Shown here piece after piece: positions 1-64,000 of a stretch of DNA of 64,000 nucleotides (positions are counted from its first letter, which is position 1; each line of letters starts with the position of its first letter). The notes beneath the pieces are model-generated. The model had not been told where the DNA came from. It searched no databases and saw only the letters and a program-made list of their open reading frames with translations. The translations under genes and the position numbers were made by a program. The DNA lies in IMG/VR virus record IMGVR_UViG_3300028591_000101, positions 64,001-128,000 of that record. The stretch is one strand, 5' to 3'. This DNA is from a virus. Lineage: Duplodnaviria; Caudoviricetes.

Positions 1-3000
1 GAGACCAGCGGATAATTGATGCTGTTGGATTTGAACCAACCATGAGAAATATATACAACATGTTTTTTGCACACGTTGATACGTTCATGTCCTGTTTCTA
101 TAATACATTGGACAAAATACGGAACAAAATTCAGTCTGGCGACGAGAGCAGAAGCTATAAGAAGTTATGTGGAAAAGACATACAAGTTGATGTTAATGAA
201 AACACGTTAAGAGATTCATCGCCTTCCGGAAATGGAGGAAAATTACCTCCGTTTACAATGTTCTATAAGGAAGAGCCAGTAAAGGATTCTAAAGACAAGG
301 AAATCGTAATGCAATGGCCAGGGTCGTTGCCTGGTGGAAAAGACCTTGATGAGGTACAGCTTGTTGAAGCTATCATTAATGCAACGGCGTTGTCAAGGCG
401 TAGATATGAAACGGTACAGTCAAGATATAATACTATTGACAAGGAGGGGAATCTTGTCCCGACAAATTATTATGATTTGATTGACAACGAGCATAATCCA
501 TATGTAGATGTTCTTGATGCGGCTAACCTTCAAAAACCAGTACATGAGTTGGCAAAGGTTTTCCTTCTTAGGTGTTATTTCTCTTTACTTGGAGGAAGTT
601 ACGTATCTTCGGATAATGGGTCAAAGGATGGAACTTCAACAATGACGCAGAATATGACAGAAAAGGCTAAGCTGATTGCAAAGCTTGAGGTGGGCAATGT
701 TGTTAGGGCATTTAAAATTAAGGGGTACTCGCCGAAGGATAGTTTCATTACTGAGCTTCACACGATAGCGGACGACGGTTCAAATTTGCTTAATGAATTC
801 ATGAAAGATAGCCACCCGATGTTCAGAACAAACGGGGCTGGAGATATTGAATATCAATGGATAAAATATCCTGGAACCGAAAATAAACCAGGATTGACTG
901 CAAAGTTTTATCCCGTTGGTACATTTGAGCCGTCAGTCCTGACAAATGCGGTTAATGGAGCAAACATTGGGAAAAATAACGGAAAGTTCGTACAGATTAA
1001 TAATTCTGGTACAACTGTCAATAGTTTAACGTGTAGAATCTTTGATAGTGGAAGGAAAATTGATTCTGTTTTGAATAAGCACGCATCAGGTGAATTTGTA
1101 TCTGCTGCAAAGCTTTTTCCAAACTACCAGAAACTTCCAGCATCGTTAAACGAGATAACGTTTGATAAAAAGGCTTTTGAAAACGTACAGAATTTTAGAT
1201 TGGGCGACCTATATAAAAGAAATGGAAATACGTCCACTTTTGAAAGCATGCCATCGCTTCCTTCTTATAGGAAAAGTACTGGCGGCGAGACGAATATTTT
1301 CATGGACCCTCTTTATTACTGCCAGAAAACACCTGAGGCTAGGGCTTATTTGTTCTTGCTTGGAATTCCTCTCAGTGAAGATAAAAAGCTTCTATTGCCG
1401 AAAAAGGTTGAAAATGGAGATTACCCGGTATTTTTGTTGCTGAGGGAAGGCGCTGTATACTGGAGAAACACGTATTTCAACTTTATGGAAGATAGATATG
1501 CTTATGAAGACCCGATAAACTATAAATACAGTGTCAATAATGTGCGTGTTGATGTTGAATCAGATGTTGAAAACAATGACCCGTGCTTAGGAAAAAAGTA
1601 TATTTATACAAACTCCGGAAAATTACCAGAAAATGTATCTTCAGCCAGAAGGGACATGCTTATTCGTTTTTTCCTCAGATGGGCAACCGGTAGCGAAGAA
1701 TATACAATGCCGGACTCATCAGTTGTTGGTGAGTTACCGGACGAAATCAGAAATGAAACCTCCATACCGTCCGTATCACTTGATTTTCAGACAATTGAAA
1801 GGAATTTTGCGCTCCAAAAAACGACAAGTGCAAACGGTGGGTCTGTAATGTCAAATCTTTCAGATATACCAGATGCAGTGACGTTGGCCTTGACGCTGGA
1901 ACGCGCTGGAAATTTTGACAACGCCTCAACTTTAAGGGAAGTATATGAAATAGGCCAAGACGACAAACTAGGAAAATTAAACGGCCAGAAGATAAGAACC
2001 GGTGTATTCATAAAAACAAGCAACACAGAAAATAAGTTTCTGAAAAAGTTCAAGGACTTTTTTACCAGCTTTGCCTCAGTTATTGATTTCTCTCTACTTG
2101 ATAATCCAAACGAAACCTATACGGTTCCAAGAAATGCAATAAATGATGCGATGGCTGCTTTTATAGGCGGCATTAAAGAAGAATATAAAGTTTCCGCAGA
2201 AGACCTTAAGGCAAAAGATGGTGTTACAGCTTTAGGTAAACCAGAAGAAGAGTTTAACAAGCCGGAGTTCTTCCGAGATGAAGGATTCAAGCTTGCTTGC
2301 TATATGGCCCTAAAAAACTTATACGACAGGTGGTTATGCAGCAGGCGGCGTGAAAGTTGGGTGTTTAGTTGTGTGCCAGAAAGAATGGTAAATAACGGAG
2401 TACGGAGTGATTTTACCAGGTTTACCTATATGAATGAATTCTATCAGGAAATAGGTATGAAAATAAGGCCAAACTTAACAGATTTCATAACGACAGCTTC
2501 AAAACTTGGCGGATTTACGGAAGAAAGCGACGCATCCGACCTTGAGTCCCGTTCTCTCTTAAAATTATTGAGTATAACCGCAGAGTTGGCCGGGTGCTCT
2601 CTTCTTACCTTACCAACTATGTTAGGGTTGTCCAGAACATACACTGGCGAGGGAAACGAGCAGAATTCAATAGCAGATGTTTTTAGGGCTTTTCCATATA
2701 ATGAGGCCGTAAGGAGCAATAGTGTTGAACCAAGTTTTGTTGTACTATATACAAACCAGAAATCAACGAAACTTGATACGGAAAATGAAAGTGGGACCGA
2801 CGCGTTCAAAGATGATGGCTTTGATTTGGCGAATACGTGGGGGGAGATAGTAGAACAACCGATGTTTGCTGACAATGATGAAAACGGTTTGGTTGTTCCG
2901 TGTTTTGGTGTAACTTTTGCAAAGCAGAGTCAGTCATATTTTAAAAATATAAGACTGTCAATGGAAGACCACCAAGTAACTGAATATTCGTTAAGAAATC

Positions 3001-3959
3001 AGCTCATGATATCTTATGCAAACAACCGTGGTCCTAGAGAATCTGCAATTATTGGGCAGGACCTGTATAGTGTTTATGCGAACTATTCATATACTTGCAG
3101 TGTTGAGATGCTTGGAGATGCACAAATTACGCCACTCATGTATTTTCAATTAAACAACATCGCAATGTGGAAGGGTGCATACCTAATCACGAATGTACAG
3201 CACAGTATCAATGCACAGGGAATGGTTACAACCTTTACTGGCACAAGACAAGCAAGGCCTTCCGTTCCTTTCAAGGGTGATAAGATTTCCAATGCAGCGA
3301 ACAAGAGTGCCGGACAGACCCAGTATAGTGGTGAAAACGGTGAAGAGCCTGGCACATCAGTAGAGGCGGAAAATACTTCACAAAAGCCTTTGGATAAAAT
3401 AAATGTTGATGATATTAACGGGGCTGTTATTTATCTTGAAAGACAGACCATTTCTGAGATGGATGATGAAAGATGGATAAATGGAATTTTGTCGGTCAGA
3501 GTGTTCTATCCAGGAAATGTTACTGAAACGTATGATAATATCTCAAAGACAAAAGAGGCGACGTATGGTTTAACTGGGAGAATAGACTATTTCGTTCCGC
3601 AAGATAATCAAACTATTTTTTCAGCACCAGCAGGAATTTATACATCTGTTGTTGCGACCGGCGATATGTTCAAACACATAGAAATCACAGATTCAAGACT
3701 TCACGGAAGAGTTTGCGAAATAATAGAAGGCATTAAAAATTACTCTGATTACGAAACCGACGGATTTTTGGATATAACTTTGGGAGGTGCGACGCCGATA
3801 ATGCTGTTTGGAACCAGTTCAGAGTTTGACAAAGATGAAATTCACGGAACGTATATGGAATTATTTAATTTTATACAAAGGGTAAAAAGGTCAAATAAGT
3901 ATTTGAATTGTTACATTAACGACTCAAACAATTTGGAAGATAATGTTATAGAGGGATAG
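1..3959 (+). CDS. Large virion protein, baseplate hub-like (gp27/VgrG-like C-terminal region); 5'-truncated by the window edge
   Basis: Frame is open from base 3. The segment YTCSVEMLGDAQITPLMYFQLNNIAMWKGAYLITNVQHSINAQGMVTTFTG resembles the terminal domain of contractile-tail hub proteins. Confidence 0.55.
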   Translation, partial: DQRIIDAVGFEPTMRNIYNMFFAHVDTFMSCFYNTLDKIRNKIQSGDESRSYKKLCGKDIQVDVNENTLRDSSPSGNGGKLPPFTMFYKEEPVKDSKDKEIVMQWPGSLPGGKDLDEVQLVEAIINATALSRRRYETVQSRYNTIDKEGNLVPTNYYDLIDNEHNPYVDVLDAANLQKPVHELAKVFLLRCYFSLLGGSYVSSDNGSKDGTSTMTQNMTEKAKLIAKLEVGNVVRAFKIKGYSPKDSFITELHTIADDGSNLLNEFMKDSHPMFRTNGAGDIEYQWIKYPGTENKPGLTAKFYPVGTFEPSVLTNAVNGANIGKNNGKFVQINNSGTTVNSLTCRIFDSGRKIDSVLNKHASGEFVSAAKLFPNYQKLPASLNEITFDKKAFENVQNFRLGDLYKRNGNTSTFESMPSLPSYRKSTGGETNIFMDPLYYCQKTPEARAYLFLLGIPLSEDKKLLLPKKVENGDYPVFLLLREGAVYWRNTYFNFMEDRYAYEDPINYKYSVNNVRVDVESDVENNDPCLGKKYIYTNSGKLPENVSSARRDMLIRFFLRWATGSEEYTMPDSSVVGELPDEIRNETSIPSVSLDFQTIERNFALQKTTSANGGSVMSNLSDIPDAVTLALTLERAGNFDNASTLREVYEIGQDDKLGKLNGQKIRTGVFIKTSNTENKFLKKFKDFFTSFASVIDFSLLDNPNETYTVPRNAINDAMAAFIGGIKEEYKVSAEDLKAKDGVTALGKPEEEFNKPEFFRDEGFKLACYMALKNLYDRWLCSRRRESWVFSCVPERMVNNGVRSDFTRFTYMNEFYQEIGMKIRPNLTDFITTASKLGGFTEESDASDLESRSLLKLLSITAELAGCSLLTLPTMLGLSRTYTGEGNEQNSIADVFRAFPYNEAVRSNSVEPSFVVLYTNQKSTKLDTENESGTDAFKDDGFDLANTWGEIVEQPMFADNDENGLVVPCFGVTFAKQSQSYFKNIRLSMEDHQVTEYSLRNQLMISYANNRGPRESAIIGQDLYSVYANYSYTCSVEMLGDAQITPLMYFQLNNIAMWKGAYLITNVQHSINAQGMVTTFTGTRQARPSVPFKGDKISNAANKSAGQTQYSGENGEEPGTSVEAENTSQKPLDKINVDDINGAVIYLERQTISEMDDERWINGILSVRVFYPGNVTETYDNISKTKEATYGLTGRIDYFVPQDNQTIFSAPAGIYTSVVATGDMFKHIEITDSRLHGRVCEIIEGIKNYSDYETDGFLDITLGGATPIMLFGTSSEFDKDEIHGTYMELFNFIQRVKRSNKYLNCYINDSNNLEDNVIEG

Positions 3960-3960
3960 T

Positions 3961-3989
3961 TTGTTTTTTTTGAAAAAAGAATGTATCAT
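3961..3989 (+). promoter_or_regulatory. Class I promoter TTG-N20-TATCAT
   Basis: TTG at 3961, TATCAT at 3984, upstream of ATG 4016. The same geometry recurs about 10 times in the window. Confidence 0.6.
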
Positions 3990-4015
3990 TATCTTGGACG
4001 CTAAGTATTTGAATA

Positions 4016-4609
4016 ATGAAACATATCGCTAACATACTGACAGACGAACCTTTTAATGAGGATGAGCTTTATAATGTTGTCCGGGATAAGGAAGAACTTA
4101 TCCCGGACATTCCTACTTTAATAATCGGGTGGGAAAGGACAAAGGCTGAATATCCAGATGCGTCTATTATTGAATGGAAAGTCACAGACAATGTTTACTG
4201 GACCTATGGAAAGTATGAAAGAAGGGACAAATATGAGGTAAACCTCAAAAATTTTCAGGACCTGTCATTCAAAAAGTTTGTAGAGTCCCTTGAATATGTG
4301 TTTTATGATGTTCTTTTAACTCCGCCGGAAAGATTTGAGTCGTTCCTGATATCACTTGGCTCGGATAACCAGAAAACAATCTACGTTACTGGGGATATGA
4401 TGTACCTATATTATAATGGTACGAATAAAGTCGTCGGTTTGTCGCTAAGGGATTGCGATTATATTAATGAATACACAAAGAAAAGAATATTCTCAGCGGT
4501 TTATAACAGTAATTCTGTAAATTTGTTAAAAAACAATGATGAGATATCAAAAGAAATAAGGTATAAAGCGAAGGGACGGGCTTATATTTTGCCGTATCTA
4601 TACTCCTAA
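4016..4609 (+). CDS. Hypothetical protein
   Basis: 197-aa ORF with its own promoter; no recognisable motif. Confidence 0.8.
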   Translation: MKHIANILTDEPFNEDELYNVVRDKEELIPDIPTLIIGWERTKAEYPDASIIEWKVTDNVYWTYGKYERRDKYEVNLKNFQDLSFKKFVESLEYVFYDVLLTPPERFESFLISLGSDNQKTIYVTGDMMYLYYNGTNKVVGLSLRDCDYINEYTKKRIFSAVYNSNSVNLLKNNDEISKEIRYKAKGRAYILPYLYS

Positions 4610-4641
4610 ACACCGCCATTCTCGCGTTTTAGAAAAATAAC

Positions 4642-4651
4642 ACTATTTATA
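4642..4651 (+). promoter_or_regulatory. Class II (putative late) promoter motif ACTATTTATA
   Basis: Recurrent gene-oriented motif, 14 nt before ATG 4666. Confidence 0.65.
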
Positions 4652-4665
4652 GTAAAAATATACAC

Positions 4666-4959
4666 ATGGCTTTCATTAAACAAGTTATAAAATACAAGAG
4701 AACAAATATCCCGGTCAAGATGACAAATCAGCTGGATAAAAAAGCCATAGAGGCAAAAGAAAATGTTGCCGAAAAGAATAATTCAAAGAAATTGAATGAA
4801 GACATGGACGAGAAAGTCAACAGGGCCGAAGAAATCATGAACAACATGAAAGCGGCTAACCACGTAAAGGTTGTCAAGAAGGACAAGGGTCTTATTGAGA
4901 GAACCGAAAGCTCAAAGATTGTTCTTACCGAAGATAATAGGCAAGTTCTTAATGACTAA
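4666..4959 (+). CDS. Small charged protein, possibly head assembly
   Basis: 97 aa, follows the late motif, contains LNE/LTE sites. Function is inference. Confidence 0.7.
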   Translation: MAFIKQVIKYKRTNIPVKMTNQLDKKAIEAKENVAEKNNSKKLNEDMDEKVNRAEEIMNNMKAANHVKVVKKDKGLIERTESSKIVLTEDNRQVLND

Positions 4960-5794
4960 TATGGACAAGAAGTTTTTAGAGGAAAAGGGCTTGCTCAAAG
5001 AAGCAAAGCGTTTCAATTATATTATGGAATATGTAACTGGTGGCGACAACAGTATTGAGGAAGTTGATGGAAACGGAGACGGACTTGACGATGCTACCGG
5101 AATGGCAGACCCTGCTGCTGGCGGTGCAATGCCTGGTGCTGACCCTATGGCGGGAGGTGCTGCTCCTGGCGCTGACCCTATGGCTGGCGGAATGCCTGTT
5201 GCAGACCCGAATGCAGCCGCTGGTGCTGCTCCAGCCGCAGACCCGAGCGCTGCCGCTGGTGGCGTTCCCGGATTTGACCCTCAGCCGGTTGGAAAAGATG
5301 AAGACCCTAATGCAACCGCAGAGGAGAGTTTTGATGAGGCAACACCGGATAACCAAGAGGGTGGAGAAGACGAGGAAGTCATTGATGTTGACGAACTTGT
5401 TGATGGCCAGAAGAGAAATGAAGATGCAATTGATAAACTCACCGATAAGTTTGAACGTTTTCTTGAAAAGTTCAGCGAGTTCCAGGGTGAGTTGAAGTCA
5501 AATGCTGAATTTATGAAAAATCTTGAATCTGAATTTGAGAAGAGAAATCCTACATCAGTTGAAAAACTTACTATGCGTTCACTTCAATCAAAGCCTTTCC
5601 AGGAGACACCGGAAGAATATATGGAGAATGATGCTCCGGAAAACTACAGCCCGGAGGATGACCAGAACGGTGTCGGAGAGCCGAGATACACGATTACAAG
5701 AGACGACGTAAGAAATGCTACTGACTACTCGAGCATTGCTAAAACTTTGAGGGACAACGAAAATTCTACCCTAAAAACTTTGCTTGGGCTTTAA
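4952..5794 (+). CDS. Acidic low-complexity/coiled-coil protein, putative prohead core or scaffold
   Basis: Real start is probably ATG 4952 (overlapping the upstream stop) or 4961. Has ADP(M/A)AGG repeats, an acidic tract and a coiled coil. Confidence 0.6.
   Translation: MTNMDKKFLEEKGLLKEAKRFNYIMEYVTGGDNSIEEVDGNGDGLDDATGMADPAAGGAMPGADPMAGGAAPGADPMAGGMPVADPNAAAGAAPAADPSAAAGGVPGFDPQPVGKDEDPNATAEESFDEATPDNQEGGEDEEVIDVDELVDGQKRNEDAIDKLTDKFERFLEKFSEFQGELKSNAEFMKNLESEFEKRNPTSVEKLTMRSLQSKPFQETPEEYMENDAPENYSPEDDQNGVGEPRYTITRDDVRNATDYSSIAKTLRDNENSTLKTLLGL
5105..5280 (+). repeat. Five imperfect 10-12 aa ADPxAGG coding repeats
   Basis: ADPAAGGAMPG / ADPMAGGAAPG / ADPMAGGMPV / ADPNAAAGAAPA / ADPSAAAGGVPG. 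Confidence 0.85.
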
Positions 5795-5811
5795 TAAAAC
5801 GTCACAATTGA

Positions 5812-5821
5812 ACTATTTATA
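5812..5821 (+). promoter_or_regulatory. Class II motif ACTATTTATA abutting a terminator hairpin
   Basis: Exact motif match. Confidence 0.55.
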
Positions 5822-5849
5822 GGTACAGGAGAAATCTTGTACCTTTTTT
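5821..5849 (+). terminator. Intrinsic terminator
   Basis: AGGTACAGGA-GAAA-TCTTGTACCT followed by a T-run. Confidence 0.75.
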
Positions 5850-5876
5850 GTTTTTTACGATAATTTTCTGTACTTT
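5848..5876 (+). promoter_or_regulatory. Class I promoter TTG-N20-TACTTT
   Basis: Upstream of the SSB gene. Confidence 0.6.
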
Positions 5877-5931
5877 AGAGGTACAGGTTTATACAAACAA
5901 ATAATAATTTTAATTAAAATTTTTTAACATC

Positions 5932-6963
5932 ATGGGTAACTTAATTAACTTACCGAACATTACGCCCGAATCCATCGTTGTGAATAACGATAATTCAAGC
6001 AATTACACAAAACACAATGCATTCAACGAGAAGAACTATCTGAATGTTCGTTTGGATGAACAGAATGGCGAAAAATCCAAGACTCTCACGATTCGCCTTC
6101 TCCCTATGGACCTTGAAACCGGAAATCCTTTCGTTAAGGTACACATGCATAATGTGCGTGTACCGAAGGAGGTATCAAAGAGTGGTTACAAGTCCTACAT
6201 CTGTCTTTCAAAGAATAAGGACATTGACCATGAGAAGTATGGTACCAAGTGTCCTTTCTGCGAGCTGAATCAAGCTGCATATCAGGAATCCGTAAAGGAA
6301 ACAGACCCCATCAAGAAGAAGAATTTCCAGGACATCTCCATTGCCAACAAGAGCAGGGAGGCTGTCATCGTTCGTTGTATTGAGCGTGGAAAGGAAGACG
6401 AGGGCGTCAAATTCTGGAAGTTCAATGTCAGAAGCGACAAGACCGACCCGTACAACGCAATCCTCAAGCTTTATGCACTCCGTAAGGAAGAGGGCGAGCG
6501 TGCCGGTCAGGTATTGAACATCCTTGACATCTACAATGGTCGTGACCTCAATGTTACGATTACAGAGGGTAACGCCGCTCCGCAGATTCTTGACGCATCT
6601 CTCAGCACTCCGCTTTCCCGTGACGAGGAACAGATGAAGGCGTGGATTTACGATGAGAAGAAGTGGCAGGACGTTTTCTCCACCAAGCCTTATGAGTACC
6701 TTTCTCTTATCAGCCAGATGAAAATTCCTTGGTATGACAGAGAGCAGGGCAAGTGGGTCGACAAGGAAGAGATTGATGCCAAGAAACAGGGACAGGCAAA
6801 CCAGGTCAATGAGGCCAACGCCGAGATTGAAAGGGCCATGGCTACCGCAGGCGTAGCTCAGGCCCAGACCCAAATCACTCATGAGCCAGTACAAGAAGTC
6901 GCACCTGTCAAGGACTTTACTGATTCCTTGATTATGAAAGATGACGGAGATTTGCCATTCTAA
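5932..6963 (+). CDS. Single-stranded DNA-binding protein, T4 gp32-like
   Basis: TIRLLP...H...C...CPFC zinc-site pattern as in gp32; acidic C-terminal tip DDGDLPF. Confidence 0.8.
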   Translation: MGNLINLPNITPESIVVNNDNSSNYTKHNAFNEKNYLNVRLDEQNGEKSKTLTIRLLPMDLETGNPFVKVHMHNVRVPKEVSKSGYKSYICLSKNKDIDHEKYGTKCPFCELNQAAYQESVKETDPIKKKNFQDISIANKSREAVIVRCIERGKEDEGVKFWKFNVRSDKTDPYNAILKLYALRKEEGERAGQVLNILDIYNGRDLNVTITEGNAAPQILDASLSTPLSRDEEQMKAWIYDEKKWQDVFSTKPYEYLSLISQMKIPWYDREQGKWVDKEEIDAKKQGQANQVNEANAEIERAMATAGVAQAQTQITHEPVQEVAPVKDFTDSLIMKDDGDLPF

Positions 6964-6969
6964 AAAATA

Positions 6970-7004
6970 AGGTTATCCCGGATTAACAATCTGGGATAAC
7001 TTTT
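6970..7004 (+). terminator. Intrinsic terminator
   Basis: AGGTTATCCCGGATT-AAC-AATCTGGGATAACTT followed by Ts. Confidence 0.75.
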
Positions 7005-7012
7005 CTATCGTA

Positions 7013-7657
7013 ATGCATATGTCACAAAGGAAAAAATTATTCTTTTATTATGGGTCAATGTCAAGCGGCAAATCTCTACAGTTACTAGCCACGGCATTTA
7101 ATTTTGAGGAGAGGAGAATTCCATATGTTATTTTCAAAAGCGAGATTGATACGAGGGATGGAGAAGGAATAATCCATTCAAGAGCACTCGGCGATAAGAC
7201 TTGCACAAGTATTTCTCCGGACCTTAACCTTTTCAACCTTGTACGAAATGTCTGTCAAAAGGATGAAATGTTCTTCAATCCGAAAGTTAAGTGGATTCTC
7301 GTTGATGAGGCACAGTTCCTTACCCCGGACCAGGTTGACCAGCTTGCAGCGATTGCAGACAACCTTGGAATCAATGTAATGTGTTTTGGGTTGAGGACCG
7401 ATTTCCAGACGCACCTGTTCCCTGGCTCTCGCAGGCTCTTTGAAGTTGCCGACGACCTTATTGAAATCAAGTCAAGCTGTTCATGCGACACCAAGACAAT
7501 GTTCAATGCACGAATTGACAGTGATGGAAACATTGTAACGGAAGGTGCCCAGGTTGAAGTTGGCGGTGATGACAGGTACATTGCCCTTTGCCGGAAGTGC
7601 TACTACGAGAGGACTGGAAATAAGATGTATAGAAAGAGAAACGAAGATGAAAATTAA
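7013..7657 (+). CDS. tdk: Thymidine kinase (type II)
   Basis: GSMSSGKS P-loop, ILVDEAQF, FGLRTDF, zinc site C-x-C...CRKC. Confidence 0.95.
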   Translation: MHMSQRKKLFFYYGSMSSGKSLQLLATAFNFEERRIPYVIFKSEIDTRDGEGIIHSRALGDKTCTSISPDLNLFNLVRNVCQKDEMFFNPKVKWILVDEAQFLTPDQVDQLAAIADNLGINVMCFGLRTDFQTHLFPGSRRLFEVADDLIEIKSSCSCDTKTMFNARIDSDGNIVTEGAQVEVGGDDRYIALCRKCYYERTGNKMYRKRNEDEN

Positions 7658-7937
7658 TGTAAAAGATTTAAAAGTCGGTGACGTGTTTATGATACCGGAT
7701 GATAAGAAGGTGTTCAAAGTAGTGGAGATTTCAGAAATTCCTATGTACACTTTGGGGTTTGAAAAGGTTTATCCAATTATGTGCGACTGCTTTTCTCCGG
7801 AATATGGTAAAACCTTCGGGTATATGAAACTTTCTGACGAGGTTGAAGAAGTTGAGTTGCTTTACCGTGAGAACGAAGAGAAATACAAATCATGGACAAG
7901 TGTCGTTTTTAAGGAGGACGAAGAAGATGAAAGTTAA
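7647..7937 (+). CDS. Hypothetical protein
   Basis: ATG 7647 overlaps the end of tdk; begins MKINVKDLKVGDVF. Confidence 0.7.
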   Translation: MKINVKDLKVGDVFMIPDDKKVFKVVEISEIPMYTLGFEKVYPIMCDCFSPEYGKTFGYMKLSDEVEEVELLYRENEEKYKSWTSVVFKEDEEDES

Positions 7938-8421
7938 ATTCAAGAAACTAAGGGAGAACGCTAAACTCCCGACAAAGGTACACGATGAGGATTTCTGTTA
8001 TGATGTCTATGCGTGTGACTGTGAGGAAGTAGCACCGAATGTATATAGATATCCGCTTGGTTTTGCTCTACAGATTGATGAAAACGAGGGAATAAACTTG
8101 CCTGATAGCCATTTTTCAATGTTTTCGCCGGTTCATTCTTATCATAAAACGAATTTGTCGGTTGATTTCCGCCCAAGGAGTTCAATTTACAAGACTGGAA
8201 TGGTACTCTGCAATTCTGTTGGCACCGGAGACCGACCTTACACTGGCGAATATTGGGCTTATTTCTACCACGTAATGCCAGATATGCCAAAGTATGAACC
8301 TGGGGATAGGGTGGCACAGATGAAAATTGGAATTACAACGCCTATTGAATTCGTTGAGGTTGAAGAACTTAACGATACTGAGAGAGGTGATGGTGGTTTT
8401 GGAAGTACAGGAAAAAATTAA
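7927..8421 (+). CDS. dut: Trimeric dUTPase
   Basis: RPRSS, GTGDRPYTGE, GDRVAQ and RGDGGFGSTG motifs; start at ATG 7927. Confidence 0.93.
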   Translation: MKVKFKKLRENAKLPTKVHDEDFCYDVYACDCEEVAPNVYRYPLGFALQIDENEGINLPDSHFSMFSPVHSYHKTNLSVDFRPRSSIYKTGMVLCNSVGTGDRPYTGEYWAYFYHVMPDMPKYEPGDRVAQMKIGITTPIEFVEVEELNDTERGDGGFGSTGKN

Positions 8422-8425
8422 TAAT

Positions 8426-8710
8426 ATGTTGGACAAAGATAAACTTTTCATCATAGTCTATATTAATATAGGCGAGTTTGGATGTGGTTCAACCGTTTCA
8501 GAAATTTTGGGAGAGGTTTCAAAACATGTCGGATATGATGAGTCTGTTAACACTTTGATTATTCCGACCAGAGATTCAGAAACGAGAGTTGAATGCATAA
8601 ATCCTGTACTTTTGACCGAGGAACAGTACGAAGAAACAAGAAAGAAAATTGAAAGCCTCACGGAGAAAGTTGAAGAGGCAATCAAAATGCTTAAAGAAAA
8701 TAAAGGATAA
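8426..8710 (+). CDS. Hypothetical protein
   Basis: ATG 8426; fits operon packing. Confidence 0.7.
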   Translation: MLDKDKLFIIVYINIGEFGCGSTVSEILGEVSKHVGYDESVNTLIIPTRDSETRVECINPVLLTEEQYEETRKKIESLTEKVEEAIKMLKENKG

Positions 8711-8724
8711 TATGAAAACTTAAT

Positions 8725-9861
8725 ATGGCACAACCATTAAAGAAAAAGGAAATCAAGAAATTTGATATCGGGGCGTTCAAGAAGAAAATTTCAAGTGCCC
8801 CGGTTGCTGACAAGCCTATGGAGTGGATTATCATGCCAAAGGCTTTCCAGGATGCCCTACACATTCCTGGTATTCCGGCTGGTTACATGAGTGGCGTTCG
8901 TGGATGGTCCGACACGGGTAAGTCCACAATCAAGAACTGCCTCATCGCAGCCGCACAGAAGCAGGGTATCCTTCCAATCATATTTGAGACCGAGGGTAAC
9001 TTTGACTTCAAGTATGCCATTGACTGTGGCATGGAAGCTACACCGGTCATGGGCGTTGACGAGGAAACTGGAGAGGAAAGGGTTACCGACTACGAGGGTA
9101 ATTTCATCCTTTTCAACAACGCGGCTATCTGCGACTACTGTGGAGACATGGACTATTCAACCGGCACGAAAAAGTCAACGAAGAGGACTGTCGCTGTTAT
9201 TGAGGATATTGCTTACATCATAAACGACCTCATTGACAAACAAGAAGCCGGTGAACTTCCGATGCCGCTTCTGTTCGTTTGGGATTCCGTTGGTAGTATC
9301 GGTTCCTGGAAGTCTTACACGAGCAAGGCCGGTAACAACATGTTTGACGCTGGTGCCTTGTCGGTGGCTTTCAACAACATTATCAACGCACGAATTCCGG
9401 GGTCAAGGTCTCAGAACTCCGAATACACCAACACGTTCTTCGTCGTCAATAAGATTTGGCTTGATTCCATGAACTCCGTTGGTGGAGCCGCTTCCATTGA
9501 AAACAAGGGTGGTAAATCATTCTTCTACGCGATGAGGCTTCTGCTCCATGTCGGTGGCGTCGCAAAGGCCGGTACGAAGAGGCTCAAGGCAACGTTCAAG
9601 GGTAACGATTATCAGTATGGTGTGGTAAGCAAGATTTCAATCGCCAAGAACCAGTTACCGACACCATTCAATGTCACATATGCCGGAACAATCTGCTGTG
9701 TGCATAACGGACTTTGTGGCGAAAAGGAACTGGACGCATACAAGAAGACCTACATCCCTGAGATTATGGCGAGAATGGCCGAGGCTCTTGGGAACGAGGA
9801 AATCAAGGCCGCAGATACTGCCAATGTTTCGTTTGAAGAGGAAGATAACTTTGATGAATAA
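8725..9861 (+). CDS. RecA/UvsX-like recombinase
   Basis: Walker A GWSDTGKST, ETEG, Walker B FVWDSVG, KGGKSFFY. Confidence 0.9.
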   Translation: MAQPLKKKEIKKFDIGAFKKKISSAPVADKPMEWIIMPKAFQDALHIPGIPAGYMSGVRGWSDTGKSTIKNCLIAAAQKQGILPIIFETEGNFDFKYAIDCGMEATPVMGVDEETGEERVTDYEGNFILFNNAAICDYCGDMDYSTGTKKSTKRTVAVIEDIAYIINDLIDKQEAGELPMPLLFVWDSVGSIGSWKSYTSKAGNNMFDAGALSVAFNNIINARIPGSRSQNSEYTNTFFVVNKIWLDSMNSVGGAASIENKGGKSFFYAMRLLLHVGGVAKAGTKRLKATFKGNDYQYGVVSKISIAKNQLPTPFNVTYAGTICCVHNGLCGEKELDAYKKTYIPEIMARMAEALGNEEIKAADTANVSFEEEDNFDE

Positions 9862-9869
9862 TGAAGAGT

Positions 9870-10283
9870 ATGAAGAAGATTTTAGTTTTTATAGCTGGGC
9901 TATTATGTTTGTTTGGCTGTGGGTTTAACAAGCCAACAATTAACGAAATAAAACATGGAATTTTTTCGCAAGAAAGGCAAAGACTACCATTAGTTATCCA
10001 AGAACTTGACCGAGTTTACGACATTCAAATTGATAGTATTGTCTTGATAAATGATGAAGTAGAACCTTATTATGGCTATCTGGTAACGACTTGGGATTTA
10101 GATGAAAAACAAAACCTGTCAGTTACACAATGGGCAAGAAATGGTTATAATGACAAGTATATTAGGAAAAAGAAGCAAGTGTTGGTTGAAGTAAACAGTA
10201 TAACCTTTAACAAAAAAGAAGGGTCAATATCATGGAAAAGTTTTTGGGACTCTGCTTATTATCAAGCCAAAAATTCTGATTAA
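9870..10283 (+). CDS. Predicted lipoprotein
   Basis: MKKILVFIAGLLCLFG-C signal peptide II / lipobox. Confidence 0.7.
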   Translation: MKKILVFIAGLLCLFGCGFNKPTINEIKHGIFSQERQRLPLVIQELDRVYDIQIDSIVLINDEVEPYYGYLVTTWDLDEKQNLSVTQWARNGYNDKYIRKKKQVLVEVNSITFNKKEGSISWKSFWDSAYYQAKNSD

Positions 10284-10295
10284 ATGAAACTAATA

Positions 10296-10326
10296 AAGCG
10301 GGACTTTGAAATCCCGCTTATTTTTT
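10296..10326 (+). terminator. Intrinsic terminator overlapping the next promoter (TTG-N19-TATAAT, 10306-10333)
   Basis: AAGCGGGA...TCCCGCTT followed by ATTTTTT. Confidence 0.7.
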
Positions 10327-10339
10327 GTATAATATCTAT

Positions 10340-11524
10340 ATGGGACAACCAGTAAGACAACAGATAAAAGAAGCACACCCGAATGCAGGTGTTGAATCAA
10401 TATACACATTACTCGTAGATGGCGGCTCACTTCTTCGCCAGTCATTTAAGGACAATAGATTGAATACCAACGGAATACACTATGGTGGTGTGTTCCAGTT
10501 CTTGCTGCAGCTGCGAATGATTATGCAGAAAAAAGATTTCGACTTCGTATATGTCTTTTTCGATGCGCACGACTCCGGAATCCTACGTTACGAGATATAC
10601 CCTCCGTACAAGGCAAACCGAGACAAAGATTATGCCGAGCATTCCAATCTCAGTGACTACATGAAGGAATACAACGCATACCTTGCCCAAATGCAGAATC
10701 ATATCTACAAGAAGAAAGAGAAACCAGTCAAGGAGCTTACACCGGCTGAGAAAATTGTTAAGGAAAACTTTGACCGCGAGAGAGACCTTCTGTGCAAGTA
10801 TTTTAACGAGCTTTACATCAGGTGGATGATTGACGAGAAGACCGAGGGCGATGACCTTATATCATATTATGTACACCACAAACTGCAAAACGAAAAGGTG
10901 GTAATCATGAGCGCCGACGAAGACCTTACCCAACTTATCAGCGAAAGTGTTTGTGTTTATAACAACATCAAGAAGAAATTCTATTCAAGCGAGAATTTCA
11001 TAAGACTGAAAGGCTATCCGTATCAGAATGTCGTATTGAAGAAAGTTTTCTGTGGTGATAAGTCTGACAATATCGGAAACATTGACGGTGTTTCAGAGAC
11101 AAGACTAGCGGAACTGATGCCGGAGATTCTTACCCGTCCTGTGGCCATAAACGAGGTCAGGGAGCGTGCGAAGGAAAAAGTGGAGGAACGTATCAGCCAG
11201 AAGAAAAAACCTCTTAAATGGCAGGAAAACATCGTTAACGGTGTGTCAAGAACGGCATATCCCGGCGACTTCTACGAGATTAACGAGAAGATTATCAACC
11301 TGGAACATCCGCTTCTTACTACAGAGGCAGAGGAAGAGCTCAATGAGATGATGCACAATGTCCAGGACCCGGAAGGCAGGTCGTTTGAAAACCTGTATTC
11401 CTATATGTTGGAAGATGGAATTGACGAGCTTTCTGATTCCGACAGGTTTGCATTCTTCTTTGAACCTTATAAACCGCTGATTGACAAGGAGGTTAAAAGA
11501 TTTAAGAAAGAAATGTCTAAATAA
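10340..11524 (+). CDS. 5'-3' exonuclease / flap endonuclease (T4 RNase H, PolA N-terminal family)
   Basis: LLVDG, FFD, RYEIYPPYKANR, EGDDLI, SADEDLTQL, GDKSDNI. Confidence 0.92.
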   Translation: MGQPVRQQIKEAHPNAGVESIYTLLVDGGSLLRQSFKDNRLNTNGIHYGGVFQFLLQLRMIMQKKDFDFVYVFFDAHDSGILRYEIYPPYKANRDKDYAEHSNLSDYMKEYNAYLAQMQNHIYKKKEKPVKELTPAEKIVKENFDRERDLLCKYFNELYIRWMIDEKTEGDDLISYYVHHKLQNEKVVIMSADEDLTQLISESVCVYNNIKKKFYSSENFIRLKGYPYQNVVLKKVFCGDKSDNIGNIDGVSETRLAELMPEILTRPVAINEVRERAKEKVEERISQKKKPLKWQENIVNGVSRTAYPGDFYEINEKIINLEHPLLTTEAEEELNEMMHNVQDPEGRSFENLYSYMLEDGIDELSDSDRFAFFFEPYKPLIDKEVKRFKKEMSK

Positions 11525-11525
11525 G

Positions 11526-11554
11526 TTGTTATCCCAGGAACATTTTTGTATATT
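11526..11554 (+). promoter_or_regulatory. Class I promoter TTG-N20-TATATT
   Basis: Matches the recurrent geometry. Confidence 0.6.
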
Positions 11555-11564
11555 AGTATTACGA

Positions 11565-11612
11565 AACACACACAATATTATAGTTTTTAACACACACAAT
11601 ATTATAGTTTTT
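11565..11612 (+). repeat. Perfect 24-bp tandem duplication AACACACACAATATTATAGTTTTT x2
   Basis: Copies at 11565-11588 and 11589-11612, in a predicted 5' UTR. Confidence 0.95.
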
Positions 11613-11640
11613 TATGTTTAACCTTTAATTTTTTGCAAGA

Positions 11641-12411
11641 ATGGCAGAAGTTAAAAAGCAGTTTGAGCAGGCCCTCGCATTTAAGGAGCGCTTTGAGTTC
11701 AGACTAACCGTTGGCGACGACATTATTTGCCAGCGTTATTTCAGGATTGGTAATTTCAATCCTATTTCGCTCAAATCAAATGAGCTTATGGACACGATTC
11801 GTGGTTGTGCCGAGATGATTGACAACGACCTCAAGTCCAAGTCCCTCATCTACCTTGAAATCTTCGCTCCGAGGATTTTCAAGACCATGGATGAGTTTGA
11901 AAAGTACATTGAAAGCGAGAAGAACCGTGATTCCCTTATTCGTGGCGAGGGTGTCGTTATCCGGGATGAAAAGGACCACGATTTTGCTTGGAACGGGGTT
12001 GACAAACTTGTTCCCCTCACATTCAAGTTTGAGGATGGCGAGTTCTCTGAGCCGCTTACCGATGACGATTATGTGACCTATAAGTTTGCGTTCCTGGATT
12101 ATGGCCGTGAGGTTTGTTCCACCACTTGGGTTGGCGTTTATCCTCGCTTTGTCCGTAATTCAATTGACCTATCCAACAAGAGGGGTAGGCTTGATGCCGA
12201 CGAAATCTATCGTGTCGGTTTTGAGCAGTATATCCTCTATAAGCTCGTAGAGGGGCGTAGCGACCTCGTGTGGAAGCTGGTTAAGGAGATTTGCTACACT
12301 TGCAGTGATAGCGATGATTCCGCCTATACAATCAGTGAGGAATACCGTGACGAAGCGTCCGGAAAGACCCTCGTTTATAACAACAAGTCAGCAAGCAAGA
12401 AAGTCATCTAA
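11641..12411 (+). CDS. Hypothetical protein directly upstream of the helicase
   Basis: 256-aa ORF with codon usage like the replication genes. Confidence 0.85.
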   Translation: MAEVKKQFEQALAFKERFEFRLTVGDDIICQRYFRIGNFNPISLKSNELMDTIRGCAEMIDNDLKSKSLIYLEIFAPRIFKTMDEFEKYIESEKNRDSLIRGEGVVIRDEKDHDFAWNGVDKLVPLTFKFEDGEFSEPLTDDDYVTYKFAFLDYGREVCSTTWVGVYPRFVRNSIDLSNKRGRLDADEIYRVGFEQYILYKLVEGRSDLVWKLVKEICYTCSDSDDSAYTISEEYRDEASGKTLVYNNKSASKKVI

Positions 12412-12418
12412 TTGAGAT

Positions 12419-13978
12419 ATGGGAAAAGCGATTGATAAAAGTAATCTTGGTTATCTGGATATTGATTTCCAGTATAAGTTGGCCAAGTGCTTTATTGAAG
12501 AGCCCCATTTTTTCAGTGAGATATCAACCATTGTTGAACAAAACGCATTTACCGACAGCTTGCTGCGTACATTTGTCGGAACCCTAAAGGACTATTATTT
12601 CAAAGAGAGTGTTGTCCCCTCGTATGAAACGATGGGGATAGCACTCAAGTCCAAGGCAAAGACGACAAATGAACTTCAAGAGTGGACGGACCTTATTGAC
12701 AAGCTTCATTTCAAAACCTCTCTTGAAGGATATACTCTCGTAAAAGAGAATGCGTTGAAGTTCTTCAAGCAACAGAATCTTATCAAGGTAGCGAATAAAA
12801 TTCTTGAAATTGCCGGTAACGGAGACATTGACCGTTACGATGAATGCCAGAAATTGCTGGATGATGCATCGTTGGCCGGTAATGAGGATGAATTTGGCTT
12901 TTCCCCGTATGATTTGGAAGATAAGGCCCTCTCGCAGGAGTTTAAAGTTCCAATCCCTACGGGTATCAGTAAACTTGACGATGCTCTGAACGGCGGTCTT
13001 GAAAAGAAGAAAATCGGACTTATCATTGGCTCTGCAGGTTTTGGTAAGAGTACATTTTCAACCTGCATCGCTTCATATGCCGCGACTTACAGGTGTGACC
13101 TTAACAATAATGAGGGTTACAAGGTGTTGCAGATTTATTTTGAGGACGATGATGTTGATATTGCACGTAAGCACTTTTCAAAGATTACAGGTGTTGAGGC
13201 CAGAAATCTCACAAAAGACCGTGCACAGATAGCCGAAATCAGGGAAACGCTTGACCACTATGAGGGAAAGGAGATGCTTCAGAAGAACTTGAGGCTTAAG
13301 CCTTTCCTGGCACATACCAAGTCAGCGACCGATATCGGTATCTTCATCAAGAGACTGATAAATACTGGTTGGAAGCCAGACCTTGTAATTATTGACTATT
13401 TTGAATGCTTGTTGGCTGAGAAATCCGGTTACAGTACCGATTCTGAGTGGAAGCGACAGGGAGATACTATCCGTAAGATTGAAAACCTCGCAAAGGAACT
13501 TGACATAGCGATATGGGTTCCTACACAGGGTAATAAGGACAGTATCACAAGCCCGGATGTCGTAACGATGAATCAGGCCGGTGGTTCTATCATTAAAGTC
13601 CAAGCGGCCCATGTGGTTATCTCCATTGCCAGGTCACTTGAAGATATTGACAACAGCCGTGCAACCCTTGCGGTGCTTAAAAATCGTTCAGGTAAGTCAG
13701 GCACAGTGTTCCATAACATCAGGTTTGATAACGGAACAAGTACGATTTCTTGTGATGAGGTATCGGAATTTGACAACTCGGAAAAGAAGTGGTCCGAGGA
13801 AGCCGAGAGACTCAAGGAACAGAATTACCGAAACGGTGTCAATGAGCTATACCAGAGGGCGTACGATGCCGTTCATAAGCCGAAGGAAGAGGTCTACGTT
13901 GATAAAACGACAGGCGAAGTCCTTAAAGGTCAGACAGTTGCGGACGACGGAGAACGGAATGTGATTAACTTCGGGTAG
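12419..13978 (+). CDS. Replicative DnaB-like (SF4, gp41-like) helicase
   Basis: IPTGISKLDDALNGG, GSAGFGKS, VIIDYFE, PTQGNK, LKNRSG. Confidence 0.93.
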   Translation: MGKAIDKSNLGYLDIDFQYKLAKCFIEEPHFFSEISTIVEQNAFTDSLLRTFVGTLKDYYFKESVVPSYETMGIALKSKAKTTNELQEWTDLIDKLHFKTSLEGYTLVKENALKFFKQQNLIKVANKILEIAGNGDIDRYDECQKLLDDASLAGNEDEFGFSPYDLEDKALSQEFKVPIPTGISKLDDALNGGLEKKKIGLIIGSAGFGKSTFSTCIASYAATYRCDLNNNEGYKVLQIYFEDDDVDIARKHFSKITGVEARNLTKDRAQIAEIRETLDHYEGKEMLQKNLRLKPFLAHTKSATDIGIFIKRLINTGWKPDLVIIDYFECLLAEKSGYSTDSEWKRQGDTIRKIENLAKELDIAIWVPTQGNKDSITSPDVVTMNQAGGSIIKVQAAHVVISIARSLEDIDNSRATLAVLKNRSGKSGTVFHNIRFDNGTSTISCDEVSEFDNSEKKWSEEAERLKEQNYRNGVNELYQRAYDAVHKPKEEVYVDKTTGEVLKGQTVADDGERNVINFG

Positions 13979-14005
13979 TGGAAAAATGGACTGAAAATTA
14001 TTTGC

Positions 14006-14062
14006 AAATTTTTCTTGCTGACACACAGTCACTTCCGTGTTGGCAAGAAATTTTTGTTTTTT
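14006..14062 (+). terminator. Long hairpin plus T-tract between the helicase and nrdD
   Basis: TTTCTTGCTGACAC pairs with GTGTTGGCAAGAAA (G-U pairs), 12-nt loop, then a T-run. Confidence 0.6.
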
Positions 14063-14136
14063 AATAGCTAAGTGATGAATATTTATCTTTACCTACCGCC
14101 GGAAAAGATAGATAAATTATAAACAAAGAACAATAT

Positions 14137-16320
14137 ATGGAAGTAAGAAAAAGTAATGGAGCTCGGGAAGAGTTCAGTCGTGATAAGGTAAAGAACGGGA
14201 TTTGTGAGGCCTATAAGACCGCAGGAGAAAAATGCGAAGATGTAATTCTTGATAGCATCGTTAACGGCCTCTTCATTTATGAGGGGATAGCAACGTCTGA
14301 AATACGAAGACAGGTAGAAGAAGCCCTTATGTCCATAAACAAGAAGGTCGCTAAGGCCTATATTGAGAATAATGACGACAATAAGGACTTACGTAAGAAG
14401 CAAGACTTCATTACGGAGTATATCAATGCCTCAAATGCCGCCACCGGTTCAAAATTTGACTCCAATGCCAATGTGACGAACAAGAATATCGTTACACTCG
14501 GTCAGGAACTCTATAAGGAAAACAACATCAAGCAGAACCGATACATTCTTACGGACAAGATTCGTAAGATGTACAGCAAAAAGTTGGCTGAACAGTATCT
14601 TGAAGACCTTAAAAGCCATGTCCTTTATAAGCATGATGAATCAGGAACACCAGGTTATCCCTATTGTGTGGCTATCACAATGTATCCGTTCCTGGAAGAT
14701 GGTCTCAAGAAACTCGGTGGCGTATCAGTAGCCCCGACCGACCTGAAATCATTCTGCGGAGAGTTCATCAACTTGGTCTATTCTGTTTCATCACAGTTCA
14801 TGGGAGCGGTAGCAACCCCGGAATTCCTTATGTACATGGATTATTTCATCCGCAAGGACTATGGCGAGGATTATCTTGACCATCTTGACGATGTAGTTGA
14901 CCTTACATCAAAGAGAAGGACGCTCGTTAAGGTTATTGATAACGCGTTCCAGCAGGTCGTCCACTCAATGAACATGCCAGCCGGTAATCGTGGTTATCAG
15001 ACCGTATTCTGGAACATTTCGTACTTTGACAAGCCTTATTTTGAGGGCGTATTTGGTGATTTCAAGTTCCCTGATGGTTCCAAGCCGAAGTGGGAGACCC
15101 TTTCATGGCTTCAGAAGCACTTTATGAAGTGGTTTAACAAGGAACGCGAGAAGTATATTCTCACATTCCCGGTTGAGACAATGGCACTTCTCACAAATGG
15201 AGGAAATGACTTCGTTGACCAGGATTATGCAGACTTCACCGCTGAAATGTGGTCGGAGGGCCATAGTTTCTTCTGCTACCTTTCTGATAGTCCAGACAGT
15301 CTTTCGTCTTGCTGCAGACTTCGTAATTCCTTAAAAGACCTTGATAACGCCGACGAGGACCACAACCACACCACACACCAGTATTCAATGGGTACTGCGT
15401 CAGTTTCAACCGGTTCCAAGTCAGTTATGTCAATGAACCTGCCGAGACTCGTTCAAGACGCGGCGAGAAGTTACTTTGACGACAGGGATATTTCTGTTGA
15501 GGATGGTAAGAATGTACCCGAGCAAGGCCTTACCTATGATAAGGAGGAGCTTTACAAGTATATCAGGGACGATATCCGTGAGATGACGAGCCGAATCCAC
15601 AAGTATCAGACAGCTTTCAACGAAACCATCAAGGATTTCCTTAAGGCAGGCATGCTAGATGTTTATAATGCTGGTTTCATTGACATGAGGAAGCAGTATC
15701 TTACTGTTGGTGTTAACGGAATTACTGATGCAGCTGAATTCCTCGGAATCAAGGTTGGTCCTAATGAGGAATATCGTGAGTTTGTCAATAATATCCTTGA
15801 AACTATTAACATTGAGAACCGCAAGGACAAGACTCGTGACTGCATGTTCAATACAGAGTTTGTACCTGCTGAAAATCTTGCCGCAAAGAACTACAAGTGG
15901 GACCAGAAGGATGGCTACTGGGTAAGTCCGAACAGGAACCTTTACAGCTCATATTTCTACAATCCGGAAGATACGAGCCTGTCGGTTCTCCAGAAGATGG
16001 AATTGCACGGAAACGAGTATGTTAAGTATCTTGATGGCGGTTCAGCCCTACACGCAAACCTCCACGAACATCTTTCAAAGGTACAGTATCGTCAGCTTAT
16101 GAATGTTGCCGCCGCAAATGGTTGCAACTACTTTACTTTCAACGTAAAGAATACGGTTTGCAACGACTGCGGATACATCTCAAAGCACACCCTTGACAAG
16201 TGCCCTCATTGCGGAAGCACAAACCTTGACTACCTGACAAGAGTTATTGGTTACCTCAAGAGGATTTCTTCATTTGCGGAGCCCAGACAGCTGGAAGCCG
16301 GAAAGAGATACTACGAATAA
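14137..16320 (+). CDS. nrdD: Anaerobic (class III) ribonucleoside-triphosphate reductase with N-terminal ATP cone
   Basis: VRKSNG ATP cone, PYCVA, SSCCRLRN, CxxC...CPHCGS zinc site, TRVIGYL glycyl-radical loop. Confidence 0.96.
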   Translation: MEVRKSNGAREEFSRDKVKNGICEAYKTAGEKCEDVILDSIVNGLFIYEGIATSEIRRQVEEALMSINKKVAKAYIENNDDNKDLRKKQDFITEYINASNAATGSKFDSNANVTNKNIVTLGQELYKENNIKQNRYILTDKIRKMYSKKLAEQYLEDLKSHVLYKHDESGTPGYPYCVAITMYPFLEDGLKKLGGVSVAPTDLKSFCGEFINLVYSVSSQFMGAVATPEFLMYMDYFIRKDYGEDYLDHLDDVVDLTSKRRTLVKVIDNAFQQVVHSMNMPAGNRGYQTVFWNISYFDKPYFEGVFGDFKFPDGSKPKWETLSWLQKHFMKWFNKEREKYILTFPVETMALLTNGGNDFVDQDYADFTAEMWSEGHSFFCYLSDSPDSLSSCCRLRNSLKDLDNADEDHNHTTHQYSMGTASVSTGSKSVMSMNLPRLVQDAARSYFDDRDISVEDGKNVPEQGLTYDKEELYKYIRDDIREMTSRIHKYQTAFNETIKDFLKAGMLDVYNAGFIDMRKQYLTVGVNGITDAAEFLGIKVGPNEEYREFVNNILETINIENRKDKTRDCMFNTEFVPAENLAAKNYKWDQKDGYWVSPNRNLYSSYFYNPEDTSLSVLQKMELHGNEYVKYLDGGSALHANLHEHLSKVQYRQLMNVAAANGCNYFTFNVKNTVCNDCGYISKHTLDKCPHCGSTNLDYLTRVIGYLKRISSFAEPRQLEAGKRYYE

Positions 16321-16332
16321 GATGAAATGAAA

Positions 16333-16360
16333 AAACCCAGGGTTACCCCTGGGTTTATTT
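16333..16360. terminator. Bidirectional terminator between convergent genes
   Basis: AAACCCAGGG-TTAC-CCCTGGGTTT flanked by A and T runs. Confidence 0.85.
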
Positions 16361-18244
16361 TTATTTTTTCAGATTTTCTCGTATTATTTGTTTGACAAGT
16401 TTTTTGAAGTTTTCTTCATTCATTGGTTGTCCGGTCCTTAATGCTTTTTCCGCGCCCCTCATTAGCCTTTTGTCGTCCCTTGCTTGTTGCCGTGTCATTG
16501 AGCCGTCTCTTACCATCTGGTTAATTGCATTATTTGCGTTTTGTCTGGTTCTCCTGTTGGTTGAAATTCTGTCACGCAGACCCATATTGCTTTGGTTTGC
16601 GGTTTGACCCATTACCTGTACAGCGCTTTGTGCTAATGATGGTTGTCTATCAGTGCCGACTAATCCTTGTGGTTGGGTTTGCGTTGGGGTAACCTGTGTT
16701 GGTAAATCTAATTTTGGAAGGTCTGTTTGGGCCAAAATGGGTTGTCTTGGCTCTCTTGTTTGAGGCTGAACTGGTTGTTGCTGCTGTTGTGACTTAGGAT
16801 TTTGTTTCCTAATAATAGGTTTTGGCGGAAGAACAACATTAGTATCATCACTTTGGACGGCGCCACGAACGATATTCAGTAACTCATTAATTCTTGTTTG
16901 AATTTGTTGAAGGTCGGTGTCGTTATAGTGTGTACGGCTTGAATAAAACCTCTTTTTTCCTGTTTCTGGAAGAGGTTGAAGATTTCCAGTATCAAAACCA
17001 AGCTCATTGAGTTTTGTCAAATATTGATTCAAAACCTTTGGATATGTTGCAGCTATGTTATAACCGTTTTCACTGTTTTGAAGCCTTGATGCTCCACCGG
17101 CAACGCCAGACATGTTATTTACGTCGGCATATGCAGCTCCGCCGGTACCAGTCACACCTACCTTTTTCTCCAGATTTGCAAGTGCGCGGTCAAGTTGTCC
17201 TTCTTTAAGTAAATTACTTTCATTTACTTGTTCCTGACCGGTTTGCTGTGGCTGGGTTTGTTGTTGAGCAAGTTTAGACGATATTTGGTCATATACGTAA
17301 GCTGTACGTTTTCCCCATTTTCCATCCGGTACAAGGGGCTGTCCGTCTTGGTCAACATACCCGTGGGCATTAGCCCAATTCTGGAATTGTTCTATTTCGG
17401 CTCTTGTGCTGAGACTTTGCGGCATTTCTACTTGTGGCTGTCCAGATTCAAGTTGTTTCATTAAAGAGGAAAGTTCAGCCATTCCATTGGCGATGTTTGG
17501 TATATAGTTCGCTGCTTTCTTTCCATTCATTCCATTGAAAATGCTTTCTGACACGGGTTGTTGAGTACCACGTGCCTGTTGACCGGTTTGATTTTGTACG
17601 CCAGCCTTTTTAGCAAAATACTCAAGGATATTCTTCACTCTATTCGCAAGTACTTGTAGACAGTTTGAAACCCTAACAATATCTCTCTGTTTCTTTTTAC
17701 TACGTCCAACAAGCACACAGTGGGTTACTATTGTAACTGCAACGGTAATCCAGACATAAGGGTTTGCCAGAAATTTTGCAAATGAAACGCCACGAGTAAT
17801 CATACTGGTAGTCCTAGCAACTGATGCAGGCATTGTTTGGGTACCCATAACCCAGTCTCCGAGTGCCGGACTCCAACTCAGGCCAGCAGCATTTTCCATT
17901 AAGGCATTAATGCCAAGTTTTTGCTCAATATTGCTAACCCTATCAGCAAATCCGCTGAGTATTTCAACAGCAGTTAAAAGATTTCTTCTCGTAGTATTTA
18001 CAAAGTCAAAACCACCGCCAAGCACTTTGATTTTGTTTCCTGGTTGTGTTGGCTGGCTATTTAAACCGATACCTTGTTCTGCAATATTAAGAAGCTGCTC
18101 AAATTTATTTATGTCAGTAGCTAATGTTCCAAGAAGGTTAATGTTAACGTTATTGTTTCTTGAGCCAAAAAGCTCATTGACTTCTTCGTTTATTGCTTTA
18201 TTTAGATAGAGGTTTAGTGCGCGTTCATCCAATTGTAACTTCAT
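16361..18244 (-). CDS. Putative internal head/ejected (poly)protein with a TM helix and a PG-binding-like motif
   Basis: ATG 18244 follows the late motif. Q/N/G-rich, TM segment YVWITVAVTIVTHCVLVG, LVPDGKWGKRT (PG_binding_1-like), C-terminal KQIIRE. Confidence 0.55.
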   Translation of the reverse strand: MKLQLDERALNLYLNKAINEEVNELFGSRNNNVNINLLGTLATDINKFEQLLNIAEQGIGLNSQPTQPGNKIKVLGGGFDFVNTTRRNLLTAVEILSGFADRVSNIEQKLGINALMENAAGLSWSPALGDWVMGTQTMPASVARTTSMITRGVSFAKFLANPYVWITVAVTIVTHCVLVGRSKKKQRDIVRVSNCLQVLANRVKNILEYFAKKAGVQNQTGQQARGTQQPVSESIFNGMNGKKAANYIPNIANGMAELSSLMKQLESGQPQVEMPQSLSTRAEIEQFQNWANAHGYVDQDGQPLVPDGKWGKRTAYVYDQISSKLAQQQTQPQQTGQEQVNESNLLKEGQLDRALANLEKKVGVTGTGGAAYADVNNMSGVAGGASRLQNSENGYNIAATYPKVLNQYLTKLNELGFDTGNLQPLPETGKKRFYSSRTHYNDTDLQQIQTRINELLNIVRGAVQSDDTNVVLPPKPIIRKQNPKSQQQQQPVQPQTREPRQPILAQTDLPKLDLPTQVTPTQTQPQGLVGTDRQPSLAQSAVQVMGQTANQSNMGLRDRISTNRRTRQNANNAINQMVRDGSMTRQQARDDKRLMRGAEKALRTGQPMNEENFKKLVKQIIRENLKK

Positions 18245-18262
18245 AATACTATACAATTTTTC

Positions 18263-18272
18263 TATAAATAGT
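18263..18272 (-). promoter_or_regulatory. Class II motif ACTATTTATA (minus strand)
   Basis: TATAAATAGT on the plus strand, 18 nt upstream of ATG 18244. Confidence 0.65.
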
Positions 18273-18294
18273 CACTAAATGCATTAAGTATATT

Positions 18295-18323
18295 TTGTTA
18301 TTTCAGAAAAAAATCTGTATCTT
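18295..18323 (+). promoter_or_regulatory. Class I promoter TTG-N20-TATCTT
   Basis: Matches the recurrent geometry. Confidence 0.6.
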
Positions 18324-18348
18324 ATTATTGTATAATACATTTTCAGTT

Positions 18349-18594
18349 ATGAATATTAAGTACAGAATCAGAAAACGTAAAACCGCTTCTGAAGAACAGT
18401 TTTATGTTGATTACAAGCGTTTTAATGAAGGTGATAACCTTGATGACATTCAGTGGATGGGTGGTTTCTATGCTAGGTCGGAAGAAGCGGCAAGAAAAAT
18501 CATTGAAACGCACAGACAATACGAGGAATTAAGGCTCCGTCTTCAGATGAGCGAGGAAGTAATCTATGACGAGACAGAAGACAAGAAGGACTAA
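18349..18594 (+). CDS. Hypothetical protein
   Basis: ATG 18349 follows the promoter. Confidence 0.7.
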   Translation: MNIKYRIRKRKTASEEQFYVDYKRFNEGDNLDDIQWMGGFYARSEEAARKIIETHRQYEELRLRLQMSEEVIYDETEDKKD

Positions 18595-18717
18595 ACTCCA
18601 TGGTCATTGGGAGGCCCTGTCCTGGAAACAAAGGGGTGTTCTAATCGGTTATGCCGCTAGGAAGAACTGGTCGGCATATTGGAAATATAAGTGGGTGTGC
18701 TTAAATTTGAAAAAAGT

Positions 18718-19197
18718 ATGATAAAATATTTAGATACAGCTGTTGTTTTTGAAGAGATACCTGACGAAGTTACGTTGGCGATTGAGATTACGAACTGTCC
18801 CGGCCATTGTGTAGGGTGTCATAGTCCGTGGCTCCGTGAAGATATCGGAGAAGAACTCACAATTGATGTGCTTCACGACCTAATAAACAAGAACAAGGGC
18901 ATTACGTGTGTTTGTTTCATGGGCGAGGGGAAGGACACCGTTGGACTACTAAACTTAGCGAAGATGGTTGAAGATATGGGGTTAAAGGCGGCGCTCTATT
19001 CAGGAAGGGAACACCTTGGGCTTGAGTTTTTCTCGGTGTTCTCATATGTAAAGGTAGGGCCGTATATTGCTGAGTATGGGCCACTTAACAAAAAGACTAC
19101 GAATCAGAAACTATATGAGGTGCATCATAAGAAAGAAGGTAATGAAGTTAGTTTTAAGTTTGATGACATAACATACAAGTTTTGGAAAAAGGATTAA
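18718..19197 (+). CDS. nrdG: Anaerobic RNR activating enzyme (radical SAM)
   Basis: VFEEIPDEVTL, CPGHCVGCHSP (CxxxCxxC), KVGPY, TTNQ. Confidence 0.93.
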   Translation: MIKYLDTAVVFEEIPDEVTLAIEITNCPGHCVGCHSPWLREDIGEELTIDVLHDLINKNKGITCVCFMGEGKDTVGLLNLAKMVEDMGLKAALYSGREHLGLEFFSVFSYVKVGPYIAEYGPLNKKTTNQKLYEVHHKKEGNEVSFKFDDITYKFWKKD

Positions 19198-19200
19198 ACT

Positions 19201-19866
19201 ATGTACACCACAATCAAAAGGGAAGACGCGGTCAAGTACGACAAGTTGAAACTATGCTACATTGACGAGATTAACCAGACCTATTGGGACTACACTCCAG
19301 AGGCAAAGGCTTATAGGGAGACTGACGAGTGGAAGGAACAGGACCGTCTCAGGGAAGAAAAGCTTCATAGGGAGGGCTGCATGTCGTCAGATGACCCAGA
19401 ATTCGGTTATTGGGCGAATCCAGTACTGAGAAGGGGTTCAGAATCGCAAGATTACCCGAATCCTGAATACATTGATGGGAAGCAGGAATACTATGCGTAT
19501 TTTACCCCGATTCCTTTGGAAGAACAGTGGGGCGATGATTGGGACGATGCACCTTATGAGTACAATGCCGGAGACCCATATGACGATTACTACAATGAGA
19601 ACGATGAACGGACTGAGACTGAAATTGTAAGGATTCCGTTTTACATTCCTTACGATGGTGGGTGGGGTATCCGTTTTCCTAGGGATTGGGGTGGAGACAA
19701 TAGCGCCTTCTGCGTGCGGGATATCAATGCTGGAGCTGTTGCCTGGATTTTCTGTTCGGGCGATGAACGCAAATCTAACAAGGGAAGTGTTGCCATTCAT
19801 GCCGGTTGTTCTCCGGAAGAGTTTGTTGAAAAAATAAACAAGATAAATCAATTGAAGCATGACTAA
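19201..19866 (+). CDS. Hypothetical acidic/aromatic phage protein
   Basis: Contains QWGDDWDDAPYEYNAG. Confidence 0.8.
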   Translation: MYTTIKREDAVKYDKLKLCYIDEINQTYWDYTPEAKAYRETDEWKEQDRLREEKLHREGCMSSDDPEFGYWANPVLRRGSESQDYPNPEYIDGKQEYYAYFTPIPLEEQWGDDWDDAPYEYNAGDPYDDYYNENDERTETEIVRIPFYIPYDGGWGIRFPRDWGGDNSAFCVRDINAGAVAWIFCSGDERKSNKGSVAIHAGCSPEEFVEKINKINQLKHD

Positions 19867-20026
19867 GTCTGAAAAAGAAGAGATGGATGCAGCAATTGAA
19901 TACTGCAAGGAGAATATGAAGCTTGATGTTATACACAACCAGATAGCGAATGCGTTTCTGGCCGGTGTTATGTGGCAGAAATGTCGCCCGAAGGTTAAAC
20001 CAGATAAAGAATATTACGGAGGATAG
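19859..20026 (+). CDS. Small hypothetical protein (55 aa, not in the ORF track)
   Basis: MTKSEKEEMDAAIEYC...AFLAGVMWQKCRPKVKPDKEYYGG*; overlaps the upstream stop and fills the gap exactly. Confidence 0.7.
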   Translation: MTKSEKEEMDAAIEYCKENMKLDVIHNQIANAFLAGVMWQKCRPKVKPDKEYYGG

Positions 20027-20029
20027 AAT

Positions 20030-20386
20030 ATGATGACAAGAGAGAAATTCAAGGAGATGATTTATAACATTGAGGAGTACAACGATTTCACTGATGAACT
20101 GTACAAGCTCAAGATAGACGTCTACAATTGCAAATACACGGAGTATGCCGGTATCTTCTTTGATGAGTTGATGAAGTCTGAATTTGGAGAAGAAGGGCTT
20201 GACCTTGTTTCCTGGTGGCTATACGATGACGTTGACCACAAGATTTACGAAAGCACTAACGATACGAAGGAGTGGTATTACCCAGGAGAAGAAATTCATG
20301 GAAAGGTAATCGCCGACCTAAATAACATTGACGACCTTTACGATTACCTGACGAAAGGTGGAAGAGATGAAGTGAATGAAGAATAG
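20030..20386 (+). CDS. Hypothetical protein
   Basis: 118 aa; FGEEGLDLVSWWLYD...IDDLYDYL. Confidence 0.8.
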   Translation: MMTREKFKEMIYNIEEYNDFTDELYKLKIDVYNCKYTEYAGIFFDELMKSEFGEEGLDLVSWWLYDDVDHKIYESTNDTKEWYYPGEEIHGKVIADLNNIDDLYDYLTKGGRDEVNEE

Positions 20387-20390
20387 GACG

Positions 20391-20417
20391 ATGCCCCGCA
20401 CTTTGTGTGGGGCATTT
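20391..20417 (+). terminator. Hairpin terminator
   Basis: ATGCCCCGCAC-TTT-GTGTGGGGCAT. Confidence 0.65.
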
Positions 20418-20444
20418 GACTTTTATATGTGTCTGAATTATATT
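20416..20444 (+). promoter_or_regulatory. Class I promoter TTG-N20-TATATT driving the glycosyltransferase operon
   Basis: TTGACT...TATATT. Confidence 0.65.
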
Positions 20445-20461
20445 ATAAGAAAAGATTAGAA

Positions 20462-21175
20462 GTGATAGAATGGGAAGAATATAAGGAGGAATGCTGTATA
20501 GTGGTTCCGGTTTATAAGAAAAATCCGGTTTTCTTTGAGCAAGCTTCTCTCATGCAATGTGTAAGAACATTTGGGGAAAAACGTGATATATTTCTTGTTG
20601 CTCCGTTTGGCTTGGACCTTTCCGGTTATACAAGCCTTTGTCCGAATTATAAGTTTAGAGTGAAAAGACTGGCTAAGGAATTTTTCAATAGCATAAACTC
20701 ATATAACCACTTATGCAAGAGGTGGGAATTTTACAATTCTTTTACTGAATATCAGTATATGATGATTTACCAGCTTGATTGCTGGGCTTTCGGAGACAAC
20801 ATAGACTACTTTATCAGTCTTGGGTATGATTACATAGGTGCTCCGTGGATTTCAATTGACACGGAGAAAAACACAGCAACAGCGGTTAAATGCGGTAATG
20901 GTGGTTTTTCATTGAGAAGGGTTGACAAATTTATTGAAATATGCAAGGCACATGAGGCAGAAGCTGATAATGAAGCCATTCCGGAAGACGTGTTTTTCTC
21001 AAACAACTGCGAAAAGGAAATGAAGATTAGCCCGGTTGAGGTTGGTAGAGAGTTTTCGTTTGAGGTTGGTCCAAGTATGTTTTTCAAGTTAAATAATAAT
21101 AAATTACCTATGGGATGCCATAAACCATACTTGTTTGAGTTTAAGACATTCTGGAAAGATTATATAAAGTTTTGA
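20462..21175 (+). CDS. DUF5672-family putative glycosyltransferase (GT-A-like)
   Basis: IVVPVYK, YQLD, YDYIGAPW, GNGGFSLR, EDVFF, FSFE, PMGCH. Start probably GTG 20462. Confidence 0.8.
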   Translation: MIEWEEYKEECCIVVPVYKKNPVFFEQASLMQCVRTFGEKRDIFLVAPFGLDLSGYTSLCPNYKFRVKRLAKEFFNSINSYNHLCKRWEFYNSFTEYQYMMIYQLDCWAFGDNIDYFISLGYDYIGAPWISIDTEKNTATAVKCGNGGFSLRRVDKFIEICKAHEAEADNEAIPEDVFFSNNCEKEMKISPVEVGREFSFEVGPSMFFKLNNNKLPMGCHKPYLFEFKTFWKDYIKF

Positions 21176-21177
21176 TT

Positions 21178-22317
21178 ATGAAGATTTTATACGATTACCA
21201 GGCTTTTGATATACAGAAAAGCGGTGGTGTCAGTAATGTATTTTCCATGCTTGTTGAGGAGGTTAAGAAAAGGGAGCAGGTTAGCGTTGGAATAGCCTCA
21301 ACCACCAACCTTTATATGTTGGCCCAAGGCTATCCGACAGAAGAACAGACGTTCAAAAGGTTGGTAAATGCCGGAAAATTAGACCCGGCTGCAGTTGACG
21401 GAGGAATTGACTGGAAAAAAGTAAACAGGATTTATTCCAAGAACGCAATCAAGCGTGGGGATTATGATATTTTCCACCCAACCCACTATGACCCGTATTT
21501 TCTTGAATATGGAGTAAATAAACCATATGTAGTAACGGTGCATGACCTTGCGTTTGAAAGACTCAGAGACTACATACAGTTTAATGAAAGTATGTGTTTA
21601 GCTGATTTTGACAAGAGGCGTGACATTATGGCTGCGGCAAGCAAAGTAGTGGCAATCAGCGAGGCAACAAAGAAAGACATTATTGATATCTACAAGGTTC
21701 CAGAGAACAAAATAGAGATTGTATATAATGCTTACAGGGAACTGCCCGAAAATTACGAATACAATAACCCATTTAATTTCCCGTACATTCTTTATGTTGG
21801 AACAAGGCAAGGTCCACTCAATTACAAGTGTTTCATTCCATTTTTCAACCAGATAGTTCCGTTCATGAAGGAACATAAAGAGTTCAAGTTGATTTGCACA
21901 GGACAGAAATTCACCAAGTTTGAGCTGGACATGTTTCGCCAGTATGGGTTAGAGGATAGGGTTGAAAATCACTATCTCAATGAACATGGCTTGAATAACC
22001 TTTACCATCATGCATTTTGTTTCGTGTTCCCGAGTGAGTTTGAGGGTTTTGGACTCCCGATTCTGGAAGCATACAAGAATGATTGTCCGGCGCTCCTGAA
22101 TAATATTCCGGTTTTTCACGAGGTTGCTGGGGATTGTGGGCAGTATTTTGATATTACGGACGGAAAATCGCTTAATGAGAGTCTTGAAAAACTGTTTGCA
22201 ATGAAAGAAGATGACCGTAGCTCATTGATTTTGAAACAGAGGGAGAGATTGCCACTGTTTACGGCGGAGAAGATGGGCGAAGGATATATAAATGTATATA
22301 AAAGCGTATTGAAATAA
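21178..22317 (+). CDS. GT4-family glycosyltransferase
   Basis: MKILYD..Q..GGVS, FHPTHY, VTVHDL, AISEATKKD, FVFPSEFEGFGLPILEA. Confidence 0.92.
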   Translation: MKILYDYQAFDIQKSGGVSNVFSMLVEEVKKREQVSVGIASTTNLYMLAQGYPTEEQTFKRLVNAGKLDPAAVDGGIDWKKVNRIYSKNAIKRGDYDIFHPTHYDPYFLEYGVNKPYVVTVHDLAFERLRDYIQFNESMCLADFDKRRDIMAAASKVVAISEATKKDIIDIYKVPENKIEIVYNAYRELPENYEYNNPFNFPYILYVGTRQGPLNYKCFIPFFNQIVPFMKEHKEFKLICTGQKFTKFELDMFRQYGLEDRVENHYLNEHGLNNLYHHAFCFVFPSEFEGFGLPILEAYKNDCPALLNNIPVFHEVAGDCGQYFDITDGKSLNESLEKLFAMKEDDRSSLILKQRERLPLFTAEKMGEGYINVYKSVLK

Positions 22318-23195
22318 TGAAAACCATAAAGACATTACTTTGTTGCATTGGGCGAAAAGAAAACCAGTATATTCGCGAGTATGTTGAATATTATAAGAAT
22401 ATCGGTTTTACTAATATATGCCTTTATGATAACAATTTTGATGGTGAAGAAGATTTCCGTGACGTAATTGGGGACTACATTGATGATGGTTATGTAATTC
22501 TAAAAGATTATCGTAATAGAGAAATATGCCAAGTTCAGTCTTATGAAGAGTGTTATCGTGAGTATAAAGACTGTTATGATTGGATTGCTTTTTTTGATTG
22601 TGACGAGTTTCTTACCTTTTCGTCTGATGATATAACAGATATAAGTACGGCTTTGTTAAATCATAAATTTGATGACTATGACATGATTCATGTAAATTGG
22701 ATGCTCTATGAAGACAATGGCTTAGTTAGAAATGATAAAAGACCCGTTCTTGAGAGATTTACAAAACAGATGATGCCATACACGAAGTGTCTAAGGGGAA
22801 GTCCTATTCCGGAAAATCAATTCATAAAATCTATTGTTAGGGGTGGCTTATTTGATATAAAGTTCAAATCAGTTCTCACACCGGTTAATGTTGGCAGTTG
22901 CTGTAATGGGAATGGGGAAAATGTTATACCGGACCAGAGAACGATAGATATGAACTATGATTATATGTATATCAGACATTTTTCAGAAAAAACCGTTGAA
23001 GAATTTATAAATAAGCTTGAAAGGGGTTTCCCTGACCAGCCTCATAAAGCCCCACTTTACAAAACTCAGCTTATTAGTAGGTTTTTTCAAGTCAATAGTC
23101 CAACAGTAGAGAAACTAGAGTATATAAAAGAAAGACTAGGACTTGACCTTTTTAGGAATTTCCATCAAATTATAAGAGAAAAAAACAAAGAATAG
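22317..23195 (+). CDS. GT-A glycosyltransferase (GT92/GT2-like)
   Basis: ENQYIREYVEYY, LYDN, WIAFFDCDEF (DxD), KSIVR, IRHF. Confidence 0.85.
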   Translation: MKTIKTLLCCIGRKENQYIREYVEYYKNIGFTNICLYDNNFDGEEDFRDVIGDYIDDGYVILKDYRNREICQVQSYEECYREYKDCYDWIAFFDCDEFLTFSSDDITDISTALLNHKFDDYDMIHVNWMLYEDNGLVRNDKRPVLERFTKQMMPYTKCLRGSPIPENQFIKSIVRGGLFDIKFKSVLTPVNVGSCCNGNGENVIPDQRTIDMNYDYMYIRHFSEKTVEEFINKLERGFPDQPHKAPLYKTQLISRFFQVNSPTVEKLEYIKERLGLDLFRNFHQIIREKNKE

Positions 23196-23197
23196 AT

Positions 23198-24949
23198 ATG
23201 GAAAAAGAAGACGTAAACATTACCGGTGGAGAAAATCAGATAAACGAATTAAAAACTTTGGCGTGCTGTATTGGGCGCAAGGAGAATCAATATATTCGTG
23301 AGTTTGTTGAATATAACAAGATGCTTGGATTCACGAACATCTGCCTGTTTGACAATAACTATGACGGAGAGGATGATTTCCGCGACGTAATCGGCGACTA
23401 TATTGACAGCGGATATGTGATTTTGAAGGATTACCGCAATAAGAAGGTATGCCAGGTTGATGCTTATAATGAGTGTTATGAAACATATAAGAACGACTAC
23501 GACTGGATTGCTTTCATTGACTGCGACGAGTTTATAACGTTCGGTTCAAGTGCTCTCACAAGCCTTAGTCAAGCTCTAAGTGACGAGAGATACAAGGACT
23601 TTGACATGATTCACATCAACTGGCTCATGTTTAATGATGCAGACCTTGTACATAATGATGGAAGGCCTGTTATGATGAGATTCCAGAAGATTGTTGAACC
23701 AATTGATTTTAAGAGAGCGTACGATAACGTGCCAGAAAATTTCCATGTCAAATCAATTGTTAGGGGTGGTTTGGATGGTGTCGTTTTTGAAAATCCACAT
23801 TCTCCGAAAGGTGTGGCGAAGTGTTGTGATTCAGTTGGTAACGAGGTACCATCCGACAAATTCCTTATGCCATATAACTATACACAGCTCTTTATCCGCC
23901 ATTATAGTGATAAGACCATTGAGGAATATGTTGATAAGATTGTAAGAGGTTTCCCCGACCAGGTTTTGACAAGTGATAAATTTGAGTATTTGTTAAAGAC
24001 AAGATTCTTCAAGTCAAACAAACCGACCCGCGAAAAGTTAGCACTAGTAAAGGAACGTCTCGGGATTGACCTATTTGATTATTATCACATTGTTGAAGAC
24101 CCGAACAAATATGACAAGGGTGATGACGTTGAGAAGAGAAAGGATGTACAGTTGTTTATGCTGTGCTTCAACCCGGTAGACTACGGGTTTGTCAACAACG
24201 AGATTATGACGCCTCTCCAGTGCGGTGCTGCAGTTAATAATAAAGACGTTTGCAAACTCAAGGACAATACCGGTGAGAACATTTCTTATCTTAATCAATA
24301 TTATGTTGAAAACACTGGTATCTATTGGATTTGGAAAAACGTAAAGGACGCGAAGTATAAGGGACAGACGCAGTATCGCCGTCGCTTTACGGAAATTGAC
24401 GAGAATACGGACTTTGACAAGATTTTCGGTGAATACGATATCATCTGCTGCAAGCCGTATAACTTCCCGGAAAACGCGAAGAAATTCATCCCGGCGAACA
24501 CCATTGAGGCTGGTTATGGCTATTCGCACTGTATTGATGACCTGAAGACAATGGAAAGAATCGTCAAGGAGGTTCATCCGGACTATGCAGCCGATTGGGA
24601 CAAGTACATTAAGAAGGGAGAGAACCTTTATTACAGTAATGGATTCATCCTTCCAGCAGAGGAATACGACAAGTACTGCGAATTCCTGTTTGACCTTCTG
24701 GAACGTTTCATGAAGAGAATTGGCGTCAGGGAATACGAAGACCTTATCCTACACATCGGAAGAAACCTCGGAGCTGGCAGGTACATCAGATACGATGACC
24801 CGTTCAAGCTTTCGTGGAGAGAGGTTAAGTGGCAGGCTGAGATTTGCGGATTCATGTCAGAACGAATCCTTACGCTTTACATCCAGCACAATTTCCCGAA
24901 GCGTTACGAAATACCCTATACTACAATGGAAGAAGGTATGTATATTTAG
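23198..24949 (+). CDS. Bifunctional GT92/GT2-like plus DUF4422-like glycosyltransferase
   Basis: N-half is a paralog of the preceding gene (WIAFIDCDEF). C-half has DNTGENISYLNQYYVENTGIYWIWKN, QYRR, GFMSER. Confidence 0.85.
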   Translation: MEKEDVNITGGENQINELKTLACCIGRKENQYIREFVEYNKMLGFTNICLFDNNYDGEDDFRDVIGDYIDSGYVILKDYRNKKVCQVDAYNECYETYKNDYDWIAFIDCDEFITFGSSALTSLSQALSDERYKDFDMIHINWLMFNDADLVHNDGRPVMMRFQKIVEPIDFKRAYDNVPENFHVKSIVRGGLDGVVFENPHSPKGVAKCCDSVGNEVPSDKFLMPYNYTQLFIRHYSDKTIEEYVDKIVRGFPDQVLTSDKFEYLLKTRFFKSNKPTREKLALVKERLGIDLFDYYHIVEDPNKYDKGDDVEKRKDVQLFMLCFNPVDYGFVNNEIMTPLQCGAAVNNKDVCKLKDNTGENISYLNQYYVENTGIYWIWKNVKDAKYKGQTQYRRRFTEIDENTDFDKIFGEYDIICCKPYNFPENAKKFIPANTIEAGYGYSHCIDDLKTMERIVKEVHPDYAADWDKYIKKGENLYYSNGFILPAEEYDKYCEFLFDLLERFMKRIGVREYEDLILHIGRNLGAGRYIRYDDPFKLSWREVKWQAEICGFMSERILTLYIQHNFPKRYEIPYTTMEEGMYI

Positions 24950-24959
24950 TAATAATTTT

Positions 24960-25188
24960 CCCATTTTTTAACACCGCAATAGAATGTCAAGGCGACCAGC
25001 ATTTTAAAATGGTTCCGTTTTTTGGAGGAGATGATGGTTATGAAAAAAGGAAGGAACACGATTCAATAAAAAGGGAATATTGCATGGCTAATAAAATCAA
25101 CTTATTATATTATGGAAAGTCTGGCGGAAATGATATTATAAAGAACAAAGAAGAAATACTGACTAAGATGGAGGATATGCCTCTGTAA
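24960..25188 (+). pseudogene. Remnant of a PD-(D/E)XK (DUF559/Vsr-like) endonuclease
   Basis: TAIECQGDQHF...EHDSIKREYC..KINLLYY matches the C-terminus of 53750-54901; no N-terminal domains or proper start. Confidence 0.75.
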
Positions 25189-25227
25189 TCTATTCATACA
25201 TACATCTAATCTATTTTTATTTTTCTT

Positions 25228-25264
25228 AAAAAAACGGGTCCTCGTGGCTCGTTTTTTCTTTTTT
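25228..25264 (+). terminator. Intrinsic terminator ending the GT operon
   Basis: AAAAAACGGGTC-CTCGT-GGCTCGTTTTTT. Confidence 0.65.
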
Positions 25265-25311
25265 ATTACTGCTTTTAATGTTATCTTATAATAAGGGAAA
25301 AATATAACAAA

Positions 25312-25321
25312 ACTATTTATA
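25312..25321 (+). promoter_or_regulatory. Class II motif ACTATTTATA heading the baseplate operon
   Basis: 17 nt before ATG 25339. Confidence 0.7.
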
Positions 25322-25338
25322 CGCAAAGACTTTTTAAG

Positions 25339-25728
25339 ATGGCACTCACACAGAAATACGGCATTCGTTACCCATTTACTTTGGAAAACGATGATGAACT
25401 ATACATGGATTTAAACACAAGTAAAGAAGAGTCGTTAAGAAGCAGGCTGTTGCATGTAATATTCACGCCAAAAGGTCAAAGACTCCGCAATCCGGACTTC
25501 GGGACTGACCTTATCAAGTACATCCACGAACCAGCCGATGAGACTACATTTGAAAGGCTTCGCAGGGATATTACAGAGCAGGTATACAAATATGTTCCGG
25601 ACGTAACGTTCAAAGACATATCAATTTATAATGATGATAATAGTGAAAACGGAAAAATTGTAATTGTACATTATACTATTACAAAGGGCATGAACGAAAT
25701 AGAACAGACCGCCGCACTCAGAGTATAA
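25339..25728 (+). CDS. Baseplate wedge protein, gp25/GPW-like
   Basis: GIRYPF...IFTPKGQRLRNPDFGTDL..YIHEP. Confidence 0.9.
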   Translation: MALTQKYGIRYPFTLENDDELYMDLNTSKEESLRSRLLHVIFTPKGQRLRNPDFGTDLIKYIHEPADETTFERLRRDITEQVYKYVPDVTFKDISIYNDDNSENGKIVIVHYTITKGMNEIEQTAALRV

Positions 25729-25753
25729 AATATAGAAACAAAAACAAGCAGAC

Positions 25754-27715
25754 ATGGAAAAAGGAATATCATATCTGAATAGAACTTTTGATGATTACAA
25801 AAACGCCCTTAAGGATTATTCCAGGAAATATTACCCGGATATGGCGACCGAATATAGCGATGCTTCAATCGGTTCATGGCTCATAGATATTAATGCTGAT
25901 GTGGCCGACAATCTGTCATACCACATTGACAGGGTGTACCAGGAAACGAACATTGACAGTGCACAGGAGCCAAATTCCGTGATGAATATTGCCAGGAACA
26001 ACGGTGTAAAGATTCCGGGGCCTAAGGGTGCTATGGCGGAAGTTCGTTTTACGTGTCAAGTCCCAGTAGCTAATGATACATATGCAAAAGAATATCTTCC
26101 GGTAATCAAGAGGGGTACGATGGTCAATTCAAGTACCCAGATATTTGAGGTCATGTATGATGTCAACTTCGCTGAACAATACGACAGTTTCATGCGTAGT
26201 GACCGAACTATTGAGCCGGTGCTTGATGCTAACGGAAACGTTACGAAATATAACATCAGCAAGCTTGCAATTGTTACTGCTGGTGAAAGCCGTGTTTTTA
26301 AGAAAGCGATAAAGACCAGCGACCTTAAGCCGTTCATGGAAATAGTAATACCGGTTGAGGGCGTCATGAATGTTGAGAGTATCATAATGAAAGATGGTGA
26401 CGCACTCACTTCATATCCAAGCTATGGCGAGTTTTATTCTTATGAAGAACAAGTTACGCACGGGGATGAAATTTGCGAAGGCATGATTAGATTTTTTGAA
26501 GTTGAAAGCCTGGCCCAGCAGTTTAGATGGGGTGAAACTTTAAATAGGCATAATTGTCCTGAAGTTCATACATATGGTTATTATAATTCAAGCGAGAATG
26601 TGACATATCCGACTTGTCAGGTTACAAGGGGCGAATGGAAGCCAGTAAAGCATAAGTTTATAACTGAATACACCGACAACGGTTATCTTAAAGTTATATT
26701 TGGACCTGGCCTCAGAAGCGTTGATTATCCGGACATAACCGATATGGACGAATTCAGTAAGTATATAATTACAAAGACCATACGTAACGATTCACTTGGT
26801 GAGATGCCTAAGGCTGGCACGACAATATTCATTCTTTATCGTTCTGGTGGTGGAAGCGCAAGCAATGTGGCACAAGGGGCTATTTCTTCAATTTCAAGGC
26901 TTATGACGGATTTTCCTCTTGGACACGACGCAAACGAAGCCACAAAATCAGCCGTAAGAAGTTCAATCACTGTCGTTAATACCACACCTTCTGTTTCAGG
27001 TAAAGATATGCCTACTGTTCAGGAGATGAAATATATGGTCAAATATAATAAAGGTGCTCAAAACAGATGCGTTGTCGTAAAAGATTACATTGATAGAGTG
27101 CTTATGATGCCTCCTAAATATGGGACTCCGTTTAGGGTTGGCTGTGCAGAGGAAAACAATAAGATTATGCTTTACCTTCTTGGAATTGACTATCGTAAGA
27201 AGCTTGACGCTGCACTTCCTTCACTATTAGCCGAAAACATTCAGAACTATTTGACGGAATATAGGATGATAAATGATTTCGTTGAGATAAAGCCCGGCCG
27301 AATCATAAACCTGTCAGTTGAGGTTGAAGTTCATGTTGATAAAAATTATAACCTTAGTGACGTTGTTTCTTTGATTATAGCCAAGACAATGGACTATTTT
27401 GACATCAATAAGCGAAATATGGGCGATGACTTATATGTGGGTGACCTTAAAAAGGAAATTTCAAAGATTGACGGCGTTGCGAACCTTATTGAACTTAGGG
27501 TATACAATGAAACCGGTTCAGGGTACAGTTCAACGCCAACAAACCAAGAGCTGTTTTACGGTAGTGACTGTAACAGGGTCCAAGAAGAAAAGGTTCCTGG
27601 ACGAGATAGGATAGACCTTGAGGCGTCAGACGGAATCATATATAGTGATGGGGACACGATGCTTGAAATCAAATATCCAGAAAAAGATATAAGGGTAATG
27701 CCTAAATACATTTAG
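25754..27715 (+). CDS. Baseplate wedge protein, T4 gp6 / baseplate J-like
   Basis: YLNRTFDDYK, DNLSYHIDR..QETNIDSAQ, YRSGGGSASNV, AQNRCVVVKDY. Confidence 0.88.
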   Translation: MEKGISYLNRTFDDYKNALKDYSRKYYPDMATEYSDASIGSWLIDINADVADNLSYHIDRVYQETNIDSAQEPNSVMNIARNNGVKIPGPKGAMAEVRFTCQVPVANDTYAKEYLPVIKRGTMVNSSTQIFEVMYDVNFAEQYDSFMRSDRTIEPVLDANGNVTKYNISKLAIVTAGESRVFKKAIKTSDLKPFMEIVIPVEGVMNVESIIMKDGDALTSYPSYGEFYSYEEQVTHGDEICEGMIRFFEVESLAQQFRWGETLNRHNCPEVHTYGYYNSSENVTYPTCQVTRGEWKPVKHKFITEYTDNGYLKVIFGPGLRSVDYPDITDMDEFSKYIITKTIRNDSLGEMPKAGTTIFILYRSGGGSASNVAQGAISSISRLMTDFPLGHDANEATKSAVRSSITVVNTTPSVSGKDMPTVQEMKYMVKYNKGAQNRCVVVKDYIDRVLMMPPKYGTPFRVGCAEENNKIMLYLLGIDYRKKLDAALPSLLAENIQNYLTEYRMINDFVEIKPGRIINLSVEVEVHVDKNYNLSDVVSLIIAKTMDYFDINKRNMGDDLYVGDLKKEISKIDGVANLIELRVYNETGSGYSSTPTNQELFYGSDCNRVQEEKVPGRDRIDLEASDGIIYSDGDTMLEIKYPEKDIRVMPKYI

Positions 27716-27732
27716 TAAAAAAGGGATTGACA

Positions 27733-28014
27733 ATGGCGTGTGCTTGTAAGATTAACCAAGACATAGAAAAAATACAAAAATATTATGCGTATAACGGAAA
27801 AGCCGGAAGCGAAACCAAACCGAAAATTACTATCAACAAGAGAGACGCGGTAATTACGATGCTGGCATATCTTGTTATACTTCCGTTTATACCAATCGTT
27901 TTTATTGGCTTAATCATCTTTTCTCTATTTTCAAAAGATAGAAAAATAAGCATGAGAAAAATTTTAGGTTTCATACACAATACAAGGAATGGCAAAACAC
28001 AACAAATCGTATAG
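27733..28014 (+). CDS. Small membrane protein
   Basis: Long hydrophobic segment AVITMLAYLVILPFIPIVFIGLIIFSLF. Confidence 0.65.
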   Translation: MACACKINQDIEKIQKYYAYNGKAGSETKPKITINKRDAVITMLAYLVILPFIPIVFIGLIIFSLFSKDRKISMRKILGFIHNTRNGKTQQIV

Positions 28015-31000
28015 AATAAGAACAACAGTTGGTCAAGAGGCTGATAGCTTTCTTGACGTACATCTTGACCAGGAATATGACAGTTTTGAAATTCTGTCAC
28101 TTAAAATCAGCGATAAGGACACCTATAGGCTACATAACGCTGATTATGGCGTTATTGTTGGAAGAGTGCTGGCAAATGGAAACTTTGGCGTTCCGAATGC
28201 CAAGGTAAGTGTTTTTATTCCGGCAGACGAGACAAATAAAGACCTTGAATTGTGGAATCTATATCCATATACGTCAACATCAACCCAAAATGACAAGAAT
28301 ATAAGGTATAATCTTTTACCGGACCAATCAGTAAAAGACTGCCACAAGGCCGTAGGAACATTCCCAAACAAGACATACTTGCTTGAAAATGACGGAATTC
28401 TTGAGATTTTTGACGAGTACTATATCTACACAACAAGGACGAATGATTCCGGAGACTACGTTATATGCGGTGTTCCAACTGGCATGCAGACTCTCCATAT
28501 GGACCTTGACCTATCAGATTGCGGCATTCTTTCACAGAGGCCGAGAGATTTCGTTTATAAGGGATATACAATTGAACAGTTTGATAATCCGAACCAATTC
28601 AAGAAGGACGAAAACATTGACAGCCTATCACAAATATTCAGTCAGAACCAGCCTGTTTATGTTTATCCATTCTGGGGAAATGAAGATAACGGTGACAATA
28701 TAGGGATTACCAGGGCCGACATTCAAATTTCATTCAAGTTTGAGCCGACATGCGTGTTCATGGGCAGTGCTATTTCGGACAATCCGTCCAACGGTGTTAG
28801 CAAAAAATGTGTTCCCACAAATCAAATGGGGACCATGGATGAGCTTACCGCTGGCGAAGGTACCATTGAGATGATACGCAAAACACCAGGAGGAAACGTT
28901 GAAGAATTTGCAATCAAAGGAAACCAGCTTATTAATGGAAATGGTGTCTGGTGCTATCAGATACCAATGAACCTTGATTATATGATGACCGATGAATACG
29001 GAAATATGGTTCCTACTGATGACCCTGAAAAAGGTATTCCGACAAGGGCGAGGGTTCGTTTCCGTGCATCACTTACCGACATGGAAAATAGCATACAAAG
29101 CTATTACAGGGCGAAGTATCTAATTCCGAACAATCCGGATATTGATAGTGAAAAGGTTGATTATAATTTTGGTACGTATACTGATGAAAGCTCTTATAGA
29201 GACTTGTTCTGGAATGGTGTATATACAGTCAAGTCATACATACCTCGTTTCCAAAAGTCAAAGAGATGGAGAAATGAAAGATTTTCTGGTATAAAGGCGT
29301 GTAATTATTATGGCGGAAACAATCCGATGCCATACAATAATATGCGCATTAAGCTGCCGTTCATGTTCACTGTCCTCTGCATTTTTGTTAAACTATTTAT
29401 AAAGCTTGTGACGCTTGTCAATAGAATTATCGCTGGTATAATAAAAGTTATAGCAGGCGTACTTGAGCTGTTTTTCCCAACAGTAAAGCTTATTGCGAGG
29501 GTCGTTAAATTTTTTAATTCAAAAGCCGGTGATTCTATATTAAATGCTGTTGATGGCATAGTTGCAAAATTTATTAATCCCGTCATAAGAAGATATGGGA
29601 TTCACTGTACGTTCATTGGTGACGGACTTTGTCCGGATATGGAAGGGTGGTATTTCGCTCCAGGATGTACGCTAGGGAAAAACAGGTTTAAATCAACAAC
29701 CAGAACTTTAATGGAAAATACACTGGCTGCAGCTGCTGGAACCGGAGAAAATCTTGAGGGCTTGGACGGAAGCCAAGACACACAGGACTCAATGAACTCT
29801 GGTGAATTTATTGATGAAACTTCCATTGATGTTCAGAATACGGCTTCAAGTGAGGAAGGGAGTGTATGCTTGACAAGAGATGTCAATTATCTGGTTAATT
29901 GCTTTGAAATGAATATTGCCCAAGAATATAGGGTTATTAAATTTGACTTCTATAATGACTGGGTAAATGGTGTTATATATTTTCCTAGATGGTTCAGAAA
30001 AATAAAGAGAAAGAAAAAGTATAGAATTTCCCTAAAGAAAGGGGATAAACTCATCACTTCTTATTATAAGGATAAGGTATTTGGTTGCATGAACTCTGAG
30101 ACTTCTCGCGTAAAGAAGTCCAGGTATTATACACAACAATGTTCTTTGCAATATACGGCTGAGACAAGTAATAGCCCGTGGTCAAAGATTGTAACCGAAC
30201 GGAATTGCTACAATACCCCTAAAACCAAGAAAAGAAACAGTGGAGTCAACATTATACCTGCGAAGTGTCACAAGAAGCAGGGTATGGACCAGTCAAGCAT
30301 TTTTGGAAAAAAATCCGGTCTTGTTACCGAAGAAACAACAATGCTCGGCCAGTTTGTGTATTACTTGAAGCCTTGTGAGTGGAAAGATACCAATAATGGA
30401 AGGGTTCGTACGCTGCTCTTTGCCACAGACATTGTCTTACTTGGTACTTTGAATGATTGTGACGAAAATGGTATACCACAAGCATTCAAATATCTGAACA
30501 ATTCATCTTATATCATGCCGACGAATCTGGCGTTGACTACGATGGATGACGATGCTTATATATATGCTGCAGGCGATGGAACAATATGCGCCTCAAAAAA
30601 TAAGCAGAGTCAGGGTGGTACGCCTCCGGAGCAAGAAGGTGTTAAGAGGATTACGCCAAATTATGAGTCAACATATAGCGCATATAGCAAGACTGATGGT
30701 GATGCAATTACATATGAAGAAAATGATGACCCGATTCCAGTAACGGAAGCGGCGGGTATAAACTGGAACTATTCAGGCCCTGGTCAAGACGATGTGGACT
30801 TAGGTAAGTTGGAAGATTCACAAAGTTTCCTGGCTCGTTTGTTCGGGGCTGGTAATAGAAGGTTTGACTTCCTTTATTATCCAGGAGGCCATTTTCTTGG
30901 TTTATCATGCACAAACAGCGAATCAAATATAAAATCATGTGTTAACCTCAAAAGAATTTGTGAGGTTGGCGCATCTATGTCTCAGAGAAGGGAAGAGGTG

Positions 31001-34000
31001 CGCGGTTACACTATTGAGGGTGACATAAAATATCGTTATTATGTTCCGACTGGCCTTATAAGTAACGTTGATATAGAAGGGGCTTCATTTAGGTCAATGT
31101 TCGCCACGCTTAATCATCACACTCTGAATGCGACTGAACGAAATGATGTTACGGGATATAAGAAATATAATTTCAGGTTTTTGCGCCCGGATGGATTTGA
31201 TGGTTCTTTGGGAAGCATTGTCCATCTTCCGAATTCGCCGTATAACAAAAAAGTAAATGATAGGGCTGAACATCATTACATAACCGATGCAACAAGTCTT
31301 TTTGAAAGATTGTTTATGGGCGCTTGGCAAAGACCAGATGATTATGACCCTAAGGAGATTGAATACACCGAAAGAAGAACTGTTGAAGACCAGATTGATG
31401 ACTATTTCATGTTTAGATTTGGCCTTGAAGGGTTTAGCAATAATGAACAGAGAAAGCACTTCTTATCAAAGAAGGGCCGTGGTTATATTTTCCCGCAGTA
31501 CGAAAATTCCTTCTATTTTTACTTCGGTCTAAAGGATGGTTCAACTGCGCTTGATGAATTTAAGAAACAATTCTTTAGCGAGTGTCAGTCAAACAACGTC
31601 ATGAAGGAGCCTTTAATCAACATAAATGAAACAATAGATAGCAATCTTAACGGAAAGGCGCTACTGACGATTGATAATATGATTCCGCCATATGAGATAA
31701 CTGTTATTGACAGCACGAGCGGTGATAAATTTGGCCCGAAAACATTTGAAATTGATACCATGCAGCTTGCTACAATAGTTGAGACTGGTTTATCAATTGG
31801 GCATGAATATGTTGTTACGGTTACGGATAGTATTGATAATTCATTAACTAAAAAGTTTGTTTTCGGTGCAGATGCCGTACAAATTGATGTGCAAACCGTT
31901 AATTTTAGGGTTCCAGCCACAGGTCCGACAAATACCCCGAATAAGGGTGGTTTCATTAAAATAAACCACAATCTTACTATTCTGAATAGCGGATATACTG
32001 TTGGAGATGGAGTTAGTTTTAAATTCAGAAAGGTTGAGAATGGTGTACCGGGACCGTACGAAACATATTCCGAAACAACGTACATTGATGCTGGTGGCGA
32101 AATGTGGCATCTATATTATGTGCCGTCCGTTGGTACATTTGAAGTGCTAGCGTATTATCACGATAACTATGTCTCTGTTTACACCACGAAGATTGAGGAT
32201 AATAGAACGGTAAACCTTTATGTTGCTTGCGATTATCTTTCATATAAGCCAGAATACAAGGGTGGTTCAGTCTATGCCCCCGCGTTTAATGGCGGTCTGA
32301 AGAACATATCAAATGCTGATTGGTATAATGGGGCCCCATTCCGTGGTTCTGGCTGGGAAAATTGGCTAATGCGTCATACATATTATCGCCAAACAGAAAA
32401 TGATGCCCTGTCCTATGACAATTATATTTACACGAAGGGTAAGTGTGATGTTGCCATCTTTGGCCAGCCGGAAAAGGGAGGTAGTGTTCCTGGGGCTAGT
32501 TTGAATGGAACAGGCGTTGATGCGCAAGGAAATACACCAAATAGTTATTCCAATGATTATGATGACTTCCCGGGCTATGTTGTAGACGATACATATACCT
32601 ATATACCCACAATGTACTTTAATCCATCAAATAAACTGGAACAAACTGGGGTGTTTAGGAATGCGTTTGACGCTATGTCTTATACCGAAGATGGGCGTGC
32701 GGCTGCAGATGCTCTTGACGCGAACATAACGTCATATAATTTTTCAGATGGAACCGTAACACTTGGTTTTTCTGGTGGAAATGGAAAATTGACGAATGGA
32801 CATGGTTGTATTGTTGTATTTGAGGACGGTACGATTATGTTCCCGGTTGTTCGGGGAGGAAATTTGGTTGCAAAGTATCCAACAGATATATACCCAGAAG
32901 GTCCTGCAACACAATTGCTTTCAATGGCAACAATTTATCCGACGTTGAGGATTCCTTCTGTATATAAGCCATTCTATGGGGAAATTTCCGCCGCTACATG
33001 GAGTCTTGTTGCTCTGTCGGTGTCGCCAAATGAAAATAATGAAACTGTTGCCTTAAGAAATAATTTACCGGCATCATATAAGGTTGAGGGTAATATTTTC
33101 AATGGTCTTACGTGGAATAATCATTTTTATTCTGGGGATACAGCTGGTGAATATGATACATATTTCATGTACAAGAACGACAGAAGATTTTATGATGCAC
33201 TGACAACAAACTCAAGCCTTGATTACGAATGTAAGAGGAAAATTACCCCTGATGGTAAGTTTGGTCAGGGTTCATGGATTGCTACCGGTTTTGCCTATGG
33301 GCGTGAAATAAGCGCATTTACTGATAGCGTTGTGGATATAAATCAAATCTCTTATGCTGTAAGGGAAGGAATACCACCGGAAGAAGCGATTAAGGCCTCT
33401 TATCCAAATGTATTTACTGAGAGGTATTTGGGTGGTTTTGACCATACATTACTGAAGGATAGTTGCTCTTTTGAAACGGCATTCTACGAAGACCTCGTCA
33501 TAAAGCTTTTTGACACTAACAGTGAAATGTCTGGACAATGGACCGTATATTCAGATGAAGGGGCTTTGGGCGCAGAAACCAAATATTATATTTCGTCCGC
33601 TGAGATATTTGACAGGTCTCAGTCGCCAATGGTCGTTGATGAAGCGTATGACAACGACAATAGCAACAGACAAAAATATTGTCACGGATATTATAATAAG
33701 AATGCAAAAAACGATAAAAAGGGCGAAATTGTTTCCGTAACATATAGAAATCCGCTAATCGGAAGCACCAGGTATGAATATTATATAACTAATGACAGTG
33801 GTGCTAGAGTCAAAGAAGAGGTGAGGCCAGCATCTGAGAGTGAATTATATAATGTTGGAATTACGTTACTGCACGGATATACCATAAAGCCAGTATTCGC
33901 TTTAAACTTGGATACTCTTTCATCCATTGTCAATGGAGGTCAAGAATTTGAGGTTTCAACAAAGGGAAAAATTAAGAATGTTTTCAGCGGAGAAAACCTC

Positions 34001-34480
34001 AAGACGATAGTTGCAGTTTATCAAAAGCCTGTTGATGGAACAAATAATAAAATGACCGTATATCGCTTGTATCCGATTGGCATGCTTCCTGTTGTTTATC
34101 CTGCAGGTACTGGTGGGGTTGAACCATATATTAATGCACCGTCGGCCTTGACCTACAATAAGGAACAGCAGTCGGTTGCGATACCTGTTTCAACCAATGT
34201 AACATTTAGGATTGAGGTTAGCTCTCAGGGAGGATGGATAACTTATAGAACTTCTGATTATGGCCCTACGAACAATTCAATAGTTGTTCATTTAGCCCTT
34301 AATGATACTGGAAGCGATAGGCGAGGAACAATAACATTAATATGTACCGATACAAACGTTGAACTTGACAATTTCACCATCACAATAACTCAGACAAAGG
34401 ATGAGTTAGCTGATATCCAGGGTGAGATTGACGAAATTAAGGACGACATACAGGAGTTAAGCGGTAGAACGGGCAACTAG
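27989..34480 (+). CDS. Giant (2163 aa) virion/tail-associated protein with an internal hydrophobic helix and a C-terminal BACON-like domain plus coiled coil
   Basis: N-terminal carboxypeptidase-regulatory-like beta-sandwich; hydrophobic stretch around aa 455-510; WIT...NDTGSDRRGTITL...ITITQ. Confidence 0.65.
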   Translation: MAKHNKSYRIRTTVGQEADSFLDVHLDQEYDSFEILSLKISDKDTYRLHNADYGVIVGRVLANGNFGVPNAKVSVFIPADETNKDLELWNLYPYTSTSTQNDKNIRYNLLPDQSVKDCHKAVGTFPNKTYLLENDGILEIFDEYYIYTTRTNDSGDYVICGVPTGMQTLHMDLDLSDCGILSQRPRDFVYKGYTIEQFDNPNQFKKDENIDSLSQIFSQNQPVYVYPFWGNEDNGDNIGITRADIQISFKFEPTCVFMGSAISDNPSNGVSKKCVPTNQMGTMDELTAGEGTIEMIRKTPGGNVEEFAIKGNQLINGNGVWCYQIPMNLDYMMTDEYGNMVPTDDPEKGIPTRARVRFRASLTDMENSIQSYYRAKYLIPNNPDIDSEKVDYNFGTYTDESSYRDLFWNGVYTVKSYIPRFQKSKRWRNERFSGIKACNYYGGNNPMPYNNMRIKLPFMFTVLCIFVKLFIKLVTLVNRIIAGIIKVIAGVLELFFPTVKLIARVVKFFNSKAGDSILNAVDGIVAKFINPVIRRYGIHCTFIGDGLCPDMEGWYFAPGCTLGKNRFKSTTRTLMENTLAAAAGTGENLEGLDGSQDTQDSMNSGEFIDETSIDVQNTASSEEGSVCLTRDVNYLVNCFEMNIAQEYRVIKFDFYNDWVNGVIYFPRWFRKIKRKKKYRISLKKGDKLITSYYKDKVFGCMNSETSRVKKSRYYTQQCSLQYTAETSNSPWSKIVTERNCYNTPKTKKRNSGVNIIPAKCHKKQGMDQSSIFGKKSGLVTEETTMLGQFVYYLKPCEWKDTNNGRVRTLLFATDIVLLGTLNDCDENGIPQAFKYLNNSSYIMPTNLALTTMDDDAYIYAAGDGTICASKNKQSQGGTPPEQEGVKRITPNYESTYSAYSKTDGDAITYEENDDPIPVTEAAGINWNYSGPGQDDVDLGKLEDSQSFLARLFGAGNRRFDFLYYPGGHFLGLSCTNSESNIKSCVNLKRICEVGASMSQRREEVRGYTIEGDIKYRYYVPTGLISNVDIEGASFRSMFATLNHHTLNATERNDVTGYKKYNFRFLRPDGFDGSLGSIVHLPNSPYNKKVNDRAEHHYITDATSLFERLFMGAWQRPDDYDPKEIEYTERRTVEDQIDDYFMFRFGLEGFSNNEQRKHFLSKKGRGYIFPQYENSFYFYFGLKDGSTALDEFKKQFFSECQSNNVMKEPLININETIDSNLNGKALLTIDNMIPPYEITVIDSTSGDKFGPKTFEIDTMQLATIVETGLSIGHEYVVTVTDSIDNSLTKKFVFGADAVQIDVQTVNFRVPATGPTNTPNKGGFIKINHNLTILNSGYTVGDGVSFKFRKVENGVPGPYETYSETTYIDAGGEMWHLYYVPSVGTFEVLAYYHDNYVSVYTTKIEDNRTVNLYVACDYLSYKPEYKGGSVYAPAFNGGLKNISNADWYNGAPFRGSGWENWLMRHTYYRQTENDALSYDNYIYTKGKCDVAIFGQPEKGGSVPGASLNGTGVDAQGNTPNSYSNDYDDFPGYVVDDTYTYIPTMYFNPSNKLEQTGVFRNAFDAMSYTEDGRAAADALDANITSYNFSDGTVTLGFSGGNGKLTNGHGCIVVFEDGTIMFPVVRGGNLVAKYPTDIYPEGPATQLLSMATIYPTLRIPSVYKPFYGEISAATWSLVALSVSPNENNETVALRNNLPASYKVEGNIFNGLTWNNHFYSGDTAGEYDTYFMYKNDRRFYDALTTNSSLDYECKRKITPDGKFGQGSWIATGFAYGREISAFTDSVVDINQISYAVREGIPPEEAIKASYPNVFTERYLGGFDHTLLKDSCSFETAFYEDLVIKLFDTNSEMSGQWTVYSDEGALGAETKYYISSAEIFDRSQSPMVVDEAYDNDNSNRQKYCHGYYNKNAKNDKKGEIVSVTYRNPLIGSTRYEYYITNDSGARVKEEVRPASESELYNVGITLLHGYTIKPVFALNLDTLSSIVNGGQEFEVSTKGKIKNVFSGENLKTIVAVYQKPVDGTNNKMTVYRLYPIGMLPVVYPAGTGGVEPYINAPSALTYNKEQQSVAIPVSTNVTFRIEVSSQGGWITYRTSDYGPTNNSIVVHLALNDTGSDRRGTITLICTDTNVELDNFTITITQTKDELADIQGEIDEIKDDIQELSGRTGN

Positions 34481-34494
34481 AATAATGGTTAAAA

Positions 34495-36696
34495 GTGAAA
34501 AAAATGCAAAGGAAACTTTTACAAGAAAAAAGTTTAAATAGAATGCGCGGTAATGCGGAGAAGTCAATGAATGTTGACCTCTCCGCAAAATCACGTCTTA
34601 TACCCTTTTCAGATACTGCAGATATGTTGAGCCTTAATGACTTGTATATTGAAGAAAGGGATGCTTGTGAAAATTATCGCATGATTCTGTCGGTTAATCC
34701 TATATGCAGCAACATATTATATAATGCAGTAACTGAACCGGTATATAAGGAAGGAAGTTATTCCGCAATCAATCTTGCCATAGAGACGGTGAGGAAAGAT
34801 AATACTGATATATTTCCAGAAGGCACCATGAACCAGAGCGGTGACACTGATGGAAATAAAATAGTTGACCAAATAGGTGCTGTACGTGATACAGAGTATT
34901 CGCACGAAAGAATCGGAAATTTCAAATATCATTGTGGGTACGATTTTTTCAACAACCATCTTTTAAGGACGAGTGAGTTTGAGCACGTAAAAATGGAAGA
35001 GAGTGTGACTCCGAAAAATGCAGTTGAATTCAATACCATTTTTGATTTTGCAATTGACCATAGTGGAAAAACGGTCACCAGGGTTATAGGGGAAAGCGAA
35101 GGCCCAGTGAGAGGAAGTGACTTGGTACGCGAAAACATAAGAATGTATCAATTGGACAACATGAGGTCAATTAATACAGCATTTTATGATGAATTTAGAG
35201 AGCTTAATGGCTGGTACGGGTTTTATAATACAGGATACATAAACATTCCGAACGGGAAATTAAACGGAGAAGAAATTTCATTAAACCGAATATTGAACAA
35301 TGAAGTTCCGTGTGGCTTTGTTGATTTATATCCGGACAGGTCGTTATATAGCTTCATCCCAAAAGTAAATCGTTTCAAAAAGAGATTGGAAAGGAATTGG
35401 GATTGTACTGTTGTGTATCCATATAAGAGTGATTACGAAACGTTTGGAAAAATTAACAAAAACCTTGCGAATGCTGTAAGAGTCATAAATGCAAAAATTG
35501 TTTATAATAACGTTGGTGACGAACTTATCCAGATGCATACCCTTTTAAGGCATACACTTAATCCGGGCGACGAAATAAGACTCTTTTATCGTGACAGCCA
35601 AGGAGAGGCACTTTTTGATAATATGGAATGGGAAGAATACCTTGCTACGAATGGGGTTGAAGTTCGCAGATATACAGTTCCAGTAAAGGTTATTAGTGTT
35701 GGCGACCAGAAAGGAAACGACAAAAAGCATTATTTCACCATAAAAATGTCCGATGTTAATATCATATGTGGTGTGATTGAGTCCGAAGGCAAAACTAAAC
35801 TACCGGGGATTAAGGATTCAACGGGTAATGTATCCGGCCCGATTTATTTTTTCTATAAGAAGATTGAAAACGGCGTTGATGATAGGTACTATTTCAGAAA
35901 GTTCAAGCAGTTATTAAACTATGAATATGTTATGATTCTTCCGGATGAGGTACCAAGCGAAGAATACGCCGAACTTGTCGGGAGGGCCACCAAAGTAATA
36001 CATGAACCAACGACAATCAATGAAAACAGCCCGAAAATAATACGGCTTGCTAATGACATATTTGTTCGCGTATCAAGGCCTCTGACATATACCCAGAATA
36101 AGATTGCATTTGGAGAGAATATCTACGGAGATAGGGTTGCCCAGGTCATCTTTAATGATGACATATGTGTAAGTGGCCTTAAAGACAACCTTGGGAGGCC
36201 ATTAACAAGTGTTTATTTTGCATCCGTCAAGACAAACAGAGGTCATAAAGAATGGTACGAAGAGAATAATTTTACGGCGGATACTGTTGAATATTCTCAC
36301 TGTTTCGGAGATGTAACGTCTGGCCTTGACTTACCGTCAGATGAAGAGTCAACGGAATACAACGTGAGGAAACTTTATAATGTATTTATTGAAAATCCGG
36401 ACTTTGACAGGGATTATGCTGAAGGACTTTCACTAGCTTTATATGACGCTCCGACTGGAAATTACAGCGGAACCCCGACCCCGCTTGAAAGTGCTATAAC
36501 AGTTGATGATTTTGATGAATTTTTCGGTGATATAGTTGAATTTAGCAAAATTGATTTCATTGAGACGCCCATTGAAAAAGTCTATCACAGATTCAATACG
36601 GCCCAAAGAGAGTGTTTGTCTAACAACAAATACTTTGACATAAATTATGATAATCTGGTCGGAGACCTGTTTGATGTAGATGAAGTAAATGAATAA
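34495..36696 (+). CDS. Putative baseplate/tail structural protein
   Basis: 733-aa ORF within the structural operon (start may be ATG 34504). Confidence 0.55.
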   Translation: MKKMQRKLLQEKSLNRMRGNAEKSMNVDLSAKSRLIPFSDTADMLSLNDLYIEERDACENYRMILSVNPICSNILYNAVTEPVYKEGSYSAINLAIETVRKDNTDIFPEGTMNQSGDTDGNKIVDQIGAVRDTEYSHERIGNFKYHCGYDFFNNHLLRTSEFEHVKMEESVTPKNAVEFNTIFDFAIDHSGKTVTRVIGESEGPVRGSDLVRENIRMYQLDNMRSINTAFYDEFRELNGWYGFYNTGYINIPNGKLNGEEISLNRILNNEVPCGFVDLYPDRSLYSFIPKVNRFKKRLERNWDCTVVYPYKSDYETFGKINKNLANAVRVINAKIVYNNVGDELIQMHTLLRHTLNPGDEIRLFYRDSQGEALFDNMEWEEYLATNGVEVRRYTVPVKVISVGDQKGNDKKHYFTIKMSDVNIICGVIESEGKTKLPGIKDSTGNVSGPIYFFYKKIENGVDDRYYFRKFKQLLNYEYVMILPDEVPSEEYAELVGRATKVIHEPTTINENSPKIIRLANDIFVRVSRPLTYTQNKIAFGENIYGDRVAQVIFNDDICVSGLKDNLGRPLTSVYFASVKTNRGHKEWYEENNFTADTVEYSHCFGDVTSGLDLPSDEESTEYNVRKLYNVFIENPDFDRDYAEGLSLALYDAPTGNYSGTPTPLESAITVDDFDEFFGDIVEFSKIDFIETPIEKVYHRFNTAQRECLSNNKYFDINYDNLVGDLFDVDEVNE

Positions 36697-37588
36697 TATG
36701 GAAGAAAATAGAGAAACATATTCAGAGGCAAACGTTGTGATGCCGATGTCTTCACTTAGGTCTCCAAAGATTGTTATGGGGGCAGCTAAGCAGGATAAAT
36801 TTTCCGTTTCATCATATACCTTGAACAAGATAGTGAATGACATGGAAGAAGAAAAAATATTTCCAGGGAATATCGCCCCGGAAGGTTATTTTTATTCTCC
36901 ATTTCATGAAATAAAGCTTAAGGAGCTTGATGACGAGATACATGAGTTGTATGTAAAAAGGATTAATTTTGACCCCTTACATGGAGCGGGTGCATATACA
37001 TCATCTGTTACGATGTATGACCCGTCCGCTGGTACCTTTGAAACTGGAGACATCAGTGTCATTACTATCGTATCTCCGGTTTCGTACGATTTTACCATTG
37101 GCCAGCCATTTTCAATTTATGATGTGATGGAAGATATGACATATAGGGGCCATCTGGATGTTTTTAACACAAATCCGAATGGAACCTGTACATTGACAAT
37201 CACAACGACAGCGAAGATAAATAGTAATTCACTAGCCGGAGGACTTGCGAATGGAAAAAGCGGTTACATAATTTCAATGCTGGAAGAAAATGCCCCAGAA
37301 TATGCTGAATTCGTTCCGTCGTCCCAGAAACTTATATGGAGAGGACCAAAGAAGATGTCCGAACTGACCAGCGATTCGCCTCTCTATAATATGCCGTTTA
37401 CAAACGGAAGGCTTTATGTGCACAAGAACATAAATGTTTTTGTCAGAAGACAAGACCCTCACAATGATTTCCACGTTTTCAAACCGGCATTCAACAACCC
37501 GTTGCGCAGATTCCAAGTTGAAGGCAATGCGAAACTTAATTTGGACTATTACAGTTATATAATTGATTCTATGGTAGATAGCTGTTAA
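36689..37588 (+). CDS. Putative structural protein
   Basis: Overlaps the upstream gene; operon context. Confidence 0.55.
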   Translation: MNNMEENRETYSEANVVMPMSSLRSPKIVMGAAKQDKFSVSSYTLNKIVNDMEEEKIFPGNIAPEGYFYSPFHEIKLKELDDEIHELYVKRINFDPLHGAGAYTSSVTMYDPSAGTFETGDISVITIVSPVSYDFTIGQPFSIYDVMEDMTYRGHLDVFNTNPNGTCTLTITTTAKINSNSLAGGLANGKSGYIISMLEENAPEYAEFVPSSQKLIWRGPKKMSELTSDSPLYNMPFTNGRLYVHKNINVFVRRQDPHNDFHVFKPAFNNPLRRFQVEGNAKLNLDYYSYIIDSMVDSC

Positions 37589-37589
37589 A

Positions 37590-39461
37590 ATGAAAACATT
37601 TAAGATTACAAAAAAAACAAACGAACCCGTAATTACTGTCCCAATTGATAAAGTTTATTATCAGTTGATATCAAGTGGTGCGGATATGTGCCTTGCTGTT
37701 AACAAAAAAGTATCTTTTGAATTAAGCGAGGGAAGCAAAATACGTTTTACAAAATACGCAAGTGGTAATTCTGGTGAGATGATAACTGTATGTGAGGACG
37801 ATGCGGTTATTAAAAAGATAGTTGATTCCGGGGATTATAGATATTGTTATTTTGATTATATTTTCATAAAGCCCTATACGGTTGAATCTTTTCTTAAGAT
37901 AAACAGTGTGGATGGGTATAAATACAAATTTTACTTTACAACAGATGTCACAATGGCACCTGGTGATTTCTTATGCTATAACTCGTATAAATTATATGTA
38001 AAAAAGAACAACGGCGATATAGTCTATTTTGGTGACCTTGCGCAATGTTATCCGGATGAAATAACCGCCGGACAAGACATAAACGATATCGGAGGATATT
38101 GTTGTGATGACGAAAAAGAGCGTTTTAATTACGAAACGATGGAAAAAAACAGCGTATTGGCAAAAATAAGCGGGATAACCAAAGGCCAGCAGTTCACTCC
38201 ATCCCCAGGAGACCAAGTTCTATTCGCAACAAATCCATATTATTTTAGTCTAAGCGACGGTAAAAGGGTAAATACATTCGGCGACGGATGCAATCCGGGG
38301 AGCGATGTTGTTGTCTCAAAGTATACAAATTACATGGGGCTAGGTATTTCCATTGATGAGGATTATGACGCTAAGAGAATGTTTCAGGAGTATCAGGTAA
38401 ATGATTTGTTTATAAAGAAAATTAAAAACAGCATAATACCAGATTTCATTGACCTTGAAAAAGTTAAATATGCTCCGGCGTTCTTTAAAGAATATAAATC
38501 CGGGACAACCGAAGATGATGAAACGACTTTCAATGAGCTTGAGTTGGCAACCGGTCTTACATTTAACCTGCATTTCCGTTCAAGAAACATGCTAAGCGAG
38601 CTTGAAACCGGTTCAAAATACGAATTTGAAGACGTTTGGCATGTTGATGATGCGACTGAAACATGGAATGGGAATGGATTAAATAGGAACGGCAGTTTTG
38701 ATTTGAAGTACAAGGAAGATTTTTACACTACCGCACAAGAAGAATTTTTGAACTCATCAAATCTTATAGGGTATCTTGGCTTCACAGATGATGATATATA
38801 CAACCAGAAAAACAGGGTAAAACAAACATTCATACGTCTTTCATTTTATGATGATGACAACCCGCTGACCCAGAATTTGCTTTATTATTCTACGATATTT
38901 TTAGATAGTGGCGAATTGTATGGAAAGTTTGTGAAGAGAAAGGCCGAGCTTCTTGACGCGAATGAAAATCACAATTTTTTGGAGTTTCCAGTAGTGTGGT
39001 CACCGGCGTCAGAAAACTACAATTCAAGTGCTGTCACAACACAAATTACGGTCAATGACGAATATGACATATCAAAGTCCGGAGAGGGATTTAATCTGTA
39101 TCTTTTTAGACAGGACGCACCCATTGAAAACTACCCGCAGGATATTTATATGAAAATAGAGTTTAACCATGCCGGAAACGGAAGAACAGTACCTCTCATT
39201 TTCTGGAGAAAGCAGTCAGATGGTATGGGCGGTACGGTTGACATACCGGTTGACCTAACAATTGAGAATTACCTTAAAAACCTTTATATTAAGGTAAGGA
39301 TTTCGTTAACGGATAGGGGGTATGTATACAGTTTCCCAGATGCTGTTGCGGCTGATAATGAAGAAATGGGTGGAAGGCGAAATGGTATCGTGTGGGAAAA
39401 CGACAGATTAGTGTTTAACCTTTTTGAACCTATGATAACTCCGGACAATTTTGAAGACTAA
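37590..39461 (+). CDS. Putative structural protein
   Basis: 623 aa; operon context. Confidence 0.55.
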   Translation: MKTFKITKKTNEPVITVPIDKVYYQLISSGADMCLAVNKKVSFELSEGSKIRFTKYASGNSGEMITVCEDDAVIKKIVDSGDYRYCYFDYIFIKPYTVESFLKINSVDGYKYKFYFTTDVTMAPGDFLCYNSYKLYVKKNNGDIVYFGDLAQCYPDEITAGQDINDIGGYCCDDEKERFNYETMEKNSVLAKISGITKGQQFTPSPGDQVLFATNPYYFSLSDGKRVNTFGDGCNPGSDVVVSKYTNYMGLGISIDEDYDAKRMFQEYQVNDLFIKKIKNSIIPDFIDLEKVKYAPAFFKEYKSGTTEDDETTFNELELATGLTFNLHFRSRNMLSELETGSKYEFEDVWHVDDATETWNGNGLNRNGSFDLKYKEDFYTTAQEEFLNSSNLIGYLGFTDDDIYNQKNRVKQTFIRLSFYDDDNPLTQNLLYYSTIFLDSGELYGKFVKRKAELLDANENHNFLEFPVVWSPASENYNSSAVTTQITVNDEYDISKSGEGFNLYLFRQDAPIENYPQDIYMKIEFNHAGNGRTVPLIFWRKQSDGMGGTVDIPVDLTIENYLKNLYIKVRISLTDRGYVYSFPDAVAADNEEMGGRRNGIVWENDRLVFNLFEPMITPDNFED

Positions 39462-39469
39462 GGACCAAT

Positions 39470-41491
39470 ATGGATTATATAAAGAAGATAATATGCATTG
39501 AGGATGCCAGGACTAGAACGCAGGGAATAATGCCTTACTATGAATTTGGTAAGGAATATGACCAGCATGTTACTGGCTGCTCTAGCATTACTTCGCTTAA
39601 TTTGGAGATTGCATCCGGGGATAATGGAAACTGGGGCCAATTTGTCGCCAATCCTTGTTTTCTTTCAAACAAAGGTAAGTCATACGAAGCGATGCTCCAA
39701 AAATATTATGATATCTTGAATATCGTCCGTAATGGTATCAAGCTTCGTAAAGTTCAGTATAAAGAGGATGATATAATCTTTACTGAAGACCTTGATGCTT
39801 TTTCGTACAACAATAACAGCAATTGCTTTTCTGGCGGTACGGATATTGATTTGTATGATTTAGCTGCCCGCCCGTCCAGCTGTTTTTATTCAACAGAAAT
39901 TCATAGTTTGCGAGATGGTGCAGAACGGGTATACAAATCAAATGAAATACTTTCTGACCAATATGTTGTTCTTATTGATGATTATGATTCATTCCAGAAA
40001 CTTGCAAGCTATCTAGATGGTACTGATTACGAGCCACATACTAACGAACAAAAGAAATGGTCAGCATATTGCAAACAAGTTGACGAGTTTATAGGAAGAC
40101 TTAGCGTACCGGCAAGTGTTTACAACAAGCATCTTAAAGTGCCTAAAGTGATGGCGTACTCCGATGTTAAAAGCTATCGTGACTGGCTTGCGAACTACCG
40201 CACTCTTTCCGCAGACTGTTGCAACATGAAATTGTGGGAGGACCGTGGTGGACAAGATATGCTTGATTTCCTTAACGGAAAGATAGGTGATGTCAATCGT
40301 GCCATAAACTGGGTGAATAGTTTGAGCTATTCCGTTCCATGCATTGAAATGCCGCTCTTAATTAGCCAAAATTTTACCGATGTTGGTACTTTGACCAATA
40401 TAGATGGAACTGAATATGTTGAAAATTATGTAGAAGGAAGTGGTGACGGGAAGAGGCCACACGGACACGGAAACCAAGAGAGGGCTTTCACTATTGACCA
40501 AATTTCCATTACGGGAGAAAGAAAACGTTACCCAAAAACCGGAGAAGGCTCAATAGAAGTTGAATCGTTACTTAAAACGTTAAGAACTCGCAAAAAGTAT
40601 ATGGATGACGATGATAATGTTCTCCCTGGTCTTTTTCAGAGTTTTAATAACCCTTCTGGTGTCTTTGTACACTGCACTAAATCTGGCGGAAATTGGAGTG
40701 TTTCTGAATGCGGTGGGTCCGGGCTGTTAAATGGTGATGGAAAAACAAGCGCAGAATTGGCGAACACAAATTACTATCGCTCGGTAACAACTAAAGCCTC
40801 AGCAAAACGAATTTCGGAAGTTTATGATGAGGAGCCAGGAAACCCAGCCGCAACAAGTTTTTATTTTAGAGTAAAATATGACAACAGCGAAGATACTCAC
40901 ATGACAATTCCGTATGCTGTAGGAAATGTCACAAATGTCTACCTGGTTGATGAGGATACAAATCTTTATAGAGGTGATTTTATAATCGGTTTGACCGCAA
41001 CGTCGGTGTATGTTGACGTAAATTATGTGATTGGCGGGTATTTTATTGGAACCGATATGGGTGAATATGTGTCGTACAGTGGAGGGGGTGATGTTTACTA
41101 TGAAAGGCGCACGCTTGATAACAAACATGTTGATTATGTAAATCTTGATGGTGTTGACAATGTTCCAATATGGAGTGACTATATTGACTTTGAAAGCGAC
41201 GCAAAGGAATTCTATAGTCCGAGGTATAACCTTTATAGAACCGGAACGACGGCAAATATAATTGAAACATCAACGGCGGAGATATGGAACGAAGACTATG
41301 CTTTTGATGCTTATCTTGCGAAAGAAGATTATTTGACTAATTTTTCAAATTTTCCAAAGGTTGATGTAAATGTAACGATAGATAGAGGTGGTGTGTCGGC
41401 CTTTGAGAGGCACTATAAATTAACAGAATGTAATACAATGCAGGACCTTGAAACATACGGAAATGGGTGGTTTCTTCCTGACAATCAATAA
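39470..41491 (+). CDS. Putative structural protein
   Basis: 673 aa; operon context. Confidence 0.55.
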   Translation: MDYIKKIICIEDARTRTQGIMPYYEFGKEYDQHVTGCSSITSLNLEIASGDNGNWGQFVANPCFLSNKGKSYEAMLQKYYDILNIVRNGIKLRKVQYKEDDIIFTEDLDAFSYNNNSNCFSGGTDIDLYDLAARPSSCFYSTEIHSLRDGAERVYKSNEILSDQYVVLIDDYDSFQKLASYLDGTDYEPHTNEQKKWSAYCKQVDEFIGRLSVPASVYNKHLKVPKVMAYSDVKSYRDWLANYRTLSADCCNMKLWEDRGGQDMLDFLNGKIGDVNRAINWVNSLSYSVPCIEMPLLISQNFTDVGTLTNIDGTEYVENYVEGSGDGKRPHGHGNQERAFTIDQISITGERKRYPKTGEGSIEVESLLKTLRTRKKYMDDDDNVLPGLFQSFNNPSGVFVHCTKSGGNWSVSECGGSGLLNGDGKTSAELANTNYYRSVTTKASAKRISEVYDEEPGNPAATSFYFRVKYDNSEDTHMTIPYAVGNVTNVYLVDEDTNLYRGDFIIGLTATSVYVDVNYVIGGYFIGTDMGEYVSYSGGGDVYYERRTLDNKHVDYVNLDGVDNVPIWSDYIDFESDAKEFYSPRYNLYRTGTTANIIETSTAEIWNEDYAFDAYLAKEDYLTNFSNFPKVDVNVTIDRGGVSAFERHYKLTECNTMQDLETYGNGWFLPDNQ

Positions 41492-41510
41492 ATTAAAAAG
41501 CTTTTAAACA

Positions 41511-42395
41511 ATGAGCGGACTTTATGGAACAATAAGAGGGGCTAAGATAGACCCAAGCAAAGATGCAGAAATATTTTACTTCTATAGACCGAATAGAAGT
41601 ACCACCAACGAGGATTTTACGCAATTTAAGAAATTGTCCTCAACGCTTCTTGTACCTTCAACAACAGAAGTATCAAATGGGGTTGAAAATGTCCTTCCGG
41701 GTATGTTCAATTTAAAACTTCCGCTTGATACATTCAATGATACCGGAATATACACCGTTTATATTCGTCCGAAAGAGTGTATAACGCATCTCCAGGATGT
41801 AAGTGTCCTTGCTGATTATCCCGAAATAAGGGGAATTGTAGTGAATAAGGGGGCTGTTGACGGTGTTACTGACCTTACAGGTTATAGAATTGAATATTTT
41901 GATGCCACGACGGGAACCAGAACTGACAGAGCTTTCATCATAACGTCATGTAATTTCTGCAAGCCTGTATGGGTTACGGTAACGGATAGTGTCAATATTC
42001 CAAGAAGGTATCAATACACAGATAGTTCATCTAATTTGTTGTTTTGTACATTAACCCCTTGCTCATATGGCAATTATAGCCCAAATGTTGCACCAAGCAT
42101 AGGTACAGGCGTTGAAGAGAAGGACCTTGTAGCCATCATTAATACGAAGTTCAGCCCGGTCATGATAGAAATTGAAATGGTTGAGCATGATGCGGAGACA
42201 ATTACGACAATGCTTGAGGGTGATACAATCATGGACCACGACAATGCAATTATGACGCACTACAATGAAAATAAAGAAATCTACCAGCAGTATGATTTCT
42301 ATGAGCAAAAGAATACGCTTGGTGAGCCAATGTATTCAGTTAAGAGAAAAAGGGAAAATATTGACAGTAGTGAAGATTACGATAATATTGTTTAA
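41511..42395 (+). CDS. Putative baseplate structural protein
   Basis: 294 aa; operon context. Confidence 0.55.
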   Translation: MSGLYGTIRGAKIDPSKDAEIFYFYRPNRSTTNEDFTQFKKLSSTLLVPSTTEVSNGVENVLPGMFNLKLPLDTFNDTGIYTVYIRPKECITHLQDVSVLADYPEIRGIVVNKGAVDGVTDLTGYRIEYFDATTGTRTDRAFIITSCNFCKPVWVTVTDSVNIPRRYQYTDSSSNLLFCTLTPCSYGNYSPNVAPSIGTGVEEKDLVAIINTKFSPVMIEIEMVEHDAETITTMLEGDTIMDHDNAIMTHYNENKEIYQQYDFYEQKNTLGEPMYSVKRKRENIDSSEDYDNIV

Positions 42396-42400
42396 GGATT

Positions 42401-45400
42401 ATGGGAAGATTTATAACAACAAAAGCCGATTTCACATTACGCAGGAAGCATAAGAAGGGTTCCGGCGTGACGATTTATGAGAACGACTATACAACCATAA
42501 ATCCGATGCCGAACGCTCTTAAGGGCGAATACGTAATAGGCGATTCAAATTTTGTGTTCACGTCCAGACTCGGTATAAATGCCCAGAAAAAACATTCAAG
42601 GGGTAAATTTATACCGAACCCGAGCAATGTAACGGCAGATAATGGGGCGTGGACATTAGACAATATTATAGATAGCGGAATCAGTGAAGACACCAAAATC
42701 AGGCTTAAGCCAAACTATACGTCATTAAAAGATTTTGCGTTATATGGTTCTGCAATAAAGCTTATCCAGGGAACAGTTAATGGTATAATTACTGATTTCC
42801 CGGCGGAGTTATGGTTTTCAAAAGAAGAAATCAACATATATCCGTCTAACAATGGTGTTGGCTATTCATTTAATGAGTGGGATGAAGCAAACGACGAAGT
42901 ATGGGATACGGGTGTCACAAGTACCGAAAAACTATTATTCAATGAATACGGAATAGATATCCTGAGTAAGAATCTTCAGCCGAACAGTGTTTATAACCCA
43001 TTGAGATTTTTCTCCTTATGTGGTTCAAGCTATACATTGATTACTGTTGACGAGAGTGGTAAAACTACCGGAGAATACGAATTTACCGGATTTGAAGTAG
43101 AAGATACGTCTCTCGGCGAGTGTTATCAAGGTAAGAATGTTGAGGTTGACAAGATAGCCGTCATCAAAATGTTCTTCACTACAAAAGTAATCTTCATAAA
43201 CGTATATAAGGATTATACAGACGGGGTTGTCTATTATACATACGTACCAGGAGACATTGTTGACGTTGGTGTTATCGGCGATTTGGTCCAAAAGTTACCG
43301 GCTGGTACTGAGTTTGTTACCGTATACGGCAATTTAGTACAAGCGAATTCATCAAATACGATAAGCGTAAGGGTTCTCGCCGCGTTAGCTCAACAGAATG
43401 AAGGTGGTGAAGGAATAGGTGTTTCCGTAACGTTAACACAACAGCAAGCTGTACTTGGAGCAGTTCGCTCCCTCGTTTTTGGGGCCAATCCTCAGCAGCA
43501 GGAAAACCATGAGTTTGAAGAGCTTATAGGAGCACACATAAGGCCGAAAGAGAAATTGATTGAGGAATATTTCCGTACATGTGATGATTTCACAGCTGTA
43601 CTTCTTGAGCGTTCAACCAAGCCGATTTATAAGGCAGTATTTGAAACGCCAAAAGAAGTTGAAACGGGGTATTCATATACGATGGAAAGTTATATCTGGC
43701 CTTCACTCAATGGCGGATATAACCCAGACCTTTCTGGTCCATATTATACGTATTTGGAATCATTGATGAACCTCGCCGAATATTATGACGACTTTTTCAG
43801 TGATAATATGTGGAGGTCACTCACCCATGAAGCAATAAAGACCCTTGATTGGACTTACACTTCAAACAAAAATGGCGAGATTGAAGAGTTAGAGCAGATA
43901 GACACGTCAAGGATTGAGCCGATTGTAAAATTGTATGGTCGTCAGTTTGATGACCTGAAACGCTATATTGATGGAATAAAGAGAATCAATACGGTCACCT
44001 ATAACCAAAAGGCCAATACGCCAGACTATCATCTGACAGACCTTCTGGAAATTTCAGGGTGGGAGACAAAAATAATCAAACTTACCGGAAACAAAGACCT
44101 GATAACGGATTCACTATATCCAGCGCTCACATCCGGTTATACTGAAAGTGACGCAAGCAATGAATTTTTGCGTCGTTTGAAGCTTAACTCAAGATATCTT
44201 TTCTCAATAAAGGGTACGAGGGGTGGATTAGATGCAATGCTTGGCCTGTTAGGTTTTAAGCCAAATGAATATGATATACATGAATATATCTATGTTGTAA
44301 GTGGAAGAAGCAGCCAATATACAAAATTCTGCAGTGATACTAAAAACTTACCAGTTGAGGATTTGCCAGCATTTCCTCTCGCAAAGGATGTTTCAACGAT
44401 AAACAAGTACAAGATAAATTTTAATATCAATGACCCATATGGGGAGTATTGCGGTATACCGGTCGCAGAAGTTGGTTATTTCGTTGAGGATGCTTCCGCC
44501 CCAAATGGGTTCTGGGATTATTCCTATGTAATTCCTTGGTATTCACAAAAGAAGAAATATGATGACGGCCTTTATTTCCAGATGAATGGTGGCTGGGGAA
44601 ATAGAAAACGTAAAAAGATAGACCTTGGAATTGCCCCGAATGTTAAGGAAATAACGGAAACCGATACTGTAAAAATTTATGGCGAGACACAAGCCAGAAT
44701 GAGATTTGCAAAGGATTTTGACGAGCTTTTGCAACAGGCTTATGCTTCATCAAAGCTTCGTGATGTAATCTATGTGACTGACATATCAAAAATTGAAACA
44801 GCTTATACGAAGGGTATTGGTGAGGTGCTTTCTGACGCGTCGCACTATTTTGTACTTGAGGATAAGAACTTGTATCAGTTCCTAGGATACAATAGTGCAT
44901 CAAGAACCTACGGATGGCGAAGCATAAGGAACAGTGAAATACAAACCCCGAATTCTGCCGGAACGCTGGTGTTATATCTTGAATCAATAAAAGATGACAC
45001 GACCGGGAATAACCCACATGTAGGAAATGGATTGTATGATGGCGGCGCCTCTTATGTAGAAAGTATTACGGATATTTTTGGGTATTCATTGATTAACCAT
45101 AATTTCATGGGGATAGACGACAAATCATGTGATAAAATCAGAAAGTATACTTTTGACAAAGTAAGACAGGAAGACAATCGAAAATGTTGGTTCTTTTCTG
45201 ATGATTACAACACGAGCAGGGGTAAATACGGAGAAAGGATAACTTTAAAAGAGGTTGAAGTTACAAGTGGAAGATGTGATGATTCTGTTTTCTATGACCC
45301 AGAATCTGCCCTAGGGGATAACGGCACAACAAATATAAACCAGGACTTAAATATAGGTGTTGATGCTAGGCCACATTTTAAGGAGGATACGGTTGAAGTA

Positions 45401-46255
45401 TATACAAGAGGCAGTTATGCATCAGCTTTCAATCCGGAGCCAAATGGGGCAATAAACGGGGAAGCTGCTGCAAATTCAATAGTCAATGTCAAAAACATGG
45501 TAATCAATTTTAATCTTGAAGCCATGGAACTAAGCTCTTTGAGTGGGCAAATGATTGATTACATTGATGAGATTGTTATTCCGTATTTGACACAAATGAT
45601 ACCGTCAACAACAATTTTATCGTGGTCATTTAATGGGGATAATGGTGGTGGTAGTACAACAAGAAGATACTTGGCATTAACACCGCCATCGTCAACGGCG
45701 TTAAATTCTGAAACGATAAAACTTACTCCGATTCTTCATACCGTAGTTGGTGGTGTAGAAACGACAAGCGTGGTCGGCACAAATGCATGGAGAAGTAGCA
45801 ATCCACAGATAATGGTTGCACGGGGAATATGTAGTACGAACGCTAATGAACAGGTTACAGCAACAATAACCGCAACATACGATGGGTTGTCTGCATCAGC
45901 ACATGTAACATTTGTTCCAGACACACAAAAAGTTGATGTTGAGATTTTAGGGCTGCTTGAACAGAAGAACGATGAGAATGTTTTTGTACTTGTAACGGGA
46001 GCCTTAACACAGAACCAGAGTATATCAATTAACGATGAAGAGATATATGTTGATGGTGAACTTGAGCAAGAGGCATCCACCGACCCAGAGCCAGAAGCTG
46101 AGATTTTTGTTGAAGGTGTTTTGGTTCAGGAGGATGATTGGCCTGAACCGGAAGAGGAGATTTACGTTGAAGGCGATTTGACTCAGGAAGAAGACCCTAC
46201 TGAGGTGGAAAATATTAATGTAAACGGAACGTTAACCCAAGTTAATGGGAATTAA
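42401..46255 (+). CDS. Baseplate wedge protein (gp7 / P2 gpI-like core) with an Ig-like domain and beta-strand repeat tails
   Basis: LLEISGW...FLRRL..NSRYLFSIKGTRGGLDAMLGLLG gpI-like motif; Big_2-like WRSSNP...TITATYDG; ten [VI]x[VI]xGxLxQ-type repeats. Confidence 0.65.
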   Translation: MGRFITTKADFTLRRKHKKGSGVTIYENDYTTINPMPNALKGEYVIGDSNFVFTSRLGINAQKKHSRGKFIPNPSNVTADNGAWTLDNIIDSGISEDTKIRLKPNYTSLKDFALYGSAIKLIQGTVNGIITDFPAELWFSKEEINIYPSNNGVGYSFNEWDEANDEVWDTGVTSTEKLLFNEYGIDILSKNLQPNSVYNPLRFFSLCGSSYTLITVDESGKTTGEYEFTGFEVEDTSLGECYQGKNVEVDKIAVIKMFFTTKVIFINVYKDYTDGVVYYTYVPGDIVDVGVIGDLVQKLPAGTEFVTVYGNLVQANSSNTISVRVLAALAQQNEGGEGIGVSVTLTQQQAVLGAVRSLVFGANPQQQENHEFEELIGAHIRPKEKLIEEYFRTCDDFTAVLLERSTKPIYKAVFETPKEVETGYSYTMESYIWPSLNGGYNPDLSGPYYTYLESLMNLAEYYDDFFSDNMWRSLTHEAIKTLDWTYTSNKNGEIEELEQIDTSRIEPIVKLYGRQFDDLKRYIDGIKRINTVTYNQKANTPDYHLTDLLEISGWETKIIKLTGNKDLITDSLYPALTSGYTESDASNEFLRRLKLNSRYLFSIKGTRGGLDAMLGLLGFKPNEYDIHEYIYVVSGRSSQYTKFCSDTKNLPVEDLPAFPLAKDVSTINKYKINFNINDPYGEYCGIPVAEVGYFVEDASAPNGFWDYSYVIPWYSQKKKYDDGLYFQMNGGWGNRKRKKIDLGIAPNVKEITETDTVKIYGETQARMRFAKDFDELLQQAYASSKLRDVIYVTDISKIETAYTKGIGEVLSDASHYFVLEDKNLYQFLGYNSASRTYGWRSIRNSEIQTPNSAGTLVLYLESIKDDTTGNNPHVGNGLYDGGASYVESITDIFGYSLINHNFMGIDDKSCDKIRKYTFDKVRQEDNRKCWFFSDDYNTSRGKYGERITLKEVEVTSGRCDDSVFYDPESALGDNGTTNINQDLNIGVDARPHFKEDTVEVYTRGSYASAFNPEPNGAINGEAAANSIVNVKNMVINFNLEAMELSSLSGQMIDYIDEIVIPYLTQMIPSTTILSWSFNGDNGGGSTTRRYLALTPPSSTALNSETIKLTPILHTVVGGVETTSVVGTNAWRSSNPQIMVARGICSTNANEQVTATITATYDGLSASAHVTFVPDTQKVDVEILGLLEQKNDENVFVLVTGALTQNQSISINDEEIYVDGELEQEASTDPEPEAEIFVEGVLVQEDDWPEPEEEIYVEGDLTQEEDPTEVENINVNGTLTQVNGN
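43256..43444 (+). repeat. Four internal [VI]xVx(G)xLxQ peptide repeats
   Basis: VGVIGDLVQ, VTVYGNLVQ, VRVLAALAQ, IGVSVTLTQ. Confidence 0.75.
45932..46240 (+). repeat. Six C-terminal [VI]x[VI]xGxLxQ peptide repeats with acidic/Pro linkers
   Basis: VEILGLLEQ, VLVTGALTQ, IYVDGELEQ, IFVEGVLVQ, IYVEGDLTQ, INVNGTLTQ. Confidence 0.9.
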
Positions 46256-46256
46256 A

Positions 46257-46266
46257 AATATTTATA
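46257..46266 (+). promoter_or_regulatory. Class II motif variant AATATTTATA
   Basis: 20 nt before ATG 46287. Confidence 0.55.
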
Positions 46267-46286
46267 AGATATAAAAAGAGATAAAA

Positions 46287-48176
46287 ATGGCATCATCTTT
46301 ATCACAAAACAGGCAAGGAAAATGGAAATTGGCGATTAAACATAGCAAGGCTGGCGTGACCATCCCTGCTAAGTTTACATATAATGGAATTCCGGTAGCA
46401 TTCAGTATGACAAGTACGAAGAAAGAGATTGATACGGGATGGCGGACAGAACTCGGCACTTCTATTGATTTCTTAAATGAAGTTACTAGGGAATACACCC
46501 CGGTAACGAAAGATGGAATAAGATACATCGTCCACAAACCGGAAAATATGAGTATTATTCCATACCCGACAGGTGATGATAGTGGGGATACGCCATATCT
46601 TACCACAGAACTTCATCCGAGCACAGTAGAATCTGGTGGAGGCCAGGTTAGTTTAATTATTTCAAGTAACGTCTCATGGGAAATTAGTGACGATGCCGGT
46701 TATTTGTCGTATAGTAAAACGCAAGGCTCAAATACTGATACAGTAACAATAGGGGTTCCAGCATATACAAATACTGGAACGGACAGGACAATTGTCATTA
46801 CAGTTATTGGCTCGAACGGTTCAACTGACCAACAAATGATAACGCAGAAAAAAGCTTACGATGATGGTGGGGGAGACGACCCAGGACCAGGTCCAGATGA
46901 CCCAGGAACTGATGCAGACTACACTCTAAGCATCACTACAGGTGGATACAGGTCAAGCGGTAGTTATTGCCCTGGTTTGAGAGGGCTTTTTGCTGACAGT
47001 AAGCTTACAAGCGAGGAAAGAGAAGATATTAAGATAGACCCGACATCTTGGGTTGTAACGAAGAGACGGTTCAATCAGTCATCCTCGGCGGTTACGGTCG
47101 TCGTAAGTAACTCTGTAAACGATTCGGATAGAGATGGTTGTGAGTTTTGGATTTGTAGTGAACGTTACGATGGCGTTGTTGAAATACACAATGGGAACGG
47201 AAGATTAAATATACACGGGTACGGTTTCAAGAACAATATTGTCAATGACGGCTATTCTCTCTTGTATATAAATATTTCTGCAACGACTATGGGTGGAAAG
47301 CATGTAAGTACCCAGATATCACTTAAAGGTAAAGAATACTCGTTTATTGACGACGGGCAGTCCGAACCTTCTGTCTGTCCTCAAACCGGTGGAGTCCTGG
47401 AGTATACATTCTGGTACGATAATATTGATGAGAGCACCTTTGGGTATACGGATTTGTCCGCCGGGATTTCAGACATCACGCTTATTTCAAGCGGTATACC
47501 TTATTCTAACCCAGCGGCCGGGACTTCGTACTATCAAGGTAAACTGGCTGTGACTCTTACGGCAAACCAGGCTAGTTCGTCTGAGGGTTATGAGGGCTCT
47601 CGGTACAAGTATTTTACGATAACAGGGATGTCTACGTTGGATACCACAGAAGAACACTCTTGTAGGTGCATGGTAGTACAAGAGCCTTACTCGTATGCTA
47701 GTTTCCCTTATAGTAACACCTCTGAATATGATACATATGACCCAAATACGTCTAGTGGTTTGTTAATAATTCCTTTAAGCGGTCTTAATATAAATAATTT
47801 TACTTATAGATTTTGTGACCACCTTTCAACTAAGACTAGGCCTATTTACATTGATGATGATGCTACAATAGAAACTGTAGTCAAGGAAGACAATACGACG
47901 TATAATAACGAAATTACATTCAGTGAAGCAATACCTATCAGTCTGGAGTATGGCTCTGTTATAATCAATGGCAAACAGATAAATGGTTATTACCTAACAA
48001 TTGAGAACCAAGCGTGGAGAATATACGATACTCATGGAGGTAAACTTATCGAATTAACGTTCTATGATAATGCCGGAAATTCTTGGAAAGATGGTTTATG
48101 TATAGAGAAATCTTGGAGGGAAGATGGGTCAGTATCATATATAACCTACCGTGGATATTCACACGGTTGGTATTGA
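46287..48176 (+). CDS. BACON/Ig-domain virion adhesin
   Basis: ISSNVSWEI...TNTGTDRTIVITV...MITQ BACON pattern; DDPGPGPDDP linker; N-terminal domain shared with the next gene. Confidence 0.7.
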   Translation: MASSLSQNRQGKWKLAIKHSKAGVTIPAKFTYNGIPVAFSMTSTKKEIDTGWRTELGTSIDFLNEVTREYTPVTKDGIRYIVHKPENMSIIPYPTGDDSGDTPYLTTELHPSTVESGGGQVSLIISSNVSWEISDDAGYLSYSKTQGSNTDTVTIGVPAYTNTGTDRTIVITVIGSNGSTDQQMITQKKAYDDGGGDDPGPGPDDPGTDADYTLSITTGGYRSSGSYCPGLRGLFADSKLTSEEREDIKIDPTSWVVTKRRFNQSSSAVTVVVSNSVNDSDRDGCEFWICSERYDGVVEIHNGNGRLNIHGYGFKNNIVNDGYSLLYINISATTMGGKHVSTQISLKGKEYSFIDDGQSEPSVCPQTGGVLEYTFWYDNIDESTFGYTDLSAGISDITLISSGIPYSNPAAGTSYYQGKLAVTLTANQASSSEGYEGSRYKYFTITGMSTLDTTEEHSCRCMVVQEPYSYASFPYSNTSEYDTYDPNTSSGLLIIPLSGLNINNFTYRFCDHLSTKTRPIYIDDDATIETVVKEDNTTYNNEITFSEAIPISLEYGSVIINGKQINGYYLTIENQAWRIYDTHGGKLIELTFYDNAGNSWKDGLCIEKSWREDGSVSYITYRGYSHGWY

Positions 48177-48238
48177 TTTTTGCCAAGCAATATTGACTAA
48201 AAAGAAAGCGAATAAATAAACGATAATATAACTAATAC

Positions 48239-51200
48239 ATGGCAGTAAATTCAAACGCATTAACGCAGAATGCCCAAGGTAGGTGGGATTTAACATTGAA
48301 GCACGACAAGTCTAATGTTAATTTGCAAATCCCGGCAAGACTTACATATGATGGCATACAAGTGTCAACGACGATAACGAACGTTGAAAAAACTATCAAT
48401 ACAGATTGGTACACCGAACTTGGCGTTCCAATTAATCCGGACGATATTGATAAGTACGCACAACCAGTAACCAAGGATGGGAAAACTTACATTGTAACTG
48501 GATGGTCATTTGATGTTGAGCCGTACGATGATTCTGGCACAACAGCTGAAACCATATATAGTGTGGAAGTTCTTCCAAAAACGGCGTCAATCGCATCCAA
48601 TGGACACGTTTCCCTTACGTCATACTATGTTGGAAAGCAGGGTGATACAGAAGTTAACCGCATAAATGTTACTAATGTCGCAACATGGTCCAGCAACAAT
48701 AATTATGTCATCGTCAATGGGGGCTCAGTATCCGGAAACAATACGAGTTCATCAACGACCAGGTCTTCCAGAGTTACAGCAGCGTACTCCGGAAAATCGG
48801 GGTATTGCGACGTTACTGTGGGCAAGGCCAGTGGTTCAACGGTAACATATCAATTGGTTGTGAATCCGGCCAGCATGACTATTCCATACAACGGCTCGGA
48901 GCAATTGACGGCGAAATTCTATACAATTACAGATGGACACCCGGATGAAGGTGTGGATGTTACCAGAAATCCGAACTGCATGTGGACCAGTTCTGACAGC
49001 TCACACGCAACTGTAAGTAGTAACGGTATTGTATCTGGTCATAATGACTCTAGTGTCACTCAGGATGTTACAGCAAGAATCACCGCCACATATAATCAGA
49101 CATCAGGAGCGTGCCAGGTAACAGTTACAAAGAGTGGTGGTGAAACTGGCGTAACCACATACGAGCTTAGTATTTCAGCAACCCCATCCAGTATTGCCTG
49201 GAGTGGAAGTTCTTGGCTTACGGCTGAATATGTAACACTCGTTGATGGACATGTAACATCAAGGGTCCCTGTTTCGCCTGAAAATGTTGCTTGGACGGTT
49301 ACGAAGAACCCTGGTTATGGCACAATAAACGCCACGACCGGAGAATTTGTGGCGAACAACCAATCATTAAGCGGTACCAATAGAGAAATTAAAATTAAGG
49401 GTACTTATAGCGGTCTTACAAGCAATGAAGTGGCAATACAAGTTAGCAAGAGACCGGCAGAGGAAACAACTTATAAGCTTGAGGTTGTTCCGTCAGGAGA
49501 ACACATCGGGTCAGCAGATACGATAGACCTCCAGGCATGGTTCTATACATATGAAGCTGGGTCATTGGAACCAACGGAAAGTTTGAACGTAACGGAATTT
49601 GCGGATTGTACATGGACATCCGACAAATATGATGTTGCAACAGTTTCCGCTGGACACGTTGTATCAGATAACCAAACTTATGCCGAACAAATCGTGTTCA
49701 TTACAGCAAGTTATTGCGGATATACCGATGATGCTTCGGTTGTTGTTGCCCCGAAGGAAGGAGAAGCACCAGAATATTACTATGCGCTTGTCGTCGTTCC
49801 AACAGCTGCCACTCTTGAATACAGCGGTTTTACACAACTTCAGGCTGAATTCAGAACCTATGAAGGGAGTAACCCAAATCCTGTAACAACAGAAGTGGTA
49901 ACGACAGGGTGCCAATGGTCCACAAACAACCAATTGGTTTATGTAGACAATGATTTGAACAAGGGTTTGGTACAAAGCTATGTATACGATTCAGCTGGAA
50001 CCGAGGCGGATATCACTGCAGTCTATGTAAGGGCATATAGCTCATTTACGGGAACATCACGTGTAACTGTAAATGGCAAATTTATTGATTTTGATATTGA
50101 CACAACTCCAATTTCGGTTGTGTGCGAGAATCAATTTAGTGTGACAAGGCAAATTACTACAACAGATGATGTCACCTGGCACGCATCGGTTGTTGATGTT
50201 GAACACATAGGAACTGAAATTGATTGGGTAACAGTGTCTCCAGAAAATGGAAGCGGAAGCGGTATTCTAAATATCAGTGTAGTAAAGGAAAACAGTGGAA
50301 GCACCACAAGGGATTGTTTTGTTTGGGTACACTATCCGGCCGATTCACTTGTCAAGAAAGAGATAACAGTCACACAATATCCAACCCCTAGACTTATTGT
50401 TACTGAACAGTCAGTAACCGCGCCGCAGCTTGGGTCAACGGAAAGCGTATTTGTAAGTACGAATTATAATATTTCAGCTGATACAAACGGGAATGATTGG
50501 ATAACATTGAATATTTCTAGGGCCAACGGTGGTTTTAATTTGGAAATAACAACCACTGAAACAAGCGCGGAAAGAAGTGGTGTTGTCTATGTTGAAAGTC
50601 TTTACAGCGGAGATTGCACGTCGTTTGAGCGTGTACCAATAACCGTCAGCCAGGAATACATGCCACCGGTACCACCAGACCCTACTGGGTATGTATATTT
50701 CTATGCAAGCGAAACCGCAGAAACACCATCAGCACCGCTAGAAATTAGCAGGTCTGCAGCAGAAGCGGATGTCGAATTCTGGATTAGTACATCTATTGAA
50801 ACCAGGATAACAGGTGTTAGTGGCGAAGGCATCACAGTCAGAGAAACCAATGGTCTTGATTTAACATCAGGTGCAACAATATCTGCGACCGGGCTTGATA
50901 ACAGAAGAAAACTTATTGCACACATTCCAAAGCATTATGACATTGCAAACAGCAGAAATTTTGTGGTGCGTTTCAAGACCACGTACAATCAATCGTCAAA
51001 TAACGCAGTATTAGTTATTCAACAACGTGCTAACCATTACTACGACGATGATGTGGTCATTAAGTTCTTCAACATTGAGAGTCAGGACATCGGGCAAGAA
51101 GAGGTTACAATCAATTCTGGGGAACACTTTATTAAACCATATGTTTATATAGAGAGCAATCGCCGCTATGAGAATGGTGACGTGGAGGTGCATAGGATGG

Positions 51201-51814
51201 TTGACTATATTGACAATTCTGGCGTTATTGATGACAAAATTGGACTTAATTTTAGTGGGTTTACCCCAATTGTAAGTACAGACGTTGGGCATGGTGGCGC
51301 TTATGTGCCATCGTTAGATAATCCTTATGAACTCTATTTTTCGCCAAATCAGGGTTATAATCCAACCGGTGAAACAAGAGACACTATTATGCAGCTTGTA
51401 TATAAGGGAACAGTTCCTTGGGTCACAAAAGATATTAAAGTTCATCAGTTGTATTCCCAGAAAGAGCTTGACCCGGTTAACATGCACCTTTTGTCCGGTT
51501 CATCCCATATTCCAGTTGACAATGCTAGCGCAATAACTACCCCTAACGGAGTCATAATAGTTGAGCCTGGTTCCGGAAGCTTATATGTGCAAGGTGAAAC
51601 TGGCGTAACACTTATAATTGGCGGAGAGTACGGAAAATTTACGGTTGGCGGAGATATGCAGTATGCTGAACCATACGATTTGGGTAGCAACAATGGTAAG
51701 GCAATATATTTGACGAATAATGCTCCATCCGGAAGCCATTACGCCATAACGATAAATTGCTCAAAACCGGATAGGGCTGTTAAAGTTATTGTAATTGACG
51801 TAACAGTTCAATAA
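48239..51814 (+). CDS. Multi-Ig (Big_2 x~5) and BACON-domain virion adhesin/fibre
   Basis: Repeated L.V.P...L.A.F...DVT...W.S...V..G.V...ITA.Y units, followed by BACON-like WVTVSP...ENSGSTTR...ITVTQ units. Confidence 0.8.
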   Translation: MAVNSNALTQNAQGRWDLTLKHDKSNVNLQIPARLTYDGIQVSTTITNVEKTINTDWYTELGVPINPDDIDKYAQPVTKDGKTYIVTGWSFDVEPYDDSGTTAETIYSVEVLPKTASIASNGHVSLTSYYVGKQGDTEVNRINVTNVATWSSNNNYVIVNGGSVSGNNTSSSTTRSSRVTAAYSGKSGYCDVTVGKASGSTVTYQLVVNPASMTIPYNGSEQLTAKFYTITDGHPDEGVDVTRNPNCMWTSSDSSHATVSSNGIVSGHNDSSVTQDVTARITATYNQTSGACQVTVTKSGGETGVTTYELSISATPSSIAWSGSSWLTAEYVTLVDGHVTSRVPVSPENVAWTVTKNPGYGTINATTGEFVANNQSLSGTNREIKIKGTYSGLTSNEVAIQVSKRPAEETTYKLEVVPSGEHIGSADTIDLQAWFYTYEAGSLEPTESLNVTEFADCTWTSDKYDVATVSAGHVVSDNQTYAEQIVFITASYCGYTDDASVVVAPKEGEAPEYYYALVVVPTAATLEYSGFTQLQAEFRTYEGSNPNPVTTEVVTTGCQWSTNNQLVYVDNDLNKGLVQSYVYDSAGTEADITAVYVRAYSSFTGTSRVTVNGKFIDFDIDTTPISVVCENQFSVTRQITTTDDVTWHASVVDVEHIGTEIDWVTVSPENGSGSGILNISVVKENSGSTTRDCFVWVHYPADSLVKKEITVTQYPTPRLIVTEQSVTAPQLGSTESVFVSTNYNISADTNGNDWITLNISRANGGFNLEITTTETSAERSGVVYVESLYSGDCTSFERVPITVSQEYMPPVPPDPTGYVYFYASETAETPSAPLEISRSAAEADVEFWISTSIETRITGVSGEGITVRETNGLDLTSGATISATGLDNRRKLIAHIPKHYDIANSRNFVVRFKTTYNQSSNNAVLVIQQRANHYYDDDVVIKFFNIESQDIGQEEVTINSGEHFIKPYVYIESNRRYENGDVEVHRMVDYIDNSGVIDDKIGLNFSGFTPIVSTDVGHGGAYVPSLDNPYELYFSPNQGYNPTGETRDTIMQLVYKGTVPWVTKDIKVHQLYSQKELDPVNMHLLSGSSHIPVDNASAITTPNGVIIVEPGSGSLYVQGETGVTLIIGGEYGKFTVGGDMQYAEPYDLGSNNGKAIYLTNNAPSGSHYAITINCSKPDRAVKVIVIDVTVQ

Positions 51815-51833
51815 CACAACTTAACTTATCATT

Positions 51834-51862
51834 TAACGGGAGGGTAAAACCTCCCGTTATTT
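51834..51862 (+). terminator. Intrinsic terminator at the end of the tail operon
   Basis: TAACGGGAGG-GTAAAA-CCTCCCGTTA followed by TTT. Confidence 0.8.
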
Positions 51863-51923
51863 GTTATTGACTTTTATCCGTTTATCGTTATATTTTAATA
51901 GATTGAAGTTTACTTATAATAGT

Positions 51924-51933
51924 ACTATTTATA
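51924..51933 (+). promoter_or_regulatory. Class II motif ACTATTTATA (a class I promoter also lies at 51867-51894)
   Basis: 21 nt before ATG 51955. Confidence 0.6.
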
Positions 51934-51954
51934 AACAAAAGGAGAATATATATT

Positions 51955-52332
51955 ATGTCTAATCAACAACAATTTCGAAATTTTATGATTAAGGGCGCCA
52001 TCTGGATTGCTGTCATCTGCACAATCGTTGTTGCAGCATGCGGGCTCATTTGGGGTTCAATCATTGAGGGTTCACTCATCGCTGAAATCGCAAAATATGC
52101 GGTTGGGAATCTCGCCATTATCGTCATCCTTGAATCTTTTTGGTATACTCTCGGACAGTTCCTTTTTCACTGGTCCGACGACTATAAGGAGAAGTACGGC
52201 AAGGGATGGTTCTGGAAGGGAATCAAGGAAGACCTCAAGAATCTCAGAACCGAAGTCAATTGGTGGAAAGTTATTCTTATCTATGTAATTTTCTTCGGTG
52301 TCTTTGGTTTGCTTATCTGGATTCTTCCTTAA
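51955..52332 (+). CDS. Three-TM membrane protein
   Basis: Three hydrophobic segments in 125 aa. Confidence 0.75.
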   Translation: MSNQQQFRNFMIKGAIWIAVICTIVVAACGLIWGSIIEGSLIAEIAKYAVGNLAIIVILESFWYTLGQFLFHWSDDYKEKYGKGWFWKGIKEDLKNLRTEVNWWKVILIYVIFFGVFGLLIWILP

Positions 52333-52355
52333 TTATCCGGACATGCTACAAAAAT

Positions 52356-52388
52356 ATCGTGCCAGGCCTGAAGTTTGGCACGATTTTT
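52356..52388 (+). terminator. Intrinsic terminator
   Basis: ATCGTGCCAGGC-CTGAA-GTTTGGCACGAT followed by TTTT. Confidence 0.7.
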
Positions 52389-52435
52389 GTATTATATAGT
52401 TACGAAAATTATGTTTAACTTTTAAAATTAGAGAC

Positions 52436-52591
52436 ATGGAAAAGAATAAGACTCTTGCGAACATTTTTACGGCACTTCCAATCGCTGTTTGTTTCGTTGG
52501 GCTTTTGGCCTTCACCCCGACCGGTTTTGTCCTTGGCGGAATCGGTGTCCTCGGTGTTATCGGTCAGGTCATGCTTAACAAGAAGCAATAA
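52436..52591 (+). CDS. Small two-TM membrane protein (51 aa, not in the ORF track)
   Basis: MEKNKTLANIFTALPIAVCFVGLLAFTPTGFVLGGIGVLGVIGQVMLNKKQ*, flanked by terminators. Confidence 0.75.
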   Translation: MEKNKTLANIFTALPIAVCFVGLLAFTPTGFVLGGIGVLGVIGQVMLNKKQ

Positions 52592-52593
52592 AA

Positions 52594-52626
52594 AAAGGTG
52601 GTCACAATGACCACCTTTAATTTTTT
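52594..52626. terminator. Bidirectional terminator
   Basis: AAAGGTGGTCA-CAA-TGACCACCTTT between convergent genes. Confidence 0.85.
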
Positions 52627-52641
52627 GTTTTTTCGGGACTA

Positions 52642-53316
52642 TTAGTTATCTTCCTCGTTAACGAAGTTATTCCAGTTCTGTTCAGCCTTGGCAAAGTTAT
52701 TTCTAGCCTGTCCGAGGGTATTGTTTGCTTGAGCAATCCTATTGTTACCTCTTGCTGCACTGTTCGCGGAAGCGGTCGCATTCCTTTGTTGTGCATTTGC
52801 AGTGGCCTGTGCATTACGCCGTGCAAGAGCTGCATTTCTGGCCGCAATCTGAGCCTGGTCAGCATCGTTAGCCTTTGCTACTCTTTCTCTCGGTGTTACA
52901 GCCGGGGTTTTTCCATTAAACCAATCGCCTAAAGAGTCTTTAGCTGCACCAATAGTAGCTCCAATTTGTCTTGCTCTTCCTTGAACAACATCACCCGCGT
53001 TTCTTACTTTTGTACCAGCGGTTCTGGCCGCATTTCCAATCCTAGCACCAGCACTCCTCATAGCATTTCCGGCCCCTGTGGCAAGTTGGTCGGCTGTATT
53101 TGCTATTGTCCCACCAGCGGATTGTAGACCACCTTTTGCGGCCTTTAATCCGCCACGTACTGCATTTGTTACTGCATTTCCACCAGCTTTAAGCAAGTTT
53201 TTCCCAGCCTGCTTAAAGTCACCCCAAGCGCCTTCATCCATTTCATTAAGTACATTTTCAACACTTTCACGAATGATTTGTCTAAGTTCGCTTTCGCTTA
53301 TTTGAATTTTAGCCAT
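52642..53316 (-). CDS. Putative internal head protein (Glu-rich leader, Ala/Gly/Asn amphipathic body)
   Basis: Leader ISESELRQIIRESVENVLNE; preceded by the late motif at 53351-53360. Confidence 0.6.
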   Translation of the reverse strand: MAKIQISESELRQIIRESVENVLNEMDEGAWGDFKQAGKNLLKAGGNAVTNAVRGGLKAAKGGLQSAGGTIANTADQLATGAGNAMRSAGARIGNAARTAGTKVRNAGDVVQGRARQIGATIGAAKDSLGDWFNGKTPAVTPRERVAKANDADQAQIAARNAALARRNAQATANAQQRNATASANSAARGNNRIAQANNTLGQARNNFAKAEQNWNNFVNEEDN

Positions 53317-53350
53317 TTTTGTTTTCTGTTTATAATTGCAATTATTTAAC

Positions 53351-53360
53351 TATAAATAGT
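53351..53360 (-). promoter_or_regulatory. Class II motif ACTATTTATA (minus strand)
   Basis: TATAAATAGT on the plus strand. Confidence 0.65.
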
Positions 53361-53376
53361 ATCTGTCTATTGAAAA

Positions 53377-53616
53377 TCAACGCCCCATTCTCTTGTTTTC
53401 AATCTTTTTAATGAGGTCTCCAACCGTCTTGACCTGCATAATTTCGTCATCACTAATAACCAGACCGAATTCGTCCTCAATACCCATAACTATCTCAGCC
53501 ATATCAAGCGAATCAGTTCCAAGGTCGTTTACGAATTCCTGGTTTTCTTTAATTTCTAACTTATCATAACCAAGCTTCTCGCTCAGTAAGTTGATAACTC
53601 GTTCTTTTACTTCCAT
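53377..53616 (-). CDS. acpP: Acyl carrier protein
   Basis: 79 aa, acidic; DLGTDSLDMAEIVMGIEDEFG phosphopantetheine site and TVGD; start ATG 53616. Confidence 0.92.
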   Translation of the reverse strand: MEVKERVINLLSEKLGYDKLEIKENQEFVNDLGTDSLDMAEIVMGIEDEFGLVISDDEIMQVKTVGDLIKKIENKRMGR

Positions 53617-53649
53617 AATAGTTTTATTTATAGACATAAATAGCTTGTT

Positions 53650-53733
53650 TTGACTTTTAAACTGTTTCTGGCTATATTGTAAGAAAGGAATACTATTTGC
53701 TGGTGGATTTTTTAAAAGATAACACTATTTATA
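53650..53733 (+). promoter_or_regulatory. Class I promoter (53650-53678) and class II motif (53724-53733) in tandem
   Basis: TTGACT-N17-TATATT and ACTATTTATA upstream of ATG 53750. Confidence 0.6.
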
Positions 53734-53749
53734 TGTAAATTGACAAGAT

Positions 53750-54901
53750 ATGAAAAAACTCACAACAGAACAGTTTATAGAGAAAGCAAGGCAAGTACAT
53801 GGGGATAAATACGATTATTCGCAATCCGTTTATGTAAATACCCGAACGCCAATTTGTATTATTTGCCCAGAGCACGGTGAATTCAAACAAACTCCGAACA
53901 TGCATTTGCAAGGTAACGGTTGTCCGAAATGTTTTAACGAAAAAAGAGGAAATACAACAAGGATGACAACGGAAGAGTTTGTTAAACGCGCAAGAGAAAT
54001 ACATGGTGATAAATATGATTATTCAAAAACCATATATAAGAATATAATGACTAAGGTGCGTATTATTTGTCCAGAACATGGTGAATTCAAACAAACGCCT
54101 AACGACCATTTAAACGGGAAGAAAAATTGTCCTAAATGCGCACACATGAGTTATAAAAAAACAACGGAAGAGTTTATTGAAGAAGCGAAAAAAATACATG
54201 GCGATAAATATGATTATTCAAAATCAGTATATTCCGGAAAAGACAAAAAGATTATTATTGTTTGTCCCGAACACGGAGAATTTAAACAAACGCCACATTC
54301 TCATCTACAAGGTAAAGGTTGTCCTAAATGCGCAAATAAATTAAACGGATTAAAAAAGCGCCTAACAAATGAAGAATTTATTTCTAAAGCGAACACGTTA
54401 CATGGGAATAAATACGATTATTCAAAAGTAGAATATAAAACAACAGATACACCGGTTTGCATTATCTGTCCAGAGCATGGGGAATTCTGGCAAACACCCC
54501 ACAACCATATAGGGCAAAAACAAGGATGCCCGAAATGTTCTAAAAGTCATATGGAGAAAGAAATATCACAACTTTTAACAGAGAACAACATTCGTTTTGA
54601 AGAACAAAAAAAATTTCCGTGGTTGAAATACAAAAAACCACTATCGCTTGACTTTTACCTGCCAGAATATGATATTGTAATAGAATGTCAGGGTGAGCAA
54701 CATTTCGTTAAAATGAGATACATAACTGAAACTGACGAAAAGTTTGAAAGAGTAAAGGAAAGGGATAAGATTAAAAAAGAGTTATGCGAAAAACACGGAC
54801 TAAGGGTTTTGTACTATTCAACAGCTTTTAAGTCTGACTTTTTGATTAGTGATAAAAATAAATTATTAAAAATTATTAAAAATGAAGGGTATTTGCCTTA
54901 G
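53750..54901 (+). CDS. Free-standing homing-type endonuclease: four DUF723-like Zn-ribbon repeats plus a PD-(D/E)XK (DUF559-like) nuclease
   Basis: 4x HG(D/N)KYDYS...CPEHGEF.QTP..H...CPKC, then LDFYLPEYDIVIECQGEQH; very AT-rich. Confidence 0.8.
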   Translation: MKKLTTEQFIEKARQVHGDKYDYSQSVYVNTRTPICIICPEHGEFKQTPNMHLQGNGCPKCFNEKRGNTTRMTTEEFVKRAREIHGDKYDYSKTIYKNIMTKVRIICPEHGEFKQTPNDHLNGKKNCPKCAHMSYKKTTEEFIEEAKKIHGDKYDYSKSVYSGKDKKIIIVCPEHGEFKQTPHSHLQGKGCPKCANKLNGLKKRLTNEEFISKANTLHGNKYDYSKVEYKTTDTPVCIICPEHGEFWQTPHNHIGQKQGCPKCSKSHMEKEISQLLTENNIRFEEQKKFPWLKYKKPLSLDFYLPEYDIVIECQGEQHFVKMRYITETDEKFERVKERDKIKKELCEKHGLRVLYYSTAFKSDFLISDKNKLLKIIKNEGYLP

Positions 54902-55787
54902 TGGAGGAGCTGGCTCCAGGTTGTGGCCCATTACAAAAAGCACATCAAAACAATTATTACCATTATATAACAAGCCGCTATTGTATTTTCCATTATCAAC
55001 TTTAATGCTTGGCGGAATACGAGATATTTTAATTATAACCACACCTTACGATGCAAAAGCATTCCAGGCGTTGCTTGGAGACGGTAGCTCGTTCGGAATA
55101 AATATAACCTATGCGCAACAGCCTTCTCCCGATGGAATAGCCCAAGCTTTTATCATCGCGGAAAAATGTGGATTTTTATCAAATGATGAACCATGCGCGT
55201 TGATACTCGGTGATAATGTGTTTCATGGCCCCGGTTTTACAGAGAAACTGACCAGAGCAAAAAATATGGCGGAAGAAGGTATTGCAACGATTTATGGTTG
55301 CATTGTAAAAGACCCCCAGAGATATGGCATTGCAGAAGTTGATAAAAGAACAGGAGAACTACTTTCAATTGAAGAGAAGCCGAAGAACCCGAAATCAAAT
55401 CTTTGTGTGACTGGTTTATATTTCTATCCGGCCGGTGTTGTTGAAGTGGCCAGGAACGTAAAGCCATCAGCAAGGGGAGAACTGGAAATCACGTCGGTCA
55501 ATCAAGCATACCTTGAAATGGGGAAATTGAGGCTTGAAAATCTCGGTCTTGGATTCGCCTGGCTTGACACTGGTACCTTTGACAGTCTTTCCGAAGCATC
55601 AAATTATGTGGAGACCATAGAGAAGCGAACAGGTCAGCAGATTGCGTGCCTTGAAGAGATTGCCTACAATCATCATTGGATTAACAAGCTTCAGTTGCTG
55701 AAATCCGCAAATGAGATGATTAAGAATGAGTATGGGCAATATCTCTTGCGGCTTTCCAAAAATGATGACGAAAAACCGGTGAATTAA
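54882..55787 (+). CDS. rfbA: Glucose-1-phosphate thymidylyltransferase
   Basis: MKGICLSGGAGSRLWP.T...SKQLLP, LILGDN, EEKP, SARGELEIT, WLDTGT. Confidence 0.96.
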   Translation: MKGICLSGGAGSRLWPITKSTSKQLLPLYNKPLLYFPLSTLMLGGIRDILIITTPYDAKAFQALLGDGSSFGINITYAQQPSPDGIAQAFIIAEKCGFLSNDEPCALILGDNVFHGPGFTEKLTRAKNMAEEGIATIYGCIVKDPQRYGIAEVDKRTGELLSIEEKPKNPKSNLCVTGLYFYPAGVVEVARNVKPSARGELEITSVNQAYLEMGKLRLENLGLGFAWLDTGTFDSLSEASNYVETIEKRTGQQIACLEEIAYNHHWINKLQLLKSANEMIKNEYGQYLLRLSKNDDEKPVN

Positions 55788-56510
55788 ATGGCACAGGTGG
55801 TTTGTAAGTCTTCCGATGGTATATATTATATGCTATGGGGAGGCGCACAGCACGATATATGGACAAAATCAGTACATGACAGTCATCTTGACCTGATAAA
55901 CGGAACATATGACGGGTTCAGACTACTTGACATGAGGCAGTTCCGGTTTGACTATAATAAGAAAAGCCTTCCGAATATTCACCATGTTGCTTTGGCGTCT
56001 TACGTTCGTATCGTTTATCCTTATCTTGCTGACATATTGAAGTTTCCGTATAAAAGAAGTGATTTCAATCTTCACAAATATGAAGAAGATAACATGATTT
56101 GTTCGTTCCTGTGGCCGAAGAATGATATGAAATGGACTGTTAGTATAAATCAGGAAGTTACCGCTGAACATGAGGGTTTTGAATGTCTGACAAATATTGA
56201 AAAGAAATATCCTGGTGACAAAGGGTCTGCATATCATAGAATATTTTGTGCATCACACTGTTCTTGCGACATAATTAATGAAAGCATTCCTGATGGACAA
56301 AGCATATTCATAAGCGGAGATAGCTATATGATACCTGTTATCCCGATTTTGGCTTGTTATTACCATGAGGTTGTTTCATTGGATAATCGTTTTGAAGGAA
56401 TTGGAATAAGTAACGTCCCGTATTATGATGGCAAGGTGTTTGATAAGGTGCTGATAGCTTGTTCGGAATCAAATCCACCGTTAAAATATCTTGGATGGAA
56501 TTTGGCATGA
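55788..56510 (+). CDS. Hypothetical protein, possibly AlgX/DHHW-like SGNH acyltransferase
   Basis: NIHH precedes IFISGDSY...VVSLDNR, the order seen in circularly permuted SGNH folds; weak. Confidence 0.4.
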   Translation: MAQVVCKSSDGIYYMLWGGAQHDIWTKSVHDSHLDLINGTYDGFRLLDMRQFRFDYNKKSLPNIHHVALASYVRIVYPYLADILKFPYKRSDFNLHKYEEDNMICSFLWPKNDMKWTVSINQEVTAEHEGFECLTNIEKKYPGDKGSAYHRIFCASHCSCDIINESIPDGQSIFISGDSYMIPVIPILACYYHEVVSLDNRFEGIGISNVPYYDGKVFDKVLIACSESNPPLKYLGWNLA

Positions 56511-56542
56511 CTTTTTAATACCAACATAAACAAGCATAACAA

Positions 56543-56572
56543 AAGCCCCGGCATAAACCGGGGCTTAATTTT
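56543..56572. terminator. Bidirectional terminator
   Basis: AAGCCCCGG-CATAAA-CCGGGGCTT between convergent genes. Confidence 0.85.
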
Positions 56573-57023
56573 ATCTGAGCCTGCTATCTATTATTTCATT
56601 TGCTTTGCACTGTATTAAAGTGGATAAAGTGCCGCTTTTCCATAACAAGTCTTCCAGCCTTCCAGCAATGAAATTATAGAACAATTTTTCAGTCATCTCT
56701 TTGATAATGTCATCCTGATTCAAAACATCCTGTATCCTTTCTTTTACGCCGCTTAATACATTTTCAACATCAAGTTCGTGTACAATGTTTTCAAGTCTGC
56801 GGGTCGGTTCAATCTCTTCCGTTTCACGACCATAATAGTCTTTCTTCTTGGAATAGAAAAGCCTTCGTATGACTTCACTATCCATGACATATTGGCTTAT
56901 TGCCTTGCCGAGTATGTCATGTATTTCAGCATCGGTAAATGTTCCAAGTTCCTTTTCCACTAGGTCCTTGAAACGAGTTTCGTCTAAATTAATCTCTATT
57001 TTCATATCGCTATTGTTTGTCAT
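56571..57023 (-). CDS. Hypothetical protein
   Basis: Last gene of the minus-strand operon (start may be 57005). Confidence 0.7.
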   Translation of the reverse strand: MTNNSDMKIEINLDETRFKDLVEKELGTFTDAEIHDILGKAISQYVMDSEVIRRLFYSKKKDYYGRETEEIEPTRRLENIVHELDVENVLSGVKERIQDVLNQDDIIKEMTEKLFYNFIAGRLEDLLWKSGTLSTLIQCKANEIIDSRLR

Positions 57024-57477
57024 AAATTATTTCGTCATATTCATCCGGTGTTGGTGCCTGAAACCTCTGTACGAGTCTGTCCCATGCATCGTCAGGTATT
57101 TGTCCGTTCCGCCTTTGTTTATTGACTTCAACGCTCGGTGCCTCAACAACAACATAAATCCATTTCACATCATATGGGGACAGGATTTTCTTGTAGTCAT
57201 TCCTATATTGCCTCCGTATGTTTATGTTGTTGATTGCAATATCATAACCTTCACGGGCAAACATCTTCAGTTTCGTATGGAATATGCTGCTGACCATAAA
57301 CTCCTGCTCATTGGTGCCTATAATCTTGTCGCCGGGGTTGCAATAGCCAAGTTCAGCCCTTATATCATCACGACAAACGACCTTGACATCTGGCGGAAGG
57401 TTGTTTTTAATCCAAGTGTCTTTCCCAGCCCCAGGAAGACCTATCATCACATAAACGTTAATCTGTCTCTTTTCCAT
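57010..57477 (-). CDS. P-loop kinase (AAA_33, polynucleotide-kinase-like)
   Basis: MIGLPGAGKDTW, CRDDIR, R..R lid motif. Confidence 0.85.
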   Translation of the reverse strand: MEKRQINVYVMIGLPGAGKDTWIKNNLPPDVKVVCRDDIRAELGYCNPGDKIIGTNEQEFMVSSIFHTKLKMFAREGYDIAINNINIRRQYRNDYKKILSPYDVKWIYVVVEAPSVEVNKQRRNGQIPDDAWDRLVQRFQAPTPDEYDEIIYDKQ

Positions 57478-58930
57478 ATTTCCAGTTCAAATAGTTTTCA
57501 AGTTCCTTTGACGAGAAGGTGTAATAACCTCCAGATTTATATTTTCCAAGCATCTTTACATAGTTCATAAAGTCTTGTGTTTCAAGGGCTTTCAGACCTT
57601 CCTGGTGCTCTGTGAGTATATAGAGACCACCGTATACACCAGTGCCAGCAGGAGCCTCAACGGGTTTAACATCATCAAGTGTCTTAATGAGGCTCTTGAT
57701 TGCCCATTTCTCTTTCCACGTGTCGTTTATCGCCTGTGTCCTACCGAAAGCATACCAAGGCTCGGTTGTTGCCCGCCCTTCAAGTTTTTCCTTGTGCTCG
57801 GTCAACGTATTCAATATCACCTCGTCAATTTCATTTTCATTCATCAGCTTGCCGGTTTTAGAATACGGGTAATAGCACCATTCCTGTTTTCCCGTTGATG
57901 ACTTGATTACCGGTATGATGTTCCATGGCCGCACAGAATGATAAACTCTATGGGTTTCCCGTTTATCTTTTGGAATAAACACGTCGTCAGCCAGTGTAGC
58001 AAAACCGTTCTTTACTTGGAAAACCTTATCCTGTCGCTTTGTACCCTTTCCGTATTCAATGATTTCCCGCATCTGCATAAGCTGACCAGGCGTTCCGAAA
58101 TAGAACTTCCCGTCAATGTTCATATCGTTAAACGGGACATAAGTCACACCTTGCCAAAATCCGTCATCATCGGCAGTTCTTTCCATAGTGACATGTTTGA
58201 CAGCATCCACTTTTTCTTTTCCGAAAATTGTGATTGCCACGTAGGTAGTCGCGTTTTCAAAAAGCTGGTAGTGTCCGTAATCCTCAATATATTCAAGGTT
58301 CCGGTTTTCAATGACATAATCTCTCATCTTTTGACCCGCCAATGAGGTTAACCATGAGGAAGGTGTAATATAGCACATCTTACCGGTCTCGTTCATCATT
58401 CGGAAACCAAGCTCATAGAAAGCGAGGTATATGTCCTTCATTCCCTCCGTAGTAAAAGTATAACCAGACAGGTCACATTCAAGGTCGTGAGTTCTGATAT
58501 AAGGCGGATTTGCGATGACAAAATCCATCTTTCCGTCATAATCGTGACAGGAAAGAGCGTCACGGTTTTGTATGTCCCACTTTACGTCTTTAATTCCATC
58601 TAGAGCTGCAACCCGGTCAAGTCTCTCAATACATCTCTGGTATTCAACGGGGTCAAGTTCAATCCCATGGATATAGGTTTCCAGGAGTTTCTTAATCTCC
58701 TGTTTGTTTCTTCTGGTTGTTACACTTACGTTGTGGATATAAAAATCTACGATAAGTGCCAGGAACGCCCCATCGCCGCAAGAGTTGTCTATTATATGTT
58801 TCCTTGCATTCGGCCAATAGACGCGACCATTTTCATACACCAAGTTATCCCACCCGAGTATATCGTGCAACATTCTGTCTGCGGTGTCTTTCGGCGTGAA
58901 TATCTTACCGTCTTTTTTCTTCTTTCCCAT
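57458..58930 (-). CDS. Orphan N6-adenine DNA methyltransferase (gamma class, Eco57I/TaqI-like)
   Basis: IFTP, DNSCGDGAFL (motif I), GIELD, IANPPY (motif IV). Confidence 0.9.
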   Translation of the reverse strand: MGKKKKDGKIFTPKDTADRMLHDILGWDNLVYENGRVYWPNARKHIIDNSCGDGAFLALIVDFYIHNVSVTTRRNKQEIKKLLETYIHGIELDPVEYQRCIERLDRVAALDGIKDVKWDIQNRDALSCHDYDGKMDFVIANPPYIRTHDLECDLSGYTFTTEGMKDIYLAFYELGFRMMNETGKMCYITPSSWLTSLAGQKMRDYVIENRNLEYIEDYGHYQLFENATTYVAITIFGKEKVDAVKHVTMERTADDDGFWQGVTYVPFNDMNIDGKFYFGTPGQLMQMREIIEYGKGTKRQDKVFQVKNGFATLADDVFIPKDKRETHRVYHSVRPWNIIPVIKSSTGKQEWCYYPYSKTGKLMNENEIDEVILNTLTEHKEKLEGRATTEPWYAFGRTQAINDTWKEKWAIKSLIKTLDDVKPVEAPAGTGVYGGLYILTEHQEGLKALETQDFMNYVKMLGKYKSGGYYTFSSKELENYLNWKYGKETD

Positions 58931-58938
58931 ACATTGGT

Positions 58939-58967
58939 AATATACAAATTTTTAAGGTAAAAAACAA
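58939..58967 (-). promoter_or_regulatory. Class I promoter TTG-N20-TATATT for the methyltransferase (near-leaderless)
   Basis: Minus strand TTGTTT-N17-TATATT ends 8 nt before ATG 58930. Confidence 0.6.
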
Positions 58968-58980
58968 AAGAACCGGGTTA

Positions 58981-59787
58981 TTACCCGGCCCCTTCCTTTG
59001 TTTTGACTAAAAGCATCTTTTTTGTGTATTTCCTGCCCCAAACACTGGTAGAATATTCAACGATTATGTTGTTCGGGTCGGTCTTGTCGTCAATAGAACT
59101 GTCCACAATGTCAATCGGCGCTATTCCGTGGTGATTGATATTGACATAGGCTAGTGCGCATATAAGCGAGTCACAGGCATCGTAGTTCTCCTTTTTAAGT
59201 TCCCCGTTCTTGTCCAGAATCCATGGAATTTCAGGATAAACCTCGTTGACCATGTTCATCATGACGCTCTTCTTGTCAATATCAAAAGGATAAGCGCCGA
59301 AAAGCACAGGATGGTTGTCCCTGATTGCCTTCTTGACATGGGAAAGTGAATATTCTTCACCCTTCTTGTTGAATTTTCTCAAAGCGACCAGCTCCGGGAA
59401 CGAATATGTCCTGGCATCGTATGAGGAAATGAAACTCGGAACAACACCAAGGTTACGATACACCGATTCCGCTATCATACCGTTGAAACGGAGCAGTGTC
59501 GCCACGGTATTCACATTATTGGATGACAGAAGCGGTTCCTCAATGACCACATCCGTTATTCCATACCCGCTGAGGGTCTTTATGAATTCATCTTCAAATA
59601 TTTGCTTACGAATAAACAAGGCCTCAATTCCCTTTATCTTCTTGGGTACCTTCGGGGTCTTATGCGTGAGTATTTCAATCCGTGGCAGGTCGGTTTTCCC
59701 CTCATCTACAACAAGACAGGCACCGATACAGGCCGTGCTTATGTCAAGACCGAGAATAACCCTTGGATATACAGTATTTTCTTCCAT
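58981..59787 (-). CDS. RuvC-like Holliday junction resolvase
   Basis: ILGLDIST, VVIEEP, YDACDS catalytic acidic motifs. Confidence 0.85.
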   Translation of the reverse strand: MEENTVYPRVILGLDISTACIGACLVVDEGKTDLPRIEILTHKTPKVPKKIKGIEALFIRKQIFEDEFIKTLSGYGITDVVIEEPLLSSNNVNTVATLLRFNGMIAESVYRNLGVVPSFISSYDARTYSFPELVALRKFNKKGEEYSLSHVKKAIRDNHPVLFGAYPFDIDKKSVMMNMVNEVYPEIPWILDKNGELKKENYDACDSLICALAYVNINHHGIAPIDIVDSSIDDKTDPNNIIVEYSTSVWGRKYTKKMLLVKTKEGAG

Positions 59788-59809
59788 TTTTATACTATTC
59801 TTTATTCAA

Positions 59810-59853
59810 AAGATAGCTAATTGTTTGGAATAAATCAAGTTTTTTTGTACTAT
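59810..59853. promoter_or_regulatory. Overlapping divergent class I promoters
   Basis: Minus: TTGATT-N17-TATCTT (59838-59810). Plus: TTGGAA-N17-TACTAT (59825-59853). Confidence 0.6.
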
Positions 59854-59880
59854 AGTCTTGTATAGTTTATTGTTTTAAGT

Positions 59881-60351
59881 ATGCCGCATAAAGTAGAGAT
59901 AAGCGATAAGACATATGAAGATTTGAAGGAATTCTGTAATTTGAATAACCTTAAAATCGGACAATTTGCGGATAAGTTGATTCGTGACGGACTTATGATA
60001 GAAATGTATGGGGATGTACCGTTTACAAACTACAAGAGACCGGCGCAAGACCAAGTAGAGGCGGTAAAAACAGTCATGGTGAAGTTAAAAGAGCAAGAAA
60101 ACCCAGAAGCGGAAGCCGAAATTATGGACTCTGGTGATATCATGTTTGGAAACCAGGATGATGTTGCTGAGGCGATTGATAAGGAGACAAAAGACCGCAT
60201 GATTGAGGCAATGGAAAAGGTTGAAGCAGAGCATCCACAGACCTATATAACAAACCAAGAGGGAGAAAAAGAAATTCAGAAAGAAATGCTCAAACAACTT
60301 GGTGTACCAGACAAAGTAGTTAACAAAATAACCAGAAGAAGACTTAAATAA
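59881..60351 (+). CDS. Hypothetical protein with an N-terminal ribbon-helix-helix-like segment
   Basis: HKVEISDKTYEDLKEFCNLNNLKIGQFADKLIRDGL. Confidence 0.6.
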   Translation: MPHKVEISDKTYEDLKEFCNLNNLKIGQFADKLIRDGLMIEMYGDVPFTNYKRPAQDQVEAVKTVMVKLKEQENPEAEAEIMDSGDIMFGNQDDVAEAIDKETKDRMIEAMEKVEAEHPQTYITNQEGEKEIQKEMLKQLGVPDKVVNKITRRRLK

Positions 60352-62732
60352 TGGCGAAAGCAAAGAAAGAACCGGAGAACACGAACAGTTATTGGTATGA
60401 GATGCCAGTCCTGCCAACCCAGACAATCACAAAGGAGCAGGAGAAGAGCATCATAGCCAAGATTGCCAAGAAACATAATGTTCCTCCGGCAAAGGTAAGA
60501 TTTAGCACAAAGAAAATTTACCCTGACGGCGTTTCGGGTCAGGATACGGCCCTTAATGCCGAAATGATTAACAACATCAAGGACCCGAAATTCCAGCAGC
60601 AGCTTTTCAAGGAGTATATTGAGAAGAACGGTGTCAAGGATTACAATTGGGATGAAATACTTAACATTGATTCCCGTGTCAATGCTCTGATTAACTATGA
60701 TGCATACGAAAAGAGCCGCCGTTTCGTCCTGAGATATGCGAAGTGGAAGAACTTCCTGTCTTATGGTGAGAACAATTTCTTTGACTTCACGAAGCTCAGC
60801 GGTCTCGTCCACCTTAAAGGCGACCCGGCAAACAAGAGTGGTAAATCAACTTTTGCTTACGACCTTATTCACTTTGCGCTGTTTGGTAAGACCCGTTCCG
60901 GAAAAGCCGACAAGCAGAGCGAAATGTTCAACAACTACCTTCCGAACGAGAGAGAATTGTTCGTGGAGGTAGGTATTACCATTGACGGTGAGAACTATGT
61001 CATTAGAAGAACCCTCACCAAGCCGGACCCGAAGAAGAAGACCAAGACCATCAGTAACAATGTGGCCTACTATCGTGTCAATGGCGACGGACAGGAGGAA
61101 GAACTGAACGAGTCCGACAATATGCAGGATGTTTCCACTACGAAGACCACCAAGGCAATCAAGGAGGCCATCGGCAGCGAGGAAGACTTTGACCGCATCA
61201 TTTCGGCTAACGCAAAGGACCTTGACGAACTTATCTCAATGAAGGATACTGACAGGGGACGTATCCTTTCAAGATGGATTGGTTTGCTTCCACTTGAAGA
61301 AAAGGAGCAGAAAGCCAAGGATATGTGGGCTAAATCATGTGTTGGCCGTCTTTGTGATATGTACGACCGGGAAACACTTAGGTCGGACATTGAAGCCATC
61401 AAGGAAGAGAACATCGCCAGCGCACAGACAATTGAGGCTAACAGGGAGAAAATCCAGGAAACAAAGAAACTCCTGGAAAGTGACAGCAAAAACAAGGACA
61501 TCCTCCTATCATCCAAGCAAAAAGTTGATGATGAACTACTTAATGTAGATGTGACCACTATTGAAACAAGAATGAATAAGGTCATAGAGGATGGAAAGAA
61601 AAACAACGAGACCCTTGCGACCCTTGAAAATGAAGTGGCTGAAATCGGTGAAGTTGAGTATTCTGACAGTCAGTACAAGTCCTTGTCATCCAAGAAAGAC
61701 GCTCTTACCAATGAAATTGCTGCGTTAAAGGCCGAAATGGGAAATAAGAAGAAGGAAGCCCAAGCTCTTGCAAATGACGAGTATTGCCCTACATGTCACC
61801 AGAAATGGCCGGATAGGGATAACTCCAAGGCAATTGCAAAGCTCCAGGAAGAGTTCGCTGAGGATTACCAGAAGGGTCTCCAATTAAAGGCCCAGAAGGA
61901 CGAGATTGAAGCCGCAATGAATGCTCTTGAAGATGCCCGTGAGAAGTATCTTGCAAAGGCCCAGAAGGAAATCAAAATCGGGGCGTTGAAGAACAAGAGA
62001 ACCACCCTTCTTACTGAATACAACAAGCTCAAGAAGATTGCCAATGACTATAAGGACAATAAGGACATCATTCTGAGGAACAACCAGATTGATGCCCAGG
62101 TCAATGTCCTAAAAGTCAATATTGAGTCCTATAATACCACCATCCATCGTCTTGAAAGTGAAAATGTTGCATCTCAGAAAGATATTGACACGAATAATGA
62201 AACTATCAGGCAGAAAGAATCGTATATTAAACGCATTGAACAAGAAATTGAGCTTGAAAGGACTTGGAGGCTGTATCTGCAGATGGTCGGTAAGGATGGA
62301 ATCTCAAAGATGGTTCTCCGCAATACAATCCCTACCATCAACTTGCATCTTGACGAACTTCTCTATGATGTGGCCGATTTCAAGGTAGAGGTGGAAGTCA
62401 ACGAGAAGAACGACATTGAGTTCTGGCTTGTCCGAGACGGTGTTAGAACCAGGCTTGCAGGTGGTTCCGGACTTGAAAGAACCGAGGCCGCACTTGCCTT
62501 ACGAGTTGTTCTGGCTAACATGTCCAACCTGTCAAGACCTCCATTCATTGTGCTTGACGAAATCCTTGGTAGTGTTGCGTCAGAGAACTACGAAGACATG
62601 AAGAGACTTTATGACAAGATTGTCCTTGAATATGACTTCGTCCTCCATATCTGTCACATTGACCTTGATTGGTATGACAAGACAATTCTGGTGACGAAAA
62701 AATCGAATATTTCAACCATATCAGTGGATTAA
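60351..62732 (+). CDS. SbcC/Rad50 (T4 gp46-like) recombination ATPase
   Basis: KNFLSYG, Walker A NKSGKST, coiled coils with CPTC Zn hook, GSGLE signature, IVLDE Walker B, ICH H-loop. Confidence 0.92.
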   Translation: MAKAKKEPENTNSYWYEMPVLPTQTITKEQEKSIIAKIAKKHNVPPAKVRFSTKKIYPDGVSGQDTALNAEMINNIKDPKFQQQLFKEYIEKNGVKDYNWDEILNIDSRVNALINYDAYEKSRRFVLRYAKWKNFLSYGENNFFDFTKLSGLVHLKGDPANKSGKSTFAYDLIHFALFGKTRSGKADKQSEMFNNYLPNERELFVEVGITIDGENYVIRRTLTKPDPKKKTKTISNNVAYYRVNGDGQEEELNESDNMQDVSTTKTTKAIKEAIGSEEDFDRIISANAKDLDELISMKDTDRGRILSRWIGLLPLEEKEQKAKDMWAKSCVGRLCDMYDRETLRSDIEAIKEENIASAQTIEANREKIQETKKLLESDSKNKDILLSSKQKVDDELLNVDVTTIETRMNKVIEDGKKNNETLATLENEVAEIGEVEYSDSQYKSLSSKKDALTNEIAALKAEMGNKKKEAQALANDEYCPTCHQKWPDRDNSKAIAKLQEEFAEDYQKGLQLKAQKDEIEAAMNALEDAREKYLAKAQKEIKIGALKNKRTTLLTEYNKLKKIANDYKDNKDIILRNNQIDAQVNVLKVNIESYNTTIHRLESENVASQKDIDTNNETIRQKESYIKRIEQEIELERTWRLYLQMVGKDGISKMVLRNTIPTINLHLDELLYDVADFKVEVEVNEKNDIEFWLVRDGVRTRLAGGSGLERTEAALALRVVLANMSNLSRPPFIVLDEILGSVASENYEDMKRLYDKIVLEYDFVLHICHIDLDWYDKTILVTKKSNISTISVD

Positions 62733-62759
62733 GAAATAATAGTGTAACAAACTTAGGAT

Positions 62760-62933
62760 ATGACAAGAGAGGAATTAGTAAATGGGCTCAAATATATTGT
62801 CAAGAAATGTGACTTGCTCATAAACAACGACAAGTATGAGGCAGATGATTTTACACAAGATAATGTGGAAGATATTGCCGAACTCTGTAATCACATTCTT
62901 GATGGAGATTATGGTGAACTAATTGAAGACTAA
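62760..62933 (+). CDS. Small acidic protein (57 aa, not in the ORF track)
   Basis: MTREELVNGLKYIVKKCDLL...DGDYGELIED*. Confidence 0.65.
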   Translation: MTREELVNGLKYIVKKCDLLINNDKYEADDFTQDNVEDIAELCNHILDGDYGELIED

Positions 62934-62977
62934 GCTTATGACTGAAAGCAGAAAATAAAGGATAAGAGTTATGGGTA

Positions 62978-63688
62978 ATGTTAAAAAAGCAAAAGATTGG
63001 AACGGAGCACGATAAGAGTGTAAATACCTATTTTAATGAGGTTGCAACTTATAAGCCCCTTTCAAGAGACGAGGAGCTTGAGTTGTGGCGGAAATATAAA
63101 TACAATGGGGATATGGGGGCAAGGGATAAGCTCATTTCCTCAAATCTTAAGTTCGTGGCCAGTATTGCAAAGCAGTACCAAGGTCGCGGACTTTCGTATG
63201 CTGACCTGATTGCAGAGGGTAACATCGGTCTCATGAAAGCACTGGACAAGTTTGACGGGGAGAGAGGCTACAAGATAATCAGTTACTCGGTATGGTGGAT
63301 AAAGCAGACGATACTTGAAGCCCTGGCAAAGAGAAACACCTCTGACGACGAAGACCTACCGTGCGATTACGAGAAGCCTCTGGCAACCGATGACGATGAT
63401 TATCGGGCAGAGATGGGAGACGATACCTTCCTTAATGACGGGTTGGAAAGAAATAAGGAAATGGAGCAGTCAGAAGCCATCAAATTTCTTATGGACTATC
63501 TGAATCAGCGGGAAAAGAACATAATTACGAAATATTATGGTCTTGACGGCAATAAGCCGAAGACGCTGGAAGAAATCGGGATGGAGTATGGACTTACGAA
63601 GGAAAGAATTCGACAGATTAAGAATACGTCATTCAAAAAGATGAGAAGTGTTGCACTGGCTACTGGTATGACAGCCAATGTATTTTAA
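62978..63688 (+). CDS. Phage-encoded sigma70-family factor (RpoD-like, no region 1.1, region 3 reduced)
   Basis: NLKFVASIAKQYQGRGLSYADLIAEGNIGLMKALDKFD..RGYK.ISYSVWWIKQ (region 2) and TLEEIG..YGLTKERIRQI (region 4.2). Confidence 0.93.
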   Translation: MLKKQKIGTEHDKSVNTYFNEVATYKPLSRDEELELWRKYKYNGDMGARDKLISSNLKFVASIAKQYQGRGLSYADLIAEGNIGLMKALDKFDGERGYKIISYSVWWIKQTILEALAKRNTSDDEDLPCDYEKPLATDDDDYRAEMGDDTFLNDGLERNKEMEQSEAIKFLMDYLNQREKNIITKYYGLDGNKPKTLEEIGMEYGLTKERIRQIKNTSFKKMRSVALATGMTANVF

Positions 63689-63703
63689 GATATTTTATTG
63701 AAA

Positions 63704-63713
63704 ACTATTTATA
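63704..63713 (+). promoter_or_regulatory. Class II motif ACTATTTATA (near-copy at 63728-63737)
   Basis: 21 nt before ATG 63735. Confidence 0.6.
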
Positions 63714-63734
63714 AAGGATAATAACAAACTATTT

Positions 63735-64000
63735 ATGGCTACAACGAAGAAGGATAAAACCGCCACAGAAACAATCAAGAAGGCGGCAACATCAAAGAAG
63801 ACTACCAAGAAATCTGCAACGATTGAGCAGATTGAGAAGCTTGAAAAGGCTCTTGAACAAACGAAGGAAGAAGACGTGTTGAATTTGCTTCCGGAAGATG
63901 TTAAAGCGGATATTGAGTCGGATAAGGCGGAAGCTGAAAATTTTGAAAACCCTAAGGACATTGATTTTGATGCTGAAGTAAAGAAAATATTTGAAGACAC
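63735..64000 (+). CDS. Hypothetical protein, 3'-truncated (Lys/Thr-rich then acidic)
   Basis: MATTKKDKTATETIKKAATSKK..., open to the window end. Confidence 0.7.
   Translation, partial: MATTKKDKTATETIKKAATSKKTTKKSATIEQIEKLEKALEQTKEEDVLNLLPEDVKADIESDKAEAENFENPKDIDFDAEVKKIFED

Follow-up and report, generated by a model that had tools for sequence, protein, structure and literature searches.

Arrays of a nine-residue strand motif on a phage tail-module protein as candidate docking sites for tail fibres

In this study, we explored how the tail fibres of an uncultured phage may be attached to the particle. Our findings support a model where arrays of a nine-residue motif on one conserved protein, here called the scaffold, probably serve as strand-insertion docking sites for the N-terminal domains (N-domains) of the fibres encoded downstream. 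Computed here were the motif and how it is conserved across the family, the paralogy of the fibre domain, the co-occurrence of the two and the fact that adaptor and fused forms exist; from these we infer physical binding, a strand-exchange geometry, the stoichiometry and the place of the scaffold in the virion. A sequence-only reading of the same window (the whole stretch of 64,000 nucleotides analysed, from a source record that is a contig of 154,402 bp) had proposed that free strands on the scaffold hold interchangeable adhesins. Computation supported the core of this idea, whereas three of its parts did not stand, namely that repeat number follows fibre number, that the scaffold is a gpI/gp7-like protein and that the fibre domain offers an open groove.

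The scaffold gene lies at 42401..46255 (+), where the open reading frame and its translation of 1284 aa were confirmed. The encoded protein belongs to the tail module of a large, uncultured myovirus of the gut or rumen and is conserved: 234 homologues occur in metagenomes with conserved synteny, and the BFVD matches are exclusively uncharacterised proteins of uncultured Myoviridae/Caudovirales. It is the last conserved structural gene ahead of the fibres, and family and PDB searches leave its fold unassigned. The label gpI/gp7-like found no backing, since Pfam, PHROGs, NCBIfam, a PDB sequence profile search and a Foldseek search of the PDB with the AF2 model (pLDDT 69.8) were all without a match, searches that would still be compatible with remote homology to gp7/gpI. 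Nothing was returned either by tblastn against 50,697 phage records or by an ESM Atlas feature search. In gene order, too, the scaffold departs from T4 gp7 and P2 gpI, as it does not directly follow the gp25/W and gp6/J genes. The baseplate module starts at 25339..27715 (+) with a gp25/GPW-like baseplate wedge gene (25339-25728, +; PF04965, E 8e-9, 35.6 bits, above the cut-off) and a baseplate-J-like gene (25754-27715, +; TIGR02243, E 5e-13, below the cut-off); the next gene is an ORF of 2163 aa (27989-34480), and the scaffold gene stands six genes downstream of the pair. Between its conserved core and its C-terminal tail the scaffold carries an Ig-like (Big_2-like) domain (45668..45928, +; approximately aa 1090-1176), drawn as strands at low confidence in the AF2 model, matched weakly by aBig_2/SlpA_N and confined to the closest homologues. 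A scan of genome collections recovered only four loci, from MAG bins of rumen or faecal origin, and because their taxon labels are inconsistent no host is assigned. A programmed fusion of the scaffold with the first fibre was also considered and rejected, given that the gap and the frame between them differ among relatives.

The motif has the general form phi-x-phi-x-G-x-phi-x-Q, and in its strict form, [VI]x[VI]xGxLxQ, it matches the scaffold eight times (at aa 289, 306, 1180, 1196, 1215, 1235, 1254 and 1272) where our own estimate from residue frequencies predicts some 0.004 matches for a sequence this long. Across the 154,402-bp contig, the strict form is absent from the remaining 525 ORFs with 60 aa or more, and a looser nine-residue form occurs at 0.11 per 1000 aa in the other ORFs of related loci. 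With two copies that lack the glycine (VRVLAALAQ, aa 323-331; IGVSVTLTQ, aa 339-347) the total comes to ten, and the earlier count of four copies in 43256-43444, two of them without G, and six in 45932-46240 was borne out by sequence and regular expression. The internal insert (43256..43444, +) holds the copies at aa 289-297 (nt 43265-43291), 306-314 (43316-43342), 323-331 (43367-43393) and 339-347 (43415-43441). The acidic, Pro-linked C-terminal tail (45932..46252, +) holds those at aa 1180-1188 (nt 45938-45964), 1196-1204 (45986-46012), 1215-1223 (46043-46069), 1235-1243 (46103-46129), 1254-1262 (46160-46186) and 1272-1280 (46214-46240). In homologues the motif occupies the same two sites in 0 to more than 20 copies, 0-6 at the insert and 0 to at least 18 in the tail, where the array follows the conserved core end ...PYLTQMIPST... 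The periods are regular, at 16-20 aa, and the spacers are variable, from 6 aa up to a (GDTSGSTS)n run of about 90 aa (P0008); copy number shifts quickly, even between proteins that are 85-99% identical. In a profile anchored solely on the glutamine, hydrophobic residues reach 0.68 at -8, 0.74 at -6 and 0.73 at -2, and glycine 0.66 at -4, where the background in the cores is about 0.3 (0.29-0.45) for hydrophobic residues and 0.10 for glycine; this four-position pattern is kept across lineages that are 35% identical. Since there is no DNA-level tandem repeat, the pattern is kept at the level of the protein, and a chance or low-complexity origin was rejected on the same grounds. The copies had been taken for strands too short to fold alone; in agreement, the insert is predicted to be disordered rather than self-folded (AF2 pLDDT 27-36 and no secondary structure over aa 288-371).

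Downstream lie fibre/adhesin 1 (46287..48176, +; 629 aa) and fibre/adhesin 2 (48239..51814, +; 1191 aa), both confirmed as ORFs. Their N-termini were correctly recognised as paralogous, with 41-44% identity over about 100-127 aa (BLASTP, E 4e-19). The putative acceptor domain spans 46287..46580 (+; aa 1-98, HMM E 2e-33) in fibre 1 and 48257..48544 (+; aa 7-102, HMM E 1e-32) in fibre 2, and the contig holds no third copy of this domain of about 95 aa. The family is small, counting 109 cluster representatives out of 1.84 billion, and its domain nearly always occupies the very N-terminus of proteins that range from 63 to 1618 aa, a placement to be expected for an anchor. Modelled alone by AF2, the fibre 1 domain is all-beta (pLDDT 91.4). 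Foldseek found no match to this model in the PDB at E <=1e-3, a wide VIA-align search reached at best Z 5.9, with generic FN3/Ig sandwiches, and an Atlas shape search gave TM of at most 0.58; the domain, a predicted beta-sandwich, permits no specific fold assignment. The N-domains of the window are predicted with a short first strand of their own (M-x-x-phi-x-Q), and this half-motif, as the start M-x-x-phi-x-Q-x3-G-x-W, is found in 88 of 110 N-domain proteins; in some relatives the domain lacks the first strand (MAKQGRW...). The open groove that had been envisaged is therefore not obvious in the window's fibres, whose N-domain is predicted as a complete and confident fold, and for such domains strand exchange is likelier than simple complementation or the filling of a groove.

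That the repeat and the domain co-occur in related phages, as anticipated, is seen in 86 distinct complete related loci, where both are present in 20, both are absent in 62 and four are exceptions, all of them explainable. Single matches in L050 and in L098/L099/L107 fall in core regions and were counted as probable chance matches. Motif and N-domain are jointly present in two distant clades, that of the window and that of L011/L020 (35-37% identity), and were lost together inside the window's clade. The relatives without the motif are of two kinds: some lack any fibre gene (P0041, P0046, P0059), and in others Ig arrays are fused directly to the C-terminus of the tail protein (L008, L010, L014). 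The co-occurrence amounts to only about 4-6 independent transitions. On a tree built by FastTree from an hmmalign alignment to the core profile, 5-6 independent pairs gave on average 3.5 changes the same way, 0 opposite and 1.5 without difference (sign test p 0.125-0.25), and this phylogenetically independent test is still underpowered after the addition of 79 metagenome loci. The further expectation, that repeat number would track the number of N-domain genes, failed: copies relate to genes as 10:2 in the window and as 21:2, 10:2, 8:2, 7:1, 4:1-2, 3:1, 2:2, 1:1 and roughly 8 to 6 or more elsewhere, and many relatives with one fibre carry a single copy.

The two elements also meet within single proteins. 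Small proteins (P0165, P0169, P0173, P0146, P0200 and P0133) consist of an N-domain followed by one to three C-terminal motif copies, and by their sequences may be regarded as natural "adaptors". In L058 the scaffold homologue lacks the motif and the fibre carries one in cis (VTVYGRFVQ), directly before G-K-W, which is the position of the first strand of the N-domain. Modelling of the motif with the N-domain, proposed as a check by the sequence-only reading, passed its controls and inserted one motif as a strand. The complex reached an ipSAE of 0.63 (best of three controls, 0.00), a score that expresses the model's own confidence, with individual runs at 0.11, 0.64 and 0.63 and an uncertain partner fold. 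Of 80 solved complexes 58 attain this ipSAE mark, as do 2 of 110 mismatched pairs; the counts apply only roughly, since our own alignment was used. Contact agreement between runs was at least 92% and partner pLDDT at least 46. The modelled interface joins scaffold aa 1230-1246 to residues 9-21 and 77-93 of the fibre 1 N-domain; the docked copy, aa 1235-1243, is the only one ordered in the run and sits between strands 12-19 and 89-92, antiparallel to the former and parallel to the latter, which is the last strand. Its likeness to the first strand of the domain itself may be what led the model to place the motif there, and such a placement would mean compatibility, not binding.

Other explanations of the arrays have to be weighed against docking. 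They might fold with one another, perhaps as trimers, to give a fibrous beta-spiral, beta-helix or similar structure that forms a shaft or spacer, with the N-domain attached to this shaft or to another site on the baseplate and the module simply co-inherited. The regular periods and a strand-Gly-strand pattern that recalls fibre shaft repeats agree with this, as do the strands drawn by AF2 at aa 1178-1199, at pLDDT below 50. Yet spacers that range from 6 aa to some 90 aa of low complexity and copy numbers from 1 to more than 20 suit a shaft poorly; one copy suffices in many one-fibre relatives, the insert is predicted to be disordered, and the single copy ordered in the complex run lies against the domain. 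The motif also stands singly at the ends of adaptors and, in cis, as the first strand of the domain. We therefore consider self-folding unlikely.

Quite improbable, in our judgement, is that the motifs are short linear elements with a role other than docking (a protease site cut after Q, cross-linking, or ligands for host or mucus), their likeness to the fibres reflecting a shared recognition signal. The glutamine is indeed invariant and adjoins exposed acidic linkers, and the same phi-x-Q is present at the very N-terminus of most fibres. However, none of the loci examined has a protease or transglutaminase associated with the module, and this account leaves unexplained the absence or fusion of fibres in motif-less relatives, the adaptors and the replacement of the first strand in cis. 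We give hardly any credence to a neutral expansion of low-complexity linkers in which the co-occurrence with the N-domain would be a lineage effect. The rapid change in copy number, even at 85-99% identity, and the lack of significance in the phylogenetically corrected test speak for it; against it are the conservation of four positions across lineages 35% identical where no DNA repeat exists, the occurrence of the motif not only at two distinct sites but also in adaptor proteins that are unrelated, and the coincidence of motif loss with fibre loss or fusion.

Under the docking model, which we prefer, the scaffold would sit at the periphery of the baseplate of a contractile tail, where its internal loop and its C-terminal tail, both flexible, would display tandem nine-residue strands separated by acidic or Pro-rich spacers. 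Each copy would dock the N-domain of a fibre by strand insertion, where the short first strand of the domain itself would otherwise lie. In the window's fibres this would amount to donor-strand exchange, and in the relatives whose domain has no first strand to plain donor-strand complementation. Adhesins, proteins made of the N-domain only and adaptors could be loaded and exchanged with the baseplate unchanged, because the sites would be generic and repeated. Tentatively, we put forward the wider possibility of a "fibrosome", where donor-strand arrays, adhesins, N-domain-only proteins and adaptors might assemble hierarchically into a combinatorial adhesin set that is altered by swapping fibre genes or by changing repeat number.

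Phage receptor-binding proteins (RBPs) attach via conserved N-terminal anchors. To our knowledge, the solutions described for such anchors are contacts between folded domains or a single docking peptide carried by the incoming protein. In the branched RBP systems of Klebsiella and Escherichia phages (KP32, K11, KP34, K1-5, G7C and CBA120), a T4gp10-like branching domain on RBP1 receives a conserved N-terminal docking peptide of RBP2, which is both necessary and transferable (PMC13352976). The arrangement proposed here shares with them modular and exchangeable RBPs, the recognition of a short conserved peptide by a small domain, and possible adaptor layers. The polarity, on the other hand, is reversed, with the peptide on the scaffold and a folded domain of about 95 aa on the incoming fibre; the peptide, moreover, is arrayed in tandem, from a single copy to more than 20, and is predicted to insert as a strand. 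Neither Pfam nor PHROGs matched a T4gp10-like (XD2/XD3) domain in the scaffold or the fibres, and Foldseek against the PDB gave none. Modular docking of RBPs is known, and the new aspect would be the array of motif sockets on a scaffold, for which we found no description in phages; searches of the literature on phage tail fibres docked by donor strands or strand complementation gave nothing relevant.

In chaperone-usher pili, donor-strand complementation and exchange join the subunits, and TasA fibres reportedly also use donor-strand exchange (PMC9674648). As in these systems, a short alternating-hydrophobic strand is predicted to complement, or take the place of, an edge strand in a beta-sandwich formed by another polypeptide, and a family where some members lack their own strand and one has a donor in cis recalls them further. 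Unlike chaperone-usher pili, there would be no polymer of identical subunits, the donors being arrayed on one scaffold rather than carried one per subunit, and the strand replaced would be the first and not the C-terminal G strand. Sequence and fold are unrelated (in the N-domain Foldseek search of the PDB the pilin CfaB ranked 34th, at TM 0.15), and no chaperone or usher gene occurs in the window or in related loci. The cellulosome scaffoldin offers another parallel, with one scaffold, many generic sites, a docking module shared by the cargo and adaptors that bear both module types. Its sites, however, are cohesins of about 140 aa and not nine-residue strands, and its cargo module is a Ca-binding dockerin and not a beta-sandwich; Pfam found neither cohesin nor dockerin in the scaffold or fibres, and cohesin appeared in the N-domain structure search only at Z 4.8, among generic sandwiches.

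The fibrosome, if true, would give viruses their first described system of assembly by donor-strand exchange, a mechanism that would, if confirmed, join the repertoire of virus assembly. The natural adaptors and the fused and cis variants document a possible evolutionary route for such a system. Confirmation would also provide a very small and portable tag-and-domain pair, with which foreign binding modules could be brought to phage tails or, more generally, proteins could be assembled, and would explain the diversification of BACON/Ig adhesins in large gut and rumen myoviruses. The BACON/Big_2 arrays that had been read beyond the two N-domains were recovered in part. Big_2 matches are weak only (E 0.007-0.013), and BACON is weak in fibre 1 (aa 130-186, nt 46674-46844; E 3.6e-4, 20.9 bits, below the cut-off of 25); in fibre 2, scanned as a segment, BACON (PF13004) is clear at aa 661-714 (nt 50219-50380), with E 1.4e-11 and 44.6 bits against the cut-off of 25.

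Our comparisons and structural models lend good support to a scheme in which short beta strands, carried in many copies by one tail protein, would dock the N-terminal domains of the fibres encoded beside it. The genes on which the sequence-only reading had built this proposal are present as it gave them: a 1284-aa scaffold (window 42401-46255, + strand), fibre 1 (46287-48176, +; 629 aa) and fibre 2 (48239-51814, +; 1191 aa). Its count of ten copies of the motif, phi-x-phi-x-G-x-phi-x-Q, also holds, with four in an internal insert (aa 289-347, two of them without the Gly) and six in an acidic, Pro-linked tail (aa 1180-1280). A search with the strict pattern [VI]x[VI]xGxLxQ gives eight matches in the scaffold and none in any of the other 525 ORFs (60 aa or longer) on the 154,402-bp contig holding the window, and no DNA-level tandem repeat was found under the array. 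On the sequences compared, the motif is a feature of the whole scaffold family. Among 234 homologues from metagenomes it recurs at two sites, in an insert before a conserved ...HIRPK... block and after the core end ...PYLTQMIPST..., in 0 to more than 20 copies with a period of 16-20 aa and spacers that are acidic, Pro-rich or of low complexity. When 25 repeat-type tails are anchored on the Q alone, the hydrophobic fraction reaches 0.68 at -8, 0.74 at -6 and 0.73 at -2, against a background of ~0.3 (0.29-0.45) at matching core positions, and Gly reaches 0.66 at -4, against 0.10 in cores. In P0008, a 66%-identical homologue, a ~90-aa (GDTSGSTS)n spacer (aa 330-410) separates motif copies of the internal insert.

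The presumed partner is the N-domain of the fibres. Fibres 1 and 2 are indeed paralogous there, sharing ~95 aa (E 4e-19, 41-44% identity), and the rest of the contig has no other copy; of the BACON/Big_2 arrays proposed behind it, BACON is significant in fibre 2 and weak in fibre 1, and Big_2 is weak. The N-domain is an anchor family, placed at the extreme N-terminus in nearly all of its proteins (63-1618 aa), and it is small: from 1.84 billion proteins, a profile of 17 copies retrieves just 109 cluster representatives. Alone, it is confidently predicted as all-beta (pLDDT 91.4), and structure searches with this model returned no specific structural relative. Two proteins break the N-terminal rule, P0124 and P0216, in which ~490 aa of BACON-like arrays precede a domain starting at ~aa 500; P0124 has tandem N-domains (~aa 498-585 and 599-690), each behind a phi-x-phi-x-Q strand, and P0216 a single matched stretch (aa 507-601).

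Motif and N-domain tend to occur together. We gathered locus contexts from exact-protein look-ups and from IMG/VR, metagenome and MAG sources; the two features could be scored in 86 distinct complete loci, of which 20 have both, 62 have neither and four are exceptions. Three of these are near-identical proteins with a single core-region match, probably due to chance. In the fourth, L058, insert, tail and motif are all missing from the scaffold homologue, and a full motif, VTVYGRFVQ, stands in cis in the fibre itself, abutting the G-K-W with which the domain opens. This 1810-aa fibre (L058:13088-18520) has a ~30-aa basic extension together with the cis motif ahead of its N-domain. The pair is found jointly in two distant clades and has been lost together inside the window's clade; where the scaffold lacks the motif, either no fibre gene follows it or its own C-terminal end is extended by fused Ig arrays. 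The co-occurrence rests on few evolutionary events: a kinship-aware sign test on 5-6 independent pairs gave, on average, 3.5 concordant, 0 opposite and 1.5 without difference (p 0.125-0.25). Contigs L063-L066, which hold the phage module, come from MAG bins labelled proteobacterium, Bacteroidales, Clostridiales and Bacilli; since these labels disagree, they are probably binning artefacts, uninformative on host.

How might the two parts fit? When fibre-1 aa 1-102 were modelled with scaffold aa 1225-1284, the complex scored an ipSAE of 0.63 against 0.00 for the best control (runs 0.11, 0.64 and 0.63; contact agreement at least 92%; partner pLDDT at least 46). Among 80 solved complexes, 58 reach that mark; among 110 mismatched pairs, 2 do. 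Because our own alignment was used, these counts serve only as a rough guide. The ordered scaffold segment spans aa 1230-1246, with motif residues 1237-1243 lying between domain residues 12-19, to which they are antiparallel, and 89-92, to which they are parallel, and Q1243 adjoining residues 12-13. In the monomer model, domain residues 2-7 (SSLSQ) form a strand followed by a four-residue turn, and 88 of 110 family members start with the half-motif M-x-x-phi-x-Q-x3-G-x-W, 11 being without such a strand. From these half-motif starts, the monomer strand, the complex geometry and the cis case of L058, we infer that the motif occupies the place of the first strand, which it would replace by strand exchange in the window's fibres and by strand complementation in strand-less relatives. 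The model might, instead, put the peptide there merely through its likeness to that strand. Another explanation, that the repeats fold among themselves as a solenoid, fits poorly with an insert (aa 288-371) predicted by AlphaFold2 to be disordered (pLDDT 27-36, no secondary structure), and the sequence-only reading had called each copy too short to fold alone; besides, the spacers vary too much for a solenoid, and in the complex run a lone motif copy of three became ordered.

Strand docking also accommodates six small adaptors (P0165, P0169, P0173, P0146, P0200 and P0133), in which an N-domain comes first, sometimes with an Ig domain, and the chain ends in one to three copies of the motif, resembling the scaffold tail in style (e.g. 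...YTAYGELTQKDS*, stop). P0133 belongs to locus L011, whose scaffold is just 35% identical to that of the window. On this 363-kb IMG/VR contig, at least six consecutive genes open with the N-domain (L011:13397-23126; 537, 163, 853, 388, 830 and >372 aa), the 163-aa one being an adaptor with C-terminal motifs. Stand-alone 95-aa N-domain proteins adjoin scaffolds with 10-21 motif copies and might close off or occupy docking sites left vacant; their genes lie between scaffold and long fibre (L001:14275-14562, L057:13647-13934) in the relatives richest in motif copies (21 and 10). Motif copies equal or outnumber N-domain genes in every case, at 10:2 (window), 21:2, 10:2, 8:2, 7:1, 3:1, 2:2, 1:1 and ~8 to at least 6. 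The expectation that the two numbers track each other thus fails, with ratios from 1:1 to 21:2, and fibre genes are not, as a rule, matched one to one by sites; oligomeric fibres may bind multivalently, or N-domain-only proteins may fill sites.

The nearest described system is that of KP32-, K1-5-, G7C- and CBA120-like phages, whose secondary RBPs dock through a branching domain and a conserved peptide (PMC13352976). The window's system differs in its reversed polarity, in multiplying the peptide on the scaffold and in having an acceptor domain unrelated to theirs; strand insertion, as in chaperone-usher pili or TasA, is its predicted mode of docking. Full-text literature searches found no account of strand-insertion docking for phage fibres; scaffold-borne, multi-copy peptide docking would be a new form of a known modular RBP attachment.

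The scaffold had been called gpI/gp7-like, a label we cannot support. Searches of Pfam, PHROGs, NCBIfam, PDB sequences and a phage record collection gave no match. An AlphaFold2 model of aa 1-1200 (70 homologues aligned; mean pLDDT 69.8; confident cores aa 110-287 and 372-1080) had none in the PDB by Foldseek, and in BFVD matched only uncharacterised proteins of uncultured Myoviridae/Caudovirales. In the baseplate module, a gp25/GPW gene (25339-25728; PF04965, E 8e-9) and a baseplate-J-like gene (25754-27715; TIGR02243, E 5e-13, under cut-off) are directly followed by a giant 2163-aa ORF (27989-34480; BACON domain at its end, aa 2076-2135), which occupies the positional gp7/gpI slot. The scaffold gene lies six genes beyond, as the final conserved structural gene ahead of the variable fibres, an order kept in every relative examined; its position thus suggests a baseplate-peripheral scaffold. 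Window 20429-24949, just upstream of the baseplate genes, encodes four proteins of glycosyltransferase type: one DUF5672, one GT4, one GT92-like, and one in which a GT92-like part is joined to DUF4422. In the relative L059, an inserted IS605 OrfB/TnpB (Cas12f-like) gene (L059:18372-19568) interrupts the otherwise syntenic stretch downstream from its tail module. Immediately after the fibre genes, window 51955-52332 encodes a 125-aa hydrophobic protein with a weak DUF2512 match; found at the same position in most close relatives, including L054 and L059, which have no fibre gene, it is a candidate holin-like or membrane protein and may mark where the tail module ends.
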